From: an uncultured Saprospiraceae bacterium
GTDB taxonomy: Bacteria > Bacteroidota > Bacteroidia > Chitinophagales > Saprospiraceae
Length of the DNA: 50,936 nucleotides
Reading direction: 5' to 3'
NCBI GenBank assembly: GCA_937924145.1
Contig: CALDTJ010000110.1
Location: 1-50,936, forward strand
Shown here: positions 1 to 50,936 of the stretch, in pieces
How positions within the stretch are numbered: the stretch's first letter is position 1
Layout of the letters: every line of letters starts with the position of its first letter
The notes under the pieces: generated by a model
What the model saw: the letters and a program-made list of their open reading frames with translations, nothing else
What the model was told of the DNA's origin: nothing
The model's database searches: none
Translations under genes and position numbers: made by a program

Positions 1-3000
1 GTTCCTGACAACTATCAAATGCTCGGTATCCGACCCTGAAAGTATCACTTGGCAAGCTGACTTCTGATAACTGATTCCCTAGTTTTATCCAAATATTATT
101 TTCTAGTTGTTCGACGGTATAAGCTGCTACGTTTGCTTTGCTACAATTGTCCGTGGCTTGTGGAAGCTCAAATTGTACTGTTTTGGTACATTCATTAGGT
201 CCTAAATATATTGTTTCTAAGTCGGCTAAACTGCTTGATATTGAGCAAGTTATGATCGGTGCTATTGTGTCTCTTAATTCGATAAATTGCGTATCTATTG
301 GCATTGGGCCATCAGCAGCATTGCACCAGTTTAGAATATCCCAATAGCGGAATAGCTTAGTGCCGCAATTATTGTCTAGTTCGACTTCTCTTTTTTGTAA
401 AATATAGCCACAAACATAAGTTTCGGTATTCAACGCTAAGGTATCAGATGGGATTAATTGCCCATTTTTAAGCTGTCCAATTTGGATACCAGGAACTCCT
501 GTTTTTGTCAAATCATTAAAGTCAGCTTTGGTATCTTCACCACAGCTTAAAACAACATCTGCTGCTTTTACAAACTCTTCTAAACTAGGTCGAATGAATA
601 CGACTATCTGAGTTGTTTGACTTTGATTGCCACATAAATCGGTAGCCGACCAAGTGACAGACACTCTAGTCGTATCGCAAATATCAAAGCCACTAATCAT
701 AGTCGCATTTTCAAAAGTAACAGCAACACTATCACAGTTATCGACTGCTTTTGGAGGAGTTAATCCTAAGCCTTTTTCTGTTAAAATTATTTCACACCGT
801 TTGAAAGTATCGAGTGCTGTCGTTGCGGCAAAAGTTGGTGCCAAATGATCGACTAGATTGACGGTCGTTTCACAGCTAATAGCTCTACTTCCATTATTAG
901 GGAAAGTCAATGCGGTATTTTCAAAATAACGCCTTTCTATTTCAGCGGTGATTGTACTGCCACAAACCGCTAATTGTGATTTATCGAGAATAGGGTAGTT
1001 GCCATCTTTTCCTCCGCCCCTTGCCAAAACTACGGATTGCCCATTTTTATCAAGTCCTTTTAAGGTAATGTAGTAATAGAGCGAATCGGTAATCGTATCA
1101 CATGGATTTTCTAATAAATCATCTGGTAAAATTTGAATGCCACAAGCTGCTCCTAAAGGAATAGTCAAGGCATCGTTGCAGACCAATGAAGGAGCTTGTA
1201 CACTTATGCTACCTCTAGTTGTGAGGGTCGTATCTGTCTTTAATGTGTACTCCACAAAATACTGCCCGATGGCGAAAGTATCTTGGAAGGTCGTATCAAA
1301 AGCAATTAAGGTATCTATAAAAAGTTCTTGTTGTTCGTTGTAGATACGGACCAATTGACTGTCTTGGATAGGGGTGCAATTTGACATTATGACTGCTGGT
1401 TCAATGGTGAAAATTTCGTAAGTTTCAGCGCATAACAATTTGGCATTCAAATCATTAGGAGCGATTAATTTCGTTTCGTCTGTTTCACAAGAGGTCTTTG
1501 CGACCCAACCTGTTCCCTTACTATTATCTCCATTTGTTTTGAATTGGAAAGTCAGACAACCTTCAGAATTAACTCCTGGCAAGCAACTGGCATTAATGGA
1601 GCCTCCTGTTTGACTTACTCCTGTACCAGTATATTCATTTACTAGATTACTCAATGTGTCTGATCCGTCGAAAATAAAAAGAGTGTCACCTATTGCTAGA
1701 TCAAAGTGAGTAAACTCAATGTTGAGTTTTTGTCCTATCATTGGTGGACAAATCGTGTGAACATTATTTCTAGCGATAGTGTCAGTATATAGTTCATTTA
1801 TATTATCTGATACATAGGTGCAATCTTCGCAGTCTGTCATGGTAGATTCTGCTTTGGTTGGACTAACATTGTTGACAATCGTACAGATTGGATCAGGAAT
1901 TGGTGGCGTCCCATCAGGATTTGTAGAAATAATGAAATTGCAAGATTCTTCGTATGAACAAATGTTTGTTGCAGTCAAAGTGTCTCTACCGTTAGTGAAA
2001 AGACCCCAAAAACCTACTTGATCTATATGTCTTAGTTCTAAATAATGTGTATAAAATTTCCCATCCTTTTTCCCTGAGGTTAAAACTGTTCCAATTGATA
2101 TTAGGATTGGCGCACTAGGTGGTGCAGGACTTCCTTTTTCGTACATGCCATCATTATAAATAACTTTCCATTGCTCATTGGGGAAGGTCGTGGAAATAGT
2201 GACTAAATCTGAGAACTGACCATTGCCAGGCATTGTTTCATTATTGAGACATGCACAAGGATCTTCAATTTTTACTTCGCAATCTCCCACGGTAATTAAG
2301 AAAGAAACAGTATCTACACAACCAGTTTCGATAATTGAATCTCTAGCATATATACGAGTTGTTTCCTTTAATCTTATAATGGGACTCTCAAACCAATCTA
2401 TCAAATTAAAGGAATAACTTATGTTTCCTAAAATATCTCCATGAACTCTTTGCCTGAGATTTAAGGCATCTTTTTTACAAATAATAGTATCTGTACTGAT
2501 TAAGTTAGGTGTTGGATTAACTATTAAAGTCAAGACAATAAATGAATCGCAACCATTAGCAGCAGTTAAAGTATCTCGATAAATACCTGATTCACTTAGA
2601 CTTGTGTTGTTAAAATTAAAAGAATCCCCCTGACAGATAGTCTCCGAAACTTGCGTTTGAAAAGTGTCTAAAATATTGATAGTCAATACGATAAACGAAT
2701 CGCAACCATTGGCAGCAGTTAAAGTATCTCGATAAATACCTGATTCACTTAGGCTTGTGTTGTTAAAATTAAAAGAATCTCCCTGACAGATAGTCTCCGA
2801 AATTTGTGTTTGAAAAGTGTCTAAAATATTGATAGTCAATACGATAAACGAATCGCAACCATTGGCAGCCATTAAAGTATCTCTATAAACTCCCGACTCG
2901 GTGATACTTACCCCGTTAAAATCAAAAGCATCGCCATTACAAATTGGTTGACTGATTTGTGTTTGAGAAGTATCCAAAACGTTTAGCGTCAAAACAATAA

Positions 3001-4453
3001 AACTATCGGCATTGGTGACAGCCGCTAAGGTATCTCTATAAACCCCCGATTGGGATAAATCTTGATTATTAAAATTAAGGGTTTCGCCTTGACAAATGGT
3101 TTCAGAGATTTCTGTATGGAAAGTATCTAAGACCGTAAGTGTCAGAACGATAAACGAATCACAGCCATTAGCAGCCGCTAAAGTATCTCTAAAAGTTCCT
3201 TGTTCGGATAAATCTTGATTATTAAAAGATAAGTTTTCTCCTTCAAAAATAGTCTCCGAAATTTGCGTTTGAAAAGTATCTAAAATATTGATAGTCAGGA
3301 CGATAAACGAATCGCAACCATTGGCAGCCATTAAAGTATCTCTATAAACTCCCGATTCGGTGATACTTAAACCATTAAAATCAAAAGCGTCTCCATTACA
3401 GATTGGTTGACTGATTTGTGTTTGAGAAGTATCCAAAACCGTGACAATAATTCGTGCTGTATCTACACAATTTGTGGAAATAGAACTATCTCTAACAAAA
3501 TAAGTCATCGAAGAAGATGGAGTTATTAAGTTATTAGTGCTCCAATTACCTAAAGTAGTGCTATAATTAAGCGTTCCATTAATGGTGCCTGTGATATAGT
3601 CATTTAGATTTAAAGATTCTCCTTTGCAAGTAGATGCATTTGTTCCTACGATATTGTTATCTGGACAATTACAGGTGCTAACATCTACATCTACAGTTTG
3701 CCTTCGAACAACATTATCGGCATCAGTAACTGTAAGCGTGACTGAGAAAACCCCATCTGTAGCATAGGTATGATTTGGATTTTCTAAGGTAGAAGTATTA
3801 CCATCTCCAAAATTCCAAGAGTAGTTTATCGGAGCATTGCCTCCAACGCTTTGGTTGGTAAAATTAATACTGTTTGTTCCACCACAATTGCTAGAAAAAT
3901 TAGCAATTAAGGGCTCCATAATATCAATGGATATATTTTCTATACATTTTCCTGGGGGAATGTAATTAGGGGAATCATTACAAGTCTGCCCATCAAAAGG
4001 ACAATCACCATTACCATTTGCAGACCACCCAACGAATCCATTTGCTATCTTTAAATCTGTACCACATGTATAAGTTATTGGAGTACAAAAAGTGTAAGTT
4101 GTTTTTCCACTTAAAACTTGAGGAAAACAGGTAATAACATCTTCTTGAGAAATGTCATTTTGGGTAATTGTGAACCCCAAAATCGTTGCTGACCTTCTAC
4201 TATTGGTTGTGTTGGTAATTGTAAAACAAGCGTAAACAGATTCTGTAATTCCTATCACGCAACTTCCTTCGTAAGGTGTACCTGCATCATCTACCCCTAA
4301 AAAAACCTGCTCTATTAATAGATCACTTGAAGAACAAGAAAAACCACAATCTCTAGGATCTTGAAAGGTTTGACTAGACAGAGAATGGCTTCCTGAAAAA
4401 TAAATTAAGGCTAATAGGAGATAGTGTCTATTGATTATGTTTATATATTTCAT
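1..4453 (-). CDS. Large secreted cell-surface repeat protein, N-terminal 1484 aa; the 3' end lies beyond the left window edge
   Basis: My own minus-strand translation. The ATG is the reverse complement of cat at 4451-4453, giving MKYINIINRHYLLLALIYFSGSHSLSSQ (signal-peptide-like). I checked the frame (codon top coordinate = 1 mod 3) at the start, at 2684-2686 and at 2-16, and it reads sensibly at all three. I saw no stop but did not verify every codon. The track shows only short + strand shadow ORFs here. Recognisable segments: a PKD-type motif WNFGDGNTSTLENPNHTYATDGVFSVTLTVTDAD (~3690-3915), six 51-aa tandem repeats, and HYR-like segments (VDNCDSVAVTF...VTWSATDLCGNQSQTTQIVV, ~610-900, plus a second at ~1-290). 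Confidence 0.8.
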   Translation of the reverse strand, partial: MKYINIINRHYLLLALIYFSGSHSLSSQTFQDPRDCGFSCSSSDLLIEQVFLGVDDAGTPYEGSCVIGITESVYACFTITNTTNSRRSATILGFTITQNDISQEDVITCFPQVLSGKTTYTFCTPITYTCGTDLKIANGFVGWSANGNGDCPFDGQTCNDSPNYIPPGKCIENISIDIMEPLIANFSSNCGGTNSINFTNQSVGGNAPINYSWNFGDGNTSTLENPNHTYATDGVFSVTLTVTDADNVVRRQTVDVDVSTCNCPDNNIVGTNASTCKGESLNLNDYITGTINGTLNYSTTLGNWSTNNLITPSSSMTYFVRDSSISTNCVDTARIIVTVLDTSQTQISQPICNGDAFDFNGLSITESGVYRDTLMAANGCDSFIVLTINILDTFQTQISETIFEGENLSFNNQDLSEQGTFRDTLAAANGCDSFIVLTLTVLDTFHTEISETICQGETLNFNNQDLSQSGVYRDTLAAVTNADSFIVLTLNVLDTSQTQISQPICNGDAFDFNGVSITESGVYRDTLMAANGCDSFIVLTINILDTFQTQISETICQGDSFNFNNTSLSESGIYRDTLTAANGCDSFIVLTINILDTFQTQVSETICQGDSFNFNNTSLSESGIYRDTLTAANGCDSFIVLTLIVNPTPNLISTDTIICKKDALNLRQRVHGDILGNISYSFNLIDWFESPIIRLKETTRIYARDSIIETGCVDTVSFLITVGDCEVKIEDPCACLNNETMPGNGQFSDLVTISTTFPNEQWKVIYNDGMYEKGSPAPPSAPILISIGTVLTSGKKDGKFYTHYLELRHIDQVGFWGLFTNGRDTLTATNICSYEESCNFIISTNPDGTPPIPDPICTIVNNVSPTKAESTMTDCEDCTYVSDNINELYTDTIARNNVHTICPPMIGQKLNIEFTHFDLAIGDTLFIFDGSDTLSNLVNEYTGTGVSQTGGSINASCLPGVNSEGCLTFQFKTNGDNSKGTGWVAKTSCETDETKLIAPNDLNAKLLCAETYEIFTIEPAVIMSNCTPIQDSQLVRIYNEQQELFIDTLIAFDTTFQDTFAIGQYFVEYTLKTDTTLTTRGSISVQAPSLVCNDALTIPLGAACGIQILPDDLLENPCDTITDSLYYYITLKGLDKNGQSVVLARGGGKDGNYPILDKSQLAVCGSTITAEIERRYFENTALTFPNNGSRAISCETTVNLVDHLAPTFAATTALDTFKRCEIILTEKGLGLTPPKAVDNCDSVAVTFENATMISGFDICDTTRVSVTWSATDLCGNQSQTTQIVVFIRPSLEEFVKAADVVLSCGEDTKADFNDLTKTGVPGIQIGQLKNGQLIPSDTLALNTETYVCGYILQKREVELDNNCGTKLFRYWDILNWCNAADGPMPIDTQFIELRDTIAPIITCSISSSLADLETIYLGPNECTKTVQFELPQATDNCSKANVAAYTVEQLENNIWIKLGNQLSEVSLPSDTFRVGYRAFDSCQE
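2529..3445 (-). repeat. Six in-frame tandem 153-bp (51-aa) repeats inside the partial surface-protein gene
   Basis: Unit landmark gtca(a/g)(t/a)ac(g/a)ataaa recurs at 2529, 2682, 2835, 2988, 3141 and 3294, an exact 153-nt period. The encoded unit is DTFQTQISETICQGDSFNFNNTSLSESGIYRDTLTAANGCDSFIVLTINIL. Units 1 and 2 are nearly identical, as are units 3 and 6. Confidence 0.9.
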
Positions 4454-4617
4454 GTTTAAGTCCTTACCAAGAGTGGGAGCAGGCTCTTATTTATTGAATG
4501 AGATTTTTTTAGCTATAGCAAATAGTATTGACTATGCATTATCTAGTCATCTAGATTTGCAGCTGAGTTTTTTGATCGAAAATGAAGTAAGAGAAGGTTA
4601 AAAGAAGATTTGTTAAT

Positions 4618-4852
4618 AGACTTGTTACCCTTTGAAAATGACCGTATGAAATTTAGATAGCCCCCATCCGCTTTGCGGGTCGGAATTGATATTCCTCATG
4701 ATAGTTTTCTTTAAAAATTTGTTGAATAGTCCTTCTATTGAAGGAATTTTTAGAGTAAAATAGCATGAAGAAGTATAAGCTTCTGAACCGCCAAAGCGGA
4801 TGGGATGCTAAGATATTTTCAGATGGTTATAATTTAAAGGGTAACAAGGTCT
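4618..4852. repeat. Imperfect inverted repeat with ~65-nt arms around a ~105-nt core (MITE-like or structured RNA)
   Basis: Left arm agacttgttaccctttgaaaatgaccgtatgaaatttagatagcccccatccgctttgcgg (4618-4678). The reverse complement of the right arm (4788-4852) is agaccttgttaccctttaaattataaccatctgaaaatatcttagcatcccatccgctttggcgg. The blocks ttgttacccttt and catccgctttg match perfectly. Confidence 0.6.
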
Positions 4853-5147
4853 AATATTTTATAAATCTCTTAACCCCGTTCTTGTAAAGGCCATAAAAAA
4901 TGCTTGCACATTTTGCGCCTATAACAATGAACTCAATCTCTTATTAAGGTTAATACAACATTAGCCTTAATAATTTTTGTTTTTTAAGGCAGGGGACATA
5001 GTATTACTTTTGGAGGAGTAAAATAGGAGGAATAATGATTGGGAAGTTCGAGGATTTAAAGTAGCTATTACTTTATCCTTTTTGATATTGTTTGTGGGCA
5101 ATCTACTTTTATTTTTGACCAGATTGGTCGATAAGATTTGCCTAATG

Positions 5148-5198
5148 ATTCTCTCTCCTTATTGATAAAAGTAGTAAAAGGAGAGAATTATTTTTTTT
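5148..5198 (+). terminator. Intrinsic-terminator-like hairpin plus T-run on the + strand, with no annotated + strand gene upstream
   Basis: attctctctcctt (5148-5160) pairs with aaggagagaat (5178-5188) and is followed by tattttttttg. The T-run is present only in the + orientation. Confidence 0.5.
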
Positions 5199-5488
5199 GA
5201 ATGAATATTAAGTAATTATTCATTGTGTCATTTAAGTAGCAAAGTTAAGCTAAAGAAAAGTTTATGTAACTCTAAAACAGTTGATTTTGTGACAGGTAAA
5301 ATAAATGCGGTTTTTTTACTGGTTCGTAATTCTACCTTAGTTAGCTAGAAATAAGTCGTTGAACGGATTTATTTTTTGGATTTAGTGACTAATTAGCGTT
5401 AGGTTATATTTGTTATTTAGAGTTGTATGGAAGGGGGGATGATGATGGAAACTATATGTGGTAAAAAAGCACTACCCGACTAAACATA

Positions 5489-6322
5489 CTACAACAATAA
5501 AAGGTAAGTCGCCGCAAAAGGCAAGAGAAAAATAAACGCATCAAACCGATCTAGAATACCGCCATGACCTGGCAATAAATTTCCAGAATCTTTGATATTC
5601 AGACTACGCTTTAACATAGATTCTACCAGATCGCCGATAGAGCCAAATAGGGCAACGATTCCTGCCAAAACCAACCAATCTTGTAAGCGCAAATCATCAA
5701 AAATAAGGCTTAGTAAATAGCCAACAATGAAAGTGACGATGACTCCACCTGCGGAGCCTTCCCAAGTTTTTCCTGGAGAGATTCTAGGAAATAATTTGTT
5801 TTTACCAATCTGAGAACCAACGAGGTAGGCACCTGTATCATTCATCCAAGTAAGCGCCAATAGACCGAAAACTATATTGGGAGAAAAAGTATCTTGATAA
5901 AATCCAATTAATAATAAAAGGGCAAATGGAATGCCGATGTAAACCATACCTAGTAGTAAAATGCCGATGTTGGCAAAAGGCTTTTCTGAGGCAGTATACA
6001 TTTCATAAACGAAGGCGGAGAAGATCAACGGTAACATTAATACGCTAGCATACCAAACGTACTGTGCATGATGAACCAATTCTAATTTCTGAAAAGCAAC
6101 TAATAAAAAGGGAATAACTCCTAGGAATAGACCTAATACTTTTCGATTGCCATCTCGTCTGCCTTTTGTCTCTGCTAATGCTAAGTTCAAATATTCCCAA
6201 ATGGACAGTCCTGTAATAATAGCAAATAACCCAACAAACGTGTATGGATGAGTATAGACACCTCCAACCATTACTGCGACAAAAACTATTGCTGTTAAAA
6301 CTCTTCTTACAAAAGTAGACAT
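5489..6322 (-). CDS. cdsA: Phosphatidate cytidylyltransferase (CDP-diglyceride synthase)
   Basis: 277-aa polytopic membrane ORF carrying the C-terminal CdsA signature SMLKRSLNIKDSGNLLPGHGGILDRFDA. Confidence 0.9.
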   Translation of the reverse strand: MSTFVRRVLTAIVFVAVMVGGVYTHPYTFVGLFAIITGLSIWEYLNLALAETKGRRDGNRKVLGLFLGVIPFLLVAFQKLELVHHAQYVWYASVLMLPLIFSAFVYEMYTASEKPFANIGILLLGMVYIGIPFALLLLIGFYQDTFSPNIVFGLLALTWMNDTGAYLVGSQIGKNKLFPRISPGKTWEGSAGGVIVTFIVGYLLSLIFDDLRLQDWLVLAGIVALFGSIGDLVESMLKRSLNIKDSGNLLPGHGGILDRFDAFIFLLPFAATYLLLL

Positions 6323-6336
6323 AGATATTTTTAGAG

Positions 6337-6451
6337 GAAGTCAGATGTTAGATTGTTTACCGATAGCTATCGGTATCAGAAGTCAGACATTGTTCGTCTT
6401 GAGTCTGACATCTGACAGAAAAATTTATTTTTCGATCTGACATCTGACTTC
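6337..6451. repeat. Cluster of GAAGTCAGA / TCTGACTTC-type palindromic words (family C) plus the internal palindrome ccgatagctatcgg
   Basis: gaagtcagatgt (6337-6348) is complementary to acatctgacttc (6440-6451). Internally, cagaagtcagac (6377-6388) opposes gtctgacatctgac (6403-6416). The same words recur at 37343-37480. Confidence 0.7.
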
Positions 6452-6805
6452 TTATTTAAGGCGTGAAAATAGGAAAATTGTTGGAGGGAAAAAATTGTTT
6501 TGACATAAATCGACAACTACCTACTATTTCTTACGTTGAACGATTAGATTTAAATGAGAATTTGAATTTATTTTTTTATCATCAATCAAGATAGTAGAGA
6601 TACGTTTTAATACTAAAATTTCGTTAAAAATACAGTACTTCCTAACTATTTCTATACATCTTATGTTTTTCAATTAAGGAATACTAGGTTTTAGCCTAAA
6701 AAATCTTCCTTTTTTGCAGATTTAGCAATAATTTAGCTGCATTGCTTAGATTTTTTGAATAGAACCAAAGTTAGAAACCATAATCCCCTGACAAAAAATT
6801 AGTTT

Positions 6806-8311
6806 ATGAAATGCTTAAAATACGGAATAATACTCTTCATTGGCCTTGTGCTTCAACCGTTCAATGGTTCGGCGCAAGACGGAGAGCGTTATACCGAAGA
6901 TGAAGTTAATATCCAAAAATTATTCATTGAGGCGAACCGTGAAAAGTTATTGAGAAAGTATGAAAACGCCGCTTACCTTTTTGAAGAAGTTACCAAAAAA
7001 GATAAAACCAACCCTGCGCCTTACTACGAATTAGCCAAGGTCTACGATATTTTGGATGAAAGTGATAAGGCTTTGAAAAATATTAAAACGGCGATTAAAT
7101 ACGATGGCGATAATACTTGGTATCAAATCTTTTTAGCACAACTTCACGAAAAAAATAATTTAGACATAGAGGCAGCGAAAGTGTACGAGCAGTTGGTACA
7201 GAAGGATATCAAAAATGATTATTATTATTACCAATGGGCTTACTTTTTAGTCAAGTCAGGACAAGTAGAAAAAGCGATTATTGTTTTTGATAATTTGGAA
7301 GGAATCACAGGAGTGAGTCCCGAAATTTCGGAGCGAAAGCATAAGATTTATCACCAAATGGGCAAGAAAAAAGCGGCTGCTAAGGAATTAGCAAAATTAG
7401 CAGATGCCTTTCCTGATAACCTAACTTATAAGCATGGGCTAGCAAGATATTTTGAGCAGATTGGTTCTCGCAAAAATGCTAAAGTAGTTTATGAAGAGAT
7501 CCTTCGGATGAACCCTGAAGATGCCAAAGCAAGTATTGCCCTAGCCTCTTTTAATGCTGGTAATAATACCAATGATTTAGGCTATTTAGAGACCTTGACG
7601 CAATTATTTAAGAAAGAAAATGTGTTGATTGATGTGAAAATTGCGAAGTTAGCACCCTACGTTACTTCCGTGGCGCAAGAAGAAAATCCTGCTACTAAAC
7701 AAGCAATTTTAGATTTAGGAAAATTATTGACAGAGACGCATAGTACTGCTGGAAAAGCTTACTCTATTTATGGTGATATGTTGTACCAAGTGAATGATTT
7801 GGAAGGTGCTTTGGAGCAATATAAACTGACTTTAAAAGAGGATGATACGGTTTTTCCTGTTTGGCAAAATGCGATGGAAATTCACTATCTATTAGGCAAG
7901 TATGAAGAGTTGGTCGATTTTTCGGAAGAGGCGATGGATTTATTCCCAAATCAAGGTGCTGCTTATTATTATAATGGCTTAGCTACTGCTAAAAATGGAG
8001 CTTATAAAGAGGCTTTAAATACCTACCAATTGGCACTAATGATGTCTGGCAAAAATCCAAGTTTAGCGGCTGATGTCTATGCAGCCATCGCGGATGCTTA
8101 CATCGACCAAAAACAGATAGGCAAAGCCTTGACCAAAACGCAGGAAGGGTTGATGATTAATCCTAAATCTGCTGCTTTATTAGAGCAATATGGCGATATA
8201 TTGTTTCAGAAAGGAGAAGAAGAGGCAGCTATCAAACAGTGGAAAAAAGCACAAGAATATAATAAAAATTCTCCATCTTTGGAGCGAAAAATAGCGAATA
8301 GATCCTTGTAG
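6806..8311 (+). CDS. Secreted tetratricopeptide-repeat (TPR) protein
   Basis: 501-aa ORF with an N-terminal signal peptide (MKCLKYGIILFIGLVLQPFNGSAQ). TPR-like 34-aa A/Y/L periodicity runs throughout, e.g. AAYLFEEV, PYYELAKVY, WAYFLVKSGQVEKAI. Confidence 0.7.
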   Translation: MKCLKYGIILFIGLVLQPFNGSAQDGERYTEDEVNIQKLFIEANREKLLRKYENAAYLFEEVTKKDKTNPAPYYELAKVYDILDESDKALKNIKTAIKYDGDNTWYQIFLAQLHEKNNLDIEAAKVYEQLVQKDIKNDYYYYQWAYFLVKSGQVEKAIIVFDNLEGITGVSPEISERKHKIYHQMGKKKAAAKELAKLADAFPDNLTYKHGLARYFEQIGSRKNAKVVYEEILRMNPEDAKASIALASFNAGNNTNDLGYLETLTQLFKKENVLIDVKIAKLAPYVTSVAQEENPATKQAILDLGKLLTETHSTAGKAYSIYGDMLYQVNDLEGALEQYKLTLKEDDTVFPVWQNAMEIHYLLGKYEELVDFSEEAMDLFPNQGAAYYYNGLATAKNGAYKEALNTYQLALMMSGKNPSLAADVYAAIADAYIDQKQIGKALTKTQEGLMINPKSAALLEQYGDILFQKGEEEAAIKQWKKAQEYNKNSPSLERKIANRSL

Positions 8312-8313
8312 CA

Positions 8314-8414
8314 AGTACCGGCGACTTCAGTCGCCAACCAAGTACTGGCGATTTCAATCGCCAATGATTTATTATCTAGTTCCAAAAAAAATGGCGACTA
8401 AAGTCGCCAGTACT
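8314..8414. repeat. Three copies of the family A palindromic element (AGTAC-n-GGCGAyTnnArTCGCC)
   Basis: agtaccggcgacttcagtcgcc (8314-8335), agtactggcgatttcaatcgcc (8341-8362), and the inverted copy ggcgactaaagtcgccagtact (8393-8414). The same element occurs at 11846-11901, 34703-34792 and, truncated, at 42311-42325. Confidence 0.85.
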
Positions 8415-9224
8415 AAAAACGACAATTTGCAAAAGATTACAAACTACCTCTACCTGTTTTTATGCCTCATCGCGTTCTCTGCGTGTAGCACTAAAAAACT
8501 AGTGCAAAATGGAGGTGCATCTTCCACTAATTTAAAAAAAAGATCCTCCAAATATTTGCAAAAGAAGTTGGCTGCCAATGAGCTGAAGGTAGACTGGTTG
8601 AGTGCTAGAGCGAAGATCACCTTCAAAGATGCGGAGCAAACTCGAAAATTCAATGCCAATATTCGGATGCGAAGTGATAGCGTTATTTGGATGAATGTGA
8701 AAAAGTTGAGTGTGGAAGCATTTCGTATTTTAATCGACCAAGATTCTATTTACATTATTGATCGACTGGAGAAAAAATATTATGTACGAGGATTGAATTA
8801 CGTTGAAGAACAATTCAATTTCTTTGGGCAATTTCAAGCACTCCAAACTGCCATTTTGGGCAATCCATATTTTTTAGAAAAACAAAAATTATCAGCGGGT
8901 ATAGTAGATGGGAAGTACCAACTCCTTTCTGGCGACGAAAGTAGAACAAGAAGTGAATACCTATTGGATGGGCTGACCTATATATTATCCGAAATGTCCT
9001 TTTTTGACATAGAAAGAGATCGAAAAATGACGGTCGAACTAGCAGGATATGAAACAGTAGGTGATAATTTTTCCTTTCCCCACGATCGAACTTTTTTAAT
9101 CAATAGTGAAGAAACGGGTGATGCAAAAATCGAAATGGATTTTTCTAAAGTAGAAATAAATGTCCCAAAAAGTATTAAATTTTCAGTTTCAAGCCGCTAT
9201 AAAAGAGTCGATACAGATCAGTGA
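8391..9224 (+). CDS. DUF4292/LolB-like outer-membrane lipoprotein; start uncertain
   Basis: The ORF is open from 8364. Lipoprotein signal LYLFLCLIAFSAC. The body VDWLSARAKITFKDAEQTRKFNANIRMRSDSVIWMNVKKLSVEAFRILIDQDSIYIIDR fits the DUF4292 pattern. The TPR / DUF4292 / M23 gene order is common in Bacteroidota. The ATG at 8391 lies inside a family A palindrome, and an in-frame TTG at 8427 would give a cleaner signal peptide (M-QKITNYLYLFLCLIAFSAC). Confidence 0.6.
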   Translation: MATKVASTKNDNLQKITNYLYLFLCLIAFSACSTKKLVQNGGASSTNLKKRSSKYLQKKLAANELKVDWLSARAKITFKDAEQTRKFNANIRMRSDSVIWMNVKKLSVEAFRILIDQDSIYIIDRLEKKYYVRGLNYVEEQFNFFGQFQALQTAILGNPYFLEKQKLSAGIVDGKYQLLSGDESRTRSEYLLDGLTYILSEMSFFDIERDRKMTVELAGYETVGDNFSFPHDRTFLINSEETGDAKIEMDFSKVEINVPKSIKFSVSSRYKRVDTDQ

Positions 9225-9262
9225 ACGAAAGAATGAACAATTAAAAAACCCGTGTGGAATAA

Positions 9263-9292
9263 AAACCAGCACGCCTGCGCATACGGGCGGGT
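9263..9292 (+). repeat. 30-nt interspersed repeat, family D (AAACCnGCACG..CAGGTT-like), copy 1
   Basis: aaaccagcacgcctgcgcatacgggcgggt. Compare the reverse complement of 37431-37460 (aaaccagcacgactgcgcatgcgggtgggt), the reverse complement of 10668-10697 (aaaccagcacgctttcgcagcgaacaggtt), and 11572-11601 (aaacccgcacgactgcacagcgggcaggtt). Confidence 0.7.
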
Positions 9293-9318
9293 CCGTGTGG
9301 GAAATAGACAACTTCAAA

Positions 9319-10590
9319 ATGTGTAGGTTATTAGCTTTTAAATCTTCTATATTCTTTTCCTTTACACTATTCCTATGCCTAATTGCGACGAACTTAATTG
9401 CACAAAATAGGCAAGATCTTACCAAGAAACGTCAGCAACTAATCGCTGAAATAAATCAAGCTTCCAAGTTATTAGCCTCTACTAAAAAAGATAAAAAGCA
9501 GGTATTAAATCAATTTTATACGGTTCAGCGACAGATCAAACAAAGAGAAGAATTGATCGAAACGCTAGAACAAGAAATTGAATTATCCAATAGGAGCATT
9601 AATCGAACGACAGGAGCAATTGGTGATTTACAGTCGGATATGGAGCGATTAGAATCCGAATACGGAGAGATGGCAAGACAGGCTTATCGCAATAAAATGA
9701 ACGATAATAAATTGCTCTTTTTGTTTTCTGCCGATGGTCTGAGCGATGGCTTAAAGCGATGGCGATACATTCAACGCTATGATGAATATCGGAAGAAGCA
9801 AGCAAGTTTAATTTTGGATACGAGAGAAGTATTGACTAGCAAACTGAATGGTATTGAAATCAAAAGAGCAGAACAGCAAGATTTATTAGCCGAAGCGGAA
9901 CAACAGCAACAACTTTTAGAAAAAGAATTGACGGTTAAAAATCGGTTGTTAAAAGGGATTAAAGCAGATGAAACCCGTATTTCTCGCCTGATTAATCGGA
10001 AGCGAGTGGCGCACAGAAAATTATCTTTAGCTATTGAAAATATTATTTCTAGAGAGATTAAAAGCAGAGTTGGCGCGGATAGAGTAAACGCAGCACCGAA
10101 TAAAAATAATAAAGCTAATTCTAGCAAAAAAACTACGACGGAGCCTACCGAAAGCTCTAGCAAAATAGTAGCTTCTACGAAAGATTTTAGACAACAAAAA
10201 GGTAAACTGTCTTGGCCCGTAGCGAATGGCTTGATTACCCGTCATTTTGGTAAACAGAGTCACCCGATTCATAAAAATGTCCAAATCACGAATAATGGAA
10301 TAGACATTCGAGCAACTACTGGAAATAAGGTAACTGCTATTTCCAATGGGGTAGTGGCGGGATCTCAATATGTGCCAGGATATAAAAATACACTGATTAT
10401 TCAGCACGGAGATTATTACTCTGTTTATTCTAATTTAGAGCACGTTGGTGTTAAACGAGGAGATCGAATTAAAATCGGACAACAGATTGGTATAGCGGGT
10501 AGAGATAGCCAAGAAGAACATTTAGAGGTACACTTAGAAATTTGGAAAGGCAAACAGCGATTGAATCCCGCAGTTTGGTTGAGTAGATAA
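9319..10590 (+). CDS. EnvC-like murein hydrolase activator / M23 family metallopeptidase with a coiled-coil N-terminal half
   Basis: The signal peptide starts at the in-frame ATG 9319 (MCRLLAFKSSIFFSFTLFLCLIATNLIAQ). A long heptad-rich Q/E/K/L region follows. The C-terminal M23 domain is GIDIRATTGNKVTAISNGVVA...HLEVHLEIW (HxH). The track start at 9160 would read through an intergenic repeat. Confidence 0.85.
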   Translation: MCRLLAFKSSIFFSFTLFLCLIATNLIAQNRQDLTKKRQQLIAEINQASKLLASTKKDKKQVLNQFYTVQRQIKQREELIETLEQEIELSNRSINRTTGAIGDLQSDMERLESEYGEMARQAYRNKMNDNKLLFLFSADGLSDGLKRWRYIQRYDEYRKKQASLILDTREVLTSKLNGIEIKRAEQQDLLAEAEQQQQLLEKELTVKNRLLKGIKADETRISRLINRKRVAHRKLSLAIENIISREIKSRVGADRVNAAPNKNNKANSSKKTTTEPTESSSKIVASTKDFRQQKGKLSWPVANGLITRHFGKQSHPIHKNVQITNNGIDIRATTGNKVTAISNGVVAGSQYVPGYKNTLIIQHGDYYSVYSNLEHVGVKRGDRIKIGQQIGIAGRDSQEEHLEVHLEIWKGKQRLNPAVWLSR

Positions 10591-10667
10591 TTTTTTAAAA
10601 GAAATATTAATGTTGATAATATTATTTTAAAAAATATACCTTACATTCGCTACTGTTTTGAAAAATC

Positions 10668-10697
10668 AACCTGTTCGCTGCGAAAGCGTGCTGGTTT
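10668..10697 (-). repeat. Family D 30-nt repeat, copy 2
   Basis: The + strand reads aacctgttcgctgcgaaagcgtgctggttt. Its reverse complement aligns with the other three copies. Confidence 0.6.
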
Positions 10698-10711
10698 AAA
10701 TCTCTTTTGTC

Positions 10712-10752
10712 ATTCCTCCCCCAAAGTCGTGCTTTGGTGGAGGAATTTTTTT
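10712..10752 (+). terminator. Rho-independent terminator of the M23 peptidase gene
   Basis: attcctcccccaaag / ctttggtggaggaat forms a 15-bp stem with one mismatch, followed by ttttttgttt. Confidence 0.75.
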
Positions 10753-11571
10753 GTTTGGTCACGTGGTATAGTACAAACCCAAACCAGATTATTAATACCA
10801 CGAATGAAAATCGTAAAAATTTCATGCGATCACATATAGCCATTTCCAGACATTCCTGCTTTCCAATTTTGCCGACCCATCAATAAACCGTATTTTTGAT
10901 GTATAAAGCACGAACACATCTCAACTGACGAACCGTCACCTCAATCCCTTGCACGACTATTTTATAAGAATTATATAAGTACCCCCCAAGCATACAGCAC
11001 GTGCTGTGTGTCGGGCTGTCGATTGATTTCGGCAGCCCTTTCTTGTTTGCGGAGTTTTGTAGTTTAACCTATCCCCGACCAGCCTTCCGTCCGATTTGCG
11101 GTTCACCCGTACGGGTTCATTTTGAAAGGGGAAGGGAGATGTTAATTTGGAACCAATATGCAAAACTCAACAGAATTTAGAGTCTTGTACCGAACTGTTC
11201 CCTTCCCTTTCAAAGGAAGGGCTAGGGATGGGTTGAAGCCTTGCATATCACCAAATACCCAGAACCCCATACCTCTTCCTAAAACACATTCTAAAAAATA
11301 AAATATTTATATTTAAAACCGCCTACTGGCACGGTAATTGAAAAAGAATTCATAACAATGATTTTTAATATGGTTGCCGCCTTGTTTTTAAAAATCTGAT
11401 ACTTTGAATTCGACCACCAAGCTATTGCTATAGTTTGGTGCGTAGCTTTTTTTACACTTCTGATTTTAATAGAACGATGCTGCACTTAGCTGCATCTTTT
11501 CTTACCACTTGTTTACCGTTTTATAATTACACCAACTCATTTTTAATTGAAAATCTAGATTCTAAGAATCA

Positions 11572-11601
11572 AAACCCGCACGACTGCACAGCGGGCAGGT
11601 T
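11572..11601 (+). repeat. Family D 30-nt repeat, copy 3
   Basis: aaacccgcacgactgcacagcgggcaggtt. It is internally self-complementary (cccgc...gcggg). Confidence 0.6.
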
Positions 11602-11845
11602 TGAAAGTGGAAACACTTACTTGATGACTGATTTAGATGTCCTAAAGTACTACCTACTTTTAAATTTTGAATTTAGCTTTTCTCCTGTCTTACCTATTTC
11701 AATTTAGCTACTACAACTTTTGTAATTATTTGATTTTCAATGGACTATGTGCTAAAATATTTGTACCAAAACGAATTTATTTCAGCCGTAATCAATTTTC
11801 CAAAACATGGAAAGTCAATTAATTAGAAGGGTTAATGGTTCCATA

Positions 11846-11901
11846 CTGTACAGGCGACTTTAGTCGCCTACCACCTAAAAGGCGACTTTAGTCGCTTGTA
11901 C
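11846..11901. repeat. Two inverted copies of the family A palindromic element
   Basis: ctgtacaggcgactttagtcgcc (11846-11868) and ggcgactttagtcgcttgtac (11881-11901). Confidence 0.85.
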
Positions 11902-12085
11902 AAAAATGGACGTATTAGGGTGCCCCCCTGATAGATTCAACACCTTTAGTGATGATGAAAATTTGATAGTCCATCACTTACATTTTGCTTAGCTGCTGCT
12001 CTGAAATCAGTCGTACTGGATTCGAAAAGTAGCTTAGAAAAATGTCGGACTTAATTTTCATGATTGCCTAATATAACTTTTTGTT

Positions 12086-15000
12086 ATGCCAAACAATTAC
12101 TGGTTTAAGACCTTATTTTTCCTCCTTGCTACCTTTATTGTAGGAAAAGTAGATGCACAAGTAAAATTCAAAGTAGCCCTTTCCCCTGATAGTACTTTCT
12201 ATCAAGTGTCACTCCTTTCCGAGATCGGCCCATTTTTCGCTTCATCACAGAATTTTGTCCCTACCGCTACGGTAACATTGATTGCTCCTACGGGAGAATT
12301 GACACCAGCCTCCATTGCTAATCAAAAAGGGATTTGGTCAGGACCAGACACTTATATTAATCCAGTAGGTGGACTAGATCAGGATTATTTTGTGTTTTCT
12401 CTTAATGGAGCGGTAAATGACATTGTTTTTACCCCTGGCTTAGAGGTTGACTTATTCACTTTTACCAATTCGGGCAATTGTGCGGGTGCGGTAGAGTTGA
12501 TGGATAATGACAATGATCCTTTTAGGGAACAAGACCCTACGGCGAATGTCGGTAATCACATTACGGTTTTTGGTAATGGACAAGGTAATTCCTATGGTGG
12601 GATACACGATCCACGGAGTGCTAACTGTATGGGTTTTCCACCTTGTAATTTAACGATTGGGAGTGTAACAAAAACAGATATTTTGACTTGTGGAGCCGAT
12701 GATGGTAGCATTACAATTAATGCCACAAATGGTACGGGTACCCTCGAATATAGCATCAATAACGGACTTAATTGGTTCACTACCAATACCTTTAATAATT
12801 TAGCGATTGGCAATTATACGATAATTGTGAAAGACGATAATTGTGAACAGACTTATGATACCAATCCCGTGACTATTTTGGAGCCAAATATTGCGGTCAC
12901 CTTGACGGATAGTTTGCCTCCTTCTTGTAATAGTTCTTTGGACGGTCAAATAACGGTTGCTGCCAGTGGTGGAGTAGCCCCTTATGAATATAGTATTAAC
13001 AACGGCGCAAATTGGACTACCAATGGCGCTTTTACTAGTTTAGGCAATGGTATTTTTAATATCAAAGCTAGAAATGTAGATAGTACTTGTGAGACGAGTT
13101 ACCCGAATGCAGTTGTTTTTTCTACTCAAGGCATTAATTTAACCCTTGTCAAAACAGATATTTCGTGTACGAATGGTACGAATGGCACTATTTCTATCAC
13201 TGCGGAAGGAGGAATGGGTAGTTTTCAATACAGTATTGACAATGGTGTAACTTGGTTAGCCTCTGCTAATTTTACAGATTTGGCTGCTGGAAATTATATG
13301 GTGCTTGCAAGAAATAGCAATGGCACCTGTGAAGTCGCTTTTGAAGGCAACCCTGTGGTAATTAGCGAAAGTGCGCTGAATTTTACAGTCACTCCAACTG
13401 ATCCAGATTGTAATGGTGTAGCCGACGGAACCATCAGTATTGATCTTACGGGCGAAACGAGTAGTTTTGAATACACTATTGATGATGGAACGAATTGGGT
13501 AACGAATGCTACATTTTCTAACCTTGATATAGGAGCTTATACCATCAAAGTTAGAAAAGTCGGTGGTACTTGTGAAACAGCTTTCTCTAATAATCCAGTT
13601 GTTTTAGATCGGCAGATGATTAATATTTCTGTTAGCACCTTTGCTGGCGGATGTGATGATGGAATGACGAACAGTATCACGGTAGCTGCATCTGGAGGAA
13701 ATGCTAGTTTCCAATACAGTAAGGATGATGGTGCCACTTGGCAAAACTCTAATATCTTCAATAGTTTAGCCAACGGAGACTATACGATTAAGGTCAGAAC
13801 CACTGATTTATCTTGTGAAACGGCTTTTGTTAATAACCCTGTTTCTTTTGCTTCTAGTGCCATCAATGTTGGTGTTAGTTCCAGTCCTCCTGCTTGCCAT
13901 GATTTATCAAATGGAAGTATCACTGTGACGGCTAATGGTGGAACGGGTAGTTTTATTTATAGTATTGATGGTGGGGCTAATTACTCCAATTTGACCAACT
14001 TTACTGGTTTGGCAAATGGGAACTATAATATTTTTGTCAAAAATGCAGACGGTACCTGTGAAACCGAATATCCAAACAATCCTATTCAGTTTAATACGAC
14101 AGCAATTTCCTTTTCCGTTTCCGAAAATCAAGCATCTTGCTTAGCTGCGACTGATGGGAGTATTTCGATGTTAGGAAACGGAGGATCAGGTAGTTATGAA
14201 TATTCTATTGATAGCGGAATGACTTGGAGTGCGGTCGCTACTCAACAAAATTTAGCTGCCGATTTATACTATGTATTTATTAGAAGTGACAATCAAAACT
14301 GTGAGCTTGAATTTGCTAATAATCCAATAGATTTACGTCCAGATGCTTTGACTATCAGCATTGTTTCGAATACACCTCCTTCTTGTGAAACGGGTAATGA
14401 TGGGAGTTTAGTTTTAGCTGCCGCTGGTGGTGGAAGCACCAATTACCAATATTCGATTGATGATGGAGCGACTTACTCAGGCATGAGTACTTTCCAAAAT
14501 TTATCAACAGGAGATTATAATTTAAAAGCTAAAATAGCAGGAACGGATTGTGAGGTAACTTACGTGAATAATCCAGTTCGAGTTGAGAACTTCAGCTGTG
14601 AACCACCTCCTCCAGTTGATTCTTGCTTTTTGAGATATGTCCTTACGGAAAATGAAGGTGTTTACACTATTTCTTTAGCTACAGATACGACTTGGTTAGG
14701 ATTTTCTGCGACGACTTCTAATGCGCAGGTTTCTATCCGAGTACCAACAGGTGGTTTTTCTATAGCCAATTTCACTAATAAAATCGGAGGGGTTCAATTT
14801 GGGCCAGCAGGTTTTTCTATTAACCCTTCAGAGGCAACGGGTTTTGACTTTTTTACTTTCAATTTACAAGCTACTACCATCAGTATTCCTTATATAAAAG
14901 GAGATACCGTTGAGCTATTTAGTTTTGAAAATAGTGGTACTTGTACAGGTGGTGAAATGTACCTCATTGGTGACGAAGGAGTGAGTGATCCTGGTGTTGC

Positions 15001-18000
15001 TAACACCAATTTTGAGTCACAGATTACGGTAGCAGGTTGGGGTGGTCCCGATGCACCGATTTGTAATTCAAGTGATCCTGTGGAGGTTTGTTTACCACCT
15101 CCGCCTTGTGTAGCTGAATTCGTTTTAGCAGAGAATAATGGAACTTTTACTGTTGGAATGATTCCAGATACTACTTGGGCGGCTCCTTTGAATACGGTAA
15201 ATAGCGCACAGATTACGCTAAGAATGCCAGCTAAGGGCTACCAAATCGAGAATTTCCAAAATGCGAATAGTCAAGTTCAATTTGAGGTAACTAGCCGTTT
15301 AAATAGTCCTGCTGTGGATGTTGGATATGATTACCTGAGTGTTACCTTAAACTCATTTGGGACAACCAATATTCCATTTAGTAAAGGAGTGAAAACCGAC
15401 TTGTTTAGTTTTGAAATCAATGGTGGATGTTCAACTGATAGCATCGCTTTAGTTGGAGATGGCAGTCTGTTTGATTTTCCAAATGATGAGGATGATAACG
15501 TTACGGCTCAAATGACCGTAGCAGGTTGGGGTGGTCCAGACCTACCCGTATGTGTTCAATCGGCTCCAATGCCAATTTGTACTTTAGGTATTGACGGAGT
15601 TACGGTAACCGATGTAACTTTCTGTGGAGCAAGTGATGGTACGATCACAATTACGGCTACTTGTGCAGGAGATCATACTCGATATAGTGTCGATAATGGT
15701 CGATCTTATCATGCTAATCGAACCTTTACGAATTTATCAGCAGGAAATTATTTTATTAGACTATACAATGATTCGACAGACTGTGAGGTGATTTATAATG
15801 CAAATCCAGTAGTTGTCAATGATGGTGCTGCTATCAATTTCACAGCTACGGCTATTGCGCCAACTTGTGCGGATAGTTCCAATGGGTCAATTACCATAGT
15901 AGCGAGTAATGGAAGTGGCAATTTTCAATATAGCATTGATGATGGTAGAATGTGGTCTACTACGGCTACTTTCACTGGTTTGATTAATGGAAATTATAAT
16001 TTAAAAGTCAGTAATTTAGATACGACTTGTATCACGACTTATGATACGACCTTTTTGACAATTAGCAGTTTACCTTGTGATTTTGATTCTGATAATGATG
16101 GAACCCCTGATTTAGCGGAAGACTTGAATATGGATGGAAATTTAGATAATGATAATACAGATGGAGATGAATTTCCAAATTATCTAGATGACGATGATGA
16201 CAATGATGGTATTCTGACAGCACTGGAAGAGGCAGGGCCAAATGATGGAGATGCCAACGGTGACGGTCAACCAGATTGCCTACAAGCCAACGTAGCGACT
16301 ACCCAAGATGATGGTGGGGCTTTCCGAACATTAGAGGTGAGTGGAGATGGAGCAACTTGTGACCGAATTATGGATTTCATCATTCACTCAGAAGGAGATA
16401 TGAGTGAAAATGATCCTAATTATGATTTCCCTTTCCAGTTAAATGCATTTACGATTCCTTGTGGCGGTACCGTTAATGTTCAGTTGTTTTACCACAATGT
16501 AACCAACCTAGCTGATTTTACCTACCGAAAATTTGGCCCAATGACGCCAGGAGGAGCAACTTCCGAATGGTATGATTTTCCAGTGACCATTTCGCAAGTT
16601 GCGATTGGTGGAAATACGATTGGGAGCGTAGCATTTCAGTTGACGGATGGACAACGAGGGGATGCGACGATTGTTGACAATATGATTGTAGATCCAGGGG
16701 GAATTGCAATGGATGTCAACGCAGGAGCAGATTGTGCAATTAGGTATAATCTAGTAAAAACAGGTGAGATCTACGAAGTTAGTCTAACTAGCGATACGAC
16801 CATTTCACCTAATAATATCAATGATTTAGCGATTACCTTAAGAGCGCCAACAGGTATTTTGACAGTAGGCAATATCGTGAATGCCAGTGCGAATGTGCTA
16901 TTTGAATTAGACACCACTTACACTGCACCAACGGAGTCACCTAATTACGACTATTTGGTTTTCAAATTAAGTCCTGCATCGGCTAACACTACTAATATTG
17001 ATATTTTTCAAGACAATACAGAATCATTATTTTCTTTTGAAAATGTCGGTGCTTGCTCCAATGATTCCTTATTTTTAGTAGGAATGGGAGCTGACTTTAC
17101 AGCACCAACTATCAATGGACAAGACATTTCTTCTAGTATCAATATCAATGGTTGGAACGCGCCTACTTGTGTTTCAAATGCTGGAGGTGCTTTATGTTTG
17201 CCTGCTCCAAGAGATACCGTTTTAGTTGATTTATTTGCGGGCTTACCGACGACGATTTGTTTAGACTCGGAGATTCAACTGCCTAATGGAGTTGGAAACA
17301 CCTCCGTATTATTCCAAGGGACGGCAGTAACGGCTGCAACTTCTAATTCAGATAGTTGTGTGCTATTCATGCCGCAAAGTACTTTTACTGGGACCGATTT
17401 TGTGACCGTTGTTTTTTGTGATAATGTGAACTCTAGTATTTGTGATACAACGACTTTTAATATTACGGTCGCAGCTCAACCAACTTGTTTAATCAACTAT
17501 TTTGTAGAAGATTCTTTAGGCAAATACAAGTTTAAGATGGTGAGTGACACCACTTGGAATATGCCACAAAATGAGGTCATTTCTGCCCAATTTACCATTA
17601 GAACCCCTACGGGATCTTTTGAGATGACCAATTTGCAGAATGGTATTGGAGTCGTAGATTTTGATCTACAAACAACAACTTCTCAAGGTGGTTACGACTA
17701 CCTGAATATAGTCTTACAAACGGTCAATACCTTAGATATTCCATTTATAAAAGGAGATACGATTTGTTTATTTAGTTTTGAAAATGGAGGCGCTTGTACC
17801 AATGATAGTCTCTATTTAATTGGTCAAGGCAGTCCTGTTTCTGCTCCGACAGTAGGAGATGAGCCAATTTTCTCGAAGATGGCAGTCCAAGGCTGGGGTG
17901 GAGGCACGACTTCTGTACCTGCTTGTGTGATGGGGACGGGGGTGCCTATTTGCCCAATTACTGCACCTGAAACGCAGACGATCAATCTCACTTTGAATCA

Positions 18001-21000
18001 AGATGAAACGGTAGCAGTATGCATTGATTCCGTTCTACAATTATTAAATAATGTAGGAACAGTCACAATTTGCGATCAAGGGACTAATATTTCAGTAGCA
18101 GTTACGAATAATGATAGTTGTGTAAATATAACTACCGCATCAGATTTCGTAGGAACTGAGACCTTATGTGTAGTACACTGCGATGCCTTCGAAACAGGTC
18201 ATTGTGATACGACTTATTTTATGGTGACGGTCATCGAGCCTACACCAGAACCAGTTACTTGTTTATACGAATACATTATCGAAGAATCGAATGGAGTTCA
18301 TACCGTTCGATTAGCGGTTGATTCGACGATAGCGGCTCCGTTCAATGCGACTAGTTCAATGCTAGTGGCAATTAGAGTGCCGACAACAGGTTTTAATGTA
18401 CCAACCGATAGCATCACTTCATTATTACCTGGTGCTATATTTGAAAATACGTCCAATGGGGTATTTATGGATAATGAAGAGCCTGATTTTGGATATATTT
18501 ATTTTGATATAAATGGTGCAGTCTCTCCTAATTATCAGCAAGGAGATACGTTAGATTTGTTCTCTTTTAGAGTAGAAGGCTGTATAGGTGGTGATATTCA
18601 CCTAGTAGGAACAGGAGCTAATTTTGCAAACCCAATGGTCAATGGAGAAGAAATTACTTCTTATTTAGCGATTGGGGCATTTTTAGCGGATGGCGGTGCG
18701 CCTTCTTGTGTGAATCCAGTAGGGACGACTATTTGTACTCCTGTTGTTCCGCCTACGCCAGCACCACAAGACACTTTACAGTTCGTCTTAGATTTTGAAA
18801 CAGCGGCTACGGTTTGTATAGATTCCGCTATACAATTATTGACCAATGTAGGAACTGCAAGTATTTGCGGACAAGGTACGAATATAACAGTTGGAGTAAC
18901 TAACGGCGATTCTTGTATTACCTTAACCCCAGCTACTAATTTTTCTGGTACTGAAATGCTTTGTGTTGTTCATTGTGATGCAGGAACTCCAGACTATTGC
19001 GACACCACTATTTTGATGGTAACGGTGAATCCAAATGATGGAACACCTCCACCACAACCACCATCAGAAGATACGACTTGTCATATAACTTTTGAATTAG
19101 AATTAGTGGATGGAACCTATACTGTTAGTTTCACACCAGATACAACTATACGGAACGTCATACCTGTAATTCCTAATCCTTTTACCAATTTGATGGAGAT
19201 AACTTTAAGAGCGCCTACGGGCAAATTAAATATAGTCAATCAAGTCGATTTTGGTACTGGAAGAGAATTTGTGTTAAAAAGATTCATCATCAATCCATCA
19301 GAAAGCTTAGGTTACGATTATTTTACTTTTGGTTTGAATGAGAACAACTCAACAACCGTAGATATTTCTTACGTTCAGGGTATTAAAACCGAATTATTTA
19401 CTTTTCAAAATTTTAATTGTGCGTTGGACAGCATCGCTTTAGTCGGAAAAGGAAGTCCGTTTACCACACCATTGATTAGTGATGAAAATATTGAATCTGT
19501 TGCACAAGTGAATAGTGCAAATTTAATTGTTTGTGTTTCGCCAGATGCGATTACGCCACCAGCTTTGGCGTTTTCGTCTACGAATACAGCCCCAACTGCG
19601 GGTGTTTGTAACGATGGAACGATTACGATTACAGCAACGGGTGGAACAGGCATTTACGATTATAGTATTGACGGTGGAAGCACTTGGCAATTCAACGGCA
19701 ACTTCTCTAATTTAGAAAATGGTACTTACCAAACCTTAGTTAGAAGTAGTGATTCTCTTTGTATTGGTACAGCCCAATCGGTCACTTTAAATACGGCAGA
19801 TTGTGGTCAAGTTGGCCCAGTTTGTAATGTTGTTCTTACCAGCATTGACACCGTTAATGCGACTTGTAGTCAACCTGACGGTAGGATTACGATCAATGCA
19901 ACGGGAGATAATTTAGAATACAGTATCAACACTGGCGCAACTTTCCAAAACAGCAATATTTTTGAAAATGTAACTGGTGGTATTTATAATATTGTAGTCC
20001 GAGATTCGGTAGAAACGACCTGTGAGGTCAATCAAACCATCACTTTGAATGGCACCCAATTGCCTGATATTCAAAATGTTATCATTAGTGATTCTGCTGA
20101 ATTTGCAAATGGAGCAGGGATCATCACCATTTTTGCCACAGCTAATTGTGAGGTACAATACAGTATTGATAATGGGCAAACATTCTTCCCTGGCAATTCA
20201 TTTACCACGCTTGGCGTAGGTACTTATAATATCGTTGTGACGGACTGTAGTGGTCTATGTCCAATTAATTATTTGAGTAATCCAATTATAATCGAAGAAC
20301 CACCAGTTTGTACTGTGAATGCAGGAGCGGATAGAACAATTTGTGCAGGTGCAGCGATTGCTTTATCAGCTACTGGCACAGGTTCGACATTCAGTTGGGC
20401 ACCAACCGATGGTTTAAGCTGTACGGATTGTCCAAATCCTATTGCTAATCCAATGACTACGACAACTTATGTGGTGACAAATAATGATGGCAATTGTACG
20501 GCTACAGATACCATCATCGTCAATGTAGCACCAGCGATTACTGCTGATTTTGTCTTTATGACAAGTTGTACTGATCTATCGGTTGTTTTCACGGATAGCT
20601 CTGCTTCTACTGCCAATATTACTGCTTGGTCGTGGGATTTTGGAGATGGAAGTGCATTGAATACTGAGCAAAATCCAAATTATACTTACTTGGCATCTGG
20701 CAGTTATACCGTCAGTTTGACAACTACAATTGAGGGAGATTGCGAAAATACAATTTTTAAAACAGTAGAAGTTGGAAATGGATTAATGGGTACGATCAGC
20801 GATGATTTATCTATTTGTACAGGTGATTGTACCACTTTGATGGCATCGGGTGGAACGAATTATGCATGGGCAGCATCACCAGATTTGAGCGCCTTGGATA
20901 TTCCAAATCCAATAGCATGTCCAACTCAGACAACAACTTATTACGTCACCATTTCTGATGATAATGGATGTTCAACGATGGATAGTGTCACGATTACGAT

Positions 21001-24000
21001 TGATGCACCGACCCTTGGAGTTTCTGCCTCGGGCGCAGCTTGCGATCAAGACAATGGTTCGATTACCGTTTTCGCATCTTTCCCGAATGGTGGCCCACTT
21101 GAATTCCAAATAGTAGATAATGATGAATGGTTCACAGAAAATAGCTTCACAGGTTTAGCGTCAGGTACTTATAACGTTCGGATTAGAACGGCAGACGGTG
21201 GTTGTATCACTTCTTTTGATGGCAATCCAGTGATAATTAATCAAGTGCAAGGCCCAACGATTGACGATGTTTCTGCAAAGAATCCAACGGAATGTAATAC
21301 TGCCACTGGCGAAATTTTATTGACGGCTTCTGGGTCTAATGCCTTGATTTATAGTATTGATGATGGGACCACTTGGAGTCCTTCTCCTTCATTTACGGAT
21401 TTAAATGAGGGTGTTTATGATATTCGCATCGCTTATGCCGATACTTCTTGTTTGACTCCTATTAGAATGGTGGAATTAGTTGCACCAACTGCGCCAAATA
21501 TTCTTGGTGCTACAAAAGAAGATCCTTCTACTTGTGAAAGTACGGACGGTCGAATTTTTGTTTCGGTTGAAAATGGAGCGAGCCAACCATTTGAATATAG
21601 TATTGACGGGACAAATTGGCAAACAGACAGTGTAATAAATAATTTAGCTGCTGGAACCTATGCTGTTTTTGTAAGGTATAGCGACGAATCCTGTGTAACT
21701 GAATTTAATACACCAGTAACATTACAACCGGGTGCTGGACCAAATATCTTATTTGCCTTTGGCGAAGACCCAACGACTTGTGAAAGTATGGACGGTCAGA
21801 TTACCGTTTCAGTAGAGGAAGTGACTGGGAGAGCATTTGAGTACAGTTTAGATGGCATTGACTGGCAGGCAGAGCATGTATTCGATAGTTTAGCTGCTGG
21901 CCAATACGATATTTTTGTTAGATACGATGATGGTACTTGTGTGACTCAGTGGGATATTCCAGTAGAAATACAACCTGCTGCTGCACCATTTATCAACGAT
22001 GTGGCGAGTATCAATCCAACAGGGTTTGACTTAGCAGATGGAGAGATTTTTATCAATGCTTTTGGCAGTAGCGATATTGAATATAGTATTGACAATGGAG
22101 ATAACTGGCAAACAAATCCAGATTTTGTAGGCTTAGATACAGGTAGTTACACCATTCTAGTTCGATATACTGATGGAAGTTGTGAAACGCCTTATTTAGG
22201 AAATGGCGGTGGTCCAGTTATTCTAAGAGTAGGAGATTGCTTGAGATTTATTGAAGTCATTGGAAATAATCCACAAGGTTGTGGATCGAATGATGGAAGT
22301 ATTTTCACTATCGTAGAACCATTTGGTAATGTTGAATACAGCATCAATAATGGAGCAGATTGGCAAGATTTTGAAGTTTTTGAAAATCTCGGCGCAGGGA
22401 CTTACAACATTTTAGCTCGTCGAACGGATATTGCTTGTCAAATTGATACCACCATTACGTTAGGAGAAGGCGAAGATTTAGAGATATTTAGTGTAGACGC
22501 TATTGACAAAGATCTTTGTAATAATTTCGGTGGGGAGATTTTTATTAATACCAATATTTTTAATAATATCGAATTTAGTATCGACAATGGAGCGAATTGG
22601 CAAGCCAATAATTTATTTAGTAATGTAGATACTGGCACTTACACCATTTTGGCAAGAAGCCTAGATTTAATTTGTCAAGCAACTTGGGATCAACCTGTCG
22701 TGGTTCGACCAGTACCAACTGCGGATATTACAAATGTTTTGGTTGGAAACCCAACGAGTTGTGGCAATTTAGACGGTTCCATTATTATAGAAACAAACTT
22801 TGGTTTTAATACTGAATATAGTATTGATAATGGCGCAACTTGGCGTTTTGATAATCAATTTTTGAACCTACCTTCTGGGAATTATACTGTAAAAATAAGA
22901 ACGGGAAGTTGTGAAGTAGACTACGTCAATAACCCAGTTAATTTGGGTGCAGCGAATGGTTTTACCGTGGTAGATCCTATTCCAAACGCAGCGACTTGTA
23001 CTGGCACTTTGATGTCATTGTCCGTTACCTTAAGTGATAATATTAGTAGTTGGTTGGTCAATAATGGAAGCATTACTAACCCTAATATAAATGGCGCTAC
23101 GCTAACTTTTGACGCCGTAGTCGAAGGTTTATTTAATGAATATGAGTTAACCTTCACAAATTCAATAGGTTGTGAAGTGACTGAATCCTTTGTTATTTTC
23201 CAAGCGGATGATACCGAAGCAGACTTCGTAGTGATTGAGCCTTACTGTAAAGAAATGGAAGTTTCGCTTCTATTTACAGGTACAGCAACACCGATGGCGA
23301 ACCTAATTTGGGAAGTTGATGGCGGTGTACTAGTTTCTAGTTCACCTGCTACTGATACGGAACCAGCAGGCAACGAAATCGTCGTTCGGTGGGACAACGA
23401 AGGTAGTCGATTAATCAAATTAACGGTTGATGATGGTGGCTGCATAGACGACGAATACGAAAGTATTTTTGTCAGAAAATTACCACTAGCCAATGCTGGT
23501 GAAGATGTGTCCATCTGTATGAGTAATTGTACGCAATTGGAAGGAACTGGAACGGGTGTTTGGTACTCATGGAGTCCTGCAACGGGACTAAGTTCGCCAG
23601 ATGTACAAAATCCAATCGCTTGTCCAACCGAAACAACGACTTATACCTTGACGGTCATGAGTGCGGACGGTTGTGTATCGACGGATGAAGTAACGGTCAA
23701 TGTAGAAACGAATTTCATTACGACAGGCCCAGATGTTACGATTTGTGAAGGCGAATCGGCAAATTTAAGTGTGACAGGTGCGAACAATTATACTTGGACT
23801 TCTGCCATGACCTTAGATAATCCAACGTCCCCCAATCCAGTAGCCACACCTGTAGAAACAACGACTTATAGTGTCTTTTCTATGAATGAAAATGGTTGTA
23901 TGGATACGGCAACGGTAACGGTCTTTGTGAATCCATTGCCAGAAGCAGTCGCTTGCGAGGATAAGACGATTTGTAGAGGAGATAGCATTCAATTGATTGT

Positions 24001-27000
24001 GACCACTTTTGCCCAATACAGTTGGAGTCCAACGAATACTTTAATCAATCCAACGAGTGGAACGCCAATCGCATTCCCTACGGAAACAACCACTTATACG
24101 GTAACTGTTACCGATGAATTTGGCTGTACAGATACAGACGAAGTAGTCGTATTTGTGAATACACCACCAACGGTTACAGCAAGTGCGGATGTGGATATTT
24201 GTGCGGGTGCATCCACGAGATTAAATGCGTCGGGTGCTAATGCCTATGTTTGGTCACCAATCGTAGGATTAAGTAATCCAAACTTATCCAATCCAATTGC
24301 AACGCCTTTAGTTACAACGACTTATACGGTAACTGGAACAGATGCCAACGGCTGTACGCACACGGATCAAGTGACCGTAAATGTGGTAGAAAACGCTGGC
24401 ATCTCAGCAGGTTTGCCAACTACAATCTGCGAAGGCGAAACGACTCAATTAGTAGCAACAGGTGGCACAAATTACCAATGGTCACCAGCAACGGGCTTAA
24501 ATAGCACCAACATCGCTAACCCAATAGCTAATCCGACGGTAACGACGACTTACACTTTGACGGGTGTCAGTGCCAATGGTTGTCCATCTATTTCTACCTT
24601 AACGGTTACGGTTTTACCAAAACCAGAACCAGTGGCTTGTGAGGATAAAATGATTTGTCTAGGCGATAGCATCCAATTGATTGTGACCACTTTTGCCCAA
24701 TACAGTTGGAGTCCAACAAATTCTCTAATTAATCCAACGAGTGGAACACCAACCGCTTTTCCAACAGAAACAACTACTTATACGGTTACTGTGACGGACG
24801 AAAATGGCTGTACCAATACTGACGAAGTTACTGTCTTTGTAAATAATCAGAGTGCAATTGCTTTAGGTCCAGATATTACCCTTTGTGAAGGTGGTCCAGT
24901 ACCACTAGATGCAGGTACAGGTATTGCCTACGAATGGATTCCAAGCACTGGTTTGAGTGATCCAACGATTAGAAATCCGATTGCTACTGTAAATAGCACG
25001 ATTACTTATACAGTTTTAGTGACGAACCAGAGTGGTTGTATTGGTAGAGATGAAATCACGATTACCGTGAATGGTGCGCCGAATGCAGATGCTGGCCCTC
25101 CAGTGGTAATCTGCCCAGGCGAAACGGGTCAATTACAGGCATCAGGCGGAGTGAGTTACCAATGGAGTCCAACGGATGGATTGAGTAATCCAAATATCGC
25201 AAATCCATTTGTTACCACTGACCGAGTAACGACTTATCAAGTGACTGTGACCGATGAATTTGGTTGTACCTCAACGGATGAAACTTTAGTAGCAGTCTCT
25301 TTACCATTAATGATAGATCCTGTGATTACCGATGCCACTTGTTGTGGAACGGGCGGTATGGCAGCATTGAACGTTTCAGGTGGTTTTGGTAATGCAACTT
25401 TTGAGTGGTCGCCCAATGTATCGACTACCAATAGTGCGACTAACCTAACCCCAGGTTTTTATAAAGTGGTCATCGAAGATGCTGAAAGATGTGGATTAGT
25501 TTTCACTTTTGAAATAAAAGAAGATTGCAACGGTTGTCCAGATATGTTCGCTGAAAATGAGCGATGTATCAACGATACGTCCAATACAGAAAGAATCTGT
25601 TTACCAATCGCTTTAGAAGATATTGGTAATTACGAAATATTAGTTGATGGAAATGATTACAATCCAGATCACGGTTGTGATTTTGAGAACTTGACCGCTT
25701 ATTCTTATGCCTTGGTAGAAGGGCAGGGGACAACGGGCATGTACAGAGTCGAAAACTGGGAAGTCAATGGTCAAATGTACGCAACGGAAGTAGAAACCAT
25801 GCAAGAATTGACCAATTGGATGAATACCGTAGACCCTACTGGAAACTGGATCAATAACTCCTCAATTGTAACGATTATTGGTGGAAACCCTAATAACGCT
25901 TACGGTACGATGAAGGTGATTCAATTAACCAAATGGGTAGAAACGATGCTTCAACCTGATGTAACAGGCGTGGCGACGAGTACGGTTCTAGAAATAGATG
26001 TAACTGGTTTGACAGACCCGAGAACAATCATTATTACCAATGAATTGACTTGTTGTTCAGATACCATTATCCTAAGACGATGTGGTCAGGCACAACCTTG
26101 TGTAGAAGAAGTCATTGCCCAAAATCAATTTAATGAAAGTATTACTTGTGGCGAAACGGCTAGTATTTGTCTAGACATTCCATTCAGCAATATTAACAAC
26201 TTTGAGGTAGTGGCAAATGACAATCTTTATGCAGGAGAAATCAAGGCTTGTAATTTCGATTCGATGTTTGCCTACACTTACTTCACTTTACCGGGAAGAG
26301 GTGCGGCTGGCCCTTATCGAATTAACTCCTGGTTGATTGATGGACAAATGAATTCAGGGATGTTTAACGACCTCGGTGATTTTGTCGCATTGATGAATCA
26401 AATAGACCCATCAGGAAATTGGATTTTAGATGAATCAACTTTGACCCTGCAAGGTGGAAAATCTACTACCGACTACGGTGAAATCAAAATCGAACAAATC
26501 GCTACGGGTTCTATTGCCACTTTAGAAATCAATTCTAACCTCATTCCAATGGGCACGGAATTGACTTTCACAAATGGCAATTACGAAGTATTATTCATTA
26601 ATAAAAATACAGGTTGTCAAGATCGGATTTTAGTCAATGTGTCTTGTGATGATACCCAAACGCCAATTGATACTACGATGAATCCTGTGGATACGATGAT
26701 TACGCCAATTGACACGACGACGAATCCTGTAGATACGATGGTCACGCCAATTGACACGACGATGAATCCTGTGGATACGATGGTCACGCCAGTAGATACC
26801 ATGACGAATCCTGTGGACACGATGGTTACGCCAGTTGATACCACGACGAATCCTGTGGACACGATGGTCACGCCAGTTGATACTACGATGAACCCTGTGG
26901 ATACGATGACTGAAATATCTTGTGATTTCCTCACCGATGATGTCTTATTTGCTACGGTGAATCGCTGTGACTCGATGGTTCAGTTCTGTTTAGATATTCC

Positions 27001-27991
27001 TTATGCGACGATCAATGATTATCGAATTTATATTGATGGACAAGTTTATGGCGGTGCTTTAAGTAGTTGTGGTACAAATACTTATGTAGAAGTAGGAGTA
27101 GGCGGCTATAATTTCAAATTTGAAAATCTAGTAACCAATTGCCAAGATAGCATCATCCTAGCTGTCACCTGCGCTACGAACGCAAGAGAAGAAATAATTG
27201 AATTGGTAGAAGGCGATACGATGATCTATTGTCCTCAATCGGAGAATCTAGTCGGAGATATTATTTCCATCGAAAATACTTGTCCAGCCGAGTCGGGTAC
27301 GATTGCTACTGTCGAATTAGATACCGAAGATTTCTGTGTGAATGTAGTTGGTTTAGTGGAAGGAGAGGAAAGTGCTTGTTTTGTAGTCTGTGATGCCAAT
27401 GGCGTTTGTGATACGACCAATGTAACGATTCTAGTAACGCCAAAATCGGTAGAAACGCCTATAGCCAACTTAGATATCGATACAACGGAGCAATTCTCTC
27501 CAATCACAATAGATGTCTTAGCCAATGACAGCATTTTTGGAACATTGGAAAATATGGAAATCCTAGAAAAACCACAAAATGGTACAGCAGTCTTCAATGC
27601 GGACAATACCATTACCTATACGCCAGACGAAACGTTCTGTAATTCAGTAGCACCAGATTTCATCATGTATGGCATTTGTAATGAAAATGGCTGTGATACC
27701 GCTATGGTAGAAATTTTAGTTCCATGTACGACCTTAGAAATCATGAACGGATTTTCTCCAAACAATGATGGCATCAACGACTTCTTCACCGTCAAAGGCA
27801 TTGAAGCATTCCCAGAAAATGAAGTGCAAATCTTTAACCGTTGGGGAACACTAGTCTTCAAACAACAAGGCTACAAGAACAGATGGGATGGTACTTTTGA
27901 TAATCAACTCTTGCCAGATGGTACGTACTTCTACTTAATTACGGTAGGCGAAGGAGAGAAATATTCTGGCTTTGTTCAGATTAATAGATAA
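12086..27991 (+). CDS. Giant (5301 aa) mosaic cell-surface protein with a T9SS type-B (gliding-motility-associated) C-terminal sorting domain; SprB-like adhesin class
   Basis: A single uninterrupted ORF in the track. It has a signal peptide (MPNNYWFKTLFFLLATFIVGKVDAQ) and about 21 SprB-like ~80-aa repeats of the form C..DG.I.....GG.....Y.YSID.G..W......F..L..G.Y...V.....C. It also has 7 copies of a ~155-aa module, an Asp-rich TSP3-like segment, a PKD domain, and 10 repeats of ~72-76 aa (C.G....L.A.G...Y.WSP..GLS....NPIA.P..TTTY.VT...GC). Near the C-terminus are two full copies plus a truncated third copy of a ~180-aa Cys-rich module and a 14-aa x6 linker. The C-terminus NGFSPNNDGINDFFTVKGIEAFPENEVQIFNRWGTLVFKQQGYKNRWDGTFDNQLLPDGTYFYLITVGEGEKYSGFVQINR is typical of the CHU_C / type-B CTD. 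Confidence 0.9.
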   Translation: MPNNYWFKTLFFLLATFIVGKVDAQVKFKVALSPDSTFYQVSLLSEIGPFFASSQNFVPTATVTLIAPTGELTPASIANQKGIWSGPDTYINPVGGLDQDYFVFSLNGAVNDIVFTPGLEVDLFTFTNSGNCAGAVELMDNDNDPFREQDPTANVGNHITVFGNGQGNSYGGIHDPRSANCMGFPPCNLTIGSVTKTDILTCGADDGSITINATNGTGTLEYSINNGLNWFTTNTFNNLAIGNYTIIVKDDNCEQTYDTNPVTILEPNIAVTLTDSLPPSCNSSLDGQITVAASGGVAPYEYSINNGANWTTNGAFTSLGNGIFNIKARNVDSTCETSYPNAVVFSTQGINLTLVKTDISCTNGTNGTISITAEGGMGSFQYSIDNGVTWLASANFTDLAAGNYMVLARNSNGTCEVAFEGNPVVISESALNFTVTPTDPDCNGVADGTISIDLTGETSSFEYTIDDGTNWVTNATFSNLDIGAYTIKVRKVGGTCETAFSNNPVVLDRQMINISVSTFAGGCDDGMTNSITVAASGGNASFQYSKDDGATWQNSNIFNSLANGDYTIKVRTTDLSCETAFVNNPVSFASSAINVGVSSSPPACHDLSNGSITVTANGGTGSFIYSIDGGANYSNLTNFTGLANGNYNIFVKNADGTCETEYPNNPIQFNTTAISFSVSENQASCLAATDGSISMLGNGGSGSYEYSIDSGMTWSAVATQQNLAADLYYVFIRSDNQNCELEFANNPIDLRPDALTISIVSNTPPSCETGNDGSLVLAAAGGGSTNYQYSIDDGATYSGMSTFQNLSTGDYNLKAKIAGTDCEVTYVNNPVRVENFSCEPPPPVDSCFLRYVLTENEGVYTISLATDTTWLGFSATTSNAQVSIRVPTGGFSIANFTNKIGGVQFGPAGFSINPSEATGFDFFTFNLQATTISIPYIKGDTVELFSFENSGTCTGGEMYLIGDEGVSDPGVANTNFESQITVAGWGGPDAPICNSSDPVEVCLPPPPCVAEFVLAENNGTFTVGMIPDTTWAAPLNTVNSAQITLRMPAKGYQIENFQNANSQVQFEVTSRLNSPAVDVGYDYLSVTLNSFGTTNIPFSKGVKTDLFSFEINGGCSTDSIALVGDGSLFDFPNDEDDNVTAQMTVAGWGGPDLPVCVQSAPMPICTLGIDGVTVTDVTFCGASDGTITITATCAGDHTRYSVDNGRSYHANRTFTNLSAGNYFIRLYNDSTDCEVIYNANPVVVNDGAAINFTATAIAPTCADSSNGSITIVASNGSGNFQYSIDDGRMWSTTATFTGLINGNYNLKVSNLDTTCITTYDTTFLTISSLPCDFDSDNDGTPDLAEDLNMDGNLDNDNTDGDEFPNYLDDDDDNDGILTALEEAGPNDGDANGDGQPDCLQANVATTQDDGGAFRTLEVSGDGATCDRIMDFIIHSEGDMSENDPNYDFPFQLNAFTIPCGGTVNVQLFYHNVTNLADFTYRKFGPMTPGGATSEWYDFPVTISQVAIGGNTIGSVAFQLTDGQRGDATIVDNMIVDPGGIAMDVNAGADCAIRYNLVKTGEIYEVSLTSDTTISPNNINDLAITLRAPTGILTVGNIVNASANVLFELDTTYTAPTESPNYDYLVFKLSPASANTTNIDIFQDNTESLFSFENVGACSNDSLFLVGMGADFTAPTINGQDISSSININGWNAPTCVSNAGGALCLPAPRDTVLVDLFAGLPTTICLDSEIQLPNGVGNTSVLFQGTAVTAATSNSDSCVLFMPQSTFTGTDFVTVVFCDNVNSSICDTTTFNITVAAQPTCLINYFVEDSLGKYKFKMVSDTTWNMPQNEVISAQFTIRTPTGSFEMTNLQNGIGVVDFDLQTTTSQGGYDYLNIVLQTVNTLDIPFIKGDTICLFSFENGGACTNDSLYLIGQGSPVSAPTVGDEPIFSKMAVQGWGGGTTSVPACVMGTGVPICPITAPETQTINLTLNQDETVAVCIDSVLQLLNNVGTVTICDQGTNISVAVTNNDSCVNITTASDFVGTETLCVVHCDAFETGHCDTTYFMVTVIEPTPEPVTCLYEYIIEESNGVHTVRLAVDSTIAAPFNATSSMLVAIRVPTTGFNVPTDSITSLLPGAIFENTSNGVFMDNEEPDFGYIYFDINGAVSPNYQQGDTLDLFSFRVEGCIGGDIHLVGTGANFANPMVNGEEITSYLAIGAFLADGGAPSCVNPVGTTICTPVVPPTPAPQDTLQFVLDFETAATVCIDSAIQLLTNVGTASICGQGTNITVGVTNGDSCITLTPATNFSGTEMLCVVHCDAGTPDYCDTTILMVTVNPNDGTPPPQPPSEDTTCHITFELELVDGTYTVSFTPDTTIRNVIPVIPNPFTNLMEITLRAPTGKLNIVNQVDFGTGREFVLKRFIINPSESLGYDYFTFGLNENNSTTVDISYVQGIKTELFTFQNFNCALDSIALVGKGSPFTTPLISDENIESVAQVNSANLIVCVSPDAITPPALAFSSTNTAPTAGVCNDGTITITATGGTGIYDYSIDGGSTWQFNGNFSNLENGTYQTLVRSSDSLCIGTAQSVTLNTADCGQVGPVCNVVLTSIDTVNATCSQPDGRITINATGDNLEYSINTGATFQNSNIFENVTGGIYNIVVRDSVETTCEVNQTITLNGTQLPDIQNVIISDSAEFANGAGIITIFATANCEVQYSIDNGQTFFPGNSFTTLGVGTYNIVVTDCSGLCPINYLSNPIIIEEPPVCTVNAGADRTICAGAAIALSATGTGSTFSWAPTDGLSCTDCPNPIANPMTTTTYVVTNNDGNCTATDTIIVNVAPAITADFVFMTSCTDLSVVFTDSSASTANITAWSWDFGDGSALNTEQNPNYTYLASGSYTVSLTTTIEGDCENTIFKTVEVGNGLMGTISDDLSICTGDCTTLMASGGTNYAWAASPDLSALDIPNPIACPTQTTTYYVTISDDNGCSTMDSVTITIDAPTLGVSASGAACDQDNGSITVFASFPNGGPLEFQIVDNDEWFTENSFTGLASGTYNVRIRTADGGCITSFDGNPVIINQVQGPTIDDVSAKNPTECNTATGEILLTASGSNALIYSIDDGTTWSPSPSFTDLNEGVYDIRIAYADTSCLTPIRMVELVAPTAPNILGATKEDPSTCESTDGRIFVSVENGASQPFEYSIDGTNWQTDSVINNLAAGTYAVFVRYSDESCVTEFNTPVTLQPGAGPNILFAFGEDPTTCESMDGQITVSVEEVTGRAFEYSLDGIDWQAEHVFDSLAAGQYDIFVRYDDGTCVTQWDIPVEIQPAAAPFINDVASINPTGFDLADGEIFINAFGSSDIEYSIDNGDNWQTNPDFVGLDTGSYTILVRYTDGSCETPYLGNGGGPVILRVGDCLRFIEVIGNNPQGCGSNDGSIFTIVEPFGNVEYSINNGADWQDFEVFENLGAGTYNILARRTDIACQIDTTITLGEGEDLEIFSVDAIDKDLCNNFGGEIFINTNIFNNIEFSIDNGANWQANNLFSNVDTGTYTILARSLDLICQATWDQPVVVRPVPTADITNVLVGNPTSCGNLDGSIIIETNFGFNTEYSIDNGATWRFDNQFLNLPSGNYTVKIRTGSCEVDYVNNPVNLGAANGFTVVDPIPNAATCTGTLMSLSVTLSDNISSWLVNNGSITNPNINGATLTFDAVVEGLFNEYELTFTNSIGCEVTESFVIFQADDTEADFVVIEPYCKEMEVSLLFTGTATPMANLIWEVDGGVLVSSSPATDTEPAGNEIVVRWDNEGSRLIKLTVDDGGCIDDEYESIFVRKLPLANAGEDVSICMSNCTQLEGTGTGVWYSWSPATGLSSPDVQNPIACPTETTTYTLTVMSADGCVSTDEVTVNVETNFITTGPDVTICEGESANLSVTGANNYTWTSAMTLDNPTSPNPVATPVETTTYSVFSMNENGCMDTATVTVFVNPLPEAVACEDKTICRGDSIQLIVTTFAQYSWSPTNTLINPTSGTPIAFPTETTTYTVTVTDEFGCTDTDEVVVFVNTPPTVTASADVDICAGASTRLNASGANAYVWSPIVGLSNPNLSNPIATPLVTTTYTVTGTDANGCTHTDQVTVNVVENAGISAGLPTTICEGETTQLVATGGTNYQWSPATGLNSTNIANPIANPTVTTTYTLTGVSANGCPSISTLTVTVLPKPEPVACEDKMICLGDSIQLIVTTFAQYSWSPTNSLINPTSGTPTAFPTETTTYTVTVTDENGCTNTDEVTVFVNNQSAIALGPDITLCEGGPVPLDAGTGIAYEWIPSTGLSDPTIRNPIATVNSTITYTVLVTNQSGCIGRDEITITVNGAPNADAGPPVVICPGETGQLQASGGVSYQWSPTDGLSNPNIANPFVTTDRVTTYQVTVTDEFGCTSTDETLVAVSLPLMIDPVITDATCCGTGGMAALNVSGGFGNATFEWSPNVSTTNSATNLTPGFYKVVIEDAERCGLVFTFEIKEDCNGCPDMFAENERCINDTSNTERICLPIALEDIGNYEILVDGNDYNPDHGCDFENLTAYSYALVEGQGTTGMYRVENWEVNGQMYATEVETMQELTNWMNTVDPTGNWINNSSIVTIIGGNPNNAYGTMKVIQLTKWVETMLQPDVTGVATSTVLEIDVTGLTDPRTIIITNELTCCSDTIILRRCGQAQPCVEEVIAQNQFNESITCGETASICLDIPFSNINNFEVVANDNLYAGEIKACNFDSMFAYTYFTLPGRGAAGPYRINSWLIDGQMNSGMFNDLGDFVALMNQIDPSGNWILDESTLTLQGGKSTTDYGEIKIEQIATGSIATLEINSNLIPMGTELTFTNGNYEVLFINKNTGCQDRILVNVSCDDTQTPIDTTMNPVDTMITPIDTTTNPVDTMVTPIDTTMNPVDTMVTPVDTMTNPVDTMVTPVDTTTNPVDTMVTPVDTTMNPVDTMTEISCDFLTDDVLFATVNRCDSMVQFCLDIPYATINDYRIYIDGQVYGGALSSCGTNTYVEVGVGGYNFKFENLVTNCQDSIILAVTCATNAREEIIELVEGDTMIYCPQSENLVGDIISIENTCPAESGTIATVELDTEDFCVNVVGLVEGEESACFVVCDANGVCDTTNVTILVTPKSVETPIANLDIDTTEQFSPITIDVLANDSIFGTLENMEILEKPQNGTAVFNADNTITYTPDETFCNSVAPDFIMYGICNENGCDTAMVEILVPCTTLEIMNGFSPNNDGINDFFTVKGIEAFPENEVQIFNRWGTLVFKQQGYKNRWDGTFDNQLLPDGTYFYLITVGEGEKYSGFVQINR
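16076..16279 (+). other. Asp-rich calcium-binding (thrombospondin type-3-like) segment of the giant protein
   Basis: CDFDSDNDGTPDLAEDLNMDGNLDNDNTDGDEFPNYLDDDDDNDGILTALEEAGPNDGDANGDGQPDC, with reiterated DxDxDG motifs. Confidence 0.65.
20535..20775 (+). other. PKD domain of the giant protein
   Basis: ADFVFMTSCTDLSVVFTDSSASTANITAWSWDFGDGSALNTEQNPNYTYLASGSYTVSLTTTIEGDCENTIFKTVEV, containing the WDFGDG...H/YTY motif. Confidence 0.8.
26660..26911 (+). repeat. In-frame tandem repeat of six 42-bp units (twelve 21-bp half-units) encoding TP(I/V)DT(T/M)x-NPVDTMx
   Basis: Translation: TPIDTTMNPVDTMITPIDTTTNPVDTMVTPIDTTMNPVDTMVTPVDTMTNPVDTMVTPVDTTTNPVDTMVTPVDTTMNPVDTMT. The antisense ORF at 26617-26934 in the track is its mirror image. 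Confidence 0.95.
27733..27988 (+). other. T9SS type-B C-terminal sorting domain of the giant protein
   Basis: The last ~85 aa, from LEIMNGFSPNNDGINDFF to GFVQINR. Confidence 0.85.
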
Positions 27992-28000
27992 TATGGATGC

Positions 28001-28048
28001 GGTGGGCAGTGGGCAGTAAATCAGTAGGCAGTGAGGCAGTGGGCAGTC
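28001..28048. repeat. Degenerate direct reiteration of the word GGCAGT(G/A)
   Basis: ggtgggcagtgggcagtaaatcagtaggcagtgaggcagtgggcagtc. The ggcagt word also appears at 49446-49455 and in the hairpin at 50713-50744. Confidence 0.8.
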
Positions 28049-28184
28049 AACGTCTAAGCACACGACCTATATTGAATGTCCTGTAAGTATGACCTAGGAA
28101 AATCTCCGATAAAATCGGAGTTGTAAACCTGTCATCCTGTATAATCTTGTCATCCTGTAAAATTTAAGGTGTTTTTTGGCAAAT

Positions 28185-28222
28185 GCCCAGTCAGTTTTGG
28201 TGGCTGGGTATTCTTTATTTAT
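28185..28222 (+). terminator. Probable terminator of the giant gene
   Basis: gcccagtca (28185-28193) pairs with tggctgggt (28201-28209; one mismatch), then attctttatttat. A degenerate copy of this hairpin sits at ~29491-29530. Confidence 0.5.
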
Positions 28223-28432
28223 AACTTGCTGATAATTAAACTATTATAGGTTGTAACTGCTTGTTGTGCAATCTTAAAAGATAAGGTCCAATGGTTATTG
28301 AAAGTCTAAAGTATCTGTATTGTTTACAGTCTTGCAATCTTAAGACATTGGTAAGGAACATTAACTCTTTAGAAACAAACAGAAGGAACTACTAATGCAG
28401 AGGTTATAAATAAATACTTAGGAGGTAATATT

Positions 28433-28460
28433 CTGTAAATATTAACTGAAATATTTACAG
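28433..28460. promoter_or_regulatory. Perfect 11-bp-arm palindrome directly upstream of the orphan ORF pair (candidate operator or 5' hairpin)
   Basis: ctgtaaatatt-aactga-aatatttacag, ending 22 nt before the TTG at 28482. Confidence 0.35.
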
Positions 28461-28481
28461 ATAAACCTTGAAGTAGGATTA

Positions 28482-28841
28482 TTGTTTGAAATTGATTATT
28501 TTTACTCAAAAAATAAACATTTTAACATTTTGGGTAAAAAGAAAAAAAAGGATAGGATAGCTGAAAATTTTAAAAAAGACAATAATGGTTTTTTTGAAAG
28601 AGCTGATCCTGTAACTACTGTACTTGGATTTTTATTGTTGATATGCAGTCTTGTTTATGGGTATGCTTACGATAAGGCTAATATAGAAAACAGACTAAAA
28701 AACTTAGAAAATCCAAAGCAAATTGGAATTGAGAATATCAAGGTACATGAGGTGAGAAATAAAATTAATTTATCAGAGTGTCAAAATTATTATGTAGTAT
28801 TAGATTCTGTCCAAAACTTAATAAATGAAAGATGTCACTAA
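28482..28841 (+). CDS. Hypothetical small membrane protein (119 aa, TTG start), AT-rich orphan
   Basis: ORF from the track. One predicted TM helix (VTTVLGFLLLICSLVYGYAY) and a Lys-rich N-terminus. By hand, one 60-nt line sampled at 28561-28620 is ~27% GC. The stop overlaps the next ORF's start (ATGTCACTAA). It has no internal ATG, so it depends on a TTG start. Confidence 0.4.
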   Translation: MFEIDYFYSKNKHFNILGKKKKKDRIAENFKKDNNGFFERADPVTTVLGFLLLICSLVYGYAYDKANIENRLKNLENPKQIGIENIKVHEVRNKINLSECQNYYVVLDSVQNLINERCH

Positions 28842-29428
28842 AAATTTTAAATATTATTTTAATTGGGCTTATAGGTTTATTTTCTTCTTCTACCTACAAA
28901 TTAATCGAATATAATTATAGGTTGAGTAAATTAGAAAAAGCAAACGAAAATAATGAAAATTTCTATTATATTTTCGTAATGCAAGATGTAGATAAGAATT
29001 GTAATTTAGATACTGACGTTTTGGAAGAATATGTTAATTTAAATGAAATTGATGGTTTTTTTTACCACTTAAATGTAGTTGTTCCGAGTTACTGTCAAAC
29101 TATAAATAGCGATGTAACGAATTTTAAATACAATAAACCTGTCAGTAAAGATTTTAGTATTCATGAGAAAATTAGAAACACGGAAGGTTACAACTATGCT
29201 CCTCAAAACTGTAGATATTGTTTGTTGCCAATAATGGTATTTTTAAATTTTGAATTTACTGAAGAAGAAAAAGACGAAATTTATTCTGTATTAATAGATT
29301 TTATAAAAATTGAAGATGAATTTAATAAAGGTAAGATTGATGAATTACAGAGAGGAAGAGAATACGTAGATTATTATGATAGATTTAATTCGTTATTAAA
29401 TAGAATTGCCAGTAAAATAGAATTATAG
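28832..29428 (+). CDS. Hypothetical membrane-anchored protein (198 aa), AT-rich orphan
   Basis: ORF from the track. N-terminal TM/signal anchor (ILNIILIGLIGLFSSS). The rest is N/E/K/Y-rich, and I recognise no motif. Confidence 0.5.
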   Translation: MSLKILNIILIGLIGLFSSSTYKLIEYNYRLSKLEKANENNENFYYIFVMQDVDKNCNLDTDVLEEYVNLNEIDGFFYHLNVVVPSYCQTINSDVTNFKYNKPVSKDFSIHEKIRNTEGYNYAPQNCRYCLLPIMVFLNFEFTEEEKDEIYSVLIDFIKIEDEFNKGKIDELQRGREYVDYYDRFNSLLNRIASKIEL

Positions 29429-29469
29429 AAATCCCAATGTTACAAGTATAAATTTTAGATTGAGTACTC

Positions 29470-29524
29470 TGATTTTGTACAGATTAATAGCTCAGTCAGC
29501 TTTGATGGTTTGGCATTCTTTGTT
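29470..29524 (+). pseudogene. Degenerate copy of the last ~20 nt of the giant ORF fused directly to a copy of its terminator hairpin
   Basis: tctgattttgtacagattaatag versus 27966-27988 tctggctttgttcagattaatag (20 of 23). ctcagtcagctttgatggtttggcattctttgttttata versus 28186-28223 cccagtcagttttggtggctgggtattctttatttata. Confidence 0.75.
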
Positions 29525-29700
29525 TTATATCTCCTCATTAACCCCCCGAATAAACTCCATAATCTCCGTCCGCCCTTCCTTCTGAATAGAAGAAGTCACA
29601 AACTCCTGAGGCAACTCATCCCAATGTTCCAATAGGGTAGTGCGAATTCGGTCAATATTGGGCTGGACCTCAGCGGGCTTTAAGCGATCCGTTTTTGTAT
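29525..29700 (-). pseudogene. Non-functional duplicate of the 3' end of engB (~176 nt)
   Basis: My manual alignment to 30625-30800 shows about 12 mismatches in 176 nt, e.g. the shared run cattaaccccccgaataaactccataatctccgtccgccc. It lacks the rest of the gene. Confidence 0.85.
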
Positions 29701-29785
29701 GAACGAGATGGTACTTTTGACAATCAACTTTTACTTTTTCGAACGTACTTCTACTTAATTATAGTAGGTGAAGGAGAGAAATATT
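29701..29785 (+). pseudogene. Degenerate copy of part of the type-B CTD-coding 3' end of the giant gene
   Basis: ggtacttttgacaatcaactt...gtacttctacttaattatagtaggtgaaggagagaaatatt versus 27877-27965 ggtacttttgataatcaactc...gtacttctacttaattacggtaggcgaaggagagaaatatt, with indels. It ends exactly at the Uma2 stop codon. Confidence 0.8.
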
Positions 29786-30487
29786 TTATTTTTTAGCTAA
29801 TAGGTCATTAGGATCAATACCCAATTCTCGTAACTTTTGTGCAAGAATTTCTTTTTCTGCGATTGCCTCTTGCTTCTCTGCGATTGCCTCTTGCTTCTCT
29901 GCGATTGCTTTTTCCTTTTCTGCAACTACTTCGAGGTGATTTTTGAAAGGTTGTCCATTAGGATGAAGAATAGCAAGACTTTCTGCCTGTAATTCAAGAT
30001 GAAACCCCAAGTATTGACTGGTCCATCTTTGAGGGATGGGATGCAGTTCTACCAACTTATTATTTATTCTTTGATAAATTTGTAGATTGTTTTTTTGAGG
30101 ATAATAGATAATGTATTCCTCTACACCGTACTTTTCGTAGAAAGCTAACTTATGCGCCATTTCCTTCTTTCGATTACCAGGCGAAAGGATTTCAACAACT
30201 ACTTGAAATGGGATATTATCCTCATTCCATTGTAAATAAGAACTTCTGTCCCCTTTGGGCCGACCAACTGCCGCCATGACATCTGGTGCAATGCGGATGC
30301 GATTGTTTCCTTCTTCAGGATACCACAGTAGATCTCCTGCTACGAAAACGGTTTGATTTTGTGTAATTTCTTCAAATCCAGATTTGATGGTGGTCAGCCA
30401 ATCGTACTGGATGGTGTTTTCTGCCATAGGTTTTCCGTCTGAACTTGGGTAATAAACGGGTCTGTTCTTCGCTAAATTTACAGTCAT
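29786..30487 (-). CDS. Uma2-family (DUF820, PD-(D/E)xK) endonuclease
   Basis: Typical Uma2 layout: YYPSSDGKPMAENTIQYDW...APDVMAAVG...FQVVVEILSPGNRKKEMAHKLAFYEKYGVEEYIIYYPQKNNLQIY, with a C-terminal tail LAQKLRELGIDPNDL. I prefer the ATG at 30487 (MTVNLAKNRP) over the track start at 30580. Confidence 0.8.
   Translation of the reverse strand: MTVNLAKNRPVYYPSSDGKPMAENTIQYDWLTTIKSGFEEITQNQTVFVAGDLLWYPEEGNNRIRIAPDVMAAVGRPKGDRSSYLQWNEDNIPFQVVVEILSPGNRKKEMAHKLAFYEKYGVEEYIIYYPQKNNLQIYQRINNKLVELHPIPQRWTSQYLGFHLELQAESLAILHPNGQPFKNHLEVVAEKEKAIAEKQEAIAEKQEAIAEKEILAQKLRELGIDPNDLLAKK
29859..29921 (-). repeat. Three tandem 21-bp units (AIAEKQE heptads) in the Uma2 gene
   Basis: gcgattgcctcttgcttctct occurs twice exactly (29859-29900), followed by a degenerate third unit. 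Confidence 0.9.
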
Positions 30488-30624
30488 AAATACTTTTGAT
30501 TTAGTGGAAAAATTAGCCTCCTCTATTTTAAAATTACTAAAAAATAAGGAAAGCACAAACTTTGTGTTATTATTATTCAACGTCTCGACCAGTTGTCCTT
30601 AATTTATCATTTGTTCGATGTTCT

Positions 30625-31215
30625 TTATATCTCCCCATTAACCCCCCGAATAAACTCCATAATCTCCGTCCGCCCCTCCTTCTGAATAGAAGAAGTAATA
30701 AACTCCTGCGGCAACTCATCCCAATGTTCCAATAGGGTAGTGCGAATCCGATCAATATTAGGCTGGACCTCAGCAGGCTTTAAGCGATCTGTTTTGGTGT
30801 AAACGATAATAAAAGGCACTCGCTTATCTCCCAACCAATTCATAAAATCAATATCAATTTGTTGAGCGGGAATATTGGCGTCGATTAAAACAAAAGCACA
30901 GGCTAAGGTTTTTCGGTGTTGCAAGTAGCCTTCAATCATGATTTCCCACTCTCTTCTTTTCTTTTTGGAAATTTTCGCATAACCATACCCTGGTAAATCG
31001 ACCAAATACCATTCTAGGTCCACCAAGAAATAGTTAATCATTTGCGTTTTTCCTGGCTTTTTGGAAATTCTCGCTAAACCATTTCTTTTCGTTAGCATAT
31101 TGATTAACGAAGATTTCCCTACATTCGATCTTCCAATAAAAGCATATTCTGGCCTTTGGTCCTTTGGACATGAAGTGATGCTTGGGTAACTGCCTACATA
31201 TTTTACGTCTAGCAT
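30625..31215 (-). CDS. engB: Ribosome-biogenesis GTPase YsxC/EngB
   Basis: 196 aa with G1 GRSNVGKSSLIN, G3 DLPGYG and G4 TKTDR. Confidence 0.9.
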   Translation of the reverse strand: MLDVKYVGSYPSITSCPKDQRPEYAFIGRSNVGKSSLINMLTKRNGLARISKKPGKTQMINYFLVDLEWYLVDLPGYGYAKISKKKRREWEIMIEGYLQHRKTLACAFVLIDANIPAQQIDIDFMNWLGDKRVPFIIVYTKTDRLKPAEVQPNIDRIRTTLLEHWDELPQEFITSSIQKEGRTEIMEFIRGVNGEI

Positions 31216-31233
31216 GGCTATATATCTAGTTTC

Positions 31234-31357
31234 GATATTCCAAGTCTCCAGACTTGGAATTTATATCTCTGTCGTCTCCTGACGACTATATTATTTTAAG
31301 TATTGTCGTCAGGAGACGACAGCGATAGTGATTTTTAGTCTGGAGACTAGAAATATC
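31234..31357. repeat. Family B composite nested-palindrome element (~124 bp), copy 1
   Basis: The outer arm gatattccaagtctccagacttgg (31234-31257) opposes tagtctggagactagaaatatc (31336-31357). The inner arm gtcgtctcctgacgac (31271-31286) opposes gtcgtcaggagacgac (31305-31320). Each arm is itself palindromic. A homologous copy lies at 42351-42462. Confidence 0.85.
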
Positions 31358-31603
31358 ATCATGGTTATCGACGACCGAAATCGTCCCTACATTTCCGCAA
31401 AATTATAACTTTAATCATTAGCACACGTCACCCACATTTTAATTTCCATTTATAATTTTCATTTTCCTTAAAAACAACTGTCTCCACAACGCCAGTAATT
31501 AAAAAAAAGCGGAAACTAAACCAAATTGGAAAAGAAAAGTTATAATTTGGAAAACTTTGCGTAAGATTGCTACATAAATGTAACGAGGGATTTATTTAAT
31601 CGT

Positions 31604-31611
31604 TAAATTTG
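31604..31611 (+). promoter_or_regulatory. Candidate Bacteroidota -7 promoter box (TAnnTTTG) upstream of porP/sprF
   Basis: taaatttg lies 109 nt upstream of the ATG. I saw no convincing -33 TTTG, and this motif is frequent by chance in AT-rich DNA. Confidence 0.25.
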
Positions 31612-31719
31612 TGAGCTTTTCTGTCCAATGTAAAGAGAGAATCAAGCCTGCTAACACGCAACTTTTTCTCTTGAATTGGTACTCGTATTTTTAACATTCA
31701 CCATCACGAACTGTTCGAC

Positions 31720-32691
31720 ATGGTCAAAAACATACTACTTATACTTGCCTGCTGCACGTCTTTCACCTTGTTTGCTCAGCAACCCAGTAATTATAGCTTA
31801 TATATGTTCAATAAGTTTTCGTTTAACCCTGCTTATGCTGGGATGGACAACTCTTTGAGTTTTACTGGAATCTACAGGAATCAATGGTCTGGACTAACAA
31901 ACAGCCCAATTACCCAAAATCTCAATGTTCACATGCCTTTATATATTCTCGGAGGTGGTATTGGCATAAATGTTGAGAATGACAAGTTAGGTCTTGAGCA
32001 AAACCTGCTTGCATCACTTTCCTACAATTTTCAACTCCCCGTTGGAAAAATTGGGATTTTGGCCATAGGTGCAAGCGGTGGAATTTTTCAAAAGACACTA
32101 GATGGTTCTCGGATTTTAACACCCGATGGTCTATACGAAGGAACTACAATAAATCATAACGATGGTTTATTATTACCTACCGCTGAGGAAAGTGCTATTA
32201 CCCCCACCTTTAATGCAGGTATTTATTTTAAAACTGAAACATTTGAGGTTGGTTTATCAACCATTAATATACAGGAACCAGTCATTACCAATGACTTCTT
32301 TTCGACCACTTTGAGCCGCAACTATTTTTTTAATGTAGCGTACCAATTTGACCTGTTAAGGACAGTAACTGTTCACCCTTCGCTCTTAGTCAAATCAGAC
32401 TTTGTGGAGACCCAAACAGAAGTATCAGTTTTATTCAAATATAATGACAATATATTCGTAGGTGGTTCGTTTAGAGGATACAATACGAATACAGCAGATG
32501 CGGCTAGTTTAATCGTAGGTTTGAATTTAAGTGAGAAGATTACATTGGCTTATGCTTATGACTACACTTTATCAGATTTAAACTTAGTTAGCAACGGAAG
32601 TCATGAGCTGATGATTAATTATAACTTAGGAAGAGAAATTGGCAAAGGCAAACTACCTAAGATTATTTTCAACCCAAGATATATTGAATAA
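31720..32691 (+). CDS. porP: T9SS membrane protein of the PorP/SprF family
   Basis: 323 aa. It has a signal peptide (MVKNILLILACCTSFTLFAQQ) and the family N-terminal motif YSLYMFNKFSFNPAYAG. The sequence is beta-barrel-like and ends ...NPRYIE. It sits directly upstream of gldKLMN, like porP in the Porphyromonas porPKLMN operon. Confidence 0.85.
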   Translation: MVKNILLILACCTSFTLFAQQPSNYSLYMFNKFSFNPAYAGMDNSLSFTGIYRNQWSGLTNSPITQNLNVHMPLYILGGGIGINVENDKLGLEQNLLASLSYNFQLPVGKIGILAIGASGGIFQKTLDGSRILTPDGLYEGTTINHNDGLLLPTAEESAITPTFNAGIYFKTETFEVGLSTINIQEPVITNDFFSTTLSRNYFFNVAYQFDLLRTVTVHPSLLVKSDFVETQTEVSVLFKYNDNIFVGGSFRGYNTNTADAASLIVGLNLSEKITLAYAYDYTLSDLNLVSNGSHELMINYNLGREIGKGKLPKIIFNPRYIE

Positions 32692-32820
32692 GAGGAGAGA
32701 ATAGAGAGCAGAGAATAGAGATATGTGACTTAATGATTCGTATTTTATAGACAAATCTCAAGTACTTTTTATAAGACATCTCTTCTCTCTCAATGAAATG
32801 ATCTCGCCTCTCTGTTCTGC
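32692..32820. repeat. Word-built imperfect inverted repeat (GAGA-rich arm / TCTC-rich arm) just after the porP stop
   Basis: The left arm gaggagagaatagagagcagagaatagagat (32692-32723) opposes the right arm catctcttctctctcaatgaaatgatctcgcctctctgttctgc (32777-32820). Confidence 0.6.
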
Positions 32821-33333
32821 TTAAATGTAAGACAGTTTGCAAAAGTTTGAAATAAGTTATAATTAGCAGCTTTTTTTTGAAATGCTAAGTACTAAGAATT
32901 GAAAAATGGGCGTTTTAATTTCGATTAAAAAAATTAAGGACTAAAAACCCTTTGTTTTTTAATCAAAATATGAATTCGCTGATGTAAATAAAGACAAGTT
33001 TTATAATAGGAATCAAAGCAAACTACTGTCAGTAAAAAACAACTTGGTCGTTTTTTACGGTTTTTAAATGACAGAAAAAGCGGTTAATCTCCTAATTGTC
33101 GCCAATCATCAACTTTAATTTTTTTTTATCCTTTGAAAAAACACTTAACCGAGTAACTTTACGGTCGTTTTTCGGGCATGAAAGTTGGACGGAATTATTT
33201 TTGATTTATTTTCTCTGGATTGTCCTAAAATAAAATAACTACTTTACAGTCAGTTATTTATAAATTTAGAACAAACAAAATAAGTTAAACCTAATTTTTT
33301 CTGTCACATAGCCCAAACTAATTATAGGTAATT

Positions 33334-34635
33334 ATGAGCGTCAACATGAGAAAAATGTCTAAGTTTTTGTTTTCCCTGGTTGTTTTATTCGCCTTAACCA
33401 CTGCTTGTGGTAGAAAAGAAGGTGGAGAATTAACTGGAGTGTTAGATCGTCCGACTTTTAATGGAATTAATCCTTACGGCATGCAATATATCCCATCGGG
33501 TACTTTGCACATCGGTCCTGCCGATCAGGATTTAAGAAGTACTTACGTACAAAGACCTAAAGCCATTTCTATTCAAGGCTTCTTTATGGATGAAACGGAA
33601 ATCACTAATAATGAGTACCGTCAGTTCGTAAATTGGGTGAGAGATGAAAAAGCATTGCGTCTTTTAGATTATATGGCAGAAGATGATAATGGTGAATTAA
33701 CCGATAAGGTTGATTGGGATTATCGAGAGGATATTGACTGGGAAGATACGGAAAGTGAAGTTCAAGAATTATTCTACGATGATGAAAGCTTCATCTATTC
33801 TGGTGATGAACCAAGTATGGGTGGAAAAACAGTTGACATTGACAAATTAGTCTACGAATACAAAACTTACGACTGGAAGGGCGCTGCTCAAGACAGAAGT
33901 TTTGGTAACTTAGATAAATATGCTCAAAAGCATGAGGTAAATATCTATCCTGACATTTTCTGTTGGATTAGAGATTTCTCTTACTCTTATAATGAGCCAA
34001 TGACTAGAAACTATTTCTGGCACCCTGCTTTCGATGATTATCCAGTAGTGGGTGTGAATTGGAAAATGGCTCAAGCATTTTGTGCTTGGAGAACAGAACT
34101 TTGGAATAATGTCAAGGCAACTCAAAAAAATGAGGTAAACACGGAAGACTTCCGTTTACCAACTGAACATGAGTGGGAATATGCTGCCAGAGGTGGACAC
34201 GATTTAGCACCATACCCTTGGGGTGGATTTTATACAAGAAATGGTAAAGGATGTTTGTTAGCAAACTTCAAACCGGGTAGAGGTAATTATCCAGAAGACG
34301 GTGGTTTATACACAGTTGCTGCAGATATGTACTTCCCGAATGACTACCTATTATATAATATGGCAGGAAACGTAGCAGAGTGGACTTCATCTGCTTACTA
34401 CGAAAATGCCTACTCTTTCCTACATGATTTGAACCCAGATATCAGATATGATGCAACGGATGAAGATTATGAAGCTGACCAAAGAAAAGTAATCAGAGGT
34501 GGTTCTTGGAAAGATGTTGCTTACTTCTTAAGATGTGGTGTTCGTCACTGGGAATACCAAGATACAACTAAGTCTTACGTAGGATTTAGATGTGCGCTGA
34601 CTTTCTTAGGAAGATCTATCAATGACGACTTCTAA
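33334..34635 (+). CDS. gldK: Gliding motility / T9SS lipoprotein GldK (PorK)
   Basis: 433 aa with lipoprotein signal LFALTTAC. It has an FGE/SUMF1-type fold with VIRGGSWKD...YVGFRCA. It is first in the conserved K-L-M-N order. Confidence 0.9.
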   Translation: MSVNMRKMSKFLFSLVVLFALTTACGRKEGGELTGVLDRPTFNGINPYGMQYIPSGTLHIGPADQDLRSTYVQRPKAISIQGFFMDETEITNNEYRQFVNWVRDEKALRLLDYMAEDDNGELTDKVDWDYREDIDWEDTESEVQELFYDDESFIYSGDEPSMGGKTVDIDKLVYEYKTYDWKGAAQDRSFGNLDKYAQKHEVNIYPDIFCWIRDFSYSYNEPMTRNYFWHPAFDDYPVVGVNWKMAQAFCAWRTELWNNVKATQKNEVNTEDFRLPTEHEWEYAARGGHDLAPYPWGGFYTRNGKGCLLANFKPGRGNYPEDGGLYTVAADMYFPNDYLLYNMAGNVAEWTSSAYYENAYSFLHDLNPDIRYDATDEDYEADQRKVIRGGSWKDVAYFLRCGVRHWEYQDTTKSYVGFRCALTFLGRSINDDF

Positions 34636-34656
34636 TTGAATTATAAAAATATTAAA

Positions 34657-34696
34657 ATGGTACGAACGATTTGCACAATAATCTTCGTACCATTTT
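34657..34696 (+). terminator. Hairpin after gldK (terminator or processing-type)
   Basis: aaatggtacgaa / ttcgtaccattt forms a 12-bp perfect stem with a 14-nt loop, then tagtt. Confidence 0.5.
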
Positions 34697-34702
34697 AGTT
34701 AA

Positions 34703-34792
34703 AGTACAGGCGATTTCACTCGCCTTTTATTTTGACCATACAGGCGACTTCAATCGCCAAACTAAATTAAGGCGACTAAAGTCGCCTGTACT
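34703..34792. repeat. Three copies of the family A palindromic element between gldK and gldL
   Basis: agtacaggcgatttcactcgcc (34703-34724), catacaggcgacttcaatcgcc (34737-34758), and the inverted ggcgactaaagtcgcctgtact (34771-34792). Confidence 0.85.
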
Positions 34793-34929
34793 ACCAACTA
34801 AACAAACCCATCGTAATCGGCAAAAATTTGTTTTTGTCAACGATTAAAAAACTGTTACTTTTTAAGAAAAAAACGTTTTTAAAGTGACAATGTAACAATT
34901 TTAATAACCTACAATAACATTCAAAAGTT

Positions 34930-35526
34930 ATGAGTTTTGTAAAGTCAAAAGGATTCAAGTATTTAAAGAATTTATTAATTGGAGTTGGTGCTGCTGTTGT
35001 ATTAATGGGAGCATTATTTAAGTTAGAAAGTTGGCCTTATGCCAGTGAGATGTTGATTCTTGGATTATCAGTGGAGGCATTGATTTTCTTAGTATTAGGA
35101 ATATTAGGACCTGAAAAAGATTACTATTGGGAAAAGTTATACCCAGGATTAGATACTTATGGTGCGCAGATCCAACCTTTAGCGGCTGGTGGCGCTGTAG
35201 GCGCTGCTACACCAGGATTAAATGGTGAAGTTGTTGAGCAACAATTAGGAGGCATGTTAAACGAATTGCAAGGAATGTCTAAGAGCTTAGGTTCTTTGAA
35301 AGCATTGCAAGAAGCGGACTTCTCTGGAACTGGACAGCAAATCAAGCAGATGAATAGTTTCTACTCAAAGTTAAATGAAGCAATGGCTGATTTAGCGGAT
35401 TCAGTAGATGAAACTAAGCATTATAAAGATCAATTAACTGCTTTAAACACTAATTTGAACTCTTTGAATGGTGTTTATGGAGGTATGTTATCTGCTATGT
35501 CTAACATTGGTGGACCAAGAGGTTAA
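34930..35526 (+). CDS. gldL: Gliding motility / T9SS motor protein GldL (PorL)
   Basis: 198 aa. It has two N-terminal TM helices (LLIGVGAAVVLMGALFKLESWPYASEMLILGLSVEALIFLVLGIL) and a coiled cytoplasmic tail. It sits between gldK and gldM. Confidence 0.85.
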   Translation: MSFVKSKGFKYLKNLLIGVGAAVVLMGALFKLESWPYASEMLILGLSVEALIFLVLGILGPEKDYYWEKLYPGLDTYGAQIQPLAAGGAVGAATPGLNGEVVEQQLGGMLNELQGMSKSLGSLKALQEADFSGTGQQIKQMNSFYSKLNEAMADLADSVDETKHYKDQLTALNTNLNSLNGVYGGMLSAMSNIGGPRG

Positions 35527-35543
35527 TAAGATTGTATGATTGC

Positions 35544-35586
35544 AAGGTTGTATGATTGTTAGTTTAGCCAACAATCATACAATCTT
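35544..35586 (+). terminator. Long hairpin 18 nt after the gldL stop (attenuator or stabiliser candidate)
   Basis: ttgtatgattgtt (35548-35560) / aacaatcatacaa (35570-35582) forms a perfect 13-bp stem, extendable to 17 bp with one G-U pair. The arms are built from gattgt words. Confidence 0.5.
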
Positions 35587-35689
35587 ACAATTTCACGATC
35601 ATCCATTTTTAAAAATAAGTTGAGGATTGAATTTACGAGAAAGTAATCAAAGAAATATAAAGTCCCCAACGTTCTAAATATAAAGAAAG

Positions 35690-37336
35690 ATGTCTATTCC
35701 TAAGGATCCCAGGCAGTTGATGATTAACCTAATGTATCTGGTCTTGACCGCATTATTAGCGTTGAACGTTTCTGCCGAAGTGATGAACGCATTTAAGACT
35801 ATCGACGATAGTTTGATTAAATCGAATACGACTACTAATAAAGCGATTGATGAGCAAGCAGATGCTTTAAATGCTTTATTGGGAGAAAAGTCTAAAGAAA
35901 AATTTAAGCCATTAGGTGTCGCTGTTTCAGACATTCGTGCTGAAATCAAAGGATTCAACGATTGGGTTGGTAATTTGAAGGACGAATTAATTGATGCAGC
36001 AGGTGACAAGAGTGGTGCTGTTGATGACGGTGATTTTCTTTATCCAGAAAATCCCGCTAAAAAAATCATCAAGGGTAAGAAAAATAAAGATGTTACCACG
36101 AGTATGTTGGTAAAAGAAGGAAAAGGGGATGAATTAGCAGCTAAAATTGCTGAAGTAAGAAAAAATATTGTTGATATCTACGCTAAAGTTATCAATGAAA
36201 ATAAAGAAACTTTTGGTTTTGTAAAAGGTGGTAAAGTTGATCAAGCGGCGGCGGATGCAAACATTTCTTCCTTTGCTGAAAATATTTCTTTAGATATTGA
36301 CCAAAACTGGCAAGAGCAATCAGATGGTAGTAAAAATAGTTGGGCGGATTTCCGTTTCCGACAAATGCCATTGATCTCTGTTTTACCATTATTAACTAAG
36401 TTCCAAACGGATGCTAAGAATGCGGAAGCATTAGGTGTAAGTAAGTTAGCAGAGTTAGTTGGTGGTAAGCAGATTGTCTTCAATCAGTTTTTCCCTGTAA
36501 TTAATGCTAAGAAAGCTTATGTAATTAAAGGAGAGAAATTTGAAGCAGATATTTCTTTGGGTGCTTATAGTTCTGATATTCCTGCTGAGAACATTAACTT
36601 AACGGTTGATGGAAAAAGAATGCCAGTAGGAAAAGATGGAAAAGCGATTTTTTCTACAGGAACAAGTACTACAGGTACAAAGACAATTAACTTGTCTGCA
36701 ACTGTAACGAATCCTTTGACAGGAGAAACCACAAAATCTACTTCTACTTTCGAATATGAAGTAGGTGTAAGATCAGCAACTGTTTCTGCTGATAAGATGA
36801 ACGTAGTTTATATTGGTGTTGATAATCCGATTTCTGTAGCTGTAGCAGGGGTTTCTTCTAACGATGTTAAAGTTAGAGGAACAGGAGTTACGCTAAAGGG
36901 ATCTAGAGGGAAATATATTGCCACAGCAAATAAGCCGGGAGAAGCAACTATTAATGTTTCTGGTGGTGGATTACCAAATACTCCATTTAAATTTAGAGTA
37001 AAAAGAATTCCTGATCCAGTTGCAAAACTAGGAAACAAGAAGGATGGCTCTATGGGTAACGGAGAATTCAAGGCACAAAGAGGAGTTATTCCTTGGTTAG
37101 AAGGCTTTGATTTTGATGCAAAATGTAAGATTCAAGGATTTAACTTGGTTCGTGTTGCTAAGCGTCAAGATCCAGTAGCTAGCCAAAACAACAGCGGTAC
37201 ATTCAATGAGAAATCAACAAGAATGGTACGTGCTGCTAAGCCAGGAGATACTTACTACTTTGAAAACGTTCGGGCAAGATGTCCTGGTGATTCAGCTGGT
37301 AGAAAGATTAACTCTATGGTATTTAAGATTAAGTAA
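35690..37336 (+). CDS. gldM: Gliding motility / T9SS motor protein GldM (PorM)
   Basis: 548 aa. The conserved N-terminus PRQLMINLMYLVLTALLALNVSAEVMNAF forms a single TM helix, followed by a long periplasmic region. Confidence 0.9.
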   Translation: MSIPKDPRQLMINLMYLVLTALLALNVSAEVMNAFKTIDDSLIKSNTTTNKAIDEQADALNALLGEKSKEKFKPLGVAVSDIRAEIKGFNDWVGNLKDELIDAAGDKSGAVDDGDFLYPENPAKKIIKGKKNKDVTTSMLVKEGKGDELAAKIAEVRKNIVDIYAKVINENKETFGFVKGGKVDQAAADANISSFAENISLDIDQNWQEQSDGSKNSWADFRFRQMPLISVLPLLTKFQTDAKNAEALGVSKLAELVGGKQIVFNQFFPVINAKKAYVIKGEKFEADISLGAYSSDIPAENINLTVDGKRMPVGKDGKAIFSTGTSTTGTKTINLSATVTNPLTGETTKSTSTFEYEVGVRSATVSADKMNVVYIGVDNPISVAVAGVSSNDVKVRGTGVTLKGSRGKYIATANKPGEATINVSGGGLPNTPFKFRVKRIPDPVAKLGNKKDGSMGNGEFKAQRGVIPWLEGFDFDAKCKIQGFNLVRVAKRQDPVASQNNSGTFNEKSTRMVRAAKPGDTYYFENVRARCPGDSAGRKINSMVFKIK

Positions 37337-37342
37337 AGAAGA

Positions 37343-37480
37343 CAGAAGTCAGACCACTTCGTTGTTAGAATTCAGATTTTAGAATTAGTTAACTCTGCTT
37401 TTAAAATCTGATCTCTGACAGTAAATTTTAACCCACCCGCATGCGCAGTCGTGCTGGTTTACGGTCTGACTTCTGACATC
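37343..37480. repeat. Family C inverted repeat enclosing a family D 30-nt repeat (37431-37460), between gldM and gldN
   Basis: cagaagtcagacc (37343-37355) opposes ggtctgacttctgacatc (37463-37480). The enclosed acccacccgcatgcgcagtcgtgctggttt is family D copy 4 on the minus strand. Confidence 0.75.
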
Positions 37481-37600
37481 TATAAAAAAAACTGTCAGCC
37501 TTTTTGCAGATTAGAATTTTAAGCATAATTTTTGCAGTTACAAGGCGTTTTAGTATCGTAAATAATTCTATTATCTCTATTATCTCTATTAAAATCAATT

Positions 37601-38497
37601 ATGAATATTAAGTGCTTATTAGGATGTTTTGTTTTTTTCTTGGCAAGTCAGTTTGTTAATGCTCAAGATATACGACAAGCTGGAGGCGAATCTGGTTCTG
37701 GCTCTGCTGAAACGGAGGAAGGAGTAAGAACAGAAGCAGGTGAGTTTGACGCTCCTCTTGATGATATTGTTGAAAAACGAATTGTTACTGACCGAAGAGT
37801 TTTGCCTTATGATCCAGTAAGAGAGGCAGATATTTTCTGGGAGAAAAGAGTATGGAGAGTAATTGATGTTAGAGAAAAATTGAATTTACCTTTTGGTTAT
37901 CCAGAAGAACCATTTTTTGCTATCTTGATGAAAGCGGCAGAAGAAGGTGAAATTACTGTTTATGGTACAGAAGATGATAAATTTTCATACCCACTAGCAC
38001 CAGATGAAGTGGCTTCAATGGGAGCAACGGTAGATACGATTATTGCTTTCGATCCAGAAACTTATGAAGAAGAAATTACGATCGTAAGAAATGATTTAAA
38101 TCCAGAGGATATCAAGCAATTCAGATTAAAAGAAATCTGGTTTTTCGATGAAGAGTCTTCTTCTCTACAAGTTAGAGTATTAGGAATCGCACCATTGAAA
38201 GATGAATATGATGAGAACGGTAACTATAAGTATACCACTCCATTATTCTGGGCTTACTATCCTGAGTGTAGAGAAATTTTAGCTCGTCACAAAGTATTTA
38301 ATCCAAAAAATGACGCGGATCAAATGACTTGGGAGGATTTAATGGAAAGAAGACAGTTTTCAAGTTATATCATGAAGAGATCTAACGTTTATGATAGAAA
38401 AGTAGAAGATTACTTAACGGGTGTAGATATGCTTTTAGAAGCAGAAAAAATCCGTATGGAGATCTTTAACTTTGAGCATGACCTTTGGTCTTATTAA
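37601..38497 (+). CDS. gldN: Gliding motility / T9SS periplasmic ring protein GldN (PorN)
   Basis: 298 aa with a signal peptide (MNIKCLLGCFVFFLASQFVNAQ) and the conserved READIFWEKRVWRVIDVREKLN motif. It is last in the K-L-M-N order. Confidence 0.85.
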   Translation: MNIKCLLGCFVFFLASQFVNAQDIRQAGGESGSGSAETEEGVRTEAGEFDAPLDDIVEKRIVTDRRVLPYDPVREADIFWEKRVWRVIDVREKLNLPFGYPEEPFFAILMKAAEEGEITVYGTEDDKFSYPLAPDEVASMGATVDTIIAFDPETYEEEITIVRNDLNPEDIKQFRLKEIWFFDEESSSLQVRVLGIAPLKDEYDENGNYKYTTPLFWAYYPECREILARHKVFNPKNDADQMTWEDLMERRQFSSYIMKRSNVYDRKVEDYLTGVDMLLEAEKIRMEIFNFEHDLWSY

Positions 38498-38534
38498 TAT
38501 ACGTAGCACAGGCATTCTTGTCTGTGTCAACAAT

Positions 38535-38573
38535 AAAAAAGCCCTTATCGGATTGTTCGGTAAGGGCTTTTTG
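38535..38573. terminator. Bidirectional rho-independent terminator between convergent gldN and maf
   Basis: aaaaaagcccttatcg / cggtaagggcttttt has A-run and T-run flanks on both sides. Confidence 0.8.
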
Positions 38574-38577
38574 TTGC

Positions 38578-39168
38578 TTACATCTTCGCCAAATATTGAT
38601 AAACCAAATCCACGGGTAATCCCATTATATTGCTATAAGTCCCTTCTATTTTTGATATTTTACAAAGCCCGATCCACTCTTGAATAGCATAAGCACCTGC
38701 TTTATCATACGGCTGAAATTTATCGATATAGTAGTCAATTTCTGTTTTACTTAACTTTTCTAATTTCACTTTAGAAACGCCAATAAAAGATATTTTTTTC
38801 TTTTTCGATAATAAACAAACACCTGTAATTACTTCGTGCCACTTACCAGATAGTTTACTTAATATTCTTACCGCATCAGATCTATCTACTGGTTTTTCAT
38901 AAATCTTTTTCCCTTTTGCCACGATGGTATCTGCCGCTAATATAATATGCCCTTTTTTTAAAAAATTTTTACAAGCTTTAGCCTTTTTCTCTGCCAGGAA
39001 AAGTGGAACTTCCTTTGGACTCAAATCTTTGCTATAGCTTTCTTCTACGTCCTTACTACGAACTTTAAAGGAAAACCCTGCTTCGGCTAATAACTGACTT
39101 CTACGTGGAGATTTAGAGGCGAGAATAATCTTTTTGGATAAAACTTTTGGTGTAATAATTTTTGACAT
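38578..39168 (-). CDS. maf: Maf-like nucleoside-triphosphate pyrophosphatase
   Basis: ILASKSPRRSQLL and DKAGAYAIQ motifs. I prefer the ATG at 39168 (MSKIITPK...) over the track start at 39207. Confidence 0.85.
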   Translation of the reverse strand: MSKIITPKVLSKKIILASKSPRRSQLLAEAGFSFKVRSKDVEESYSKDLSPKEVPLFLAEKKAKACKNFLKKGHIILAADTIVAKGKKIYEKPVDRSDAVRILSKLSGKWHEVITGVCLLSKKKKISFIGVSKVKLEKLSKTEIDYYIDKFQPYDKAGAYAIQEWIGLCKISKIEGTYSNIMGLPVDLVYQYLAKM

Positions 39169-39235
39169 AACAAGTGATAATGTGAGCTGAAAATAAATAA
39201 CTTCCAATAACCAAATAATAACTTTTAATAACCTC

Positions 39236-39736
39236 TCACGAATGCCACACCTTCTTCAATTTCAATACCTTTTCAATCACGTCTCGAACACAACCTTCCC
39301 CACCATTTTTAGGAGACATATATTGAGTGATTTCTTTGATTTCTGGAGCTGCATTTTTTGGGCAAACAGGCAGACCTACTAGTCGCATCACGGCATAATC
39401 GGGTAAGTCGTCGCCCATATACAAGATATGCTCATCATCAATTTCGTAGGCGTCTTTAAAATTATCATACGCTTCTTTTTTATCTCTACACTTTTCGATG
39501 ATATCAGTAATGCCAATTTCTTGAAAAACAGGAATTAGACCTCCTAAACTACCGCCAGAAATAATGGCGATGCGATATTTTTTTTCTACTGCTTTCCGCA
39601 TGGCTACTAAATCCTTATCGTTCAAACGGCGGACGATTTTGCCATTTTCAAAAACAAAAATGCTATGATCGGTCAATACACCATCGACATCAAAAATAAA
39701 AGCTTTAATTCTACGGAAATTTTCTAAACTATTCAT
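39236..39736 (-). CDS. kdsC: KdsC-type HAD phosphatase (3-deoxy-D-manno-octulosonate 8-phosphate phosphatase family)
   Basis: FDVDGVLTD (HAD motif I), YMGDDLPD and GGEGCVRDV. I prefer the ATG at 39736 (MNSLENFRRIKAF), because the track extension to 39832 translates a word repeat. Confidence 0.8.
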   Translation of the reverse strand: MNSLENFRRIKAFIFDVDGVLTDHSIFVFENGKIVRRLNDKDLVAMRKAVEKKYRIAIISGGSLGGLIPVFQEIGITDIIEKCRDKKEAYDNFKDAYEIDDEHILYMGDDLPDYAVMRLVGLPVCPKNAAPEIKEITQYMSPKNGGEGCVRDVIEKVLKLKKVWHS

Positions 39737-39742
39737 ATTGGG

Positions 39743-39846
39743 AAGATGATGAGGCAATGAGATGATGAGGCGATGAGGTGATGAGGCGATGAGGTGATGA
39801 GTGCGATTTGCCTTATTACCTTGTAACCTCATTATCTTATAACCTC
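39743..39846. repeat. Word-built repeat (GATGAGG reiterations) facing a CCTCAT/TAACCT-rich arm
   Basis: agatgatgaggcaatgagatgatgaggcgatgaggtgatgaggcgatgaggtgatgag is followed by ccttattaccttgtaacctcattatcttataacctc. Confidence 0.65.
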
Positions 39847-39850
39847 GAAT

Positions 39851-40999
39851 TTATACATTCTGAAAAGCCTTATCTAAGTCTTCGATTAAATCATCCACGT
39901 CTTCAATACCTACACTCAATCGAATCAAAGAATCAGTTAAGCCTACTTTTAATCTATCTGCTTTTGGAATAGAGGCGTGGGTCATACTAGCAGGGTGTCC
40001 GATTAAGGATTCTACACCACCAAGAGACTCTGCTAAAGTAAATAAATGCGTATTACTCATTACTTTTTTAGCATCATTATAATCATCATTCGCCAAATCA
40101 AAAGAAACCATCCCACCAAAATCACGCATTTGTGCTTTCGCTATTTTGTGATTCGGATGATCTTTAAAACCAGGATAGTATACATTCCCAACTTTAGGGT
40201 GAGATTTTAAAAATTTGGCAATTCTCTTCGCATTTTTACAGGCTCTTTCTACACGAAGGTGTAAAGTCTTAATACCTCTTAAAACTAAGAAACAATCTTG
40301 AGGGCCTGGTATAGCACCAACTGCATTTTGGATATAATGCAGTTTATCTCCCATTTTCTTAGTCTTTGTGACCACTGCTCCTAATATAACGTCTGAATGC
40401 CCACCAAGATATTTTGTAGCAGAGTGCAAAACTAAATCTGCTCCTAAATCTAATGGTGTTTGTAGAAATGGGGAAGAAAAAGTATTGTCCACACAAGTCA
40501 TGATATTATTAGCTTTTGCAATTTTACAAATAGCTTTTATATCAATAATATTTAGCATCGGATTAGTGGGAGTTTCAATCCAAATTAACTTAGTTTTTCC
40601 TCGTTTAATAGCCTTTTTTACGTTTTTAGGGTCGTTCATATCTACGAAGTGCGGCGTAATACCGTATGGCTCAAATATGGTTCGCATCAATCGGTAAGAA
40701 CCACCATATAAATCATCCGCAGAAATAATTTCATCCCCTGGCTTTAGTAACTTGAGGACCGCATCCATTGCAGCCAATCCACTTGCAAAACAAATTGCAT
40801 CTTTTCCATTTTCTAATGCTGTCAAGTTTTTCTCTAAAGCAGATCGAGTAGGGTTGTGTGTCCTAGCGTAGGCATATCCTTTGTGCTTACCTGGTGCTTC
40901 TTGTGCGTAAGTAGAAGTTTGGTAAATTGGAGTCATAATGGCCCCTGTTGCTGGATCAGGTTCAATACCTGCGTGAATCACTTTCGTTCCGAATTTCAT
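39851..40999 (-). CDS. PLP-dependent trans-sulfuration enzyme (cystathionine beta-lyase / gamma-synthase / gamma-lyase family)
   Basis: 382 aa carrying the family PLP-lysine signature [16 protein letters not shown]. Confidence 0.85.
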
Positions 41000-41073
41000 G
41001 CTAAATTGTTTACGGTTTGTGTGCGGTACAAGGGATACAAGTACCTGCTTAGTACTTAATATTCTACAAAATT

Positions 41074-41123
41074 AAAAAACCTCCAAACTGTACGTATTCT
41101 TTTCGAAACAGATTGGAGGTTTT
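41074..41123 (-). terminator. Rho-independent terminator downstream of the transketolase subunit gene
   Basis: On the minus strand: aaaacctccaat...(loop)...tttggaggtttttt, followed by aatttt. Confidence 0.65.
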
Positions 41124-41126
41124 AAA

Positions 41127-41210
41127 TGGCTGATAGGCTGATAGGCAACTGATAAGCCAATAGGCAAAGTAATGTAGCCTTTCTGCCATTTTGCCACTTA
41201 GCTTATAAGC
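41127..41210. repeat. Word-built repeat (GATAGGC / GCCTAT words)
   Basis: ggctgataggctgataggcaactgataagccaataggcaaag ... cttagcttataagcctatt. The ataggc word also occurs at 50747-50775. Confidence 0.55.
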
Positions 41211-42167
41211 CTATTTCCTAGCTATTGCTTTCTTGACAGCTGCGATGACATCTTTTACACCAATTCCATATTTATCCATCAAATCAGCTGGTTTTCCACT
41301 TTCACCGAAAGAGTCATTAACTGCTACGTATTCCTGTGGAGTTGGTAATTCCTGCGCTAATACTTGTGCCACACTATCTCCTAATCCACCATGACGTTGG
41401 TGTTCTTCAGCTGTAACTACACAACCTGTTTTTTTAGCAGATGCCAAAATAGCTGCTTTATCTAATGGCTTGATTGTGTGAATATTAATCAATTCACAAG
41501 AGATACCTTCTTTCGCTAATTCCTTGGCTGCCTCAATCGTATGCCATACTAAGTGACCTGTAGAAAAGATACTTACATCTGTTCCTTCACTTAACATCAA
41601 TGCTTTACCGATCTCAAATTTTTGATTGTCTGGTGTAAATACAGGCCATCCTGGGCGACCAAAACGTAAATAAACTGGACCATCATGATCTGCAATGGCA
41701 ATGGTTGCTGCCTTCGTTTGGTTATAATCACAAGGATTGATAACCGTCATGCCTGGCAACATTTTCATCAAACCAATATCTTCTAAGATTTGGTGCGTCG
41801 CTCCGTCTTCTCCTAAAGTCAAACCTGCGTGTGATGCACAAATCTTCACATTCTTGTGAGAATAAGCGATAGATTGACGAATTTGATCGTAAACTCTACC
41901 TGTAGAAAAGTTGGCAAAAGTTCCAGTATAAGGAATTTTTCCACCAATGGCTAAACCTGCTGCAATACCCATCATATTCGCCTCTGCAATACCCACTTGG
42001 TAAAAGCGCTCGGGACTATCCTTAATAAATTCCTGCATCTTCAAAGAGCCGATTAAGTCTGCACATAAGGCAACTACTTGGTCGTTTTTTCTTCCGACTT
42101 CCGCCAATCCTGCTCCAAAACCATCTCTGGTTGATTTTTTACCGTTAGCAACAAGTTTATCTAACAT
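41211..42167 (-). CDS. Transketolase, C-terminal (pyrimidine-binding plus C-terminal domain) subunit of a split enzyme
   Basis: 318 aa. [15 protein letters not shown]..., [14 protein letters not shown] and [10 protein letters not shown] are typical of split-transketolase subunit B. Confidence 0.85.
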
Positions 42168-42350
42168 TTCTTGTGATTTAGTTATATTTCAAAAATGAGC
42201 AGCAAAAATAACCGATTATGTTAGGAATACCAATTAGATGAGCAGAATTTAAAAATTCAATTTTCGATTTCGATTTCTTTTTTCTCCGTTAATAATTTAG
42301 CTTTGTCCCAAGTACAGGCGATTTATTGGAATTAATTAAATAATGTGCGG

Positions 42351-42462
42351 TTTCGATGGTTCAAGTCTCCAGACTTGAATCCCGTATTAAAGTCGTCTCC
42401 TGACGACAACGCTGGTCAGGAGACCAGCAAATATGGATTTCTAGTCTGGAGACTAGAAATAT
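42351..42462. repeat. Family B composite nested-palindrome element, copy 2
   Basis: The elements appear in the same order and orientation as copy 1: ttcgatggttcaagtctccagacttgaat, gtcgtctcctgacgac (42391-42406), ctggtcaggagaccag (42411-42426) and tagtctggagactagaaatatc (42441-42462). Confidence 0.85.
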
Positions 42463-42606
42463 CGCCTTTTTTTTGCCTACCTGCCCATCTGTGTCGGGAA
42501 TCTTTAAATTGAATTTTTGGCATTTTTTATGGTTGAAAGTTTTGAGTCGTGTAAAAGTTTTAATTTATAAAAAATCATCTTTGTAACTTTTTAAAAATAT
42601 CGTAGT

Positions 42607-42682
42607 GATTGTTAAAATTGTTTGATTGTTAGATTGCTGTATGACAAAGTGTTATAAGAACAATCAAACAATTTTAACAATC
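42607..42682 (-). terminator. Perfect 24-bp-stem hairpin downstream of the lipoprotein gene
   Basis: gattgttaaaattgtttgattgtt (42607-42630) is the exact reverse complement of aacaatcaaacaattttaacaatc (42659-42682), with a 28-nt loop. On the minus strand a T-run follows about 9 nt later. Confidence 0.5.
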
Positions 42683-42767
42683 AAACAATCTCAATTCAAA
42701 TATTTAGTTACGAATTATATTTTATTATAATACGAAACTTTTCACACAACCCCTAAACTAAATAGAC

Positions 42768-43181
42768 TTACATTTTTTGAAATTTCATCACTTTTTCCTC
42801 CTGTCCAATCTTGGCGTAAGTTAATTTTTTATCTGTTAACTCTATTACTTTAAAGCAATTTTCTGCTCGTTTTCCATCCGTTACAAAACAGGGCATTGGT
42901 TTCATACCAACGGGAAGGCATCTTGCTTGACACTCCTGATAAACTAATAAAGATTCATCCGATAATTTTAATCCATCATAAAAGGAGAACATTCTATTTT
43001 CGGTTAATTCAATCTTGGTTTTTGGATTATCCACAGATTGCCATTTTCCTAATAATTGATTCATTTGGGGGCTTTTTGGTGCCCCCTCCATTTTTTTGGG
43101 TGCTTCTTGACAGGCCATAAATACCCCAAAAACTGCCAATAAAAGGGTAAAAAACGTTGTTTTTCTAGTGTTTCTTAACAT
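42768..43181 (-). CDS. Hypothetical lipoprotein (137 aa)
   Basis: Lipoprotein signal LLLAVFGVFMAC. I recognise no further motif. Confidence 0.55.
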   Translation of the reverse strand: MLRNTRKTTFFTLLLAVFGVFMACQEAPKKMEGAPKSPQMNQLLGKWQSVDNPKTKIELTENRMFSFYDGLKLSDESLLVYQECQARCLPVGMKPMPCFVTDGKRAENCFKVIELTDKKLTYAKIGQEEKVMKFQKM

Positions 43182-43261
43182 CAGTAGAAGAAATTTAAAT
43201 AGTTCGAAGAAAAAGAATAATTTGTTGGAATAATATAATAGACTTTATTCTGAAATGCTTT

Positions 43262-43295
43262 AGTCTTTCCAGCACACTCCAGTGCTGGAAAGACT
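43262..43295. other. Perfect 14-bp hairpin plus T-run between two divergently oriented genes
   Basis: agtctttccagcac-actcca-gtgctggaaagact, followed by ttttttac. Confidence 0.6.
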
Positions 43296-43341
43296 TTTTT
43301 ACAAAAAATATTAGAATAAGCACTAATTCAATAGACTTTTT

Positions 43342-43980
43342 ATGAAAGCCATATTTTACTTCATTTTTAGAATCATTCTTTTACTTTCCTTGCCTTTTAT
43401 TTGCCTGGTGAGAGGTGCAGTTTATCTCTACGAACAGCAAAATTATGGGTCTTGGAATTCCATTTTTGGAGCTGCCTTGATTACCACTTTCCTGCTAATC
43501 GTTTATATGATATTTTTCTACGGAAGAATGACTGGAAAGGTAGGTTCTTTGAAAAGAAAATTATGGTTGGCGCTGATTTTAGTAATTGGCTACGGTGTTC
43601 ATGCACTCTATTTCTTTTCGGATCAGAATGCCAAACATACTAGTGTACAGAAAGAATTCACCAGCCTACACCCTATTCTTCGGTTGAGTATCAGTACGAT
43701 CATCCATTTAGATGAGGGACTCATTATGACCGATGCTAATCGTCAACCAGAAGATTATCGAAAAATGGGACTGAAATCAAAAAAGAATTCACTCCATTAT
43801 AAACAAAAAAATGGCTATGTCCATGCCTTTGATGTTCGAGTAAAAAATAGGAGTTGGATTAGGAATGGTTTGTTACAGCTATATTTTAAAGCGATGGGGT
43901 TTAATACTCTAAGGCATGGTGGGACTGGGGATCATTTGCATATTTCTTTGACTAGTCGGGATCGACCTTGGGCGATATAG
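43342..43980 (+). CDS. Hypothetical polytopic membrane protein with a C-terminal soluble domain (possible LAS-type zinc peptidase-like motifs)
   Basis: 212 aa with 3-4 N-terminal TM helices. The C-terminal VHAFDVR and GDHLHISL faintly resemble the H..D / HxH metal ligands of LAS peptidases. Confidence 0.5.
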   Translation: MKAIFYFIFRIILLLSLPFICLVRGAVYLYEQQNYGSWNSIFGAALITTFLLIVYMIFFYGRMTGKVGSLKRKLWLALILVIGYGVHALYFFSDQNAKHTSVQKEFTSLHPILRLSISTIIHLDEGLIMTDANRQPEDYRKMGLKSKKNSLHYKQKNGYVHAFDVRVKNRSWIRNGLLQLYFKAMGFNTLRHGGTGDHLHISLTSRDRPWAI

Positions 43981-44126
43981 GTTGCGGGTTTCGGGTTGCG
44001 GGTTGCGAGTTGCCATGTAGGACATAAAGCACTCTTTAAAGCATAAAAACGTAAATTTCATCTCGCTTTTTTGGTCTAACTAGCCAACTCGCTATCTCGC
44101 AACCCGTAACCCGCACAACCCGCAAC
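43981..44126. repeat. Word-built inverted repeat (GTTGCGG / CCGCAAC reiterations) filling the gap between convergent genes
   Basis: The left arm is gttgcgggtttcgggttgcgggttgcgagttgcc (43981-44014). The reverse complement of the right arm (44083-44126) is gttgcgggttgtgcgggttacgggttgcgagatagcgagttgg. Confidence 0.8.
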
Positions 44127-44129
44127 TCC

Positions 44130-45233
44130 TCACTTTACAAATTGACGAGTAATCTGTTCATTCGCCGTTGACAATTTTAAAAAATAGACACCGTGGGCAT
44201 AGTCCGTTACATTAATTTCAACTTGCCCATTTTTAAAGGCTCTCCATTTTTCAACTAATAATTCTTGTCCTAAATTATTGTAAATGCTTACTGTTAGATC
44301 TAAATTTTCTTCAAAAGCATAATCAATAAACAGCTTTTCGTCAACGGGATTTGGATATAAATCAATGCCTTTACCCCATGCTGGTTCATGAATACTAGAC
44401 GGAATATCGGAGACATTTAAATTAAAAGAAAATCCCTCCTTTGACCAATGATCGTCCCAGTAAATAAAATATTTTTTGTCTTTTTCAATGATAGCTGTAT
44501 CATCTAATTCAGACGCTCCACTTTCTCTACAACCATCATCATTTTGAGCCACTATTTGTGGACTCTCGCAAGTTCCTTCAAAAACAAAAAGCCGAGTATT
44601 GACTTCACTTTCGCAAGCTGAGATGTTTAATACACCATCCATATCTGATGTAAAAGTGTACCATTGCGCCCCTACGGCATCCGTAAATGCCGTTCCTGTG
44701 CCCGCTAATTCTTCCACTTGATGGGTGCCAATAGAAATGTCTTGAGCTGATTCGCAGGTGCTTCCTGCGGCTACCTCTTCATCACTTACGAAAGTCAAAT
44801 TCCAAGTAAATCCATCTTCACTTTGTCCATTATCCCAATAAATTACATAAGAAAATCCAGGAACTGCCACCGACTCTATAAAGGATGCTTTCTCTCCTCC
44901 ATTTCCATCTTCACAATTATCATCTGCTGAGTTTATTATTTGAAATTCATCCGTTTTTGAGCAGTCATCTAATAACATTAAAACCAATCTAGAATCTCCT
45001 CCGCCATTACAAGAACTTACGGTAAACACCCCCTTTTCGCTCGGTTCAAACCGATACCATGCGGCAGCAGTAGCCCCTTGAAAAATGGCTCCTGATCCAC
45101 TAAAATTCTCAATTACATACTCCCCTTCTGCTACAATGAGGGCATCAGAGCAGGTGGAATTTTGACCAAACATAAATATTGGAAACAAAAATAATAGAAA
45201 GGCTAACCTATTGATTATAAGTGGTTTGTTCAT
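44130..45233 (-). CDS. Secreted protein with a T9SS type-A C-terminal sorting domain and an internally duplicated ~135-aa Cys-containing domain
   Basis: Signal peptide MNKPLIINRLAFLLFLFPIFMFGQ. Two paralogous halves (CSDALIVAEGEY...YVIYWDNGQSEDGFTWNLTF and CESAQDISIGTH...YFIYWDDHWSKEGFSFNLNV). The C-terminus LYPNPVDEKLFI...HGVYFLKLSTANEQITRQFVK is typical of the Por secretion tail. Confidence 0.8.
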   Translation of the reverse strand: MNKPLIINRLAFLLFLFPIFMFGQNSTCSDALIVAEGEYVIENFSGSGAIFQGATAAAWYRFEPSEKGVFTVSSCNGGGDSRLVLMLLDDCSKTDEFQIINSADDNCEDGNGGEKASFIESVAVPGFSYVIYWDNGQSEDGFTWNLTFVSDEEVAAGSTCESAQDISIGTHQVEELAGTGTAFTDAVGAQWYTFTSDMDGVLNISACESEVNTRLFVFEGTCESPQIVAQNDDGCRESGASELDDTAIIEKDKKYFIYWDDHWSKEGFSFNLNVSDIPSSIHEPAWGKGIDLYPNPVDEKLFIDYAFEENLDLTVSIYNNLGQELLVEKWRAFKNGQVEINVTDYAHGVYFLKLSTANEQITRQFVK

Positions 45234-45411
45234 TGGAAAATATATTTCGGTTATTGGATTCTGGCTAATTTTCTGCTAATTAATTGTACAAAAGTGCAGT
45301 AAATTCTTGAAATGAGGAAAATAAATGATTAATAATACCTGTTGAACGACAAAGGGAAGGAGTTGAAGCGGTTTGTTAAATGGAAATGATTCTGTGAATT
45401 AGGAATTTGTA

Positions 45412-46053
45412 TTACTTGACTAAGCCATTATTTACGGCATATAAGACCAACTCTGAAGCAGTGTTGATTTTCAATTTACGCATGATATTTTTTCGATGCG
45501 TATAAATAGTATGGGTACTTAAATTTAGTTGGTCGGCAATCTCTTTAGCTATTAATCCCTTCGCCACCAATTGCACCACCTCTATTTCTCTAACCGTTAA
45601 GGGCATTGGCGCACAGTCTTCGGCAGTCGGTGAAAAAGAACGTTCGAAAACATAATCCATTACTTTTTTACAAAAATAACGTTGCTTTTTGGCGGCTGCC
45701 TGCACCCCTTCAAGGATTTCTTTTCCATCACAAGATTTCGTCAAAAAGCTAGTGACACCGTATTCTAGTACTTCGTAAATGCTGTCCTTTTCATTGTCTG
45801 CACTAATTACCAAAATACCAGTATCAGGAAACCTTTCTTTTAAATGTTGAACTGTTTTTGTGGAAAAATTACCGATTTGGTTATAATCTAATATGACCAC
45901 TTCCGCATTTTCTGCCTCCATCATTTCTAATAAGTCCGACTCATTAGCCACTTCCCCTAGTACTTTTATGTCGGTTCTATTAGCCAAAATATGACTTAAC
46001 CCTACTCTAACTAGGTATTGGGCATCGGCTAATATAACAGAAATAGTGGACAA
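45412..46053 (-). CDS. NarL/FixJ (LuxR-type HTH) response regulator
   Basis: 213 aa. It has an N-terminal receiver domain (VILDYNQ acceptor region) and a C-terminal LTVREIEVVQLVAKGLIAKEIADQLNLSTHTIYTHRKNIMRKL. No kinase gene is adjacent. Confidence 0.85.
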   Translation of the reverse strand: MSTISVILADAQYLVRVGLSHILANRTDIKVLGEVANESDLLEMMEAENAEVVILDYNQIGNFSTKTVQHLKERFPDTGILVISADNEKDSIYEVLEYGVTSFLTKSCDGKEILEGVQAAAKKQRYFCKKVMDYVFERSFSPTAEDCAPMPLTVREIEVVQLVAKGLIAKEIADQLNLSTHTIYTHRKNIMRKLKINTASELVLYAVNNGLVK

Positions 46054-46095
46054 TATTTTTCTTGTTGATTTAGATAATCGCTTAAAAAAGTAATA

Positions 46096-46162
46096 ATCAG
46101 TTGTCCTTCATTAATCCGTTTTATAGTTTTATCATACAATGGATTAATGAAGGACAACTGAT
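46096..46162. repeat. Perfect 22-bp-stem hairpin; its right arm and flank recur upstream of the Uma2 gene
   Basis: atcagttgtccttcattaatcc (46096-46117) is the exact reverse complement of ggattaatgaaggacaactgat (46141-46162). ggacaactgatcgagacgttg (46152-46172) matches the reverse complement of 30578-30598 at 20 of 21 positions. Confidence 0.85.
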
Positions 46163-46492
46163 CGAGACGTTGACAAGAATAGGATTAATAATATTCACTT
46201 TTTAGGCGACTATTAATTAATTGATTATTAAGTATTTATAGGTTTTCCATAATCTAAACCATTTGAATAGTTTTATCTAAGTTTAAATACTAAATGTTCT
46301 ATTTTGTTCAGTAATTTTGGCCTATAAAATGCGAAAATACATATCTAGAGGGCATAATTCCAAAATTATTTAGAATTAGTTTAAATAAAAATAACAAAAA
46401 GTAATTCAGAAGCAGGTTAACCTGTAATTAAATCCAATGAAAGCAATTTTGTATTTAACAATAGGATAACTTCCCTTAATGCTAAATTCGAT

Positions 46493-46500
46493 TATATTTG
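46493..46500 (+). promoter_or_regulatory. Candidate Bacteroidota -7 promoter box (TAnnTTTG) upstream of lepB
   Basis: tatatttg lies 48 nt upstream of the ATG. I saw no clear -33 element. Confidence 0.3.
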
Positions 46501-46547
46501 CAGTTATTTTTGAATAGCAGAGCTAATAATTATTACAAAGTAAGCCA

Positions 46548-48320
46548 ATGACAATTCTTATTTTTTTAGTTATATCCTATATACTATTAAGTCTTAGCCT
46601 TAGAAAGGTATTTGAAAAGGCAGGTGTAGCACCCAATAAAGCATTGATTCCGGGAGTCAACTTCATGGAATGGTGTAAATTAATCGGTCGTCCAAAATGG
46701 TGGGCAGCACTATTGTTAATTCCAATTGTGAACATTTTTATTTTCACAGGAATGTGTGTAGACCTAGTTCGGTCTTTCAAAAAATATGACTTTAAAGATA
46801 GTGCCTTGGCGGTGCTATATGCCCCACTCTCATTTTACCTATTGGGAAAAGAGGATGGCGATAAATACGATGGCCCTACGCTAGAAAAAGAAGCGGAGTA
46901 CCAAGCAAAAATAGAGGAAGCATATAAAAACGACGACCGTTTACAACTAAAGAGATTATTGGCTAAAAATCCATATCAAAAATCATCCGTTAGAGAATGG
47001 ACGGAAGCGATTGTTTTTGCAGTTTTTGCGGCAGCCTTCATTAGAATGTTTTTAATTGAGGCTTATGTAATTCCGACCTCTTCGATGGAAGGATCTTTAT
47101 TGGTGGGTGATTACTTATTCGTAAGTAAGGCGCATTATGGTATTCGAACGCCTGAGACAGTAGCGATGATTCCTTTATTGCACAACCGTATCCCTGTTTT
47201 GGATGCTGAATCTTACTTGGAAAGTCCAAAGTTAAACGCACACCGATTACCAGCTATTGAGACTATTGACAAAAATGACCCTGTTGTTTTTAATTATCCT
47301 GAGGGAGATAGCGTATATGTTATTCCTGGACGAACATGGAGTATTTATGATAAGAAGAGAAATGCTATTCCTCAGAGCGCAGCCAAAGCGATAGACCAAG
47401 GTCGATTCCCATTGGTTACTCGTCCGATTGATAAGATGGATCATTATATTAAAAGGTGTGTGGCTACTCCGGGTGATTCTTTGCAAATCATTGACCGTCA
47501 GTTATACATCAATGGTCAACCAGCAAAAAATCCAACGAATGTTCAGTTTAGATATTTGGTAAAACACCAAGGTCCAATCAGTGAGCGGAATTTTGCAGAT
47601 TGGGGGATTTCTAATGAGGATAAATTGTATTACAATGATGGTACAACACCTGCATCCGAAAATCACAAGATGCTAGTTTTGTCAGAAGAACAGAAAAAGA
47701 AGATTAAAGAAATGGACCCTAATATTGAAATCATTCCAAATGATATGTATTCGGTTCAGTTGCCTGAAAATATGGATTTCGCTGTTTTACAAACTTGGGG
47801 AGTTGACCGAGGTAATCTTCGATATGCGCAAGGAGATGTTTTGACACTGACCTTGAAAAAAAATCAAGCGGACTCTTTAAGAGCAAATGGTGCGACAGTT
47901 GAATATAAATACGAAACAGAAAGGCTGTTTCCACATGATCCAGCCAATTTCCAAAATAATTCTGTAGACAATTACGGTCCATTATATGTACCGAAAAAAG
48001 GGGCTACTGTAATCGTAACGCCTGAAACAATCGCCCCTTACCATCGAATTATTGATGTTTATGAAAATAATGATTTAAGAATTGCCAACGGTAGAGTCTA
48101 TATTAATGGAGAAGAAACGACTCAATATACCTTCCAACAAGATTACTATTGGATGATGGGAGATAATCGCCACAACTCTGAAGATTCTAGAGTATGGGGG
48201 TTTGTACCACATAGCCATGTTGTAGGAAAGCCTTTATTTATTTGGTTTTCTACTAGAAATGGTAATGCTAGAGAAGGGATTAATTGGGATCGAATCTTCA
48301 GTTCTGCTGACAAGCAGTAA
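46548..48320 (+). CDS. lepB: Signal peptidase I (S26) with an extra N-terminal membrane domain
   Basis: 590 aa. Catalytic Ser box IPTSSMEGSLLVGDYLFVSK, Lys box YIKRCVATPGD, and box E GDNRHNSEDSRVWGFVP. The first ~100 aa (VFEKAGVAPNKALIPGVNFMEWCKLIGRPKWWAALLLIPIVNIF) resemble small stand-alone DUF5684-type membrane proteins. Confidence 0.9.
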   Translation: MTILIFLVISYILLSLSLRKVFEKAGVAPNKALIPGVNFMEWCKLIGRPKWWAALLLIPIVNIFIFTGMCVDLVRSFKKYDFKDSALAVLYAPLSFYLLGKEDGDKYDGPTLEKEAEYQAKIEEAYKNDDRLQLKRLLAKNPYQKSSVREWTEAIVFAVFAAAFIRMFLIEAYVIPTSSMEGSLLVGDYLFVSKAHYGIRTPETVAMIPLLHNRIPVLDAESYLESPKLNAHRLPAIETIDKNDPVVFNYPEGDSVYVIPGRTWSIYDKKRNAIPQSAAKAIDQGRFPLVTRPIDKMDHYIKRCVATPGDSLQIIDRQLYINGQPAKNPTNVQFRYLVKHQGPISERNFADWGISNEDKLYYNDGTTPASENHKMLVLSEEQKKKIKEMDPNIEIIPNDMYSVQLPENMDFAVLQTWGVDRGNLRYAQGDVLTLTLKKNQADSLRANGATVEYKYETERLFPHDPANFQNNSVDNYGPLYVPKKGATVIVTPETIAPYHRIIDVYENNDLRIANGRVYINGEETTQYTFQQDYYWMMGDNRHNSEDSRVWGFVPHSHVVGKPLFIWFSTRNGNAREGINWDRIFSSADKQ

Positions 48321-48351
48321 TTTACCTACGGTTTGCTCTAGGCTGTACTTC

Positions 48352-48387
48352 AAAAAAGGTAGTGGATCATTTCACTACCTTTTTTTA
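48352..48387 (+). terminator. Rho-independent terminator of lepB
   Basis: aaaaaaggtagtg-gatcattt-cactacc, followed by ttttttt. Confidence 0.8.
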
Positions 48388-48510
48388 ATGCCTTGACAGC
48401 AGCAGATATACATATTTGAAAAATAATTAATAGATTTGCTTTTGATTTGAACAAAAGAACGTATTAAAACGTATTTCAAAAAATTATTATATTATAAAAT
48501 CACTACAATT

Positions 48511-49434
48511 ATGAAATTGACAAAAGCAATAGCACTCTTCTTTAGTCTAAGTGTTCTAATGACTTCGTGTATTCCGAAGACTCAATTTGAATCACTACAA
48601 TCAGATTACGACGTGGCAAATCAGCAATTGGGAGAATGCGGCGAAAAATTAAACGATTACATGAGCCAAATAGCGGCTTGTGAAAGAGAAAAGGAAAAAT
48701 TAAAAGGAGATTTGAGGGCTGCTGAAGCAAGAGCTAATACTCAAAATGAACAGATTACTGACCTAAGAGAGCAAATTGGTGATATTAGAGGTCAAAGAGA
48801 TAAACAAGTTGAGCAAGTAGGTGACTTGACCGTTTTATCTCAATCGGCTAGTGAAAATATTAAAGAAACGTTAGCTCAGTTGCAGCAAAAAGATAAATAT
48901 ATTAATTTGATTCAAGCTGCAAAAACTAAGGCTGATTCTATCAATTTAGCATTGGCAGTCAATTTAACTCAAGTATTACAGAATGGCATTGAGGATAAAG
49001 ACGTAGAGATCAAAGTAGACAAAACAGTTGTTTACATCAATCTTTCTGATAAAATGTTGTACACTAGTGGAAGTGCTACAATTACATCTAGAGCAGATGA
49101 GGTGCTTGCAAAAATCGCAAAAATCGTCAAGTCTAGACCAGGCGTTGATGTAATGGTAGAAGGCTATACAGATAATGTGCCGATTACAAATAGTTGCATT
49201 AGTGACAACTGGGATTTATCTGTAAAAAGAGCAACATCTGTTGTACGGGCACTACAAACAAAACATGCAATTGACCCAAATAGATTGATTGCTGCTGGTC
49301 GTGGTCAGTACAATGCACTTGCAAGTAACGATACTGCTGAAGGTCGTTCAACTAACCGTAGAACTAGAATTATTATCCTTCCTAAATTGGATCAATTTTA
49401 CGATTTATTGGACCCAAGTAAGGCACCAGAATAA
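48511..49434 (+). CDS. OmpA/MotB-domain lipoprotein with a coiled-coil N-terminal half
   Basis: Lipoprotein signal LSVLMTSC and a heptad-rich region. The OmpA-like C-terminus is VEGYTDNVPI...NWDLSVKRATSVVRAL...GRGQYNALASNDTAEGRSTNRRTRIII. Confidence 0.85.
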   Translation: MKLTKAIALFFSLSVLMTSCIPKTQFESLQSDYDVANQQLGECGEKLNDYMSQIAACEREKEKLKGDLRAAEARANTQNEQITDLREQIGDIRGQRDKQVEQVGDLTVLSQSASENIKETLAQLQQKDKYINLIQAAKTKADSINLALAVNLTQVLQNGIEDKDVEIKVDKTVVYINLSDKMLYTSGSATITSRADEVLAKIAKIVKSRPGVDVMVEGYTDNVPITNSCISDNWDLSVKRATSVVRALQTKHAIDPNRLIAAGRGQYNALASNDTAEGRSTNRRTRIIILPKLDQFYDLLDPSKAPE

Positions 49435-49586
49435 AATAGTAGGCAGTAAGACAGCATTCAGTTAACGGTTGGCTTATCTCTTTGATAATCAATTGAATAA
49501 AATTAAATACTGTCAACTACTTAAAATTTTCGGCAATAGTAAGATAGTCAGGAGTTACCAAACAGGGGCTTCTGACTATTTTATTA

Positions 49587-50669
49587 CTAGCTTTTAACTA
49601 CTCCTAATCCAGCTCCTTCCCCTATTCGCATCATTCCATCTTCGAGTATAAATCCACCTTCTACCACATCTTTAGCTAAATCAAAACTTCCATCTAAATC
49701 TATATATTTGGTAGCTGGGCTGGCGTAAGCAGCATGCAGTGCAGCAGTAATACTAATGATACTTTCGTCCATGCAGCCCCACATTAAGCCAATATCTGCA
49801 AGGTCGGCGATAGCAGCTATTTGACGACCTGCCATAATACCTCCACATTTCATTAATTTGATGTTGTACAAACCAAAATGCAAAGGTTTTTGTGCCAAAG
49901 TTAATGCATGCTGATTCGATTTTAAATTTTCATCTGCCATACAAATCTTTCGAATCGAGGGCGGTAGTTTTTTCATCAATTTCACATCATCATAATGCAT
50001 CGGTTGCTCCATTAATTCGAGCCCTAATTTTTTCGTTTGCTGATAGAATGCTTTTGTTTCTGTGACTCCATAACCCTGATTCGCATCTACTCTAATTTTA
50101 ATGGACTTGCCGACCGTCTCTCTTATTTTTGAAAAAATAGCAACGTCTTCTTCGACAGTTTTTCCTGTCTTCAGTTTTAGAACTTTAAAACCTAAATCCA
50201 TATATTCTTTTGCTTCTTCTACACTTTCTTCAATAGATTTAATACCAATCGTAATAGAGGTTGGCAAACACAAATGAACCCTCCCCCACAAATCTACCAA
50301 CGGGATATCCAAAGTCTTTCCATAGGCGTCGTGTAAGGCAATATCAGCCGCAGCTTTAGCCGTTGGATTATTAGGATACAATTCATGTAATCGAGTGATG
50401 ATGGCATCCATCCTACGCAAATCCGCTCCTATTAGGAAATCGGCAATGGTACTGAGCGATGCCTTGGCAGATGCCATTGATTCTCCTGTGACAAATTCTG
50501 CAGGTGAACCAGCTCCAACGCCGATAATACCTGCTTCCGTTTGTAATTCCAAAAAAATATTTTCTACAGAATCGAAAGTTTGATAAGCGATGGTATAAGG
50601 TCGAGTCAGTTCTAGATTTTCACTATATGCTCTGACTGATTTGATTTTATATTTTGCGGGTATTTTCAT
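49587..50669 (-). CDS. Dipeptide (L-Ala-D/L-Glu-type) epimerase, enolase superfamily
   Basis: 360 aa with KLKTGK (KxK), VDANQGY, MEQP, MADENL and KLMKCGG motifs of the MLE subgroup. Confidence 0.8.
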   Translation of the reverse strand: MKIPAKYKIKSVRAYSENLELTRPYTIAYQTFDSVENIFLELQTEAGIIGVGAGSPAEFVTGESMASAKASLSTIADFLIGADLRRMDAIITRLHELYPNNPTAKAAADIALHDAYGKTLDIPLVDLWGRVHLCLPTSITIGIKSIEESVEEAKEYMDLGFKVLKLKTGKTVEEDVAIFSKIRETVGKSIKIRVDANQGYGVTETKAFYQQTKKLGLELMEQPMHYDDVKLMKKLPPSIRKICMADENLKSNQHALTLAQKPLHFGLYNIKLMKCGGIMAGRQIAAIADLADIGLMWGCMDESIISITAALHAAYASPATKYIDLDGSFDLAKDVVEGGFILEDGMMRIGEGAGLGVVKS

Positions 50670-50712
50670 AGTATTTTTTTGGGAAAGGTAGGTAATAATT
50701 CACCAAAATCAA

Positions 50713-50744
50713 AAAGGCAGTAAGAACTAATCCTTACTGCCTTT
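50713..50744 (-). terminator. Rho-independent terminator of the partial upstream minus-strand gene
   Basis: The minus strand reads aaaggcagtaag-gattagtt-cttactgccttt, followed by ttgatttt. Confidence 0.7.
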
Positions 50745-50799
50745 CCAATAGGTAGGCAACATCGCCTATTTCGAAAATTTGAAATAAATACTTTCATTG

Positions 50800-50936
50800 T
50801 TACAAAATTTCTAAATCCAAATCTTTAATAACCTTGTAGGTGTCACTCAATTTAATAGAATAAGTTCCAGACCTATTAGGCAAATTAAGCGTATGATTCA
50901 ATCTTGCACCTCTAGGGCCATTGATCGTACCTTCCT
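50800..50936 (-). CDS. C-terminal 45 codons of an unidentified protein; the start lies beyond the right edge
   Basis: My own translation gives ...EGTINGPRGARLNHTLNLPNRSGTYSIKLSDTYKVIKDLDLEIL with a stop at 50800-50802, followed by a terminator. Confidence 0.45.
   Translation of the reverse strand, partial: EGTINGPRGARLNHTLNLPNRSGTYSIKLSDTYKVIKDLDLEIL

Follow-up and report, generated by a model that had tools for sequence, protein, structure and literature searches.

Giant type-B T9SS substrates are known in Bacteroidota as surface fibres used for gliding, for sticking and, in Aureispira, for prey capture. [quoted passage not shown] GhpA from Aureispira sp. CCB-QB1 (PDB 9flp; bioRxiv 10.1101/2024.01.29.577165) is a 5,898-aa "grappling hook" that assembles into heptamers and has an N-terminal hook module (residues 26-1402) and a long stem of Ig_7-type repeats, and the genes ghpB (PorP) and ghpC (PorE) lie directly downstream. 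In general, cargo of type B remains attached to PorP-like carriers (PMC9143113, PMC12635249), and SprF in particular needs a periplasmic Cys-X-Cys tail for coupling to the GldK track (PMC12635249). For triads of a CTD-B protein, an SprF-like protein and a PorE-like protein, a link to static anchoring at the cell wall has been described in F. johnsoniae and P. gingivalis, and orphan type-B substrates that rely on an unlinked shuttle are known from the former (PMC12618676). A porP/sprF-like gene lies directly downstream of 9 of the 12 type-B substrates in F. johnsoniae and is thus usual rather than obligatory. For true pairs of substrate and carrier, structure prediction is reported to give ipTM > 0.8 (PMC12618676). 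How orphan type-B substrates find their outer-membrane carrier is a subject whose study has only just begun.

The window that we analysed, a 50,936-nt contig from an uncultured member of the Saprospiraceae (the abundant marine family that contains Aureispira), holds a natural case of an orphan giant. It encodes an unusually large, otherwise ordinary member of this known class of adhesins, the expected kind of gene in the expected kind of genome, without the usual adjoining partner gene. The single 15.9-kb ORF of the original prediction is open throughout, and the mature protein would have a mass of ~560 kDa and a pI of ~4.0 (features in Table 1). Its N-terminus, MPNNYWFKTLFFLLATFIVGKVDA followed by Q, reads in the translation as the Sec signal peptide that had been claimed, and it is well defined because an in-frame stop lies 9 nt 5′ of the ATG. 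The extreme C-terminus scores as the type-B sorting domain that had also been claimed (TIGR04131, 71.9 bits against a cut-off of 35; PF13585, 100.2 bits against 27), while the type-A model reaches only 25.5 bits. Given that the signal peptide, the type-B CTD and porP-gldKLMN are all present in the window, the giant is a predicted cargo of this T9SS, as originally proposed, and its sequence places it almost certainly among the type-B cargo.

Table 1. Features of the giant gene and of its surroundings, by position in the window
Feature	Position	Strand	Basis or remark
Giant gene, 5,301 aa	12086..27991	+	ATG start
Sec signal peptide, aa 1-24	12086..12157	+	read from translation; predicted cleavage between VDA and Q
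modA copy 1, distal N-terminal tip	12158..12622	+	self-HMM
SprB-like block 1, 8 repeats	12653..14596	+	Pfam, self-HMM
modA copies 2-4	14618-15085, 15101-15574, 16727-17191	+	self-HMM
SprB-like block 2, 2 repeats	15587-16075	+	Pfam, self-HMM
Asp-rich stretch, five DxDxDG-type motifs	16076-16285	+	motif reading
Choice-of-anchor-U domain	16412-16708	+	profile match
modB copy 1, ~100 aa, 6-8 Cys	17192..17491	+	self-HMM
modA copies 5-7	17480-17947, 18254-18730, 19073-19555	+	self-HMM
modB copies 2-4	17948-18265, 18731-19069, 27164-27469	+	self-HMM
SprB-like block 3, 3 repeats	19568-20305	+	Pfam, self-HMM
Ig_7 - PKD - Ig_7 cassette	20309..21007	+	Pfam, self-HMM
SprB-like block 4, 8 repeats	21011-22957	+	Pfam, self-HMM
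Unassigned 175-aa stretch	22958..23482	+	top conservation among orthologues, 78-82% identity
Eight tandem Ig_7 repeats	23483..25303	+	self-HMM; homologous to Aureispira GhpA stem repeats
Degenerate 22nd SprB-like repeat, aa 4409-4480	25310-25525	+	self-HMM
modC copies 1 and 2, Cys-rich, ~190 aa each	25526..26701	+	self-HMM
PVDT[TM]xT heptad linker	26681..26914	+	42-nt x 5.9 DNA tandem array at 26660-26908
modC truncated third copy	26921-27145	+	self-HMM
Big_9 Ig-like domain, ahead of CTD	27455..27715	+	Pfam
Type-B T9SS sorting domain, aa 5218-5301	27737..27988	+	TIGR04131, PF13585
Terminator-like hairpin, ~190 bp past stop codon	28182..28212	+	consensus match only
yihA/ysxC GTPase gene	30625..31215	-	between giant and porP here and in relatives
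Core PorP, first gene of porP-gldKLMN	31720..32691	+	NCBIfam, above cut-off; candidate giant carrier
gldK	33334-34635	+	NCBIfam, above cut-off
gldL	34930-35526	+	NCBIfam, above cut-off
gldM	35690-37336	+	NCBIfam, above cut-off
gldN	37601-38497	+	NCBIfam, above cut-off

In its size, signal peptide, type-B CTD and company of gldKLMN, the giant resembles SprB, and the commonest of its modules is the SprB-type repeat itself (Pfam SprB PF13573, 195 bits; cut-off, 28), with about two cysteines per copy. The ~21 such repeats of ~80 aa that had been predicted in four blocks were recovered by a self-HMM as 8, 2, 3 and 8 copies, with the degenerate repeat as a 22nd. In contrast to SprB, about half of the giant consists of other modules, namely modA, modB, modC, Ig_7, PKD and choice-of-anchor-U. 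The predicted PKD domain scores 50.7 bits with PKD_4, and the ten ~74-aa WSP repeats, which the self-HMM also counts as ten (~75 aa, two of them flanking PKD and eight in tandem), match the Pfam family Ig_7 ("CHU_C associated"). The original prediction overlooked a further type of repeat, modB, with four copies, as well as the choice-of-anchor-U and Big_9 domains. Its calcium-binding Asp-rich stretch is there as far as the five motifs go, but none of the calcium-binding families in Pfam matches it.

Toward the C-terminus, the Cys-rich module that had been described as two full copies and a truncated one is counted by the self-HMM as 2.4 copies of modC. This module recurs elsewhere, with a single homologue returned by a word-indexed search, but its AF2 model is poor (pLDDT 68, pTM 0.43), and Foldseek with this poor model as the query gave no fold match below E 0.17. 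The linker had to be both moved and renamed: it lies between the second copy of modC and the truncated copy rather than after the latter, and it is not rich in sequons, given that N-x-S/T occurs 86 times in the giant against 84.5 expected. What recurs in it is D-T-[TM], found in every PVDTxxT heptad, such that the two 100-aa bins holding the linker contain 13 of the 63 motifs of this type in the whole protein. The linker is rich in D[ST][AILVMT], the Bacteroidota O-glycosylation motif.

The seven ~155-aa modules of the original prediction were counted again as seven copies of modA, scoring 151-225 bits with their self-HMM. No Pfam or NCBIfam match was obtained for modA, four of the copies found no Pfam family at E <= 5, and comparison with the Pfam Cohesin/CBM families gave no sequence match. 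A word-indexed search found no homologues, and an exhaustive profile search placed the family in 581 clusters among 1.84 billion representatives. Wherever checked, these other proteins are always T9SS cargo, and some of them, of ~278 aa, carry nothing but modA between a signal peptide and a type-A CTD. An AF2 model of modA built from a seven-sequence alignment (pLDDT 77, pTM 0.80) found cohesins as its top Foldseek matches (E 4e-4, TM 0.42-0.54), followed by CBM3 and CBM2, and we therefore predict a cohesin/CBM-like fold, to which the similarity is modest. Like cohesin and CBM3, modA is predicted to be a beta-sandwich, of nine to ten strands, and would repeat along a surface-anchored scaffold; unlike them, it reaches a TM of only ~0.5, has neither a Pfam-level match nor an identified dockerin-like partner, and is found elsewhere as a single module joined to a type-A CTD. 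Both modA (~580 protein clusters) and modC are uncatalogued families and candidates for domain databases.

On the 5′ side of the giant, genes for a TPR protein, a DUF4292 protein and an M23 peptidase are followed by a 1.5-kb spacer, and on its 3′ side come two small uncharacterised ORFs, a Uma2 gene and yihA. The gap to porP is 3.7 kb, with ~2.6 kb of extra low-GC DNA in this window. The original prediction named this PorP as the sole PorP/SprF homologue of the window, and we found no second one; as a cognate partner of the giant, however, it is weakly linked, because yihA stands between the two genes on the opposite strand and porP-gldKLMN is conserved regardless of the giant. In fact, the operon was present in all 16 of the loci compared from Saprospiraceae, other Chitinophagales and other Bacteroidota, with or without a giant. 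Canonical cognate sprF-like genes, for example those in L016, L021, L022, L025 and L026, start ~10-220 bp downstream of their substrate and on the same strand. We searched all frames of positions 27900-31800 with an HMM built from 11 PorP sequences, and no PorP-like sequence was found (best E 0.23). The small ORFs at 28482-29428, whose combined ~315 aa would match a PorP in size, were considered as a frameshifted sprF and rejected, being negative with the PorP HMM, Pfam and NCBIfam. The giant is thus an orphan type-B substrate: no sprF-like gene follows it, whether intact or decayed.

Known orphan type-B substrates share this arrangement with the giant, and among them both an unlinked shuttle and an operonic core PorP as the anchor have precedents, but they are much smaller proteins, and there is no PorE-like gene in the window of the giant. 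The PorP at hand ends in ...GKGKLPKIIFNPRYIE and has cysteines nowhere but in its signal peptide; the mature protein therefore lacks the Cys-X-Cys tail of SprF. An exact-sequence look-up of this PorP returned no database record. The giant and porP are syntenic in five of the seven informative relatives. We do not take this synteny as decisive proof of a functional pair, since the giant is missing upstream of yihA/porP in L001 and L009 and the orthologue in L020 sits in another neighbourhood. Nevertheless, the presence of the giant near the core porP in most, albeit not all, near relatives makes it testable whether the core PorP carries the orphan.

On balance, it seems somewhat probable that the giant is a statically anchored, ~560-kDa, strongly acidic, disulfide-rich modular adhesive fibre secreted as an orphan type-B T9SS cargo. 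It would cross the inner membrane via Sec, be recognised by the T9SS through its type-B C-terminal domain and stay held by that domain on an outer-membrane beta-barrel of the PorP/SprF family, so that the N-terminus would project outward. Scaling from GhpA suggests a fibre roughly 200 nm long, with a stalk of ~50 small beta-sandwich modules (SprB-like, Ig_7, PKD, modB and Big_9) that also includes a heptad spacer, probably with O-linked glycans. Binding would most likely fall to the seven cohesin/CBM-like modA copies, one of them at the very tip, and we infer that the fibre would let the cell adhere to particles, algae or other cells and would not serve track-driven gliding. Two carriers come into question, namely the core PorP without cysteines that is encoded 3.7 kb downstream and an SprF-like protein from an unlinked gene; one with a Cys-X-Cys tail could be encoded elsewhere in the genome. 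The evidence at the sequence level leans towards a static fibre because the mature PorP has no cysteine while SprF needs its Cys-X-Cys tail, and because the closest relatives of its CTD whose gene context is known (44-54% identity) belong to the CTD-B/SprF-like/PorE-like triads. It is also conceivable, albeit improbable, that modA represents a hitherto undescribed family of cohesin/CBM-like binding modules specific to T9SS cargo and that the giant is a sevenfold capture fibre or scaffold docked statically on the core PorP. If true, this would amount to a ring-proximal static anchoring in marine Saprospiraceae that is distinct from both SprB/SprF and GhpA/GhpB/GhpC.

A different possibility, which we consider unlikely but by no means far-fetched, is that this bacterium has in the giant its mobile gliding adhesin of the SprB type, propelled over the cell surface to drive gliding and carried by an unlinked SprF-like protein. 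Such a carrier would be disulfide-bonded to the GldK track. The 21-22 SprB repeats, with their high Pfam score, are what one would expect of a gliding adhesin, but the non-SprB modules make up about as much of the protein. Likewise, the size is comparable to that of SprB, the CTD is of type B and gldKLMN is present, whereas a downstream sprF is absent in any form and the genes for the TPR protein, the DUF4292 protein and the peptidase stand upstream in place of an sprC/sprD-like operon. SprB-attributed gliding has been described for the related Aureispira, and orphan type-B substrates in F. johnsoniae do get to the gliding machinery by an unlinked shuttle; in the present case, however, the only PorP in reach is cysteine-free, and the closest CTD relatives with known context pair with PorE-type static anchors.

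Very unlikely, in our view, is that the giant is a GhpA-like multimeric grappling hook, that is, a rigid prey-catching fibre (ixotrophy) of several protomers aligned side by side through their Ig_7 arrays. The two proteins come from the same bacterial family, are similar in size (5,301 aa in the giant) and are both probably O-glycosylated, and relatives of GhpA have been reported as widespread in related Bacteroidota. The Aureispira analogy drawn in the original prediction held at the domain level for the Ig_7 array, which aligns with 9flp_A, the solved chain of GhpA (E 3e-117), but failed for the N-terminal half. In that multi-domain search, the terminal Big_9/CTD cassette also aligned, with 71 bits between the C-terminal 203 aa and the C-terminus of GhpA. 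The same 203 aa searched alone against the PDB found no match and did not recover GhpA, an outcome that we attribute to the whole-target filters of HMMER, and we treat the similarity at the CTD level as weak; these alignments suggest that the C-terminal half of the giant probably has the Big_9/CTD cassette in common with GhpA. The N-terminal 2,500 aa show no detectable similarity to any PDB chain, GhpA included, and the hook module is therefore absent. Furthermore, Ig_7 is a generic "CHU_C-associated" domain, its array is far shorter in the giant (eight tandem and two other repeats, while matches in GhpA span from about residue 1130 to 5670), and no homologues of ghpB and ghpC lie directly downstream.

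Turning back to the statically anchored fibre, orthologues of the giant are present in no fewer than four further Saprospiraceae assemblies, with the module order fully or partly kept. They are 54-63% identical, and the order of modules is the same in L002, L003 and L008, the last of these on the 844-kb contig CBDICY010000001; in L004 and L007 it is kept in part, and in L020 the orthologue is fragmented. Independent assemblies did not yield the N-terminal half, except for two modA copies in L002, and a metagenome scan with the N-terminal 850 aa gave only SprB-repeat relatives with at most 30% identity. Inside the ORF, the DNA of the repeats does not exceed 88% identity and no exact repeat is longer than 44 nt, which makes an assembly artefact unlikely. 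That the long ORF reflects a chimeric assembly or a gene in decay, with no such protein made, is barely credible: the source does appear to be metagenomic, genes full of repeats tend to collapse in assembly, and the L020 orthologue is split into many small ORFs, but that breakage is consistent with the error rate of an assembly at 3x long-read coverage, whereas here one open reading frame runs from a canonical signal peptide to an intact CTD, and three independent assemblies have uninterrupted orthologous ORFs that share the module order and extend for 2,714-2,939 aa up to the edge of the locus. Minor observations from the locus are that an Rfam scan of the whole window gave 0 families at the gathering score and that the D-T-[TM] heptads are kept among the orthologues while the length of the linker varies.

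The protein encoded by the giant ORF belongs among the giant type-B T9SS adhesins, a kind already known and labelled in public sources as [quoted passage not shown]. What is mildly new is that two of its own repeat modules, modA and modC, are absent from catalogues (no Pfam or NCBIfam model matches modA), that SprB-type repeats are combined in a single chain with repeats of the type found in GhpA, the Aureispira grappling-hook protein, and that the core porP repeatedly, though not universally, has an orphan giant for a neighbour. The translation has no internal stops, and only 9 nt separate the ATG from the start of the stop-to-stop frame, which fixes the N-terminus, by its sequence a typical Sec signal peptide (MPNNYWFKTLFFLLATFIVGKVDA|Q). 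Repeats were counted by searching the giant again with HMMs made from its own repeats (self-HMM). The counts bear out the original prediction of an uninterrupted 5301-aa ORF with a signal peptide, about 21 SprB-like repeats in four blocks, seven ~155-aa modules, a PKD domain with ten WSP repeats, two full and one truncated Cys-rich copies and a type-B C-terminal sorting domain (CTD); modB had been left out of that list. Together, the listed modules cover ~95% of the residues.

Features of the giant, its surroundings and two comparison loci (window positions unless marked)
Feature	Position	Strand	Details
Giant ORF	12086..27991	+	ATG start, 5,301 aa; mechanical ORF list
modA			~155 aa; n=7; self-HMM, 151-225 bits per copy
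SprB-like repeats			~80 aa; n=21, blocks 8, 2, 3, 8; self-HMM; Pfam SprB, 195 bits
Degenerate 22nd SprB-like repeat	aa 4409-4480		self-HMM
WSP (Ig_7) repeats			~75 aa; n=10, 2 flanking PKD and 8 tandem; self-HMM; match Pfam Ig_7 ("Ig-like domain CHU_C associated")
PKD_4			Pfam, 50.7 bits
modC			~190 aa, Cys-rich; 2 full copies and 1 truncated; self-HMM
modB			~100 aa, 6-8 cysteines; n=4; self-HMM
Choice-of-anchor-U domain	aa 1443-1541		NCBIfam
Main piece without family	aa 3625-3799 (22958-23482)		175 aa
Big_9			Pfam; directly N-terminal to CTD
CHU_C			Pfam, 100.2 bits (cut-off 27)
TIGR04131, type-B sorting domain			NCBIfam, 71.9 bits (cut-off 35)
Second large ORF	2-4486	-	at least 1,495 aa; PKD domain; continues past left end
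TPR protein, DUF4292 protein, M23 peptidase genes	upstream of giant
Spacer	10591-12085		1.5 kb; no ORF of 100 aa or more; several hairpins
GCGACTTTAGTCGC pairs	8320-8408, 11853-11895, 34743-34786		intergenic
Terminator-like hairpin	downstream of giant
Low-GC gap, giant to yihA	27992-30624		~2.6 kb extra DNA, ~31% GC
Two overlapping ORFs without family	28482-28841, 28832-29428		downstream of giant
Uma2-family nuclease gene	29786-30580	-
yihA	between Uma2-family gene and porP	-
porP-gldK-gldL-gldM-gldN	beyond yihA (porP 31720-32691)	+	all above NCBIfam cut-offs
Type-A sorting domain protein	44130-45233	-	367 aa; Por_Secre_tail, 51 bits
L016 (Chitinophagaceae contig), two textbook pairs	699-5719, 6727-12262 of L016		~1,500-aa type-B CTD protein and sprF-like gene
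L024, distant homologue of C-terminal cassette	947-4633 of L024		47% identity over Big_9 and CTD

Two descriptive terms of the original prediction stand only in part. The Asp-rich stretch is present, with five DxDxDG-type motifs, but none of Pfam's calcium-binding families scores there, so that calcium binding can only be inferred. The "sequon-rich" linker exists as a PVDT[TM]xT heptad array (42-nt period, 5.9 copies at the DNA level), but N-x-S/T is not enriched in the giant. The heptads contain D-T-[TM], which matches D[ST][AILVMT], the motif for O-glycosylation in Bacteroidota; this motif occurs 63 times in the whole protein, against 31 +/- 5 expected from composition, and 13 of the 63 sit in the two 100-aa bins holding the linker.

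On balance, we lean towards a static adhesive fibre, ahead of a mobile adhesin, a GhpA-like hook and an artefact. The giant would be exported by Sec and would fold and form disulfides in the periplasm; the SprB-like repeats have ~2 cysteines each, which fits disulfide-stabilised folding there. The CTD is of type B and T9SS genes are present; the domain would be recognised, and the giant would pass through the T9SS and be retained on a PorP/SprF-family barrel, C-terminus proximal and modA1 distal. The stalk may comprise ~50 beta-sandwich modules, and, on the scale of GhpA (5,898 aa spanning 240 nm), the giant would be near 200 nm long. Near its base, the heptad spacer could be glycosylated, as described for GhpA in the literature, and variable in length, while the seven modA modules would allow multivalent binding. 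Among the nearest CTD relatives whose context could be read (44-54% identity), most lie in CTD-B / SprF-like / PorE-like triads, an arrangement linked in F. johnsoniae and P. gingivalis to static anchoring at the cell wall.

Structure prediction by module type, as originally proposed, gave a beta-sandwich for modA (AF2, pLDDT 77, pTM 0.80), whereas modC was modelled poorly. The best structural matches of the modA model are cohesins, followed by CBM3/CBM2 modules (E 4e-4, TM about 0.5), which suggests that modA may be a binding module. Its family, 581 clusters among 1.84 billion representatives, includes ~278-aa proteins that consist of nothing but signal peptide, modA and type-A CTD, as well as multi-module type-B proteins; one of these, P0002, has seven modA copies and is likewise an orphan. 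Similarly, modC recurs elsewhere, for instance in P0086, beside modB, Big_9 and the CTD.

Given its SprB-like repeats, the giant might instead be a mobile SprB-type adhesin, which we consider distinctly less probable. SprF ties SprB to the moving GldK track via an invariant Cys-X-Cys in its periplasmic tail (PMC12635249). The window's PorP (81-89% identical to that of nine MAG contigs) and its orthologues end in ...GKGKLPKIIFNPRYIE, and its cysteines are confined to the signal peptide; were this PorP to carry the giant, propulsion by the disulfide mechanism would be impossible. Exactly one PorP-family sequence occurs in the window, as originally claimed, and no PorP remnant was found between the giant and yihA.

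The pairing with this PorP that the original prediction implied is weak, not only for want of the Cys-X-Cys. The porP-gldKLMN operon is kept in 16/16 retrieved loci (Saprospiraceae, Chitinophagales and other Bacteroidota), giant upstream or not, and thus this is the core T9SS PorP; furthermore, yihA intervenes on the opposite strand, making co-transcription impossible. Synteny is variable: of the close relatives with sufficient upstream sequence, L002, L003, L004, L007 and L008 have the giant 1.2-1.9 kb ahead of porP, whereas L001 (closest PorP, 89% identity) and L009 lack it there, and in L020 its orthologue (62-75% identity over modC and Ig_7) adjoins unrelated genes. In canonical pairs (L016, L021, L022, L025 and L026), both genes share a strand and PorP_SprF starts ~10-220 bp past the type-B CTD gene, with an annotated PorE-like gene after it in L021, L025 and L026; L016, our reference for an adjacent cognate pair, has sprF-like genes beginning within ~15 bp of the CTD gene end. 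Nevertheless, the type-B protein PG1035 of P. gingivalis has the core PorP as its anchor (PMC9143113), and F. johnsoniae orphan type-B substrates rely on an unlinked shuttle (PMC12618676), so the core PorP stays a legitimate, if doubtful, candidate carrier. In L024, an opposite-strand GTPase gene (bipA) and then a divergent PorP_SprF gene come after the CTD-B gene, a likeness to the window's layout that may be coincidence.

The analogy with Aureispira raises the possibility of a GhpA-like multimeric hook, which we regard as improbable. The C-terminal half of the giant matches the solved GhpA chain (9flp_A, E 3e-117, PDB search) across homologous Ig_7 repeats, and a multi-domain search adds the terminal Big_9/CTD cassette (71 bits), although a PDB search with the C-terminus alone missed GhpA. 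Unlike GhpA, the giant has no hook module, given that its N-terminal 2,500 aa match no PDB chain.

An interrupted or artefactual ORF, considered originally, is unlikely, and an artefact is the reading to which we give hardly any weight, as the internal repeats have diverged in DNA (at most 88% identity; longest exact direct repeat, 44 nt) and orthologues (54-63% identity) in independent assemblies of related uncultured Saprospiraceae, one on an 844-kb contig, run without interruption for 2,714-2,939 aa, as far as the fetched loci reach. Independent support for the N-terminal half consists of two modA copies in L002. The C-terminal order is common to all: SprBx3, Ig_7, PKD, Ig_7, SprBx7-13, the 175-aa stretch, Ig_7x8, one SprB-like repeat, modCx2, heptad linker, truncated modC, modB, Big_9 and CTD, with differences only in the counts of SprB repeats and linker heptads. 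No other part of the C-terminal half is as well conserved among orthologues as the 175-aa stretch (78-82% identity).

The low-GC segment between the giant and yihA is particular to the window and probably an insertion, the same gap being only about 170-380 bp in the five relatives with the giant upstream of porP. No Rfam family matches the spacer upstream of the giant. The palindrome GCGACTTTAGTCGC, one pair of which precedes the giant's ATG by ~190 bp while a second sits in the gldK-gldL spacer, has 10 matches with up to two mismatches (0.04 expected) and looks like a REP-type element or shared operator. The C-terminus of the second large ORF, hence any CTD, lies outside the window, while the 367-aa protein is predicted to be a further T9SS cargo.

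Follow-up and report, generated by a model that had tools for sequence, protein, structure and literature searches.

A seven-copy module with a predicted cohesin-like fold in a giant SprB-like protein of an uncultured Saprospiraceae bacterium

The ~155-aa unit found seven times in one giant protein of an uncultured Saprospiraceae bacterium is a genuine extracellular domain without database annotation. Its family belongs mainly to Saprospiraceae-type Bacteroidota, and the C-terminal domain of the family proteins varies, with at least four alternatives known to us: T9SS type A, T9SS type B, IPTL-CTERM and an unannotated domain which we call domain X. Our best explanation, to which we give an even chance, is that the unit is a new cohesin-fold binding module and that the SprB-like T9SS protein carrying it would be a multivalent, scaffold-like adhesin.

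The model postulates that the giant protein is retained at the outer membrane by its C-terminus, which would place the seven copies at the tip of a long filament and over its distal stretch. In this model each copy would be a docking or binding module, and the protein would therefore be a multivalent adhesin of the scaffoldin type. We consider a protein partner more likely as the ligand than a glycan, because the fold is cohesin-like, the tandem arrays are joined by short Pro-rich linkers, and single-module paralogues are anchored to the cell.

The giant protein and its seven module copies

The window, i.e., the whole stretch of 50,936 nucleotides that was analysed, contains the features listed in Table 1, and all listed ORF parts up to position 27988 lie inside the giant ORF. 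Its product matches SprB repeats (1e-65), PKD, Ig_7, Big_9 and CHU_C in Pfam and the T9SS type B sorting domain and choice-of-anchor U in NCBIfam; on these matches it is a predicted SprB-like cell-surface adhesin, secreted by the T9SS of a gliding Bacteroidota host. The C-terminal sorting domain was found with both Pfam CHU_C (1.2e-28) and NCBIfam TIGR04131 (4.9e-20), and the match to NF041766 has E = 2.3e-11 and 44.4 bits, above the cut-off of 32. The Asp-rich segment (aa 1331-1398) is called calcium-loop-like as a label taken from the motif; the whole-protein Pfam scan at E <= 0.01 found neither TSP3_bac nor Dockerin_1 there, and aa 1369-1549 gave no Pfam match even in a lax scan. The giant gene is followed, after 3.7 kb, by a block of T9SS core genes (PorP_SprF 2e-58, GldL_N 8e-25, GldM domains, GldN 7e-73, and an FGE-sulfatase fold at 4e-44 in the gldK-like product). 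This porP/sprF-gldKLMN block is context; judged from its Pfam matches it codes for the machinery of secretion and anchoring.

Table 1. Features of the giant gene and of the T9SS gene block downstream of it.
Feature	Position	Strand	Residues	Basis or remark
Giant ORF	12086..27991	+	5,301 aa	ORF list and translation
Signal-peptide-like N-terminus	12086..12157	+	1-24	By eye: hydrophobic core, then VDA/Q
Cohesin-like module copy 1	12158..12628	+	25-181	Leave-one-out HMM, E = 2e-9
Eight SprB-type ~80-aa repeats	12689..14599	+	202-838	Internal repeat HMM, Pfam PF13573
Cohesin-like module copy 2	14624..15091	+	847-1002	HMMs; internal subtype, four Cys
Cohesin-like module copy 3	15107..15580	+	1008-1165	Copy used for AF2 model
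Two SprB-type repeats	15623..16084	+	1180-1333	Internal repeat HMM
Asp-rich segment, four DxD/NxD/NG calcium-loop-like motifs	16076..16279	+	1331-1398	Motif scan
Choice-of-anchor U domain	16412..16708	+	1443-1541	NCBIfam NF041766
Cohesin-like module copy 4	16733..17197	+	1550-1704	Leave-one-out and family profiles
Cys-rich Ig/cadherin-like module 1	17198..17485	+	1705-1800	Internal HMM
Cohesin-like module copy 5	17486..17953	+	1801-1956	Leave-one-out and family profiles
Cys-rich Ig/cadherin-like module 2	17954..18259	+	1957-2058	AF2-modelled copy
Cohesin-like module copy 6	18260..18736	+	2059-2217	Leave-one-out and family profiles
Cys-rich Ig/cadherin-like module 3	18737..19078	+	2218-2331	Internal HMM; Pro-rich linker included
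Cohesin-like module copy 7	19079..19534	+	2332-2483	Leave-one-out and family profiles
T9SS type B C-terminal sorting domain	27737..27988	+	5218-5301
T9SS core genes porP/sprF, gldK-like, gldL, gldM, gldN	31720..38497	+		Pfam

An earlier note on this DNA, made from the sequence, had described seven copies of the module, and all were found at its coordinates, in frame in the single ORF 12086-27991; every copy (7/7) was recovered by a leave-one-out profile, with E from 2e-9 to 1e-45. They lie within the first 2,500 residues of the 5,301-aa protein and share 25-38% pairwise identity. A search with the seven-copy profile found no eighth copy elsewhere in the giant protein, and a deeper profile search found the module in none of the other ORFs of the window. 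The signature motifs that had been listed are present, and the conservation, which the note allowed might vanish in a proper alignment, persisted in an alignment of the seven copies with nine invariant columns (D21, T23, P41, L99, F100, F102, C108, P125 and C158). A glycosylation-type sequon is in phase in all seven.

Copy 1 does directly follow a signal-peptide-like N-terminus, as had been proposed, with the junction MPNNYWFKTLFFLLATFIVGKVDA/QVKF... It belongs to an N-terminal subtype with two Cys, the equivalents of C108 and C158, and matches an 87-sequence family profile at 1.6e-38. Copies 2 and 3 are joined by LPPPP. The description of the modules as bounded by Cys is correct for copies 2-6, which have a Cys at both ends, and incorrect for copy 1, which lacks the first; copy 7, for which the HMM envelope extends to aa 2491, stops at the penultimate conserved Cys and lacks the last one. 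The three Cys-rich modules alternating with copies 4-7 are homologous to each other as claimed, with sizes of 96-114 aa instead of about 90. The AF2 model of module 2 (pLDDT 92.1) has seven strands and resembles generic Ig/cadherin-like domains in Foldseek (TM 0.5-0.7), with a sub-threshold Big_3_5 match as its sole Pfam result. Module 1 is homologous to it, and the three are predicted to be Ig/cadherin-like sandwiches spacing the last four copies.

The module family and its predicted fold

No Pfam or NCBIfam model matches the module or its relatives, and the PDB holds no sequence match to the module. A significant Pfam/InterPro match was looked for in particular and none was found, so the statement that the module belongs to no known family holds. 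The family comprises 582 clusters (50% identity) at E <= 1e-3 and 393 at E <= 1e-10. The GTDB species genomes contain 52 loci with the module, almost all from Saprospiraceae, Lewinellaceae or Saprospirales. A family protein carries from 1 to 7 copies. In 113 of the 116 proteins whose N-terminus is intact, the first copy comes straight after the signal peptide, starting no later than aa 60; the single-domain paralogues of 270-290 aa consist of a signal peptide, one module and a T9SS type A CTD. Among the 153 best matches the C-termini include 42 of type A, 58 of type B, 11 domain X and 7 IPTL-CTERM. Companion domains are all of adhesin type (SprB, Big_9, cadherin-like, TSP3, SdrD_B), and a recognised catalytic domain was present in 0/42 module-bearing proteins scanned. 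Paralogous module-bearing genes adjoin one another, like the genes of scaffoldin clusters.

The note had suggested folding one copy with AlphaFold and searching with Foldseek. The model of copy 3 (pLDDT 94.8, pTM 0.89) is a beta jelly roll predicted with high confidence, and 29 of its 30 best Foldseek matches in the PDB are to cohesins, which come from six or more organisms (E from 1.3e-4, TM 0.35-0.58, probability mostly 1.00), with an RMSD above 5 A and 5-14% sequence identity. CBM3 and CBM2 rank after them, at E of 1e-2 to 6e-2. By this model the nearest solved structures are cohesins, with a similarity at the level of fold only (TM about 0.5). The Pfam Cohesin model did not match the module at E <= 10, and hhalign gave a probability of 0.1% both with cohesin 1ANU and with a shallow profile of CipA-type cohesins.

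The note also took two conserved blocks, LFSFEN-G-C (LF.F.N.G.C) and AGWGGPD, as signs of a functional site. They are poor evidence for one, because the former is probably core and disulfide and the latter is limited to a subfamily. LF.F.N.G.C corresponds to predicted strand 7 and the next turn in the model of copy 3; the near-invariant F100 and F102 within it are probably core residues, and C108, 99% conserved across the family and kept family-wide together with a C-terminal Cys, is probably disulfide-bonded. The internal copies have an additional, co-occurring second Cys pair. AGWGGPD is conserved only in internal copies of the giant protein and close relatives, and just G140 (93%) and G142 (78%) remain of it family-wide. 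The loops AP.E.P..DY and D-P-F-x-x-P-N-S...N.G.Q are each 70-96% conserved across the family. Most of the best-conserved residues either fall within predicted strands or are Cys, Gly or Pro, and the conservation of the module looks largely structural.

Alternative functions of the module

It is very unlikely that the module is a passive element, i.e., a rigid stalk bead or a self-association domain with no specific external ligand, in which conservation reflects folding and disulfide constraints alone. Such an element would agree with the strand, Cys, Gly and Pro bias of the best-conserved residues, with the stalk-type repeats that make up the remainder of the giant protein and with the sequon in phase in each copy. 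However, a place at the N-terminal tip in 113/116 proteins and stand-alone anchored single-domain proteins are atypical of stalk repeats, and long loops conserved at 70-96% family-wide are rare in mere spacers. The earlier view that the module is more than a spacer is upheld: it is an autonomous domain, occurring also in single-domain secreted proteins, with a near-constant N-terminal (distal) place and the fold of known binding modules. A glycan binder similar to CBM2 or CBM3 is possible, if on the doubtful side. It would fix the filament to a polysaccharide surface, for instance the cell wall of algae or bacteria, or an exopolysaccharide or sheath made by the organism itself, the seven copies giving avidity. 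The tip position and the multivalency suit an adhesin for a repetitive ligand, the CBMs, which rank next after the cohesins in Foldseek (E 1e-2 to 6e-2), have the same superfold, and the single-domain paralogue is followed a few kb further downstream by a gene for a Wzc-like P-loop protein at 12 loci and for a Wzx-type flippase at 8, these polysaccharide-export genes (12 loci) being a weak hint of a polysaccharide link. Cohesins are nevertheless the better match (E 1e-4 versus 1e-2, TM about 0.5 versus about 0.35) and no Pfam CBM model matches the module; CBMs are usually fused to enzymes, and fusion of the module to a glycoside hydrolase or other enzyme was seen in 0/42 proteins scanned.

A more specific hypothesis is a true cohesin-dockerin-type pair in which the module binds the C-terminal domain X. 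The 280-aa anchored paralogue would then keep giant TSP3-repeat proteins attached to the cell, head-to-tail chains could form among proteins with an N-terminal module and a C-terminal domain X, and the seven-copy protein of the window would act as scaffoldin. Domain X (250 aa, unannotated) begins with a beta-rich part and continues with two duplicated DxNxDG...NDxD..IFFNVL segments, and this internal duplication of a calcium-loop-like segment speaks for the pair. At about 31/52 loci, which are all the loci with the small anchored paralogue, the gene directly upstream on the same strand has a product that exceeds 1,000 aa, with up to 43 DxDxDG motifs and a C-terminal domain X. One complete protein of this kind (1,721 aa) has a signal peptide, a cohesin-like module, 46 DxDxDG motifs and domain X, the gene pair is also found on two contigs assigned to Caldilineae, of which one is 1.7 Mb long, and the 11 proteins with N-terminal modules and a C-terminal domain X resemble scaffoldins ending in X-dockerin. 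The conservation of this operon is a hint that the module may have a dockerin-like partner. We nevertheless consider the pair unlikely. Domain X has no significant resemblance to dockerins: it gave nothing in Pfam at E <= 10, and hhalign against the CelS dockerin aligned only 10 residues with a probability of 0.9%; it has no PDB sequence match. It is far commoner than the module, with at least 2,974 clusters, Spirosoma included, and many proteins with domain X only, and therefore it is not solely the module's partner. Like known sorting domains it occupies the very end of the C-terminus; it may be another anchor, and none occurs in the window.

Comparison with known systems

The giant protein is of the same kind as SprB of Flavobacterium johnsoniae and GhpA of Aureispira, giant T9SS type B filament adhesins, with which it shares a length above 5,000 aa, SprB repeats, Ig-like repeats, a type B CTD and gldKLMN nearby. 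The GhpA grappling hook is likewise described as carrying a distal N-terminal adhesive region on a stem of Ig repeats (bioRxiv 10.1101/2024.01.29.577165). The giant protein has no sequence match to the GhpA chains in the PDB, and the ixotrophy paper nowhere mentions cohesin.

Like proteins with the choice-of-anchor domains of NCBIfam, the family proteins combine a module near the N-terminus with varied C-terminal sorting signals, but the module matches no existing choice-of-anchor model; that name describes a distribution pattern and implies no function. With CBM3 and CBM2, second-tier matches in Foldseek, the module shares the beta-sandwich superfold and a similar size; it differs in the weaker structural match, in having no Pfam CBM match and in having no enzyme fusion in the proteins examined.

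Cohesins, found in the scaffoldins and anchoring proteins of cellulosomes (PF00963; e.g., CipA Coh2 1ANU, CaCohA2 6KGE, ScaB 4UMS), are the best structural matches. They differ from the module in that no sequence or profile similarity is detectable and in lacking its conserved Cys pairs and long conserved loops. The module is found in aerobic gliding Bacteroidota with T9SS anchoring, without dockerin-bearing enzymes or a cellulolytic context, whereas cohesins are found in Firmicutes with SLH or sortase anchoring. The likeness lies in a module of 140-160 aa with a predicted all-beta jelly roll, which occurs both in tandem arrays with short Pro-rich linkers and singly on a cell-surface anchor, and in the adjoining genes for several module-bearing proteins.

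The seven copies and the adhesin that carries them

The seven copies of a ~155-aa module described in the earlier note all lie in frame in a single ORF (12086-27991, + strand) coding for a protein of 5,301 aa. Pairs of copies are 25-38% identical (BLASTP among the seven, E 4e-3 to 6e-39), and each is recovered by a leave-one-out HMM with E-values, scaled to a database of 1e6 sequences, of 2e-9 for the divergent copy 1 and 1e-24 to 1e-45 for the others. The HMM finds no eighth copy in the giant protein, and a profile search finds none in the remaining ORFs of the window. Copy 1 follows directly after a signal-peptide-like N-terminus, as had been proposed. The copies were also said to be bounded by cysteines, which has to be modified for copy 1, starting without a Cys, and for copy 7, without the last one. 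The Cys-rich inserts between copies 4-7 are indeed three and mutually homologous, but their sizes are 96, 102 and 114 aa instead of ~90 aa.

The host protein is a giant SprB-type T9SS adhesin. It contains SprB repeats (PF13573, 1.1e-65, nine stretches in Pfam) together with PKD, Ig_7 and Big_9 domains (Pfam/NCBIfam), and the SprB repeats combined with a C-terminal type B domain are what define a SprB-like type B adhesin. The T9SS core genes porP/sprF, gldK-like, gldL, gldM and gldN are found 3.7 kb downstream of the giant gene; SprB-like adhesins have a dedicated PorP/SprF-family gene adjoining them downstream, and the sole PorP/SprF gene in the window is the one that heads this gldK-L-M-N group. 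The ORF directly downstream of the giant gene (28832-29428) has no Pfam match. In SprB-type proteins the type B CTD anchors the C-terminus at the outer membrane and, since all seven copies are within the first 2,500 residues, they would be placed at the tip and in the distal part of the filament.

Features of the giant protein and examples of domain X, the unannotated C-terminal domain of related proteins (L-numbers, related loci; P-numbers, related proteins)
Feature	Position	Strand	Score or remark	Basis
Module copy 1	aa 25-181	+		translation
Module copy 2	aa 847-1002	+		translation
Module copy 3	aa 1008-1165	+		translation
Module copy 4	aa 1550-1704	+		translation
Module copy 5	aa 1801-1956	+		translation
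Module copy 6	aa 2059-2217	+		translation
Module copy 7	aa 2332-2483	+		translation
SprB-type 80-aa repeats	aa 202-838, 1180-1333, 2506-2748, 2986-3633		~21 repeats	internal HMM
Choice-of-anchor U, NF041766	aa 1443-1541		segment distinct from the module	NCBIfam
T9SS type B sorting domain	C-terminus of giant protein		CHU_C 1.2e-28, TIGR04131 4.9e-20	Pfam/NCBIfam
Domain X, examples	L008:3078-3857, L006:3064-3843, L053:4493-9658		proteins P0171-P0290	

Several other features of the window should be mentioned. Upstream of the giant gene, a stretch of 1.5 kb (10591-12085) contains no ORF of at least 100 aa and gives no Rfam match; in a related metagenome contig (L056) the same space holds genes for GDPD, a TonB-dependent receptor, FecR and an ECF sigma factor. 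A second unassigned module of ~180 aa occurs twice in the giant protein (aa 4494-4675 and 4686-4865, window 25565-26680; 28% identity over 176 aa, E = 1.4e-26), possibly with a partial third copy from window position 26957, and a Pfam search of aa 4272-5071 at E <= 1 gave nothing credible at this module. A 42-nt tandem repeat at 26660-26908 (5.9 copies, 88% matches) encodes (TP[IV]DT[TM]xNPVDTM[IV])n, a Thr/Pro-rich linker dense in the O-glycosylation sequon. On the opposite strand a second large secreted protein of >1,480 aa (window 2-4486) starts at 4453 and continues beyond the left edge of the window; besides a PKD domain it contains at least six repeats of ~50 aa with the pattern C.G..F.FN...L..SG.YRDTL.AANGCDSFIVLT, and the cohesin-like module is absent from it. 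Also on the minus strand, the product of 44130-45233 (367 aa) carries a T9SS type A sorting domain (Por_Secre_tail 1.3e-13) and is otherwise unannotated in its N-terminal part. Scans of the window gave no tRNA and no Rfam match.

The grappling-hook protein GhpA of Aureispira is likewise a giant T9SS adhesin of Saprospiraceae. Identity of the giant protein with GhpA was rejected: there is no sequence match to the GhpA chains in PDB, and the architecture described for GhpA (bioRxiv 10.1101/2024.01.29.577165) differs from that of the giant protein.

Fold and conserved residues of the module

The AlphaFold2 model of copy 3, made from an 87-sequence alignment, has a mean pLDDT of 94.8 and a pTM of 0.89 and is all-beta with ten predicted strands. 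Cohesins (PF00963) are nine-stranded beta jelly rolls of ~140-150 residues and, judged from the predicted strands and the Foldseek comparison, the module is predicted to have this jelly-roll fold. Cohesins make up 29 of the 30 best PDB matches of the model (E 1.3e-4 to 1.2e-2, TM 0.35-0.58, probability mostly 1.00); the source organisms are Clostridium acetobutylicum, Pseudobacteroides, C. perfringens, Ruminococcus, Acetivibrio and C. thermocellum. Next in the list are CBM3 and CBM2, whose superfold is that of the cohesins. A Foldseek comparison with viral structures gave nothing informative.

Sequence comparisons bear out the earlier claim that the module can be assigned to no described family. 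Pfam and NCBIfam models do not match any of the seven copies, and profiles of 7 and of 87 module sequences find no credible match among PDB sequences; the best database matches, YfaZ (E = 0.16) and the interferon-activable protein p202 (E = 0.014), were judged to be due to chance. The Pfam Cohesin model PF00963 gives no match at E <= 10 for the seven window copies or at E <= 1 for 10 relatives, and hhalign of the module against 1ANU and against a CipA-type profile gave a probability of 0.1%. This last test is a weak one because the cohesin profile is shallow, with seven sequences gathered only from close CipA relatives, and it leaves room for a remote homology to cohesins. Since sequence homology to cohesins is not detectable, the module is called cohesin-like in fold, and not a member of the cohesin family.

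Conservation was determined from 217 instances aligned to the family profile, 210 of them full-length and taken from relatives, the other seven being the copies of the window. In the numbering of copy 3 the conserved residues are Q35 (88%), T37 (82%), P41 (89%), G43 (81%), P68 (96%), E70 (86%), D75 (93%), Y76 (99%), F100 (97%), F102 (98%), N104 (87%), C108 (99%), D120 (88%), F122 (87%), N126 (81%), N131 (83%) and G140 (93%). The earlier note took the conservation of the LFSFEN-G-C and AGWGGPD blocks to suggest a functional site. This is at variance with the alignment, in which AGWGGPD is conserved in a subfamily only, and with the model, in which LFSFEN-G-C corresponds to predicted strand 7 and the following turn. 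Better candidates are two conserved loops, AP.E.P..DY, which joins strands 5 and 6, and D-P-F-x-x-P-N-S...N.G.Q, which joins strands 8 and 9; the internal copies of the window have diverged in the latter. To judge from strand periodicity, Q35 and T37 (strand 3) as well as Y76 (strand 6) may face away from the hydrophobic core, and in cohesins strands 3 and 6 are part of the dockerin-binding sheet.

C108 occurs together with a C-terminal Cys in the N-terminal subtype with two Cys (95 sequences), and internal copies have in addition C1 and C149, both in 92 sequences and one alone in 17. This pattern of co-occurrence fits one universal disulfide and a second one in the internal copies.

The O-glycosylation sequon of Bacteroidota is D-(S/T)-(A/I/L/M/T/V). 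It is found 63 times in the giant protein vs 30 +/- 5 in the shuffled sequence, in phase as DTT or DST in all seven modules (aa 35, 867, 1028, 1570, 1821, 2079 and 2352) and at the same position (CDTT) in all three Cys-rich modules. Because its position is kept in all copies, the "DTT(W/I)" signature of the module may be a glycosylation site.

The second of the Cys-rich inserts was also modelled (AF2, pLDDT 92.1, seven strands) and is predicted to be an Ig-type sandwich. Foldseek matches it at TM 0.5-0.7 with generic Ig/cadherin-like domains (dystroglycan, RET cadherin-like, Rib, protocadherin); its Pfam matches are all below threshold (Big_3_5 0.022, Cadherin_5 0.04, Ig_SIBA-E_3rd 0.047). As an insert of this kind in relatives often stands directly after a cohesin-like module, the two form a recurring pair.

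The module family, domain X and the neighbouring gene pair

A word-indexed search with the module returned only four orthologue fragments. An exhaustive HMM search covering 1.84 billion cluster representatives found 582 clusters at E <= 1e-3, 393 of them at E <= 1e-10. The best 153 hits contain 301 module instances, 1-7 per protein, and of the 116 proteins whose N-terminus is intact, 113 have their foremost module starting at most 60 residues from the protein start. Many members are only 270-290 aa long, with a single module besides a signal peptide and a T9SS type A sorting domain; the module of these small anchored paralogues is covered by a model in neither Pfam nor NCBIfam, and the source names of members are generic ("hypothetical", "T9SS type A sorting domain-containing"). 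Other members carry arrays of 2-7 copies, some with linkers of 3-10 aa. Tandem arrays on scaffold proteins together with single modules on cell-anchored proteins is also how cohesins occur.

The C-termini of the best 153 hits, with Pfam confirmation for proteins scanned, are T9SS type A CTDs (42 proteins), type B CTDs (58), domain X (11) and IPTL-CTERM (7), the remainder being fragments or having other C-termini. One domain combined with varied C-terminal anchors is the pattern which NCBI names "choice of anchor", and the module shows it without matching any existing NCBIfam choice-of-anchor model. Some members without a recognised anchor, among them members from a 1.7-Mb Caldilineaceae contig, share the end motif (A/Y)LYLP(L/I)(V/I) (L046:2165-2824, L046:3905-6451; P0073, P0079), which may be yet another C-terminal sorting signal. 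In 42 proteins scanned the module is accompanied only by adhesin-type domains (SprB, Big_9, cadherin-like, TSP3, SdrD_B), and none of these proteins has an enzyme domain. The module is a new and autonomous domain of cohesin fold, which surface proteins with exchangeable anchors display at their N-terminus. No description of it was found in the literature on cohesin-like modules in Bacteroidota or T9SS proteins, and it fits best as a new family of jelly-roll binding modules of the cohesin/CBM kind, in surroundings new for them, the T9SS adhesins of Saprospiraceae.

A tight 5-sequence module alignment used as query against GTDB species genomes gave 52 loci, nearly all in MAGs of Saprospiraceae, Lewinellaceae or Saprospirales; bins assigned to other phyla account for three, two Caldilineae (Chloroflexota) and one Gemmatales. 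About 31 of the 52, namely all loci with a small anchored paralogue, have a gene for a large protein immediately upstream on the same strand, and this gene pair is also present in Caldilineae-assigned contigs. In most loci >1,000 C-terminal residues of the large protein are visible, with up to 43 DxDxDG motifs, and two of three scanned in Pfam have TSP3_bac at 1e-18 to 1e-19.

The last 250 residues of the large protein are the conserved domain X. Its first part is beta-rich (…AIVDWVFVELRS…LLQRDGDVVD.DG…RHRNHLGVMT…DFT) and is followed by an internal duplication of the type DxNxDG...NDxD..IFFNVL, with the segments WGGNADGN..I.YQG…DRD.IFF.VF.DP.NT and GY…DTNMDG..IYQG..ND.D..IFFNVL.HP.N; the protein ends in …EQLP. 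Domain X is matched by no Pfam or NCBIfam model and by no PDB sequence, and it is absent from the window. The 11 proteins ending in it have modules at the N-terminus, and a complete example consists of signal peptide, cohesin-like module, 46 DxDxDG motifs and domain X, in this order. It occurs in at least 2,974 protein clusters, far more than the module, many of them domain-X-only or with varied N-terminal cargo (PKD, F5/8C, SdrD_B, DUF11, Kazal, TSP3). Its place in the protein is that of sorting domains, and it may be a fourth kind of anchor or, more generally, a new anchoring, sorting or docking domain.

A gene order common to Saprospiraceae MAGs (loci L001-L037, e.g. L006:1-8477 and L020:1-8492) is a giant protein of TSP3 repeats with domain X at its end, followed by a 280-aa protein with module and T9SS type A CTD. 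A few kb downstream of the small paralogue 12 loci have a gene for a ~745-aa CbiA/ParA-type P-loop (Wzc-like) protein, and 8 loci have a downstream Polysacc_synt (Wzx-type) flippase gene, which hints weakly at a connection with exopolysaccharide.

Possible ligands and comparison with known systems

The domain itself is solid and well populated, its fold and operon context are suggestive, and its function and partner are inferred. Each copy is a putative binding or docking module, which would make the giant protein a multivalent scaffold-like adhesin, a reading with about an even chance of being right. A ligand of protein nature is favoured because of the rank of cohesins in the fold comparison, the array architecture, the anchored single-module paralogues and the lack of enzyme fusions. 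That the module is a CBM-like glycan binder is a less probable reading: the similarity to the CBM3/CBM2 fold and the Wzc-like and Wzx-type genes point that way, but the Foldseek similarity to CBMs is weaker than to cohesins, and the marks of a CBM3 or CBM2, a profile match and fusion to carbohydrate-active enzymes, are both missing (no Pfam CBM match, enzymes in 0 of 42 relatives). It is improbable that the module is just a passive stalk or a self-association element.

A sharper version of the binding or docking reading pairs the module with domain X. Cohesins bind dockerin, a duplicated calcium-binding loop-helix module on the partner protein, and domain X, with its duplicated DxNxDG-type segments, is encoded by the gene adjoining the small paralogue. 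By analogy, module and domain X might form a non-cellulosomal docking system in Saprospiraceae and some Caldilineae, a proposal which we consider rather unlikely. The module would bind domain X of the giant thrombospondin-repeat proteins in a calcium-dependent way, the small T9SS-anchored protein encoded beside them would hold these giants on the cell, and head-to-tail chains of proteins that have the module at one end and domain X at the opposite one would build up an extracellular matrix or sheath; a protein with many copies, like that of the window, would be a scaffoldin on a gliding-motility-type filament. Against this, no significant similarity links domain X with dockerins (Pfam at E <= 10, PDB profile search, hhalign against the CelS dockerin), and domain X is much more widespread than the module and occupies the position of a sorting domain.

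Cohesin-type docking modules underlie the assembly of cellulosomes and are widely used in synthetic biology, and beyond the cellulolytic Firmicutes they are poorly understood. The present family is a sizeable cohesin-fold family without database annotation, found on T9SS adhesins, probably at the exposed tip, and in scaffoldin-like arrays. Docking of partner proteins by the modules would point to modular assembly of surface complexes in Bacteroidota and make further orthogonal docking pairs available; with glycans as ligands, the modules would form a CBM family of their own. Whichever the ligand, the module family and domain X each deserve a database entry. Saprospiraceae, which abound in wastewater sludge and on algae, are known to attach to other cells and to polymers, and the module family is a concrete experimental target for how they stick to things.

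Some scaffoldins end in X-dockerin and are encoded beside genes for cohesin-bearing anchoring proteins. The architecture found here, an upstream gene for a giant protein ending in domain X next to the gene for a small anchored paralogue carrying one cohesin-like module, resembles this arrangement, a parallel weakened by the three points on domain X given above.

Follow-up and report, generated by a model that had tools for sequence, protein, structure and literature searches.

A circularly permuted copy of a convergent gene junction at a cargo hotspot between a giant CHU_C gene and engB in an uncultured Saprospiraceae bacterium

In the DNA stretch of 50,936 nt analyzed here (the window), the gene for a giant CHU_C protein and engB converge, and the interval between them contains a short block in which fragments of both gene ends and of their common terminator abut one another in permuted order. 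This raises the question of how pieces of two working genes came to lie between them. An earlier note, made from the letters alone, had described the block as a pseudo-copy of the ancestral junction left by insertions. For the answer, the resident genes, the block itself, the second copy of the engB end and the same interval in related genomes were compared.

The giant gene (Pfam CHU_C, 1.3e-30) is an ORF at 12086-27991 on the + strand, which encodes 5301 aa with a T9SS type B CTD. Its real 3' end (27877-27991, +) is the source type of two copied pieces, X' (from 27877/27887-27965) and y1' (from 27962-27987). It is followed by a conserved 3' untranslated block (W, 27992-28181, +), which consists of GGCAGT/CAGT words, then CCTGT words, then TTAAGGTGTTTT. 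The terminator scan called a real intrinsic terminator, a hairpin of 12 bp with T-tract (H, 28182-28217, +). It folds with -18.5 kcal/mol (z -3.2), and in nine species 5 of its 12 pairs carry compensatory changes and none is broken. H directly precedes TTTATAACT (28218-28226), which equals the first 9 nt of the engB end. The real engB gene, encoding a YihA/YsxC GTPase of 196 aa (Pfam MMR_HSR1), is located at 30625-31215 on the - strand; its last 183 nt (30624-30806) are called Z here. No Rfam match was found in 27800-30800.

The insert of 2.4 kb between hairpin and engB carries two cargoes. The first (c1, 28227-29430, +) is AT-rich and compositionally foreign, with 22-28% GC vs about 40%. Its two orphan ORFs (28482-28841 and 28832-29428) overlap, and each product has a single hydrophobic segment at its N-terminal side. 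Searches of c1 gave no family below E=0.01 in Pfam, PADLOC or PHROGs (only phrog_26680 at E=0.097), no protein homologue among 5.8e9 proteins and no match in plasmid or phage DNA. The second cargo is a gene for a Uma2-family PD-(D/E)XK nuclease of about 233 aa (29786-30487, -; Pfam PF05685, 4.6e-18), which also matches PADLOC PDC-S03 (4.7e-13). It has the same strand as engB, and alternative upstream starts reach 30580. Within its upstream region (30488-30623, -), positions 30577-30614 are a half-copy of a palindromic element at 46098-46160. A remnant of an engB end like that of the related locus L091, suggested upstream of Uma2 by global alignment, was rejected because the stretch is this half-copy.

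A core of 13-18 nt, composed of T-tract and engB stop, is present three times and delimits two units, of 1306 and 1100 nt. Core copy 1 (28210-28226, ATTCTTTATTTATAACT) is the T-tract plus TTTATAACT, includes the reverse complement of the engB stop and forms the left edge of the insert. Core copy 2 (29515-29532, ATTCTTTGTTTTATATCT) represents a compact hairpin/engB-stop junction within the pseudo-copy, an abutment also present in three related loci (L007, L002 and L004). Core copy 3 (30620-30632, GTTCTTTATATCT) consists of a T-tract remnant and the real engB stop and forms the right edge. The outer copies of the 9-nt word TTTATAWCT, which occurs at 28218, 29524 and 30624, flank the insert, but this repeat is imperfect and part of the longer core. 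A transposon, IS or MITE was rejected, since there is no transposase and since repeat search and inspection gave no convincing terminal inverted repeats for the insert ends at 28227 and 30623, which resemble each other only weakly and asymmetrically (TGATAA(A)TTAA). As had been stated before, no recombinase gene is visible: none of the ORFs of at least 90 aa in the 51-kb window belongs to an integrase, transposase or recombinase family.

Self-BLASTN and a repeat search revealed that 29465-29785 is made of copies of the last codons of the giant gene, the terminator hairpin, the engB 3' end and CTD codons. Together with alignment, they give an order of exactly one circularly permuted unit. The copies proposed in the earlier note were confirmed as real by these alignments, with some corrections of detail. 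The first piece (y1', 29465-29490, +) matches 27962-27987, the last 26 nt of the giant ORF, at 22/26 positions. It is abutted by a decayed hairpin copy (H', 29486-29523, +) from which W is absent, via an AATAG/AAATG joint. The proposed direct joining of gene end and hairpin is present and collinear, but the TAA stop was not copied and y1' ends with AATAG, without a stop codon. Likewise, the terminator copy holds at the level of letters: 29486-29532 matches 28182-28226 at 38/47 positions with two 1-nt gaps, covering hairpin, T-tract and the first 9 nt of the engB end. It no longer folds as a hairpin (-5.8 kcal/mol, z +0.8, no better than shuffles) and was not called by the terminator scan. Taken alone, the window-wide matches of y1' (E 0.14) and H' (E 0.012) are weak; the positions of both are exactly as predicted by collinearity.

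The last piece (X', 29707-29785, +) is an ungapped copy of the CTD codons 27887-27965 (67/79, 85%, E=1.7e-19). With one GATGG slippage allowed, it may reach the start at 27877 given before. X' is joined to the engB-end copy via a GAACGA microhomology, and its other edge abuts the Uma2 stop codon. The conserved PDG motif of the CTD is destroyed in X' by one 9-nt patch, and X' and y1' contain non-synonymous changes. Since the last position of X' corresponds to 27965 and the first of y1' to 27962, the permutation is exact, with a terminal overlap of 3-4 nt (TATT/TACT; TAYT). All pieces are direct and none is inverted relative to its source. The spacings between the repeated segments differ, with 1820 nt for X, 1503 nt for y1, 1305 nt for H and 1100 nt for Z. 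Two nested units, each bounded by cores, would fit these unequal spacings. In addition, a 15-nt micro-fragment of engB (zf, 29431-29445, +, ATCCCAATGTTACAA) matches the equivalent of 30718-30732 at 14/15 positions (p about 0.004 by shuffling, or 0.4% of shuffles), and the adjoining 29446-29458 weakly matches 27707-27719 (12/13, seen in 5% of shuffles). Overall, 5'-truncated copies of gene 3' ends lie beyond the working ends in the same orientation, for engB (Z') as well as for the giant gene (y1' and X').

The central piece allows a statement on origin. Z' (29524-29706, -) is an orphan that copies the final 183 nt of engB; it aligns to 30624-30806 without gaps (170/183, 93%, E=2.5e-74) and contains neither an indel nor an internal stop. 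Over 174 nt, Z and Z' show 11 differences, 9 of which are synonymous, and both amino-acid differences are states found in orthologues. When polarised with the related loci L092 and L091, the Z' branch carries four synonymous changes and no non-synonymous one. Duplication in situ followed by neutral decay gave P = 0.003-0.012 as the null, a value that is based on a small sample of 11 differences. Because the differences are nearly all synonymous, and those of the Z' branch entirely so, Z' appears from its codon pattern to be the fossil of a second functional allele, roughly 7% diverged, and not a local duplicate that decayed. Identity to L092 and L091 showed no step, along engB or over 10 kb, that would mark either Z or Z' as the native allele. 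Uma2 and Z' lie in the same frame; a read-through fusion of both was rejected, as two stops intervene.

The interval was compared among eleven related Saprospiraceae loci, which represent different species and not strains of one species. The order gldK-porP-engB converging on a giant CHU_C gene was found in L002, L004-L008, L058 and L091, and the order from gldN to engB is conserved also in L092 and L093. The engB orthologues share 83-95% of their amino acids and are located in conserved gldKLMN-porP-engB synteny. The W architecture is present in L002, L004-L008 and L091; the L001 contig ends before the giant gene, so that only the hairpin-proximal part of W is visible. In relatives retaining the giant gene, a CAGT-word block and the motif CCTGTCATCCTGTAAAAATATATTAAGGTGTTTTT precede the hairpin. 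The ancestral order was gene stop, conserved 3' untranslated block, hairpin, T-tract and engB stop. The word block of 193 nt is ancestral and not an insertion; the pseudo-copy has lost it.

The slot between hairpin and engB stop is a hotspot for cargo, as had been suggested. It is nearly empty in L007, L002 and L004 (4-21 nt), holds non-coding inserts of 130-270 nt in L008, L006 and L005, an HNH gene and an ORF in L001 and a PDDEXK_2 gene in L003. L091 (71% aa) and the P0002 contig (79%) have Uma2 in the same slot and orientation and L002 and L004-L008 lack it there, so a nuclease gene is present or absent at one precise intergenic site. In the window the slot holds 2.4 kb. The three compact loci show that the pieces rebuild a convergent junction of ancestral type, and positions 29490-29704 align collinearly with L007 across hairpin and engB end. 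The predicted junction of roughly 45 nt was not found, the smallest interval among the related loci being 167 nt. Compact H'-Z' lacks Uma2, though the closest syntenic relative, L091, has it there. The arrangements of the relatives differ from one another, and the pseudo-copy arrangement of the window occurs in none; self-BLAST of 14 loci likewise found no pseudo-copy at the junction. The closest relative (EngB 95%, about 84% DNA) is represented by two independent assemblies, both of which stop 71 nt past engB. No exact match to the EngB protein was found; the genome scan reached only 90% and the metagenome scan 83% EngB identity, and nothing closer than 95% was present in the genome, metagenome and protein collections.

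From these observations, the 316-nt block is on balance probably a non-functional recombination scar at a horizontal-transfer hotspot, located on the common terminator of giant gene and engB. The pseudo-copy is a genuine fossil of ordinary genome plasticity and not a novel type of element. For its formation we lean, with modest preference, towards successive acquisitions that were anchored by homology and joined illegitimately, by which old gene ends were displaced inward. The incoming DNA would have come from related genomes, diverged by about 7% at the locus, and would have entered at least twice, each time with a homology anchor in one flanking core gene and a microhomology joint on the inner side. 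The route could be homology-facilitated illegitimate recombination or a topologically equivalent single crossover of a circle. As each incoming piece brings a complete new gene end and cargo, the old end is pushed inward and not deleted. At the start, a fragment comprising giant-gene end, W, hairpin, core and c1 might have used the giant gene as its anchor, while its inner end was joined to the resident CTD codons at an AT-rich TATT, leaving y1'-H'-core-Z'; Z' would then still have been the working end of engB. Afterwards, a fragment of an L091-type allele (CTD end to Uma2, core and engB) would have been anchored in engB and joined at engB nt 183 via GAACGA, by which Z' was orphaned and X' placed beside it. 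Small deletions would have removed W in the copy as well as y1-W-H between X' and Uma2. The permuted order would be a by-product of displacement from both sides.

We infer this order of events, as the DNA identity to the nearest relative is about 82-84% and no intermediate allele was seen. The late orphaning of Z' agrees with its lack of indels and stops, compared with the degraded H' and the non-synonymous changes in X' and y1'. Displacement predicts alleles with giant gene, W, H, core, c1, y1'-H'-core and engB ...EFVTSSIQKEGRTEIMEFIRGVNEEI, without Uma2. It requires two independent illegitimate joints within 4 nt (TATT) and two later deletions, and X' contains a decayed patch, although on this path X' would date from the event that orphaned Z'.

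The coincidence of both joints at TATT is more naturally explained by a single circular intermediate. Such a molecule, the Campbell-type option of the earlier note, would have been the compact-junction unit X'-y1'-H'-core-Z', closed at the Z'|X' joint, or a 2.4-kb circle bearing this unit with c1 and Uma2. It would have integrated by one reciprocal exchange, whose site was either the TATT where c1 and Uma2 cargo adjoined or the core of 13-18 nt. We regard this model as rather unlikely. It accounts well for a permutation of exactly one unit with a short terminal overlap and for two units bounded by three cores, it needs the fewest illegitimate joints, and the recipient (giant gene, W, H, core, c1, Uma2, core, engB) would resemble a natural hotspot allele, namely L091 plus one more cargo. 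However, no natural source is obvious for a circle of 316 nt or for one whose cargo interrupts CTD codons, a simple Campbell insertion would produce one spacing and not four, the window contains no recombinase gene, and W must still be deleted separately. An amplification in situ to at least three copies, with cargo replacing parts and a later allele swap of the working engB, seems quite improbable to us. The periodic order of the Z-fragment (29431-29445), y1'-H'-Z', X' and Z fits a degraded array, and the swap could produce the synonymous bias without a foreign origin of the pseudo-copy. But triplication and at least four precisely placed deletions or replacements are needed, and the two joints between Z and giant gene differ (30732|27707 vs 30806|27887). 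H'-Z' lacks the Uma2 gene found there in L091 and, by gene order, in the P0002 contig. The changes on the Z' branch imply that the source of a duplication was already a distinct allele. The simple tandem amplification considered in the earlier note agrees neither with the missing Uma2 nor with the signature of purifying selection in Z'.

A very improbable alternative is active targeting, in which stand-alone nucleases (Uma2, HNH, PDDEXK_2) home to the core of terminator and engB stop by cutting empty sites and the scar results from aberrant, template-switching repair of such a break. In different relatives the slot is taken by nucleases of three unrelated families, Uma2 (71% aa) is more diverged than its neighbours (81-98%) and has close homologues at other loci, and the joints combine microhomology with short fillers that look templated. 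Against this, each nuclease occurs as a singleton in the 93 loci, none is encoded by c1, the compact core remains uncut in the pseudo-copy, and the Uma2 family is only predicted to be an endonuclease (PMC3424549). It is hardly to be expected that the core of 13-18 nt is a dedicated Saprospiraceae landing site for small nuclease cassettes without recombinase; if it were, Uma2-family genes would be a new class of intergenic homing elements. Stitching of two alleles, about 93% identical, from co-occurring strains during metagenome assembly is a remote explanation. The window is an entire metagenomic contig, the second copy looks allelic, and the assemblies of the nearest relative break exactly here. 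But at Z'|X' and X'|Uma2 no more than 6 nt are common to joint and source, much less than any assembler k-mer, and the deleted W, degraded hairpin, destroyed PDG and lost stop codon are pseudogene features that a live allele would not have.

Some integrative islands target the 3' end of a gene, carry a replacement end and are bounded by attL/attR direct repeats. The locus resembles them in that the last 183 nt of engB are directly repeated on either side of a cargo of 0.9 kb, with one copy in the working gene, the displaced copy on the far side and mostly synonymous differences between both. In contrast to such islands, there is no integrase or excisionase, the 'island' measures only about 1.1 kb, more pieces of chromosomal sequence (X', H', y1') adjoin the repeat, and the repeated pieces are unequally spaced. 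Microhomology template switching of the MMBIR/FoSTeS type with templated fillers is known mainly from eukaryotes, and we know of no documented case in Bacteroidota. The shuffled short segments from within 3 kb, the microhomologies of 2-6 nt and the fillers of 13-15 nt are similar to its products; however, the copied engB segment is allelic and not identical to the local template, and no piece is inverted.

Parallels to displacement exist in the effector-immunity arrays of the T6SS (Vibrio cholerae) and in the orphan modules of Rhs and CDI systems, for which homology-facilitated illegitimate recombination was proposed (PMC5361080). There, as in our reading of this locus, incoming DNA is anchored in a conserved gene and installs a new 3' end with cargo, the old 3' end stays downstream in 5'-truncated form with homology to the working gene, and the array is built by repeated events without a dedicated recombinase. 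Unlike these arrays, neither gene here is a polymorphic toxin, and the cargo consists of two orphan membrane ORFs and the Uma2 nuclease instead of immunity genes. Furthermore, displacement would here come from both sides of a convergent pair, and therefore remnants of two genes and their common terminator abut in permuted order. Horizontal-transfer hotspots flanked by core genes have been described (Oliveira et al. 2017, PMC5635113). This locus likewise has conserved flanks, with engB/porP/gldKLMN on one side and the giant adhesin gene on the other, a content that varies among relatives, no mobile-element machinery and one compositionally foreign cargo. It differs by its very small size (0-2.4 kb) and by being pinned to a T-tract/stop-codon stretch of 13-18 nt. 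The usual definition of such hotspots works at the level of genes and draws on many genomes of a single species, whereas here different species were compared.

The scar is of a known kind and reveals no new mechanism. It indicates that one spot of a few nucleotides between two core genes repeatedly took up foreign DNA without visible mobile-element machinery, and that old gene ends can persist as fossils of earlier alleles. The codon-position bias of a duplicated gene end can distinguish an allele displaced by recombination from a decayed local duplicate. The terminator between engB and the giant adhesin gene, located beside the gldKLMN genes of type IX secretion, is a place to look for strain-specific cargo and a likely cause of assembly breaks. 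Of its two flanking genes, engB is called an essential GTPase gene and the giant gene a gliding-adhesin gene.

The window represents a complete metagenomic contig (50,936 nt), in which the pseudo-copy lies between two convergent genes. The giant gene (12086-27991, + strand) encodes 5301 aa with a CHU_C type IX secretion domain at the end, and engB (30625-31215, - strand) is followed in gene order by porP/sprF and gldK-L-M-N. Two orphan ORFs are located between the giant gene and a Uma2 nuclease gene (29786-30487, - strand; Uma2, PF05685). EngB relatives at 83-95% amino acid identity all derive from Saprospiraceae or Bacteroidota MAGs. Integrase or transposase families were detected nowhere within the window, which bears out the first reading of this DNA, in which no recombinase gene was visible. 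Near-identical TPIDTT/NPVDTM peptide repeats follow one another in the giant gene (26617-26934) and are the cause of a long, spurious antisense ORF.

Sequence alignment of four segment pairs revealed that all homologies described in the earlier note for the pseudo-copy are real. The copied engB end, Z' (29524-29706), matches 30624-30806 at 170 of 183 positions (ungapped, E=2.5e-74), and the copied CTD codons, X' (29707-29785), match 27887-27965 at 67 of 79 (ungapped, E=1.7e-19). The copied giant-gene end, y1' (29465-29490 vs 27962-27987), shows 22/26 identities and the hairpin region (29486-29532 vs 28182-28226) 38/47 with two 1-nt gaps. Since X' stops at the equivalent of 27965 and y1' starts at that of 27962, the pseudo-copy amounts to precisely one unit in circular permutation, whose ends overlap by 3-4 nt (TATT/TACT). 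It begins at 29465 and not, as noted before, at 29470, and y1' terminates at AATAG without the stop codon formerly ascribed to it. The terminator hairpin was indeed copied as sequence, but the degraded copy, H', has lost its folding (-5.8 kcal/mol, z +0.8, vs -18.5 kcal/mol, z -3.2, for the real hairpin). X' and y1' carry non-synonymous changes, among them a 9-nt patch which abolishes the conserved PDG motif. The pseudo-copy is real, well resolved and non-functional.

Further engB sequence was found in the interval. The nonamer TTTATAACT (28218-28226), directly 3' of the real hairpin, equals the first 9 nt of an engB end, and a 15-nt fragment (29431-29445) matches at 14/15 positions, a value reached in 0.4% of shuffles. 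The core, a T-tract meeting the engB stop, occurs at 28210-28226, 29515-29532 and 30620-30632. These three copies of 13-18 nt delimit two units of repeat-cargo-repeat form, one of 1306 nt (cargo c1 to y1'-H'-core) and one of 1100 nt (Z'-X'-Uma2-core). Microhomology is present at the inner joints (AATAG/AAATG, GAACGA and TAYT).

Over 174 in-frame nt, Z' differs from the working engB end at 11 sites, nine of them synonymous third positions, and both amino acid differences (I/V, G/E) involve states known from functional orthologues. Z' contains zero indels and zero internal stops. Polarised with L092 and L091, two related loci, the Z' branch has four synonymous and no non-synonymous changes and the real-gene branch three and two; two synonymous sites stay unpolarised. 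In a dead local duplicate about 60% of the differences would be expected to be non-synonymous, and under this null the probability of at least 9/11 synonymous differences is 0.003-0.012 and that of 4/4 on the Z' branch 0.003-0.006. Judged from these substitutions, Z' was the end of a working engB during nearly all its separate history. The synonymous bias and the intact sequence therefore mark it as the fossil of a second engB allele, about 7% diverged and much nearer than any database relative (82-84% DNA). H' and Z' are compactly joined, whereas L091 has Uma2 between hairpin and engB.

The arrangement of gldK, porP and engB convergent on the giant gene was found in L002, L004-L008, L058 and L091, the last being the closest syntenic relative (GldK 98%, PorP 91%, EngB 90%, CTD 81%). 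Relatives keeping the giant gene have, after its stop, a CAGT/GGCAGT word block, the motif ...CCTGTCATCCTGTAAAAATATATTAAGGTGTTTTT and the hairpin; the word block is weakly recognisable in L002, and in L001, where the contig ends early, the hairpin-proximal part alone is visible. All 12 hairpin pairs are preserved across nine species, five of them with compensatory changes. The 193-nt word block, previously regarded as an insertion, is thus ancestral and was lost from the pseudo-copy. An ancestral stop-to-stop junction of ~45 nt, as also proposed, is not seen, the smallest interval among the relatives being 167 nt (L002). The 3' UTR (27992-28222; L091 9838-9990; L002, L004-L008, L001) is a conserved composite of CAGT/GGCAGT words directly after the stop, CCTGT words, an almost invariant TTAAGGTGTTTT and the 12-bp hairpin. 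Its hairpin-proximal ~90 nt show 75-80% DNA identity, compared with 68-71% in the neighbouring CTD codons of these relatives. An Rfam search of this region gave no match; the composite could represent a 3'UTR-derived RNA or a protein-binding array.

The compact hairpin/engB side of the predicted junction does exist, with 4, 19 and 21 nt between hairpin and engB stop in L007, L002 and L004, and the pseudo-copy aligns collinearly with L007 through hairpin and engB end. Elsewhere this slot holds about 130 nt (L008), about 150 nt (L006), about 270 nt with a tandem repeat (L005), a Uma2 gene (L091, 9102-9818; also the contig of the closest Uma2 homologue, P0002, placed by gene order), an HNH nuclease (PF01844; L001, 5010-5240) with a 126-aa ORF, or a PDDEXK_2 nuclease (PF12784; L003, 10874-11731; synteny lost). 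This high variability supports the earlier view of the site as a hotspot; the pseudo-copy itself is absent from every relative examined. The closest relative by EngB (95% aa) is represented by two JGI assemblies made independently, and both break off exactly 71 nt beyond the engB stop, the final stretch bearing no relation to the hairpin (L092 10592-10662, L093 10531-10601). This shared break suggests structural differences between strains, or a repeat, at the site. Uma2, HNH and PDDEXK_2 are stand-alone nucleases unrelated to one another, encoded in different Saprospiraceae at this one position immediately 3' of engB, and each gene is a singleton among the 93 fetched loci. Small non-coding inserts also occur at or near the slot: a 128-nt tandem repeat directly after engB (L005, 1129-1395), hairpin-rich, MITE-like DNA within the word block (L005, about 1560-1950), an inverted-repeat element (L006, about 10610-10740) and 130-160-nt repeats, matching in both orientations, around a 1.3-kb insert (L011, 2134-2293 and 3446-3602).

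To account for this structure, two alleles and several illegitimate joints are required, with no local recombinase involved. We favour, with slightly better than even confidence, two mirror-image displacements by homology-facilitated illegitimate recombination, a process proposed for orphan arrays at T6SS, Rhs and CDI loci (PMC5361080). A donor with giant-gene end, word block, hairpin, core and c1 would have entered with its anchor in the giant gene and its inner joint at TATT, leaving y1'-H'-core-Z' with Z' still functional. An L091-type donor (CTD end to Uma2, core and engB), with engB as its anchor and the joint at nt 183, would then have orphaned Z', followed by small deletions. The donor structures resemble kinds found in nature, both essential gene ends stay intact at each step, and the lesser decay of Z' compared with H' and y1' is explained. 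The weak point of this path is the closeness of two joints, which are no more than 4 nt apart. The Campbell option of the earlier note, with one circular intermediate, accounts better for these neighbouring joints but requires an odd circle, and we consider it doubtful. Amplification of the junction in situ is very improbable, as it requires many more steps and disagrees with the changes on the Z' branch. We also regard a chimeric assembly as unlikely, because the joints have at most 6 nt in common with their sources and the copy shows pseudogene features which occur in no live allele.

The pseudo-copy is a further example of a known scar type. It resembles displaced gene-end remnants at a transfer hotspot flanked by core genes (PMC5361080, PMC5635113) and the attL/attR duplication of islands targeting gene 3' ends. 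It departs from the definition of such islands in two points, the absence of a recombinase and the unequal repeat spacings. Its main peculiarity is the record of displacement from either side of two convergent genes.

The cargo c1 (28227-29430) has 22-28% GC vs roughly 40% background. Its ORF proteins had zero homologues among 5.8e9 proteins and nothing below E=0.01 in family libraries, and its DNA zero matches to plasmid and phage DNA. These orphan ORFs (28482-29428; 119 and 198 aa, about 25% GC) overlap by 10 nt (ATGTCACTAA), and each has a single hydrophobic segment close to the N-terminus; they look like a coupled small membrane protein pair. Uma2 is a PD-(D/E)XK endonuclease by prediction only (PMC3424549), and the window protein matches the PADLOC candidate PDC-S03. 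Its C-terminal region contains three tandem 21-nt repeats encoding AIAEKQE heptads (29853-29932), and the tail shows a weak H-NS N-terminal-like match (E=0.003). The DNA preceding a LuxR-type response regulator gene contains a palindromic element whose stem measures roughly 22 bp (CAGTTGTCCTTCATTAATC...; 46098-46160), present in 0/93 fetched loci. Its half-copy (30577-30614; 33/38) is located upstream of Uma2, at a distance of 10 nt from the engB stop.
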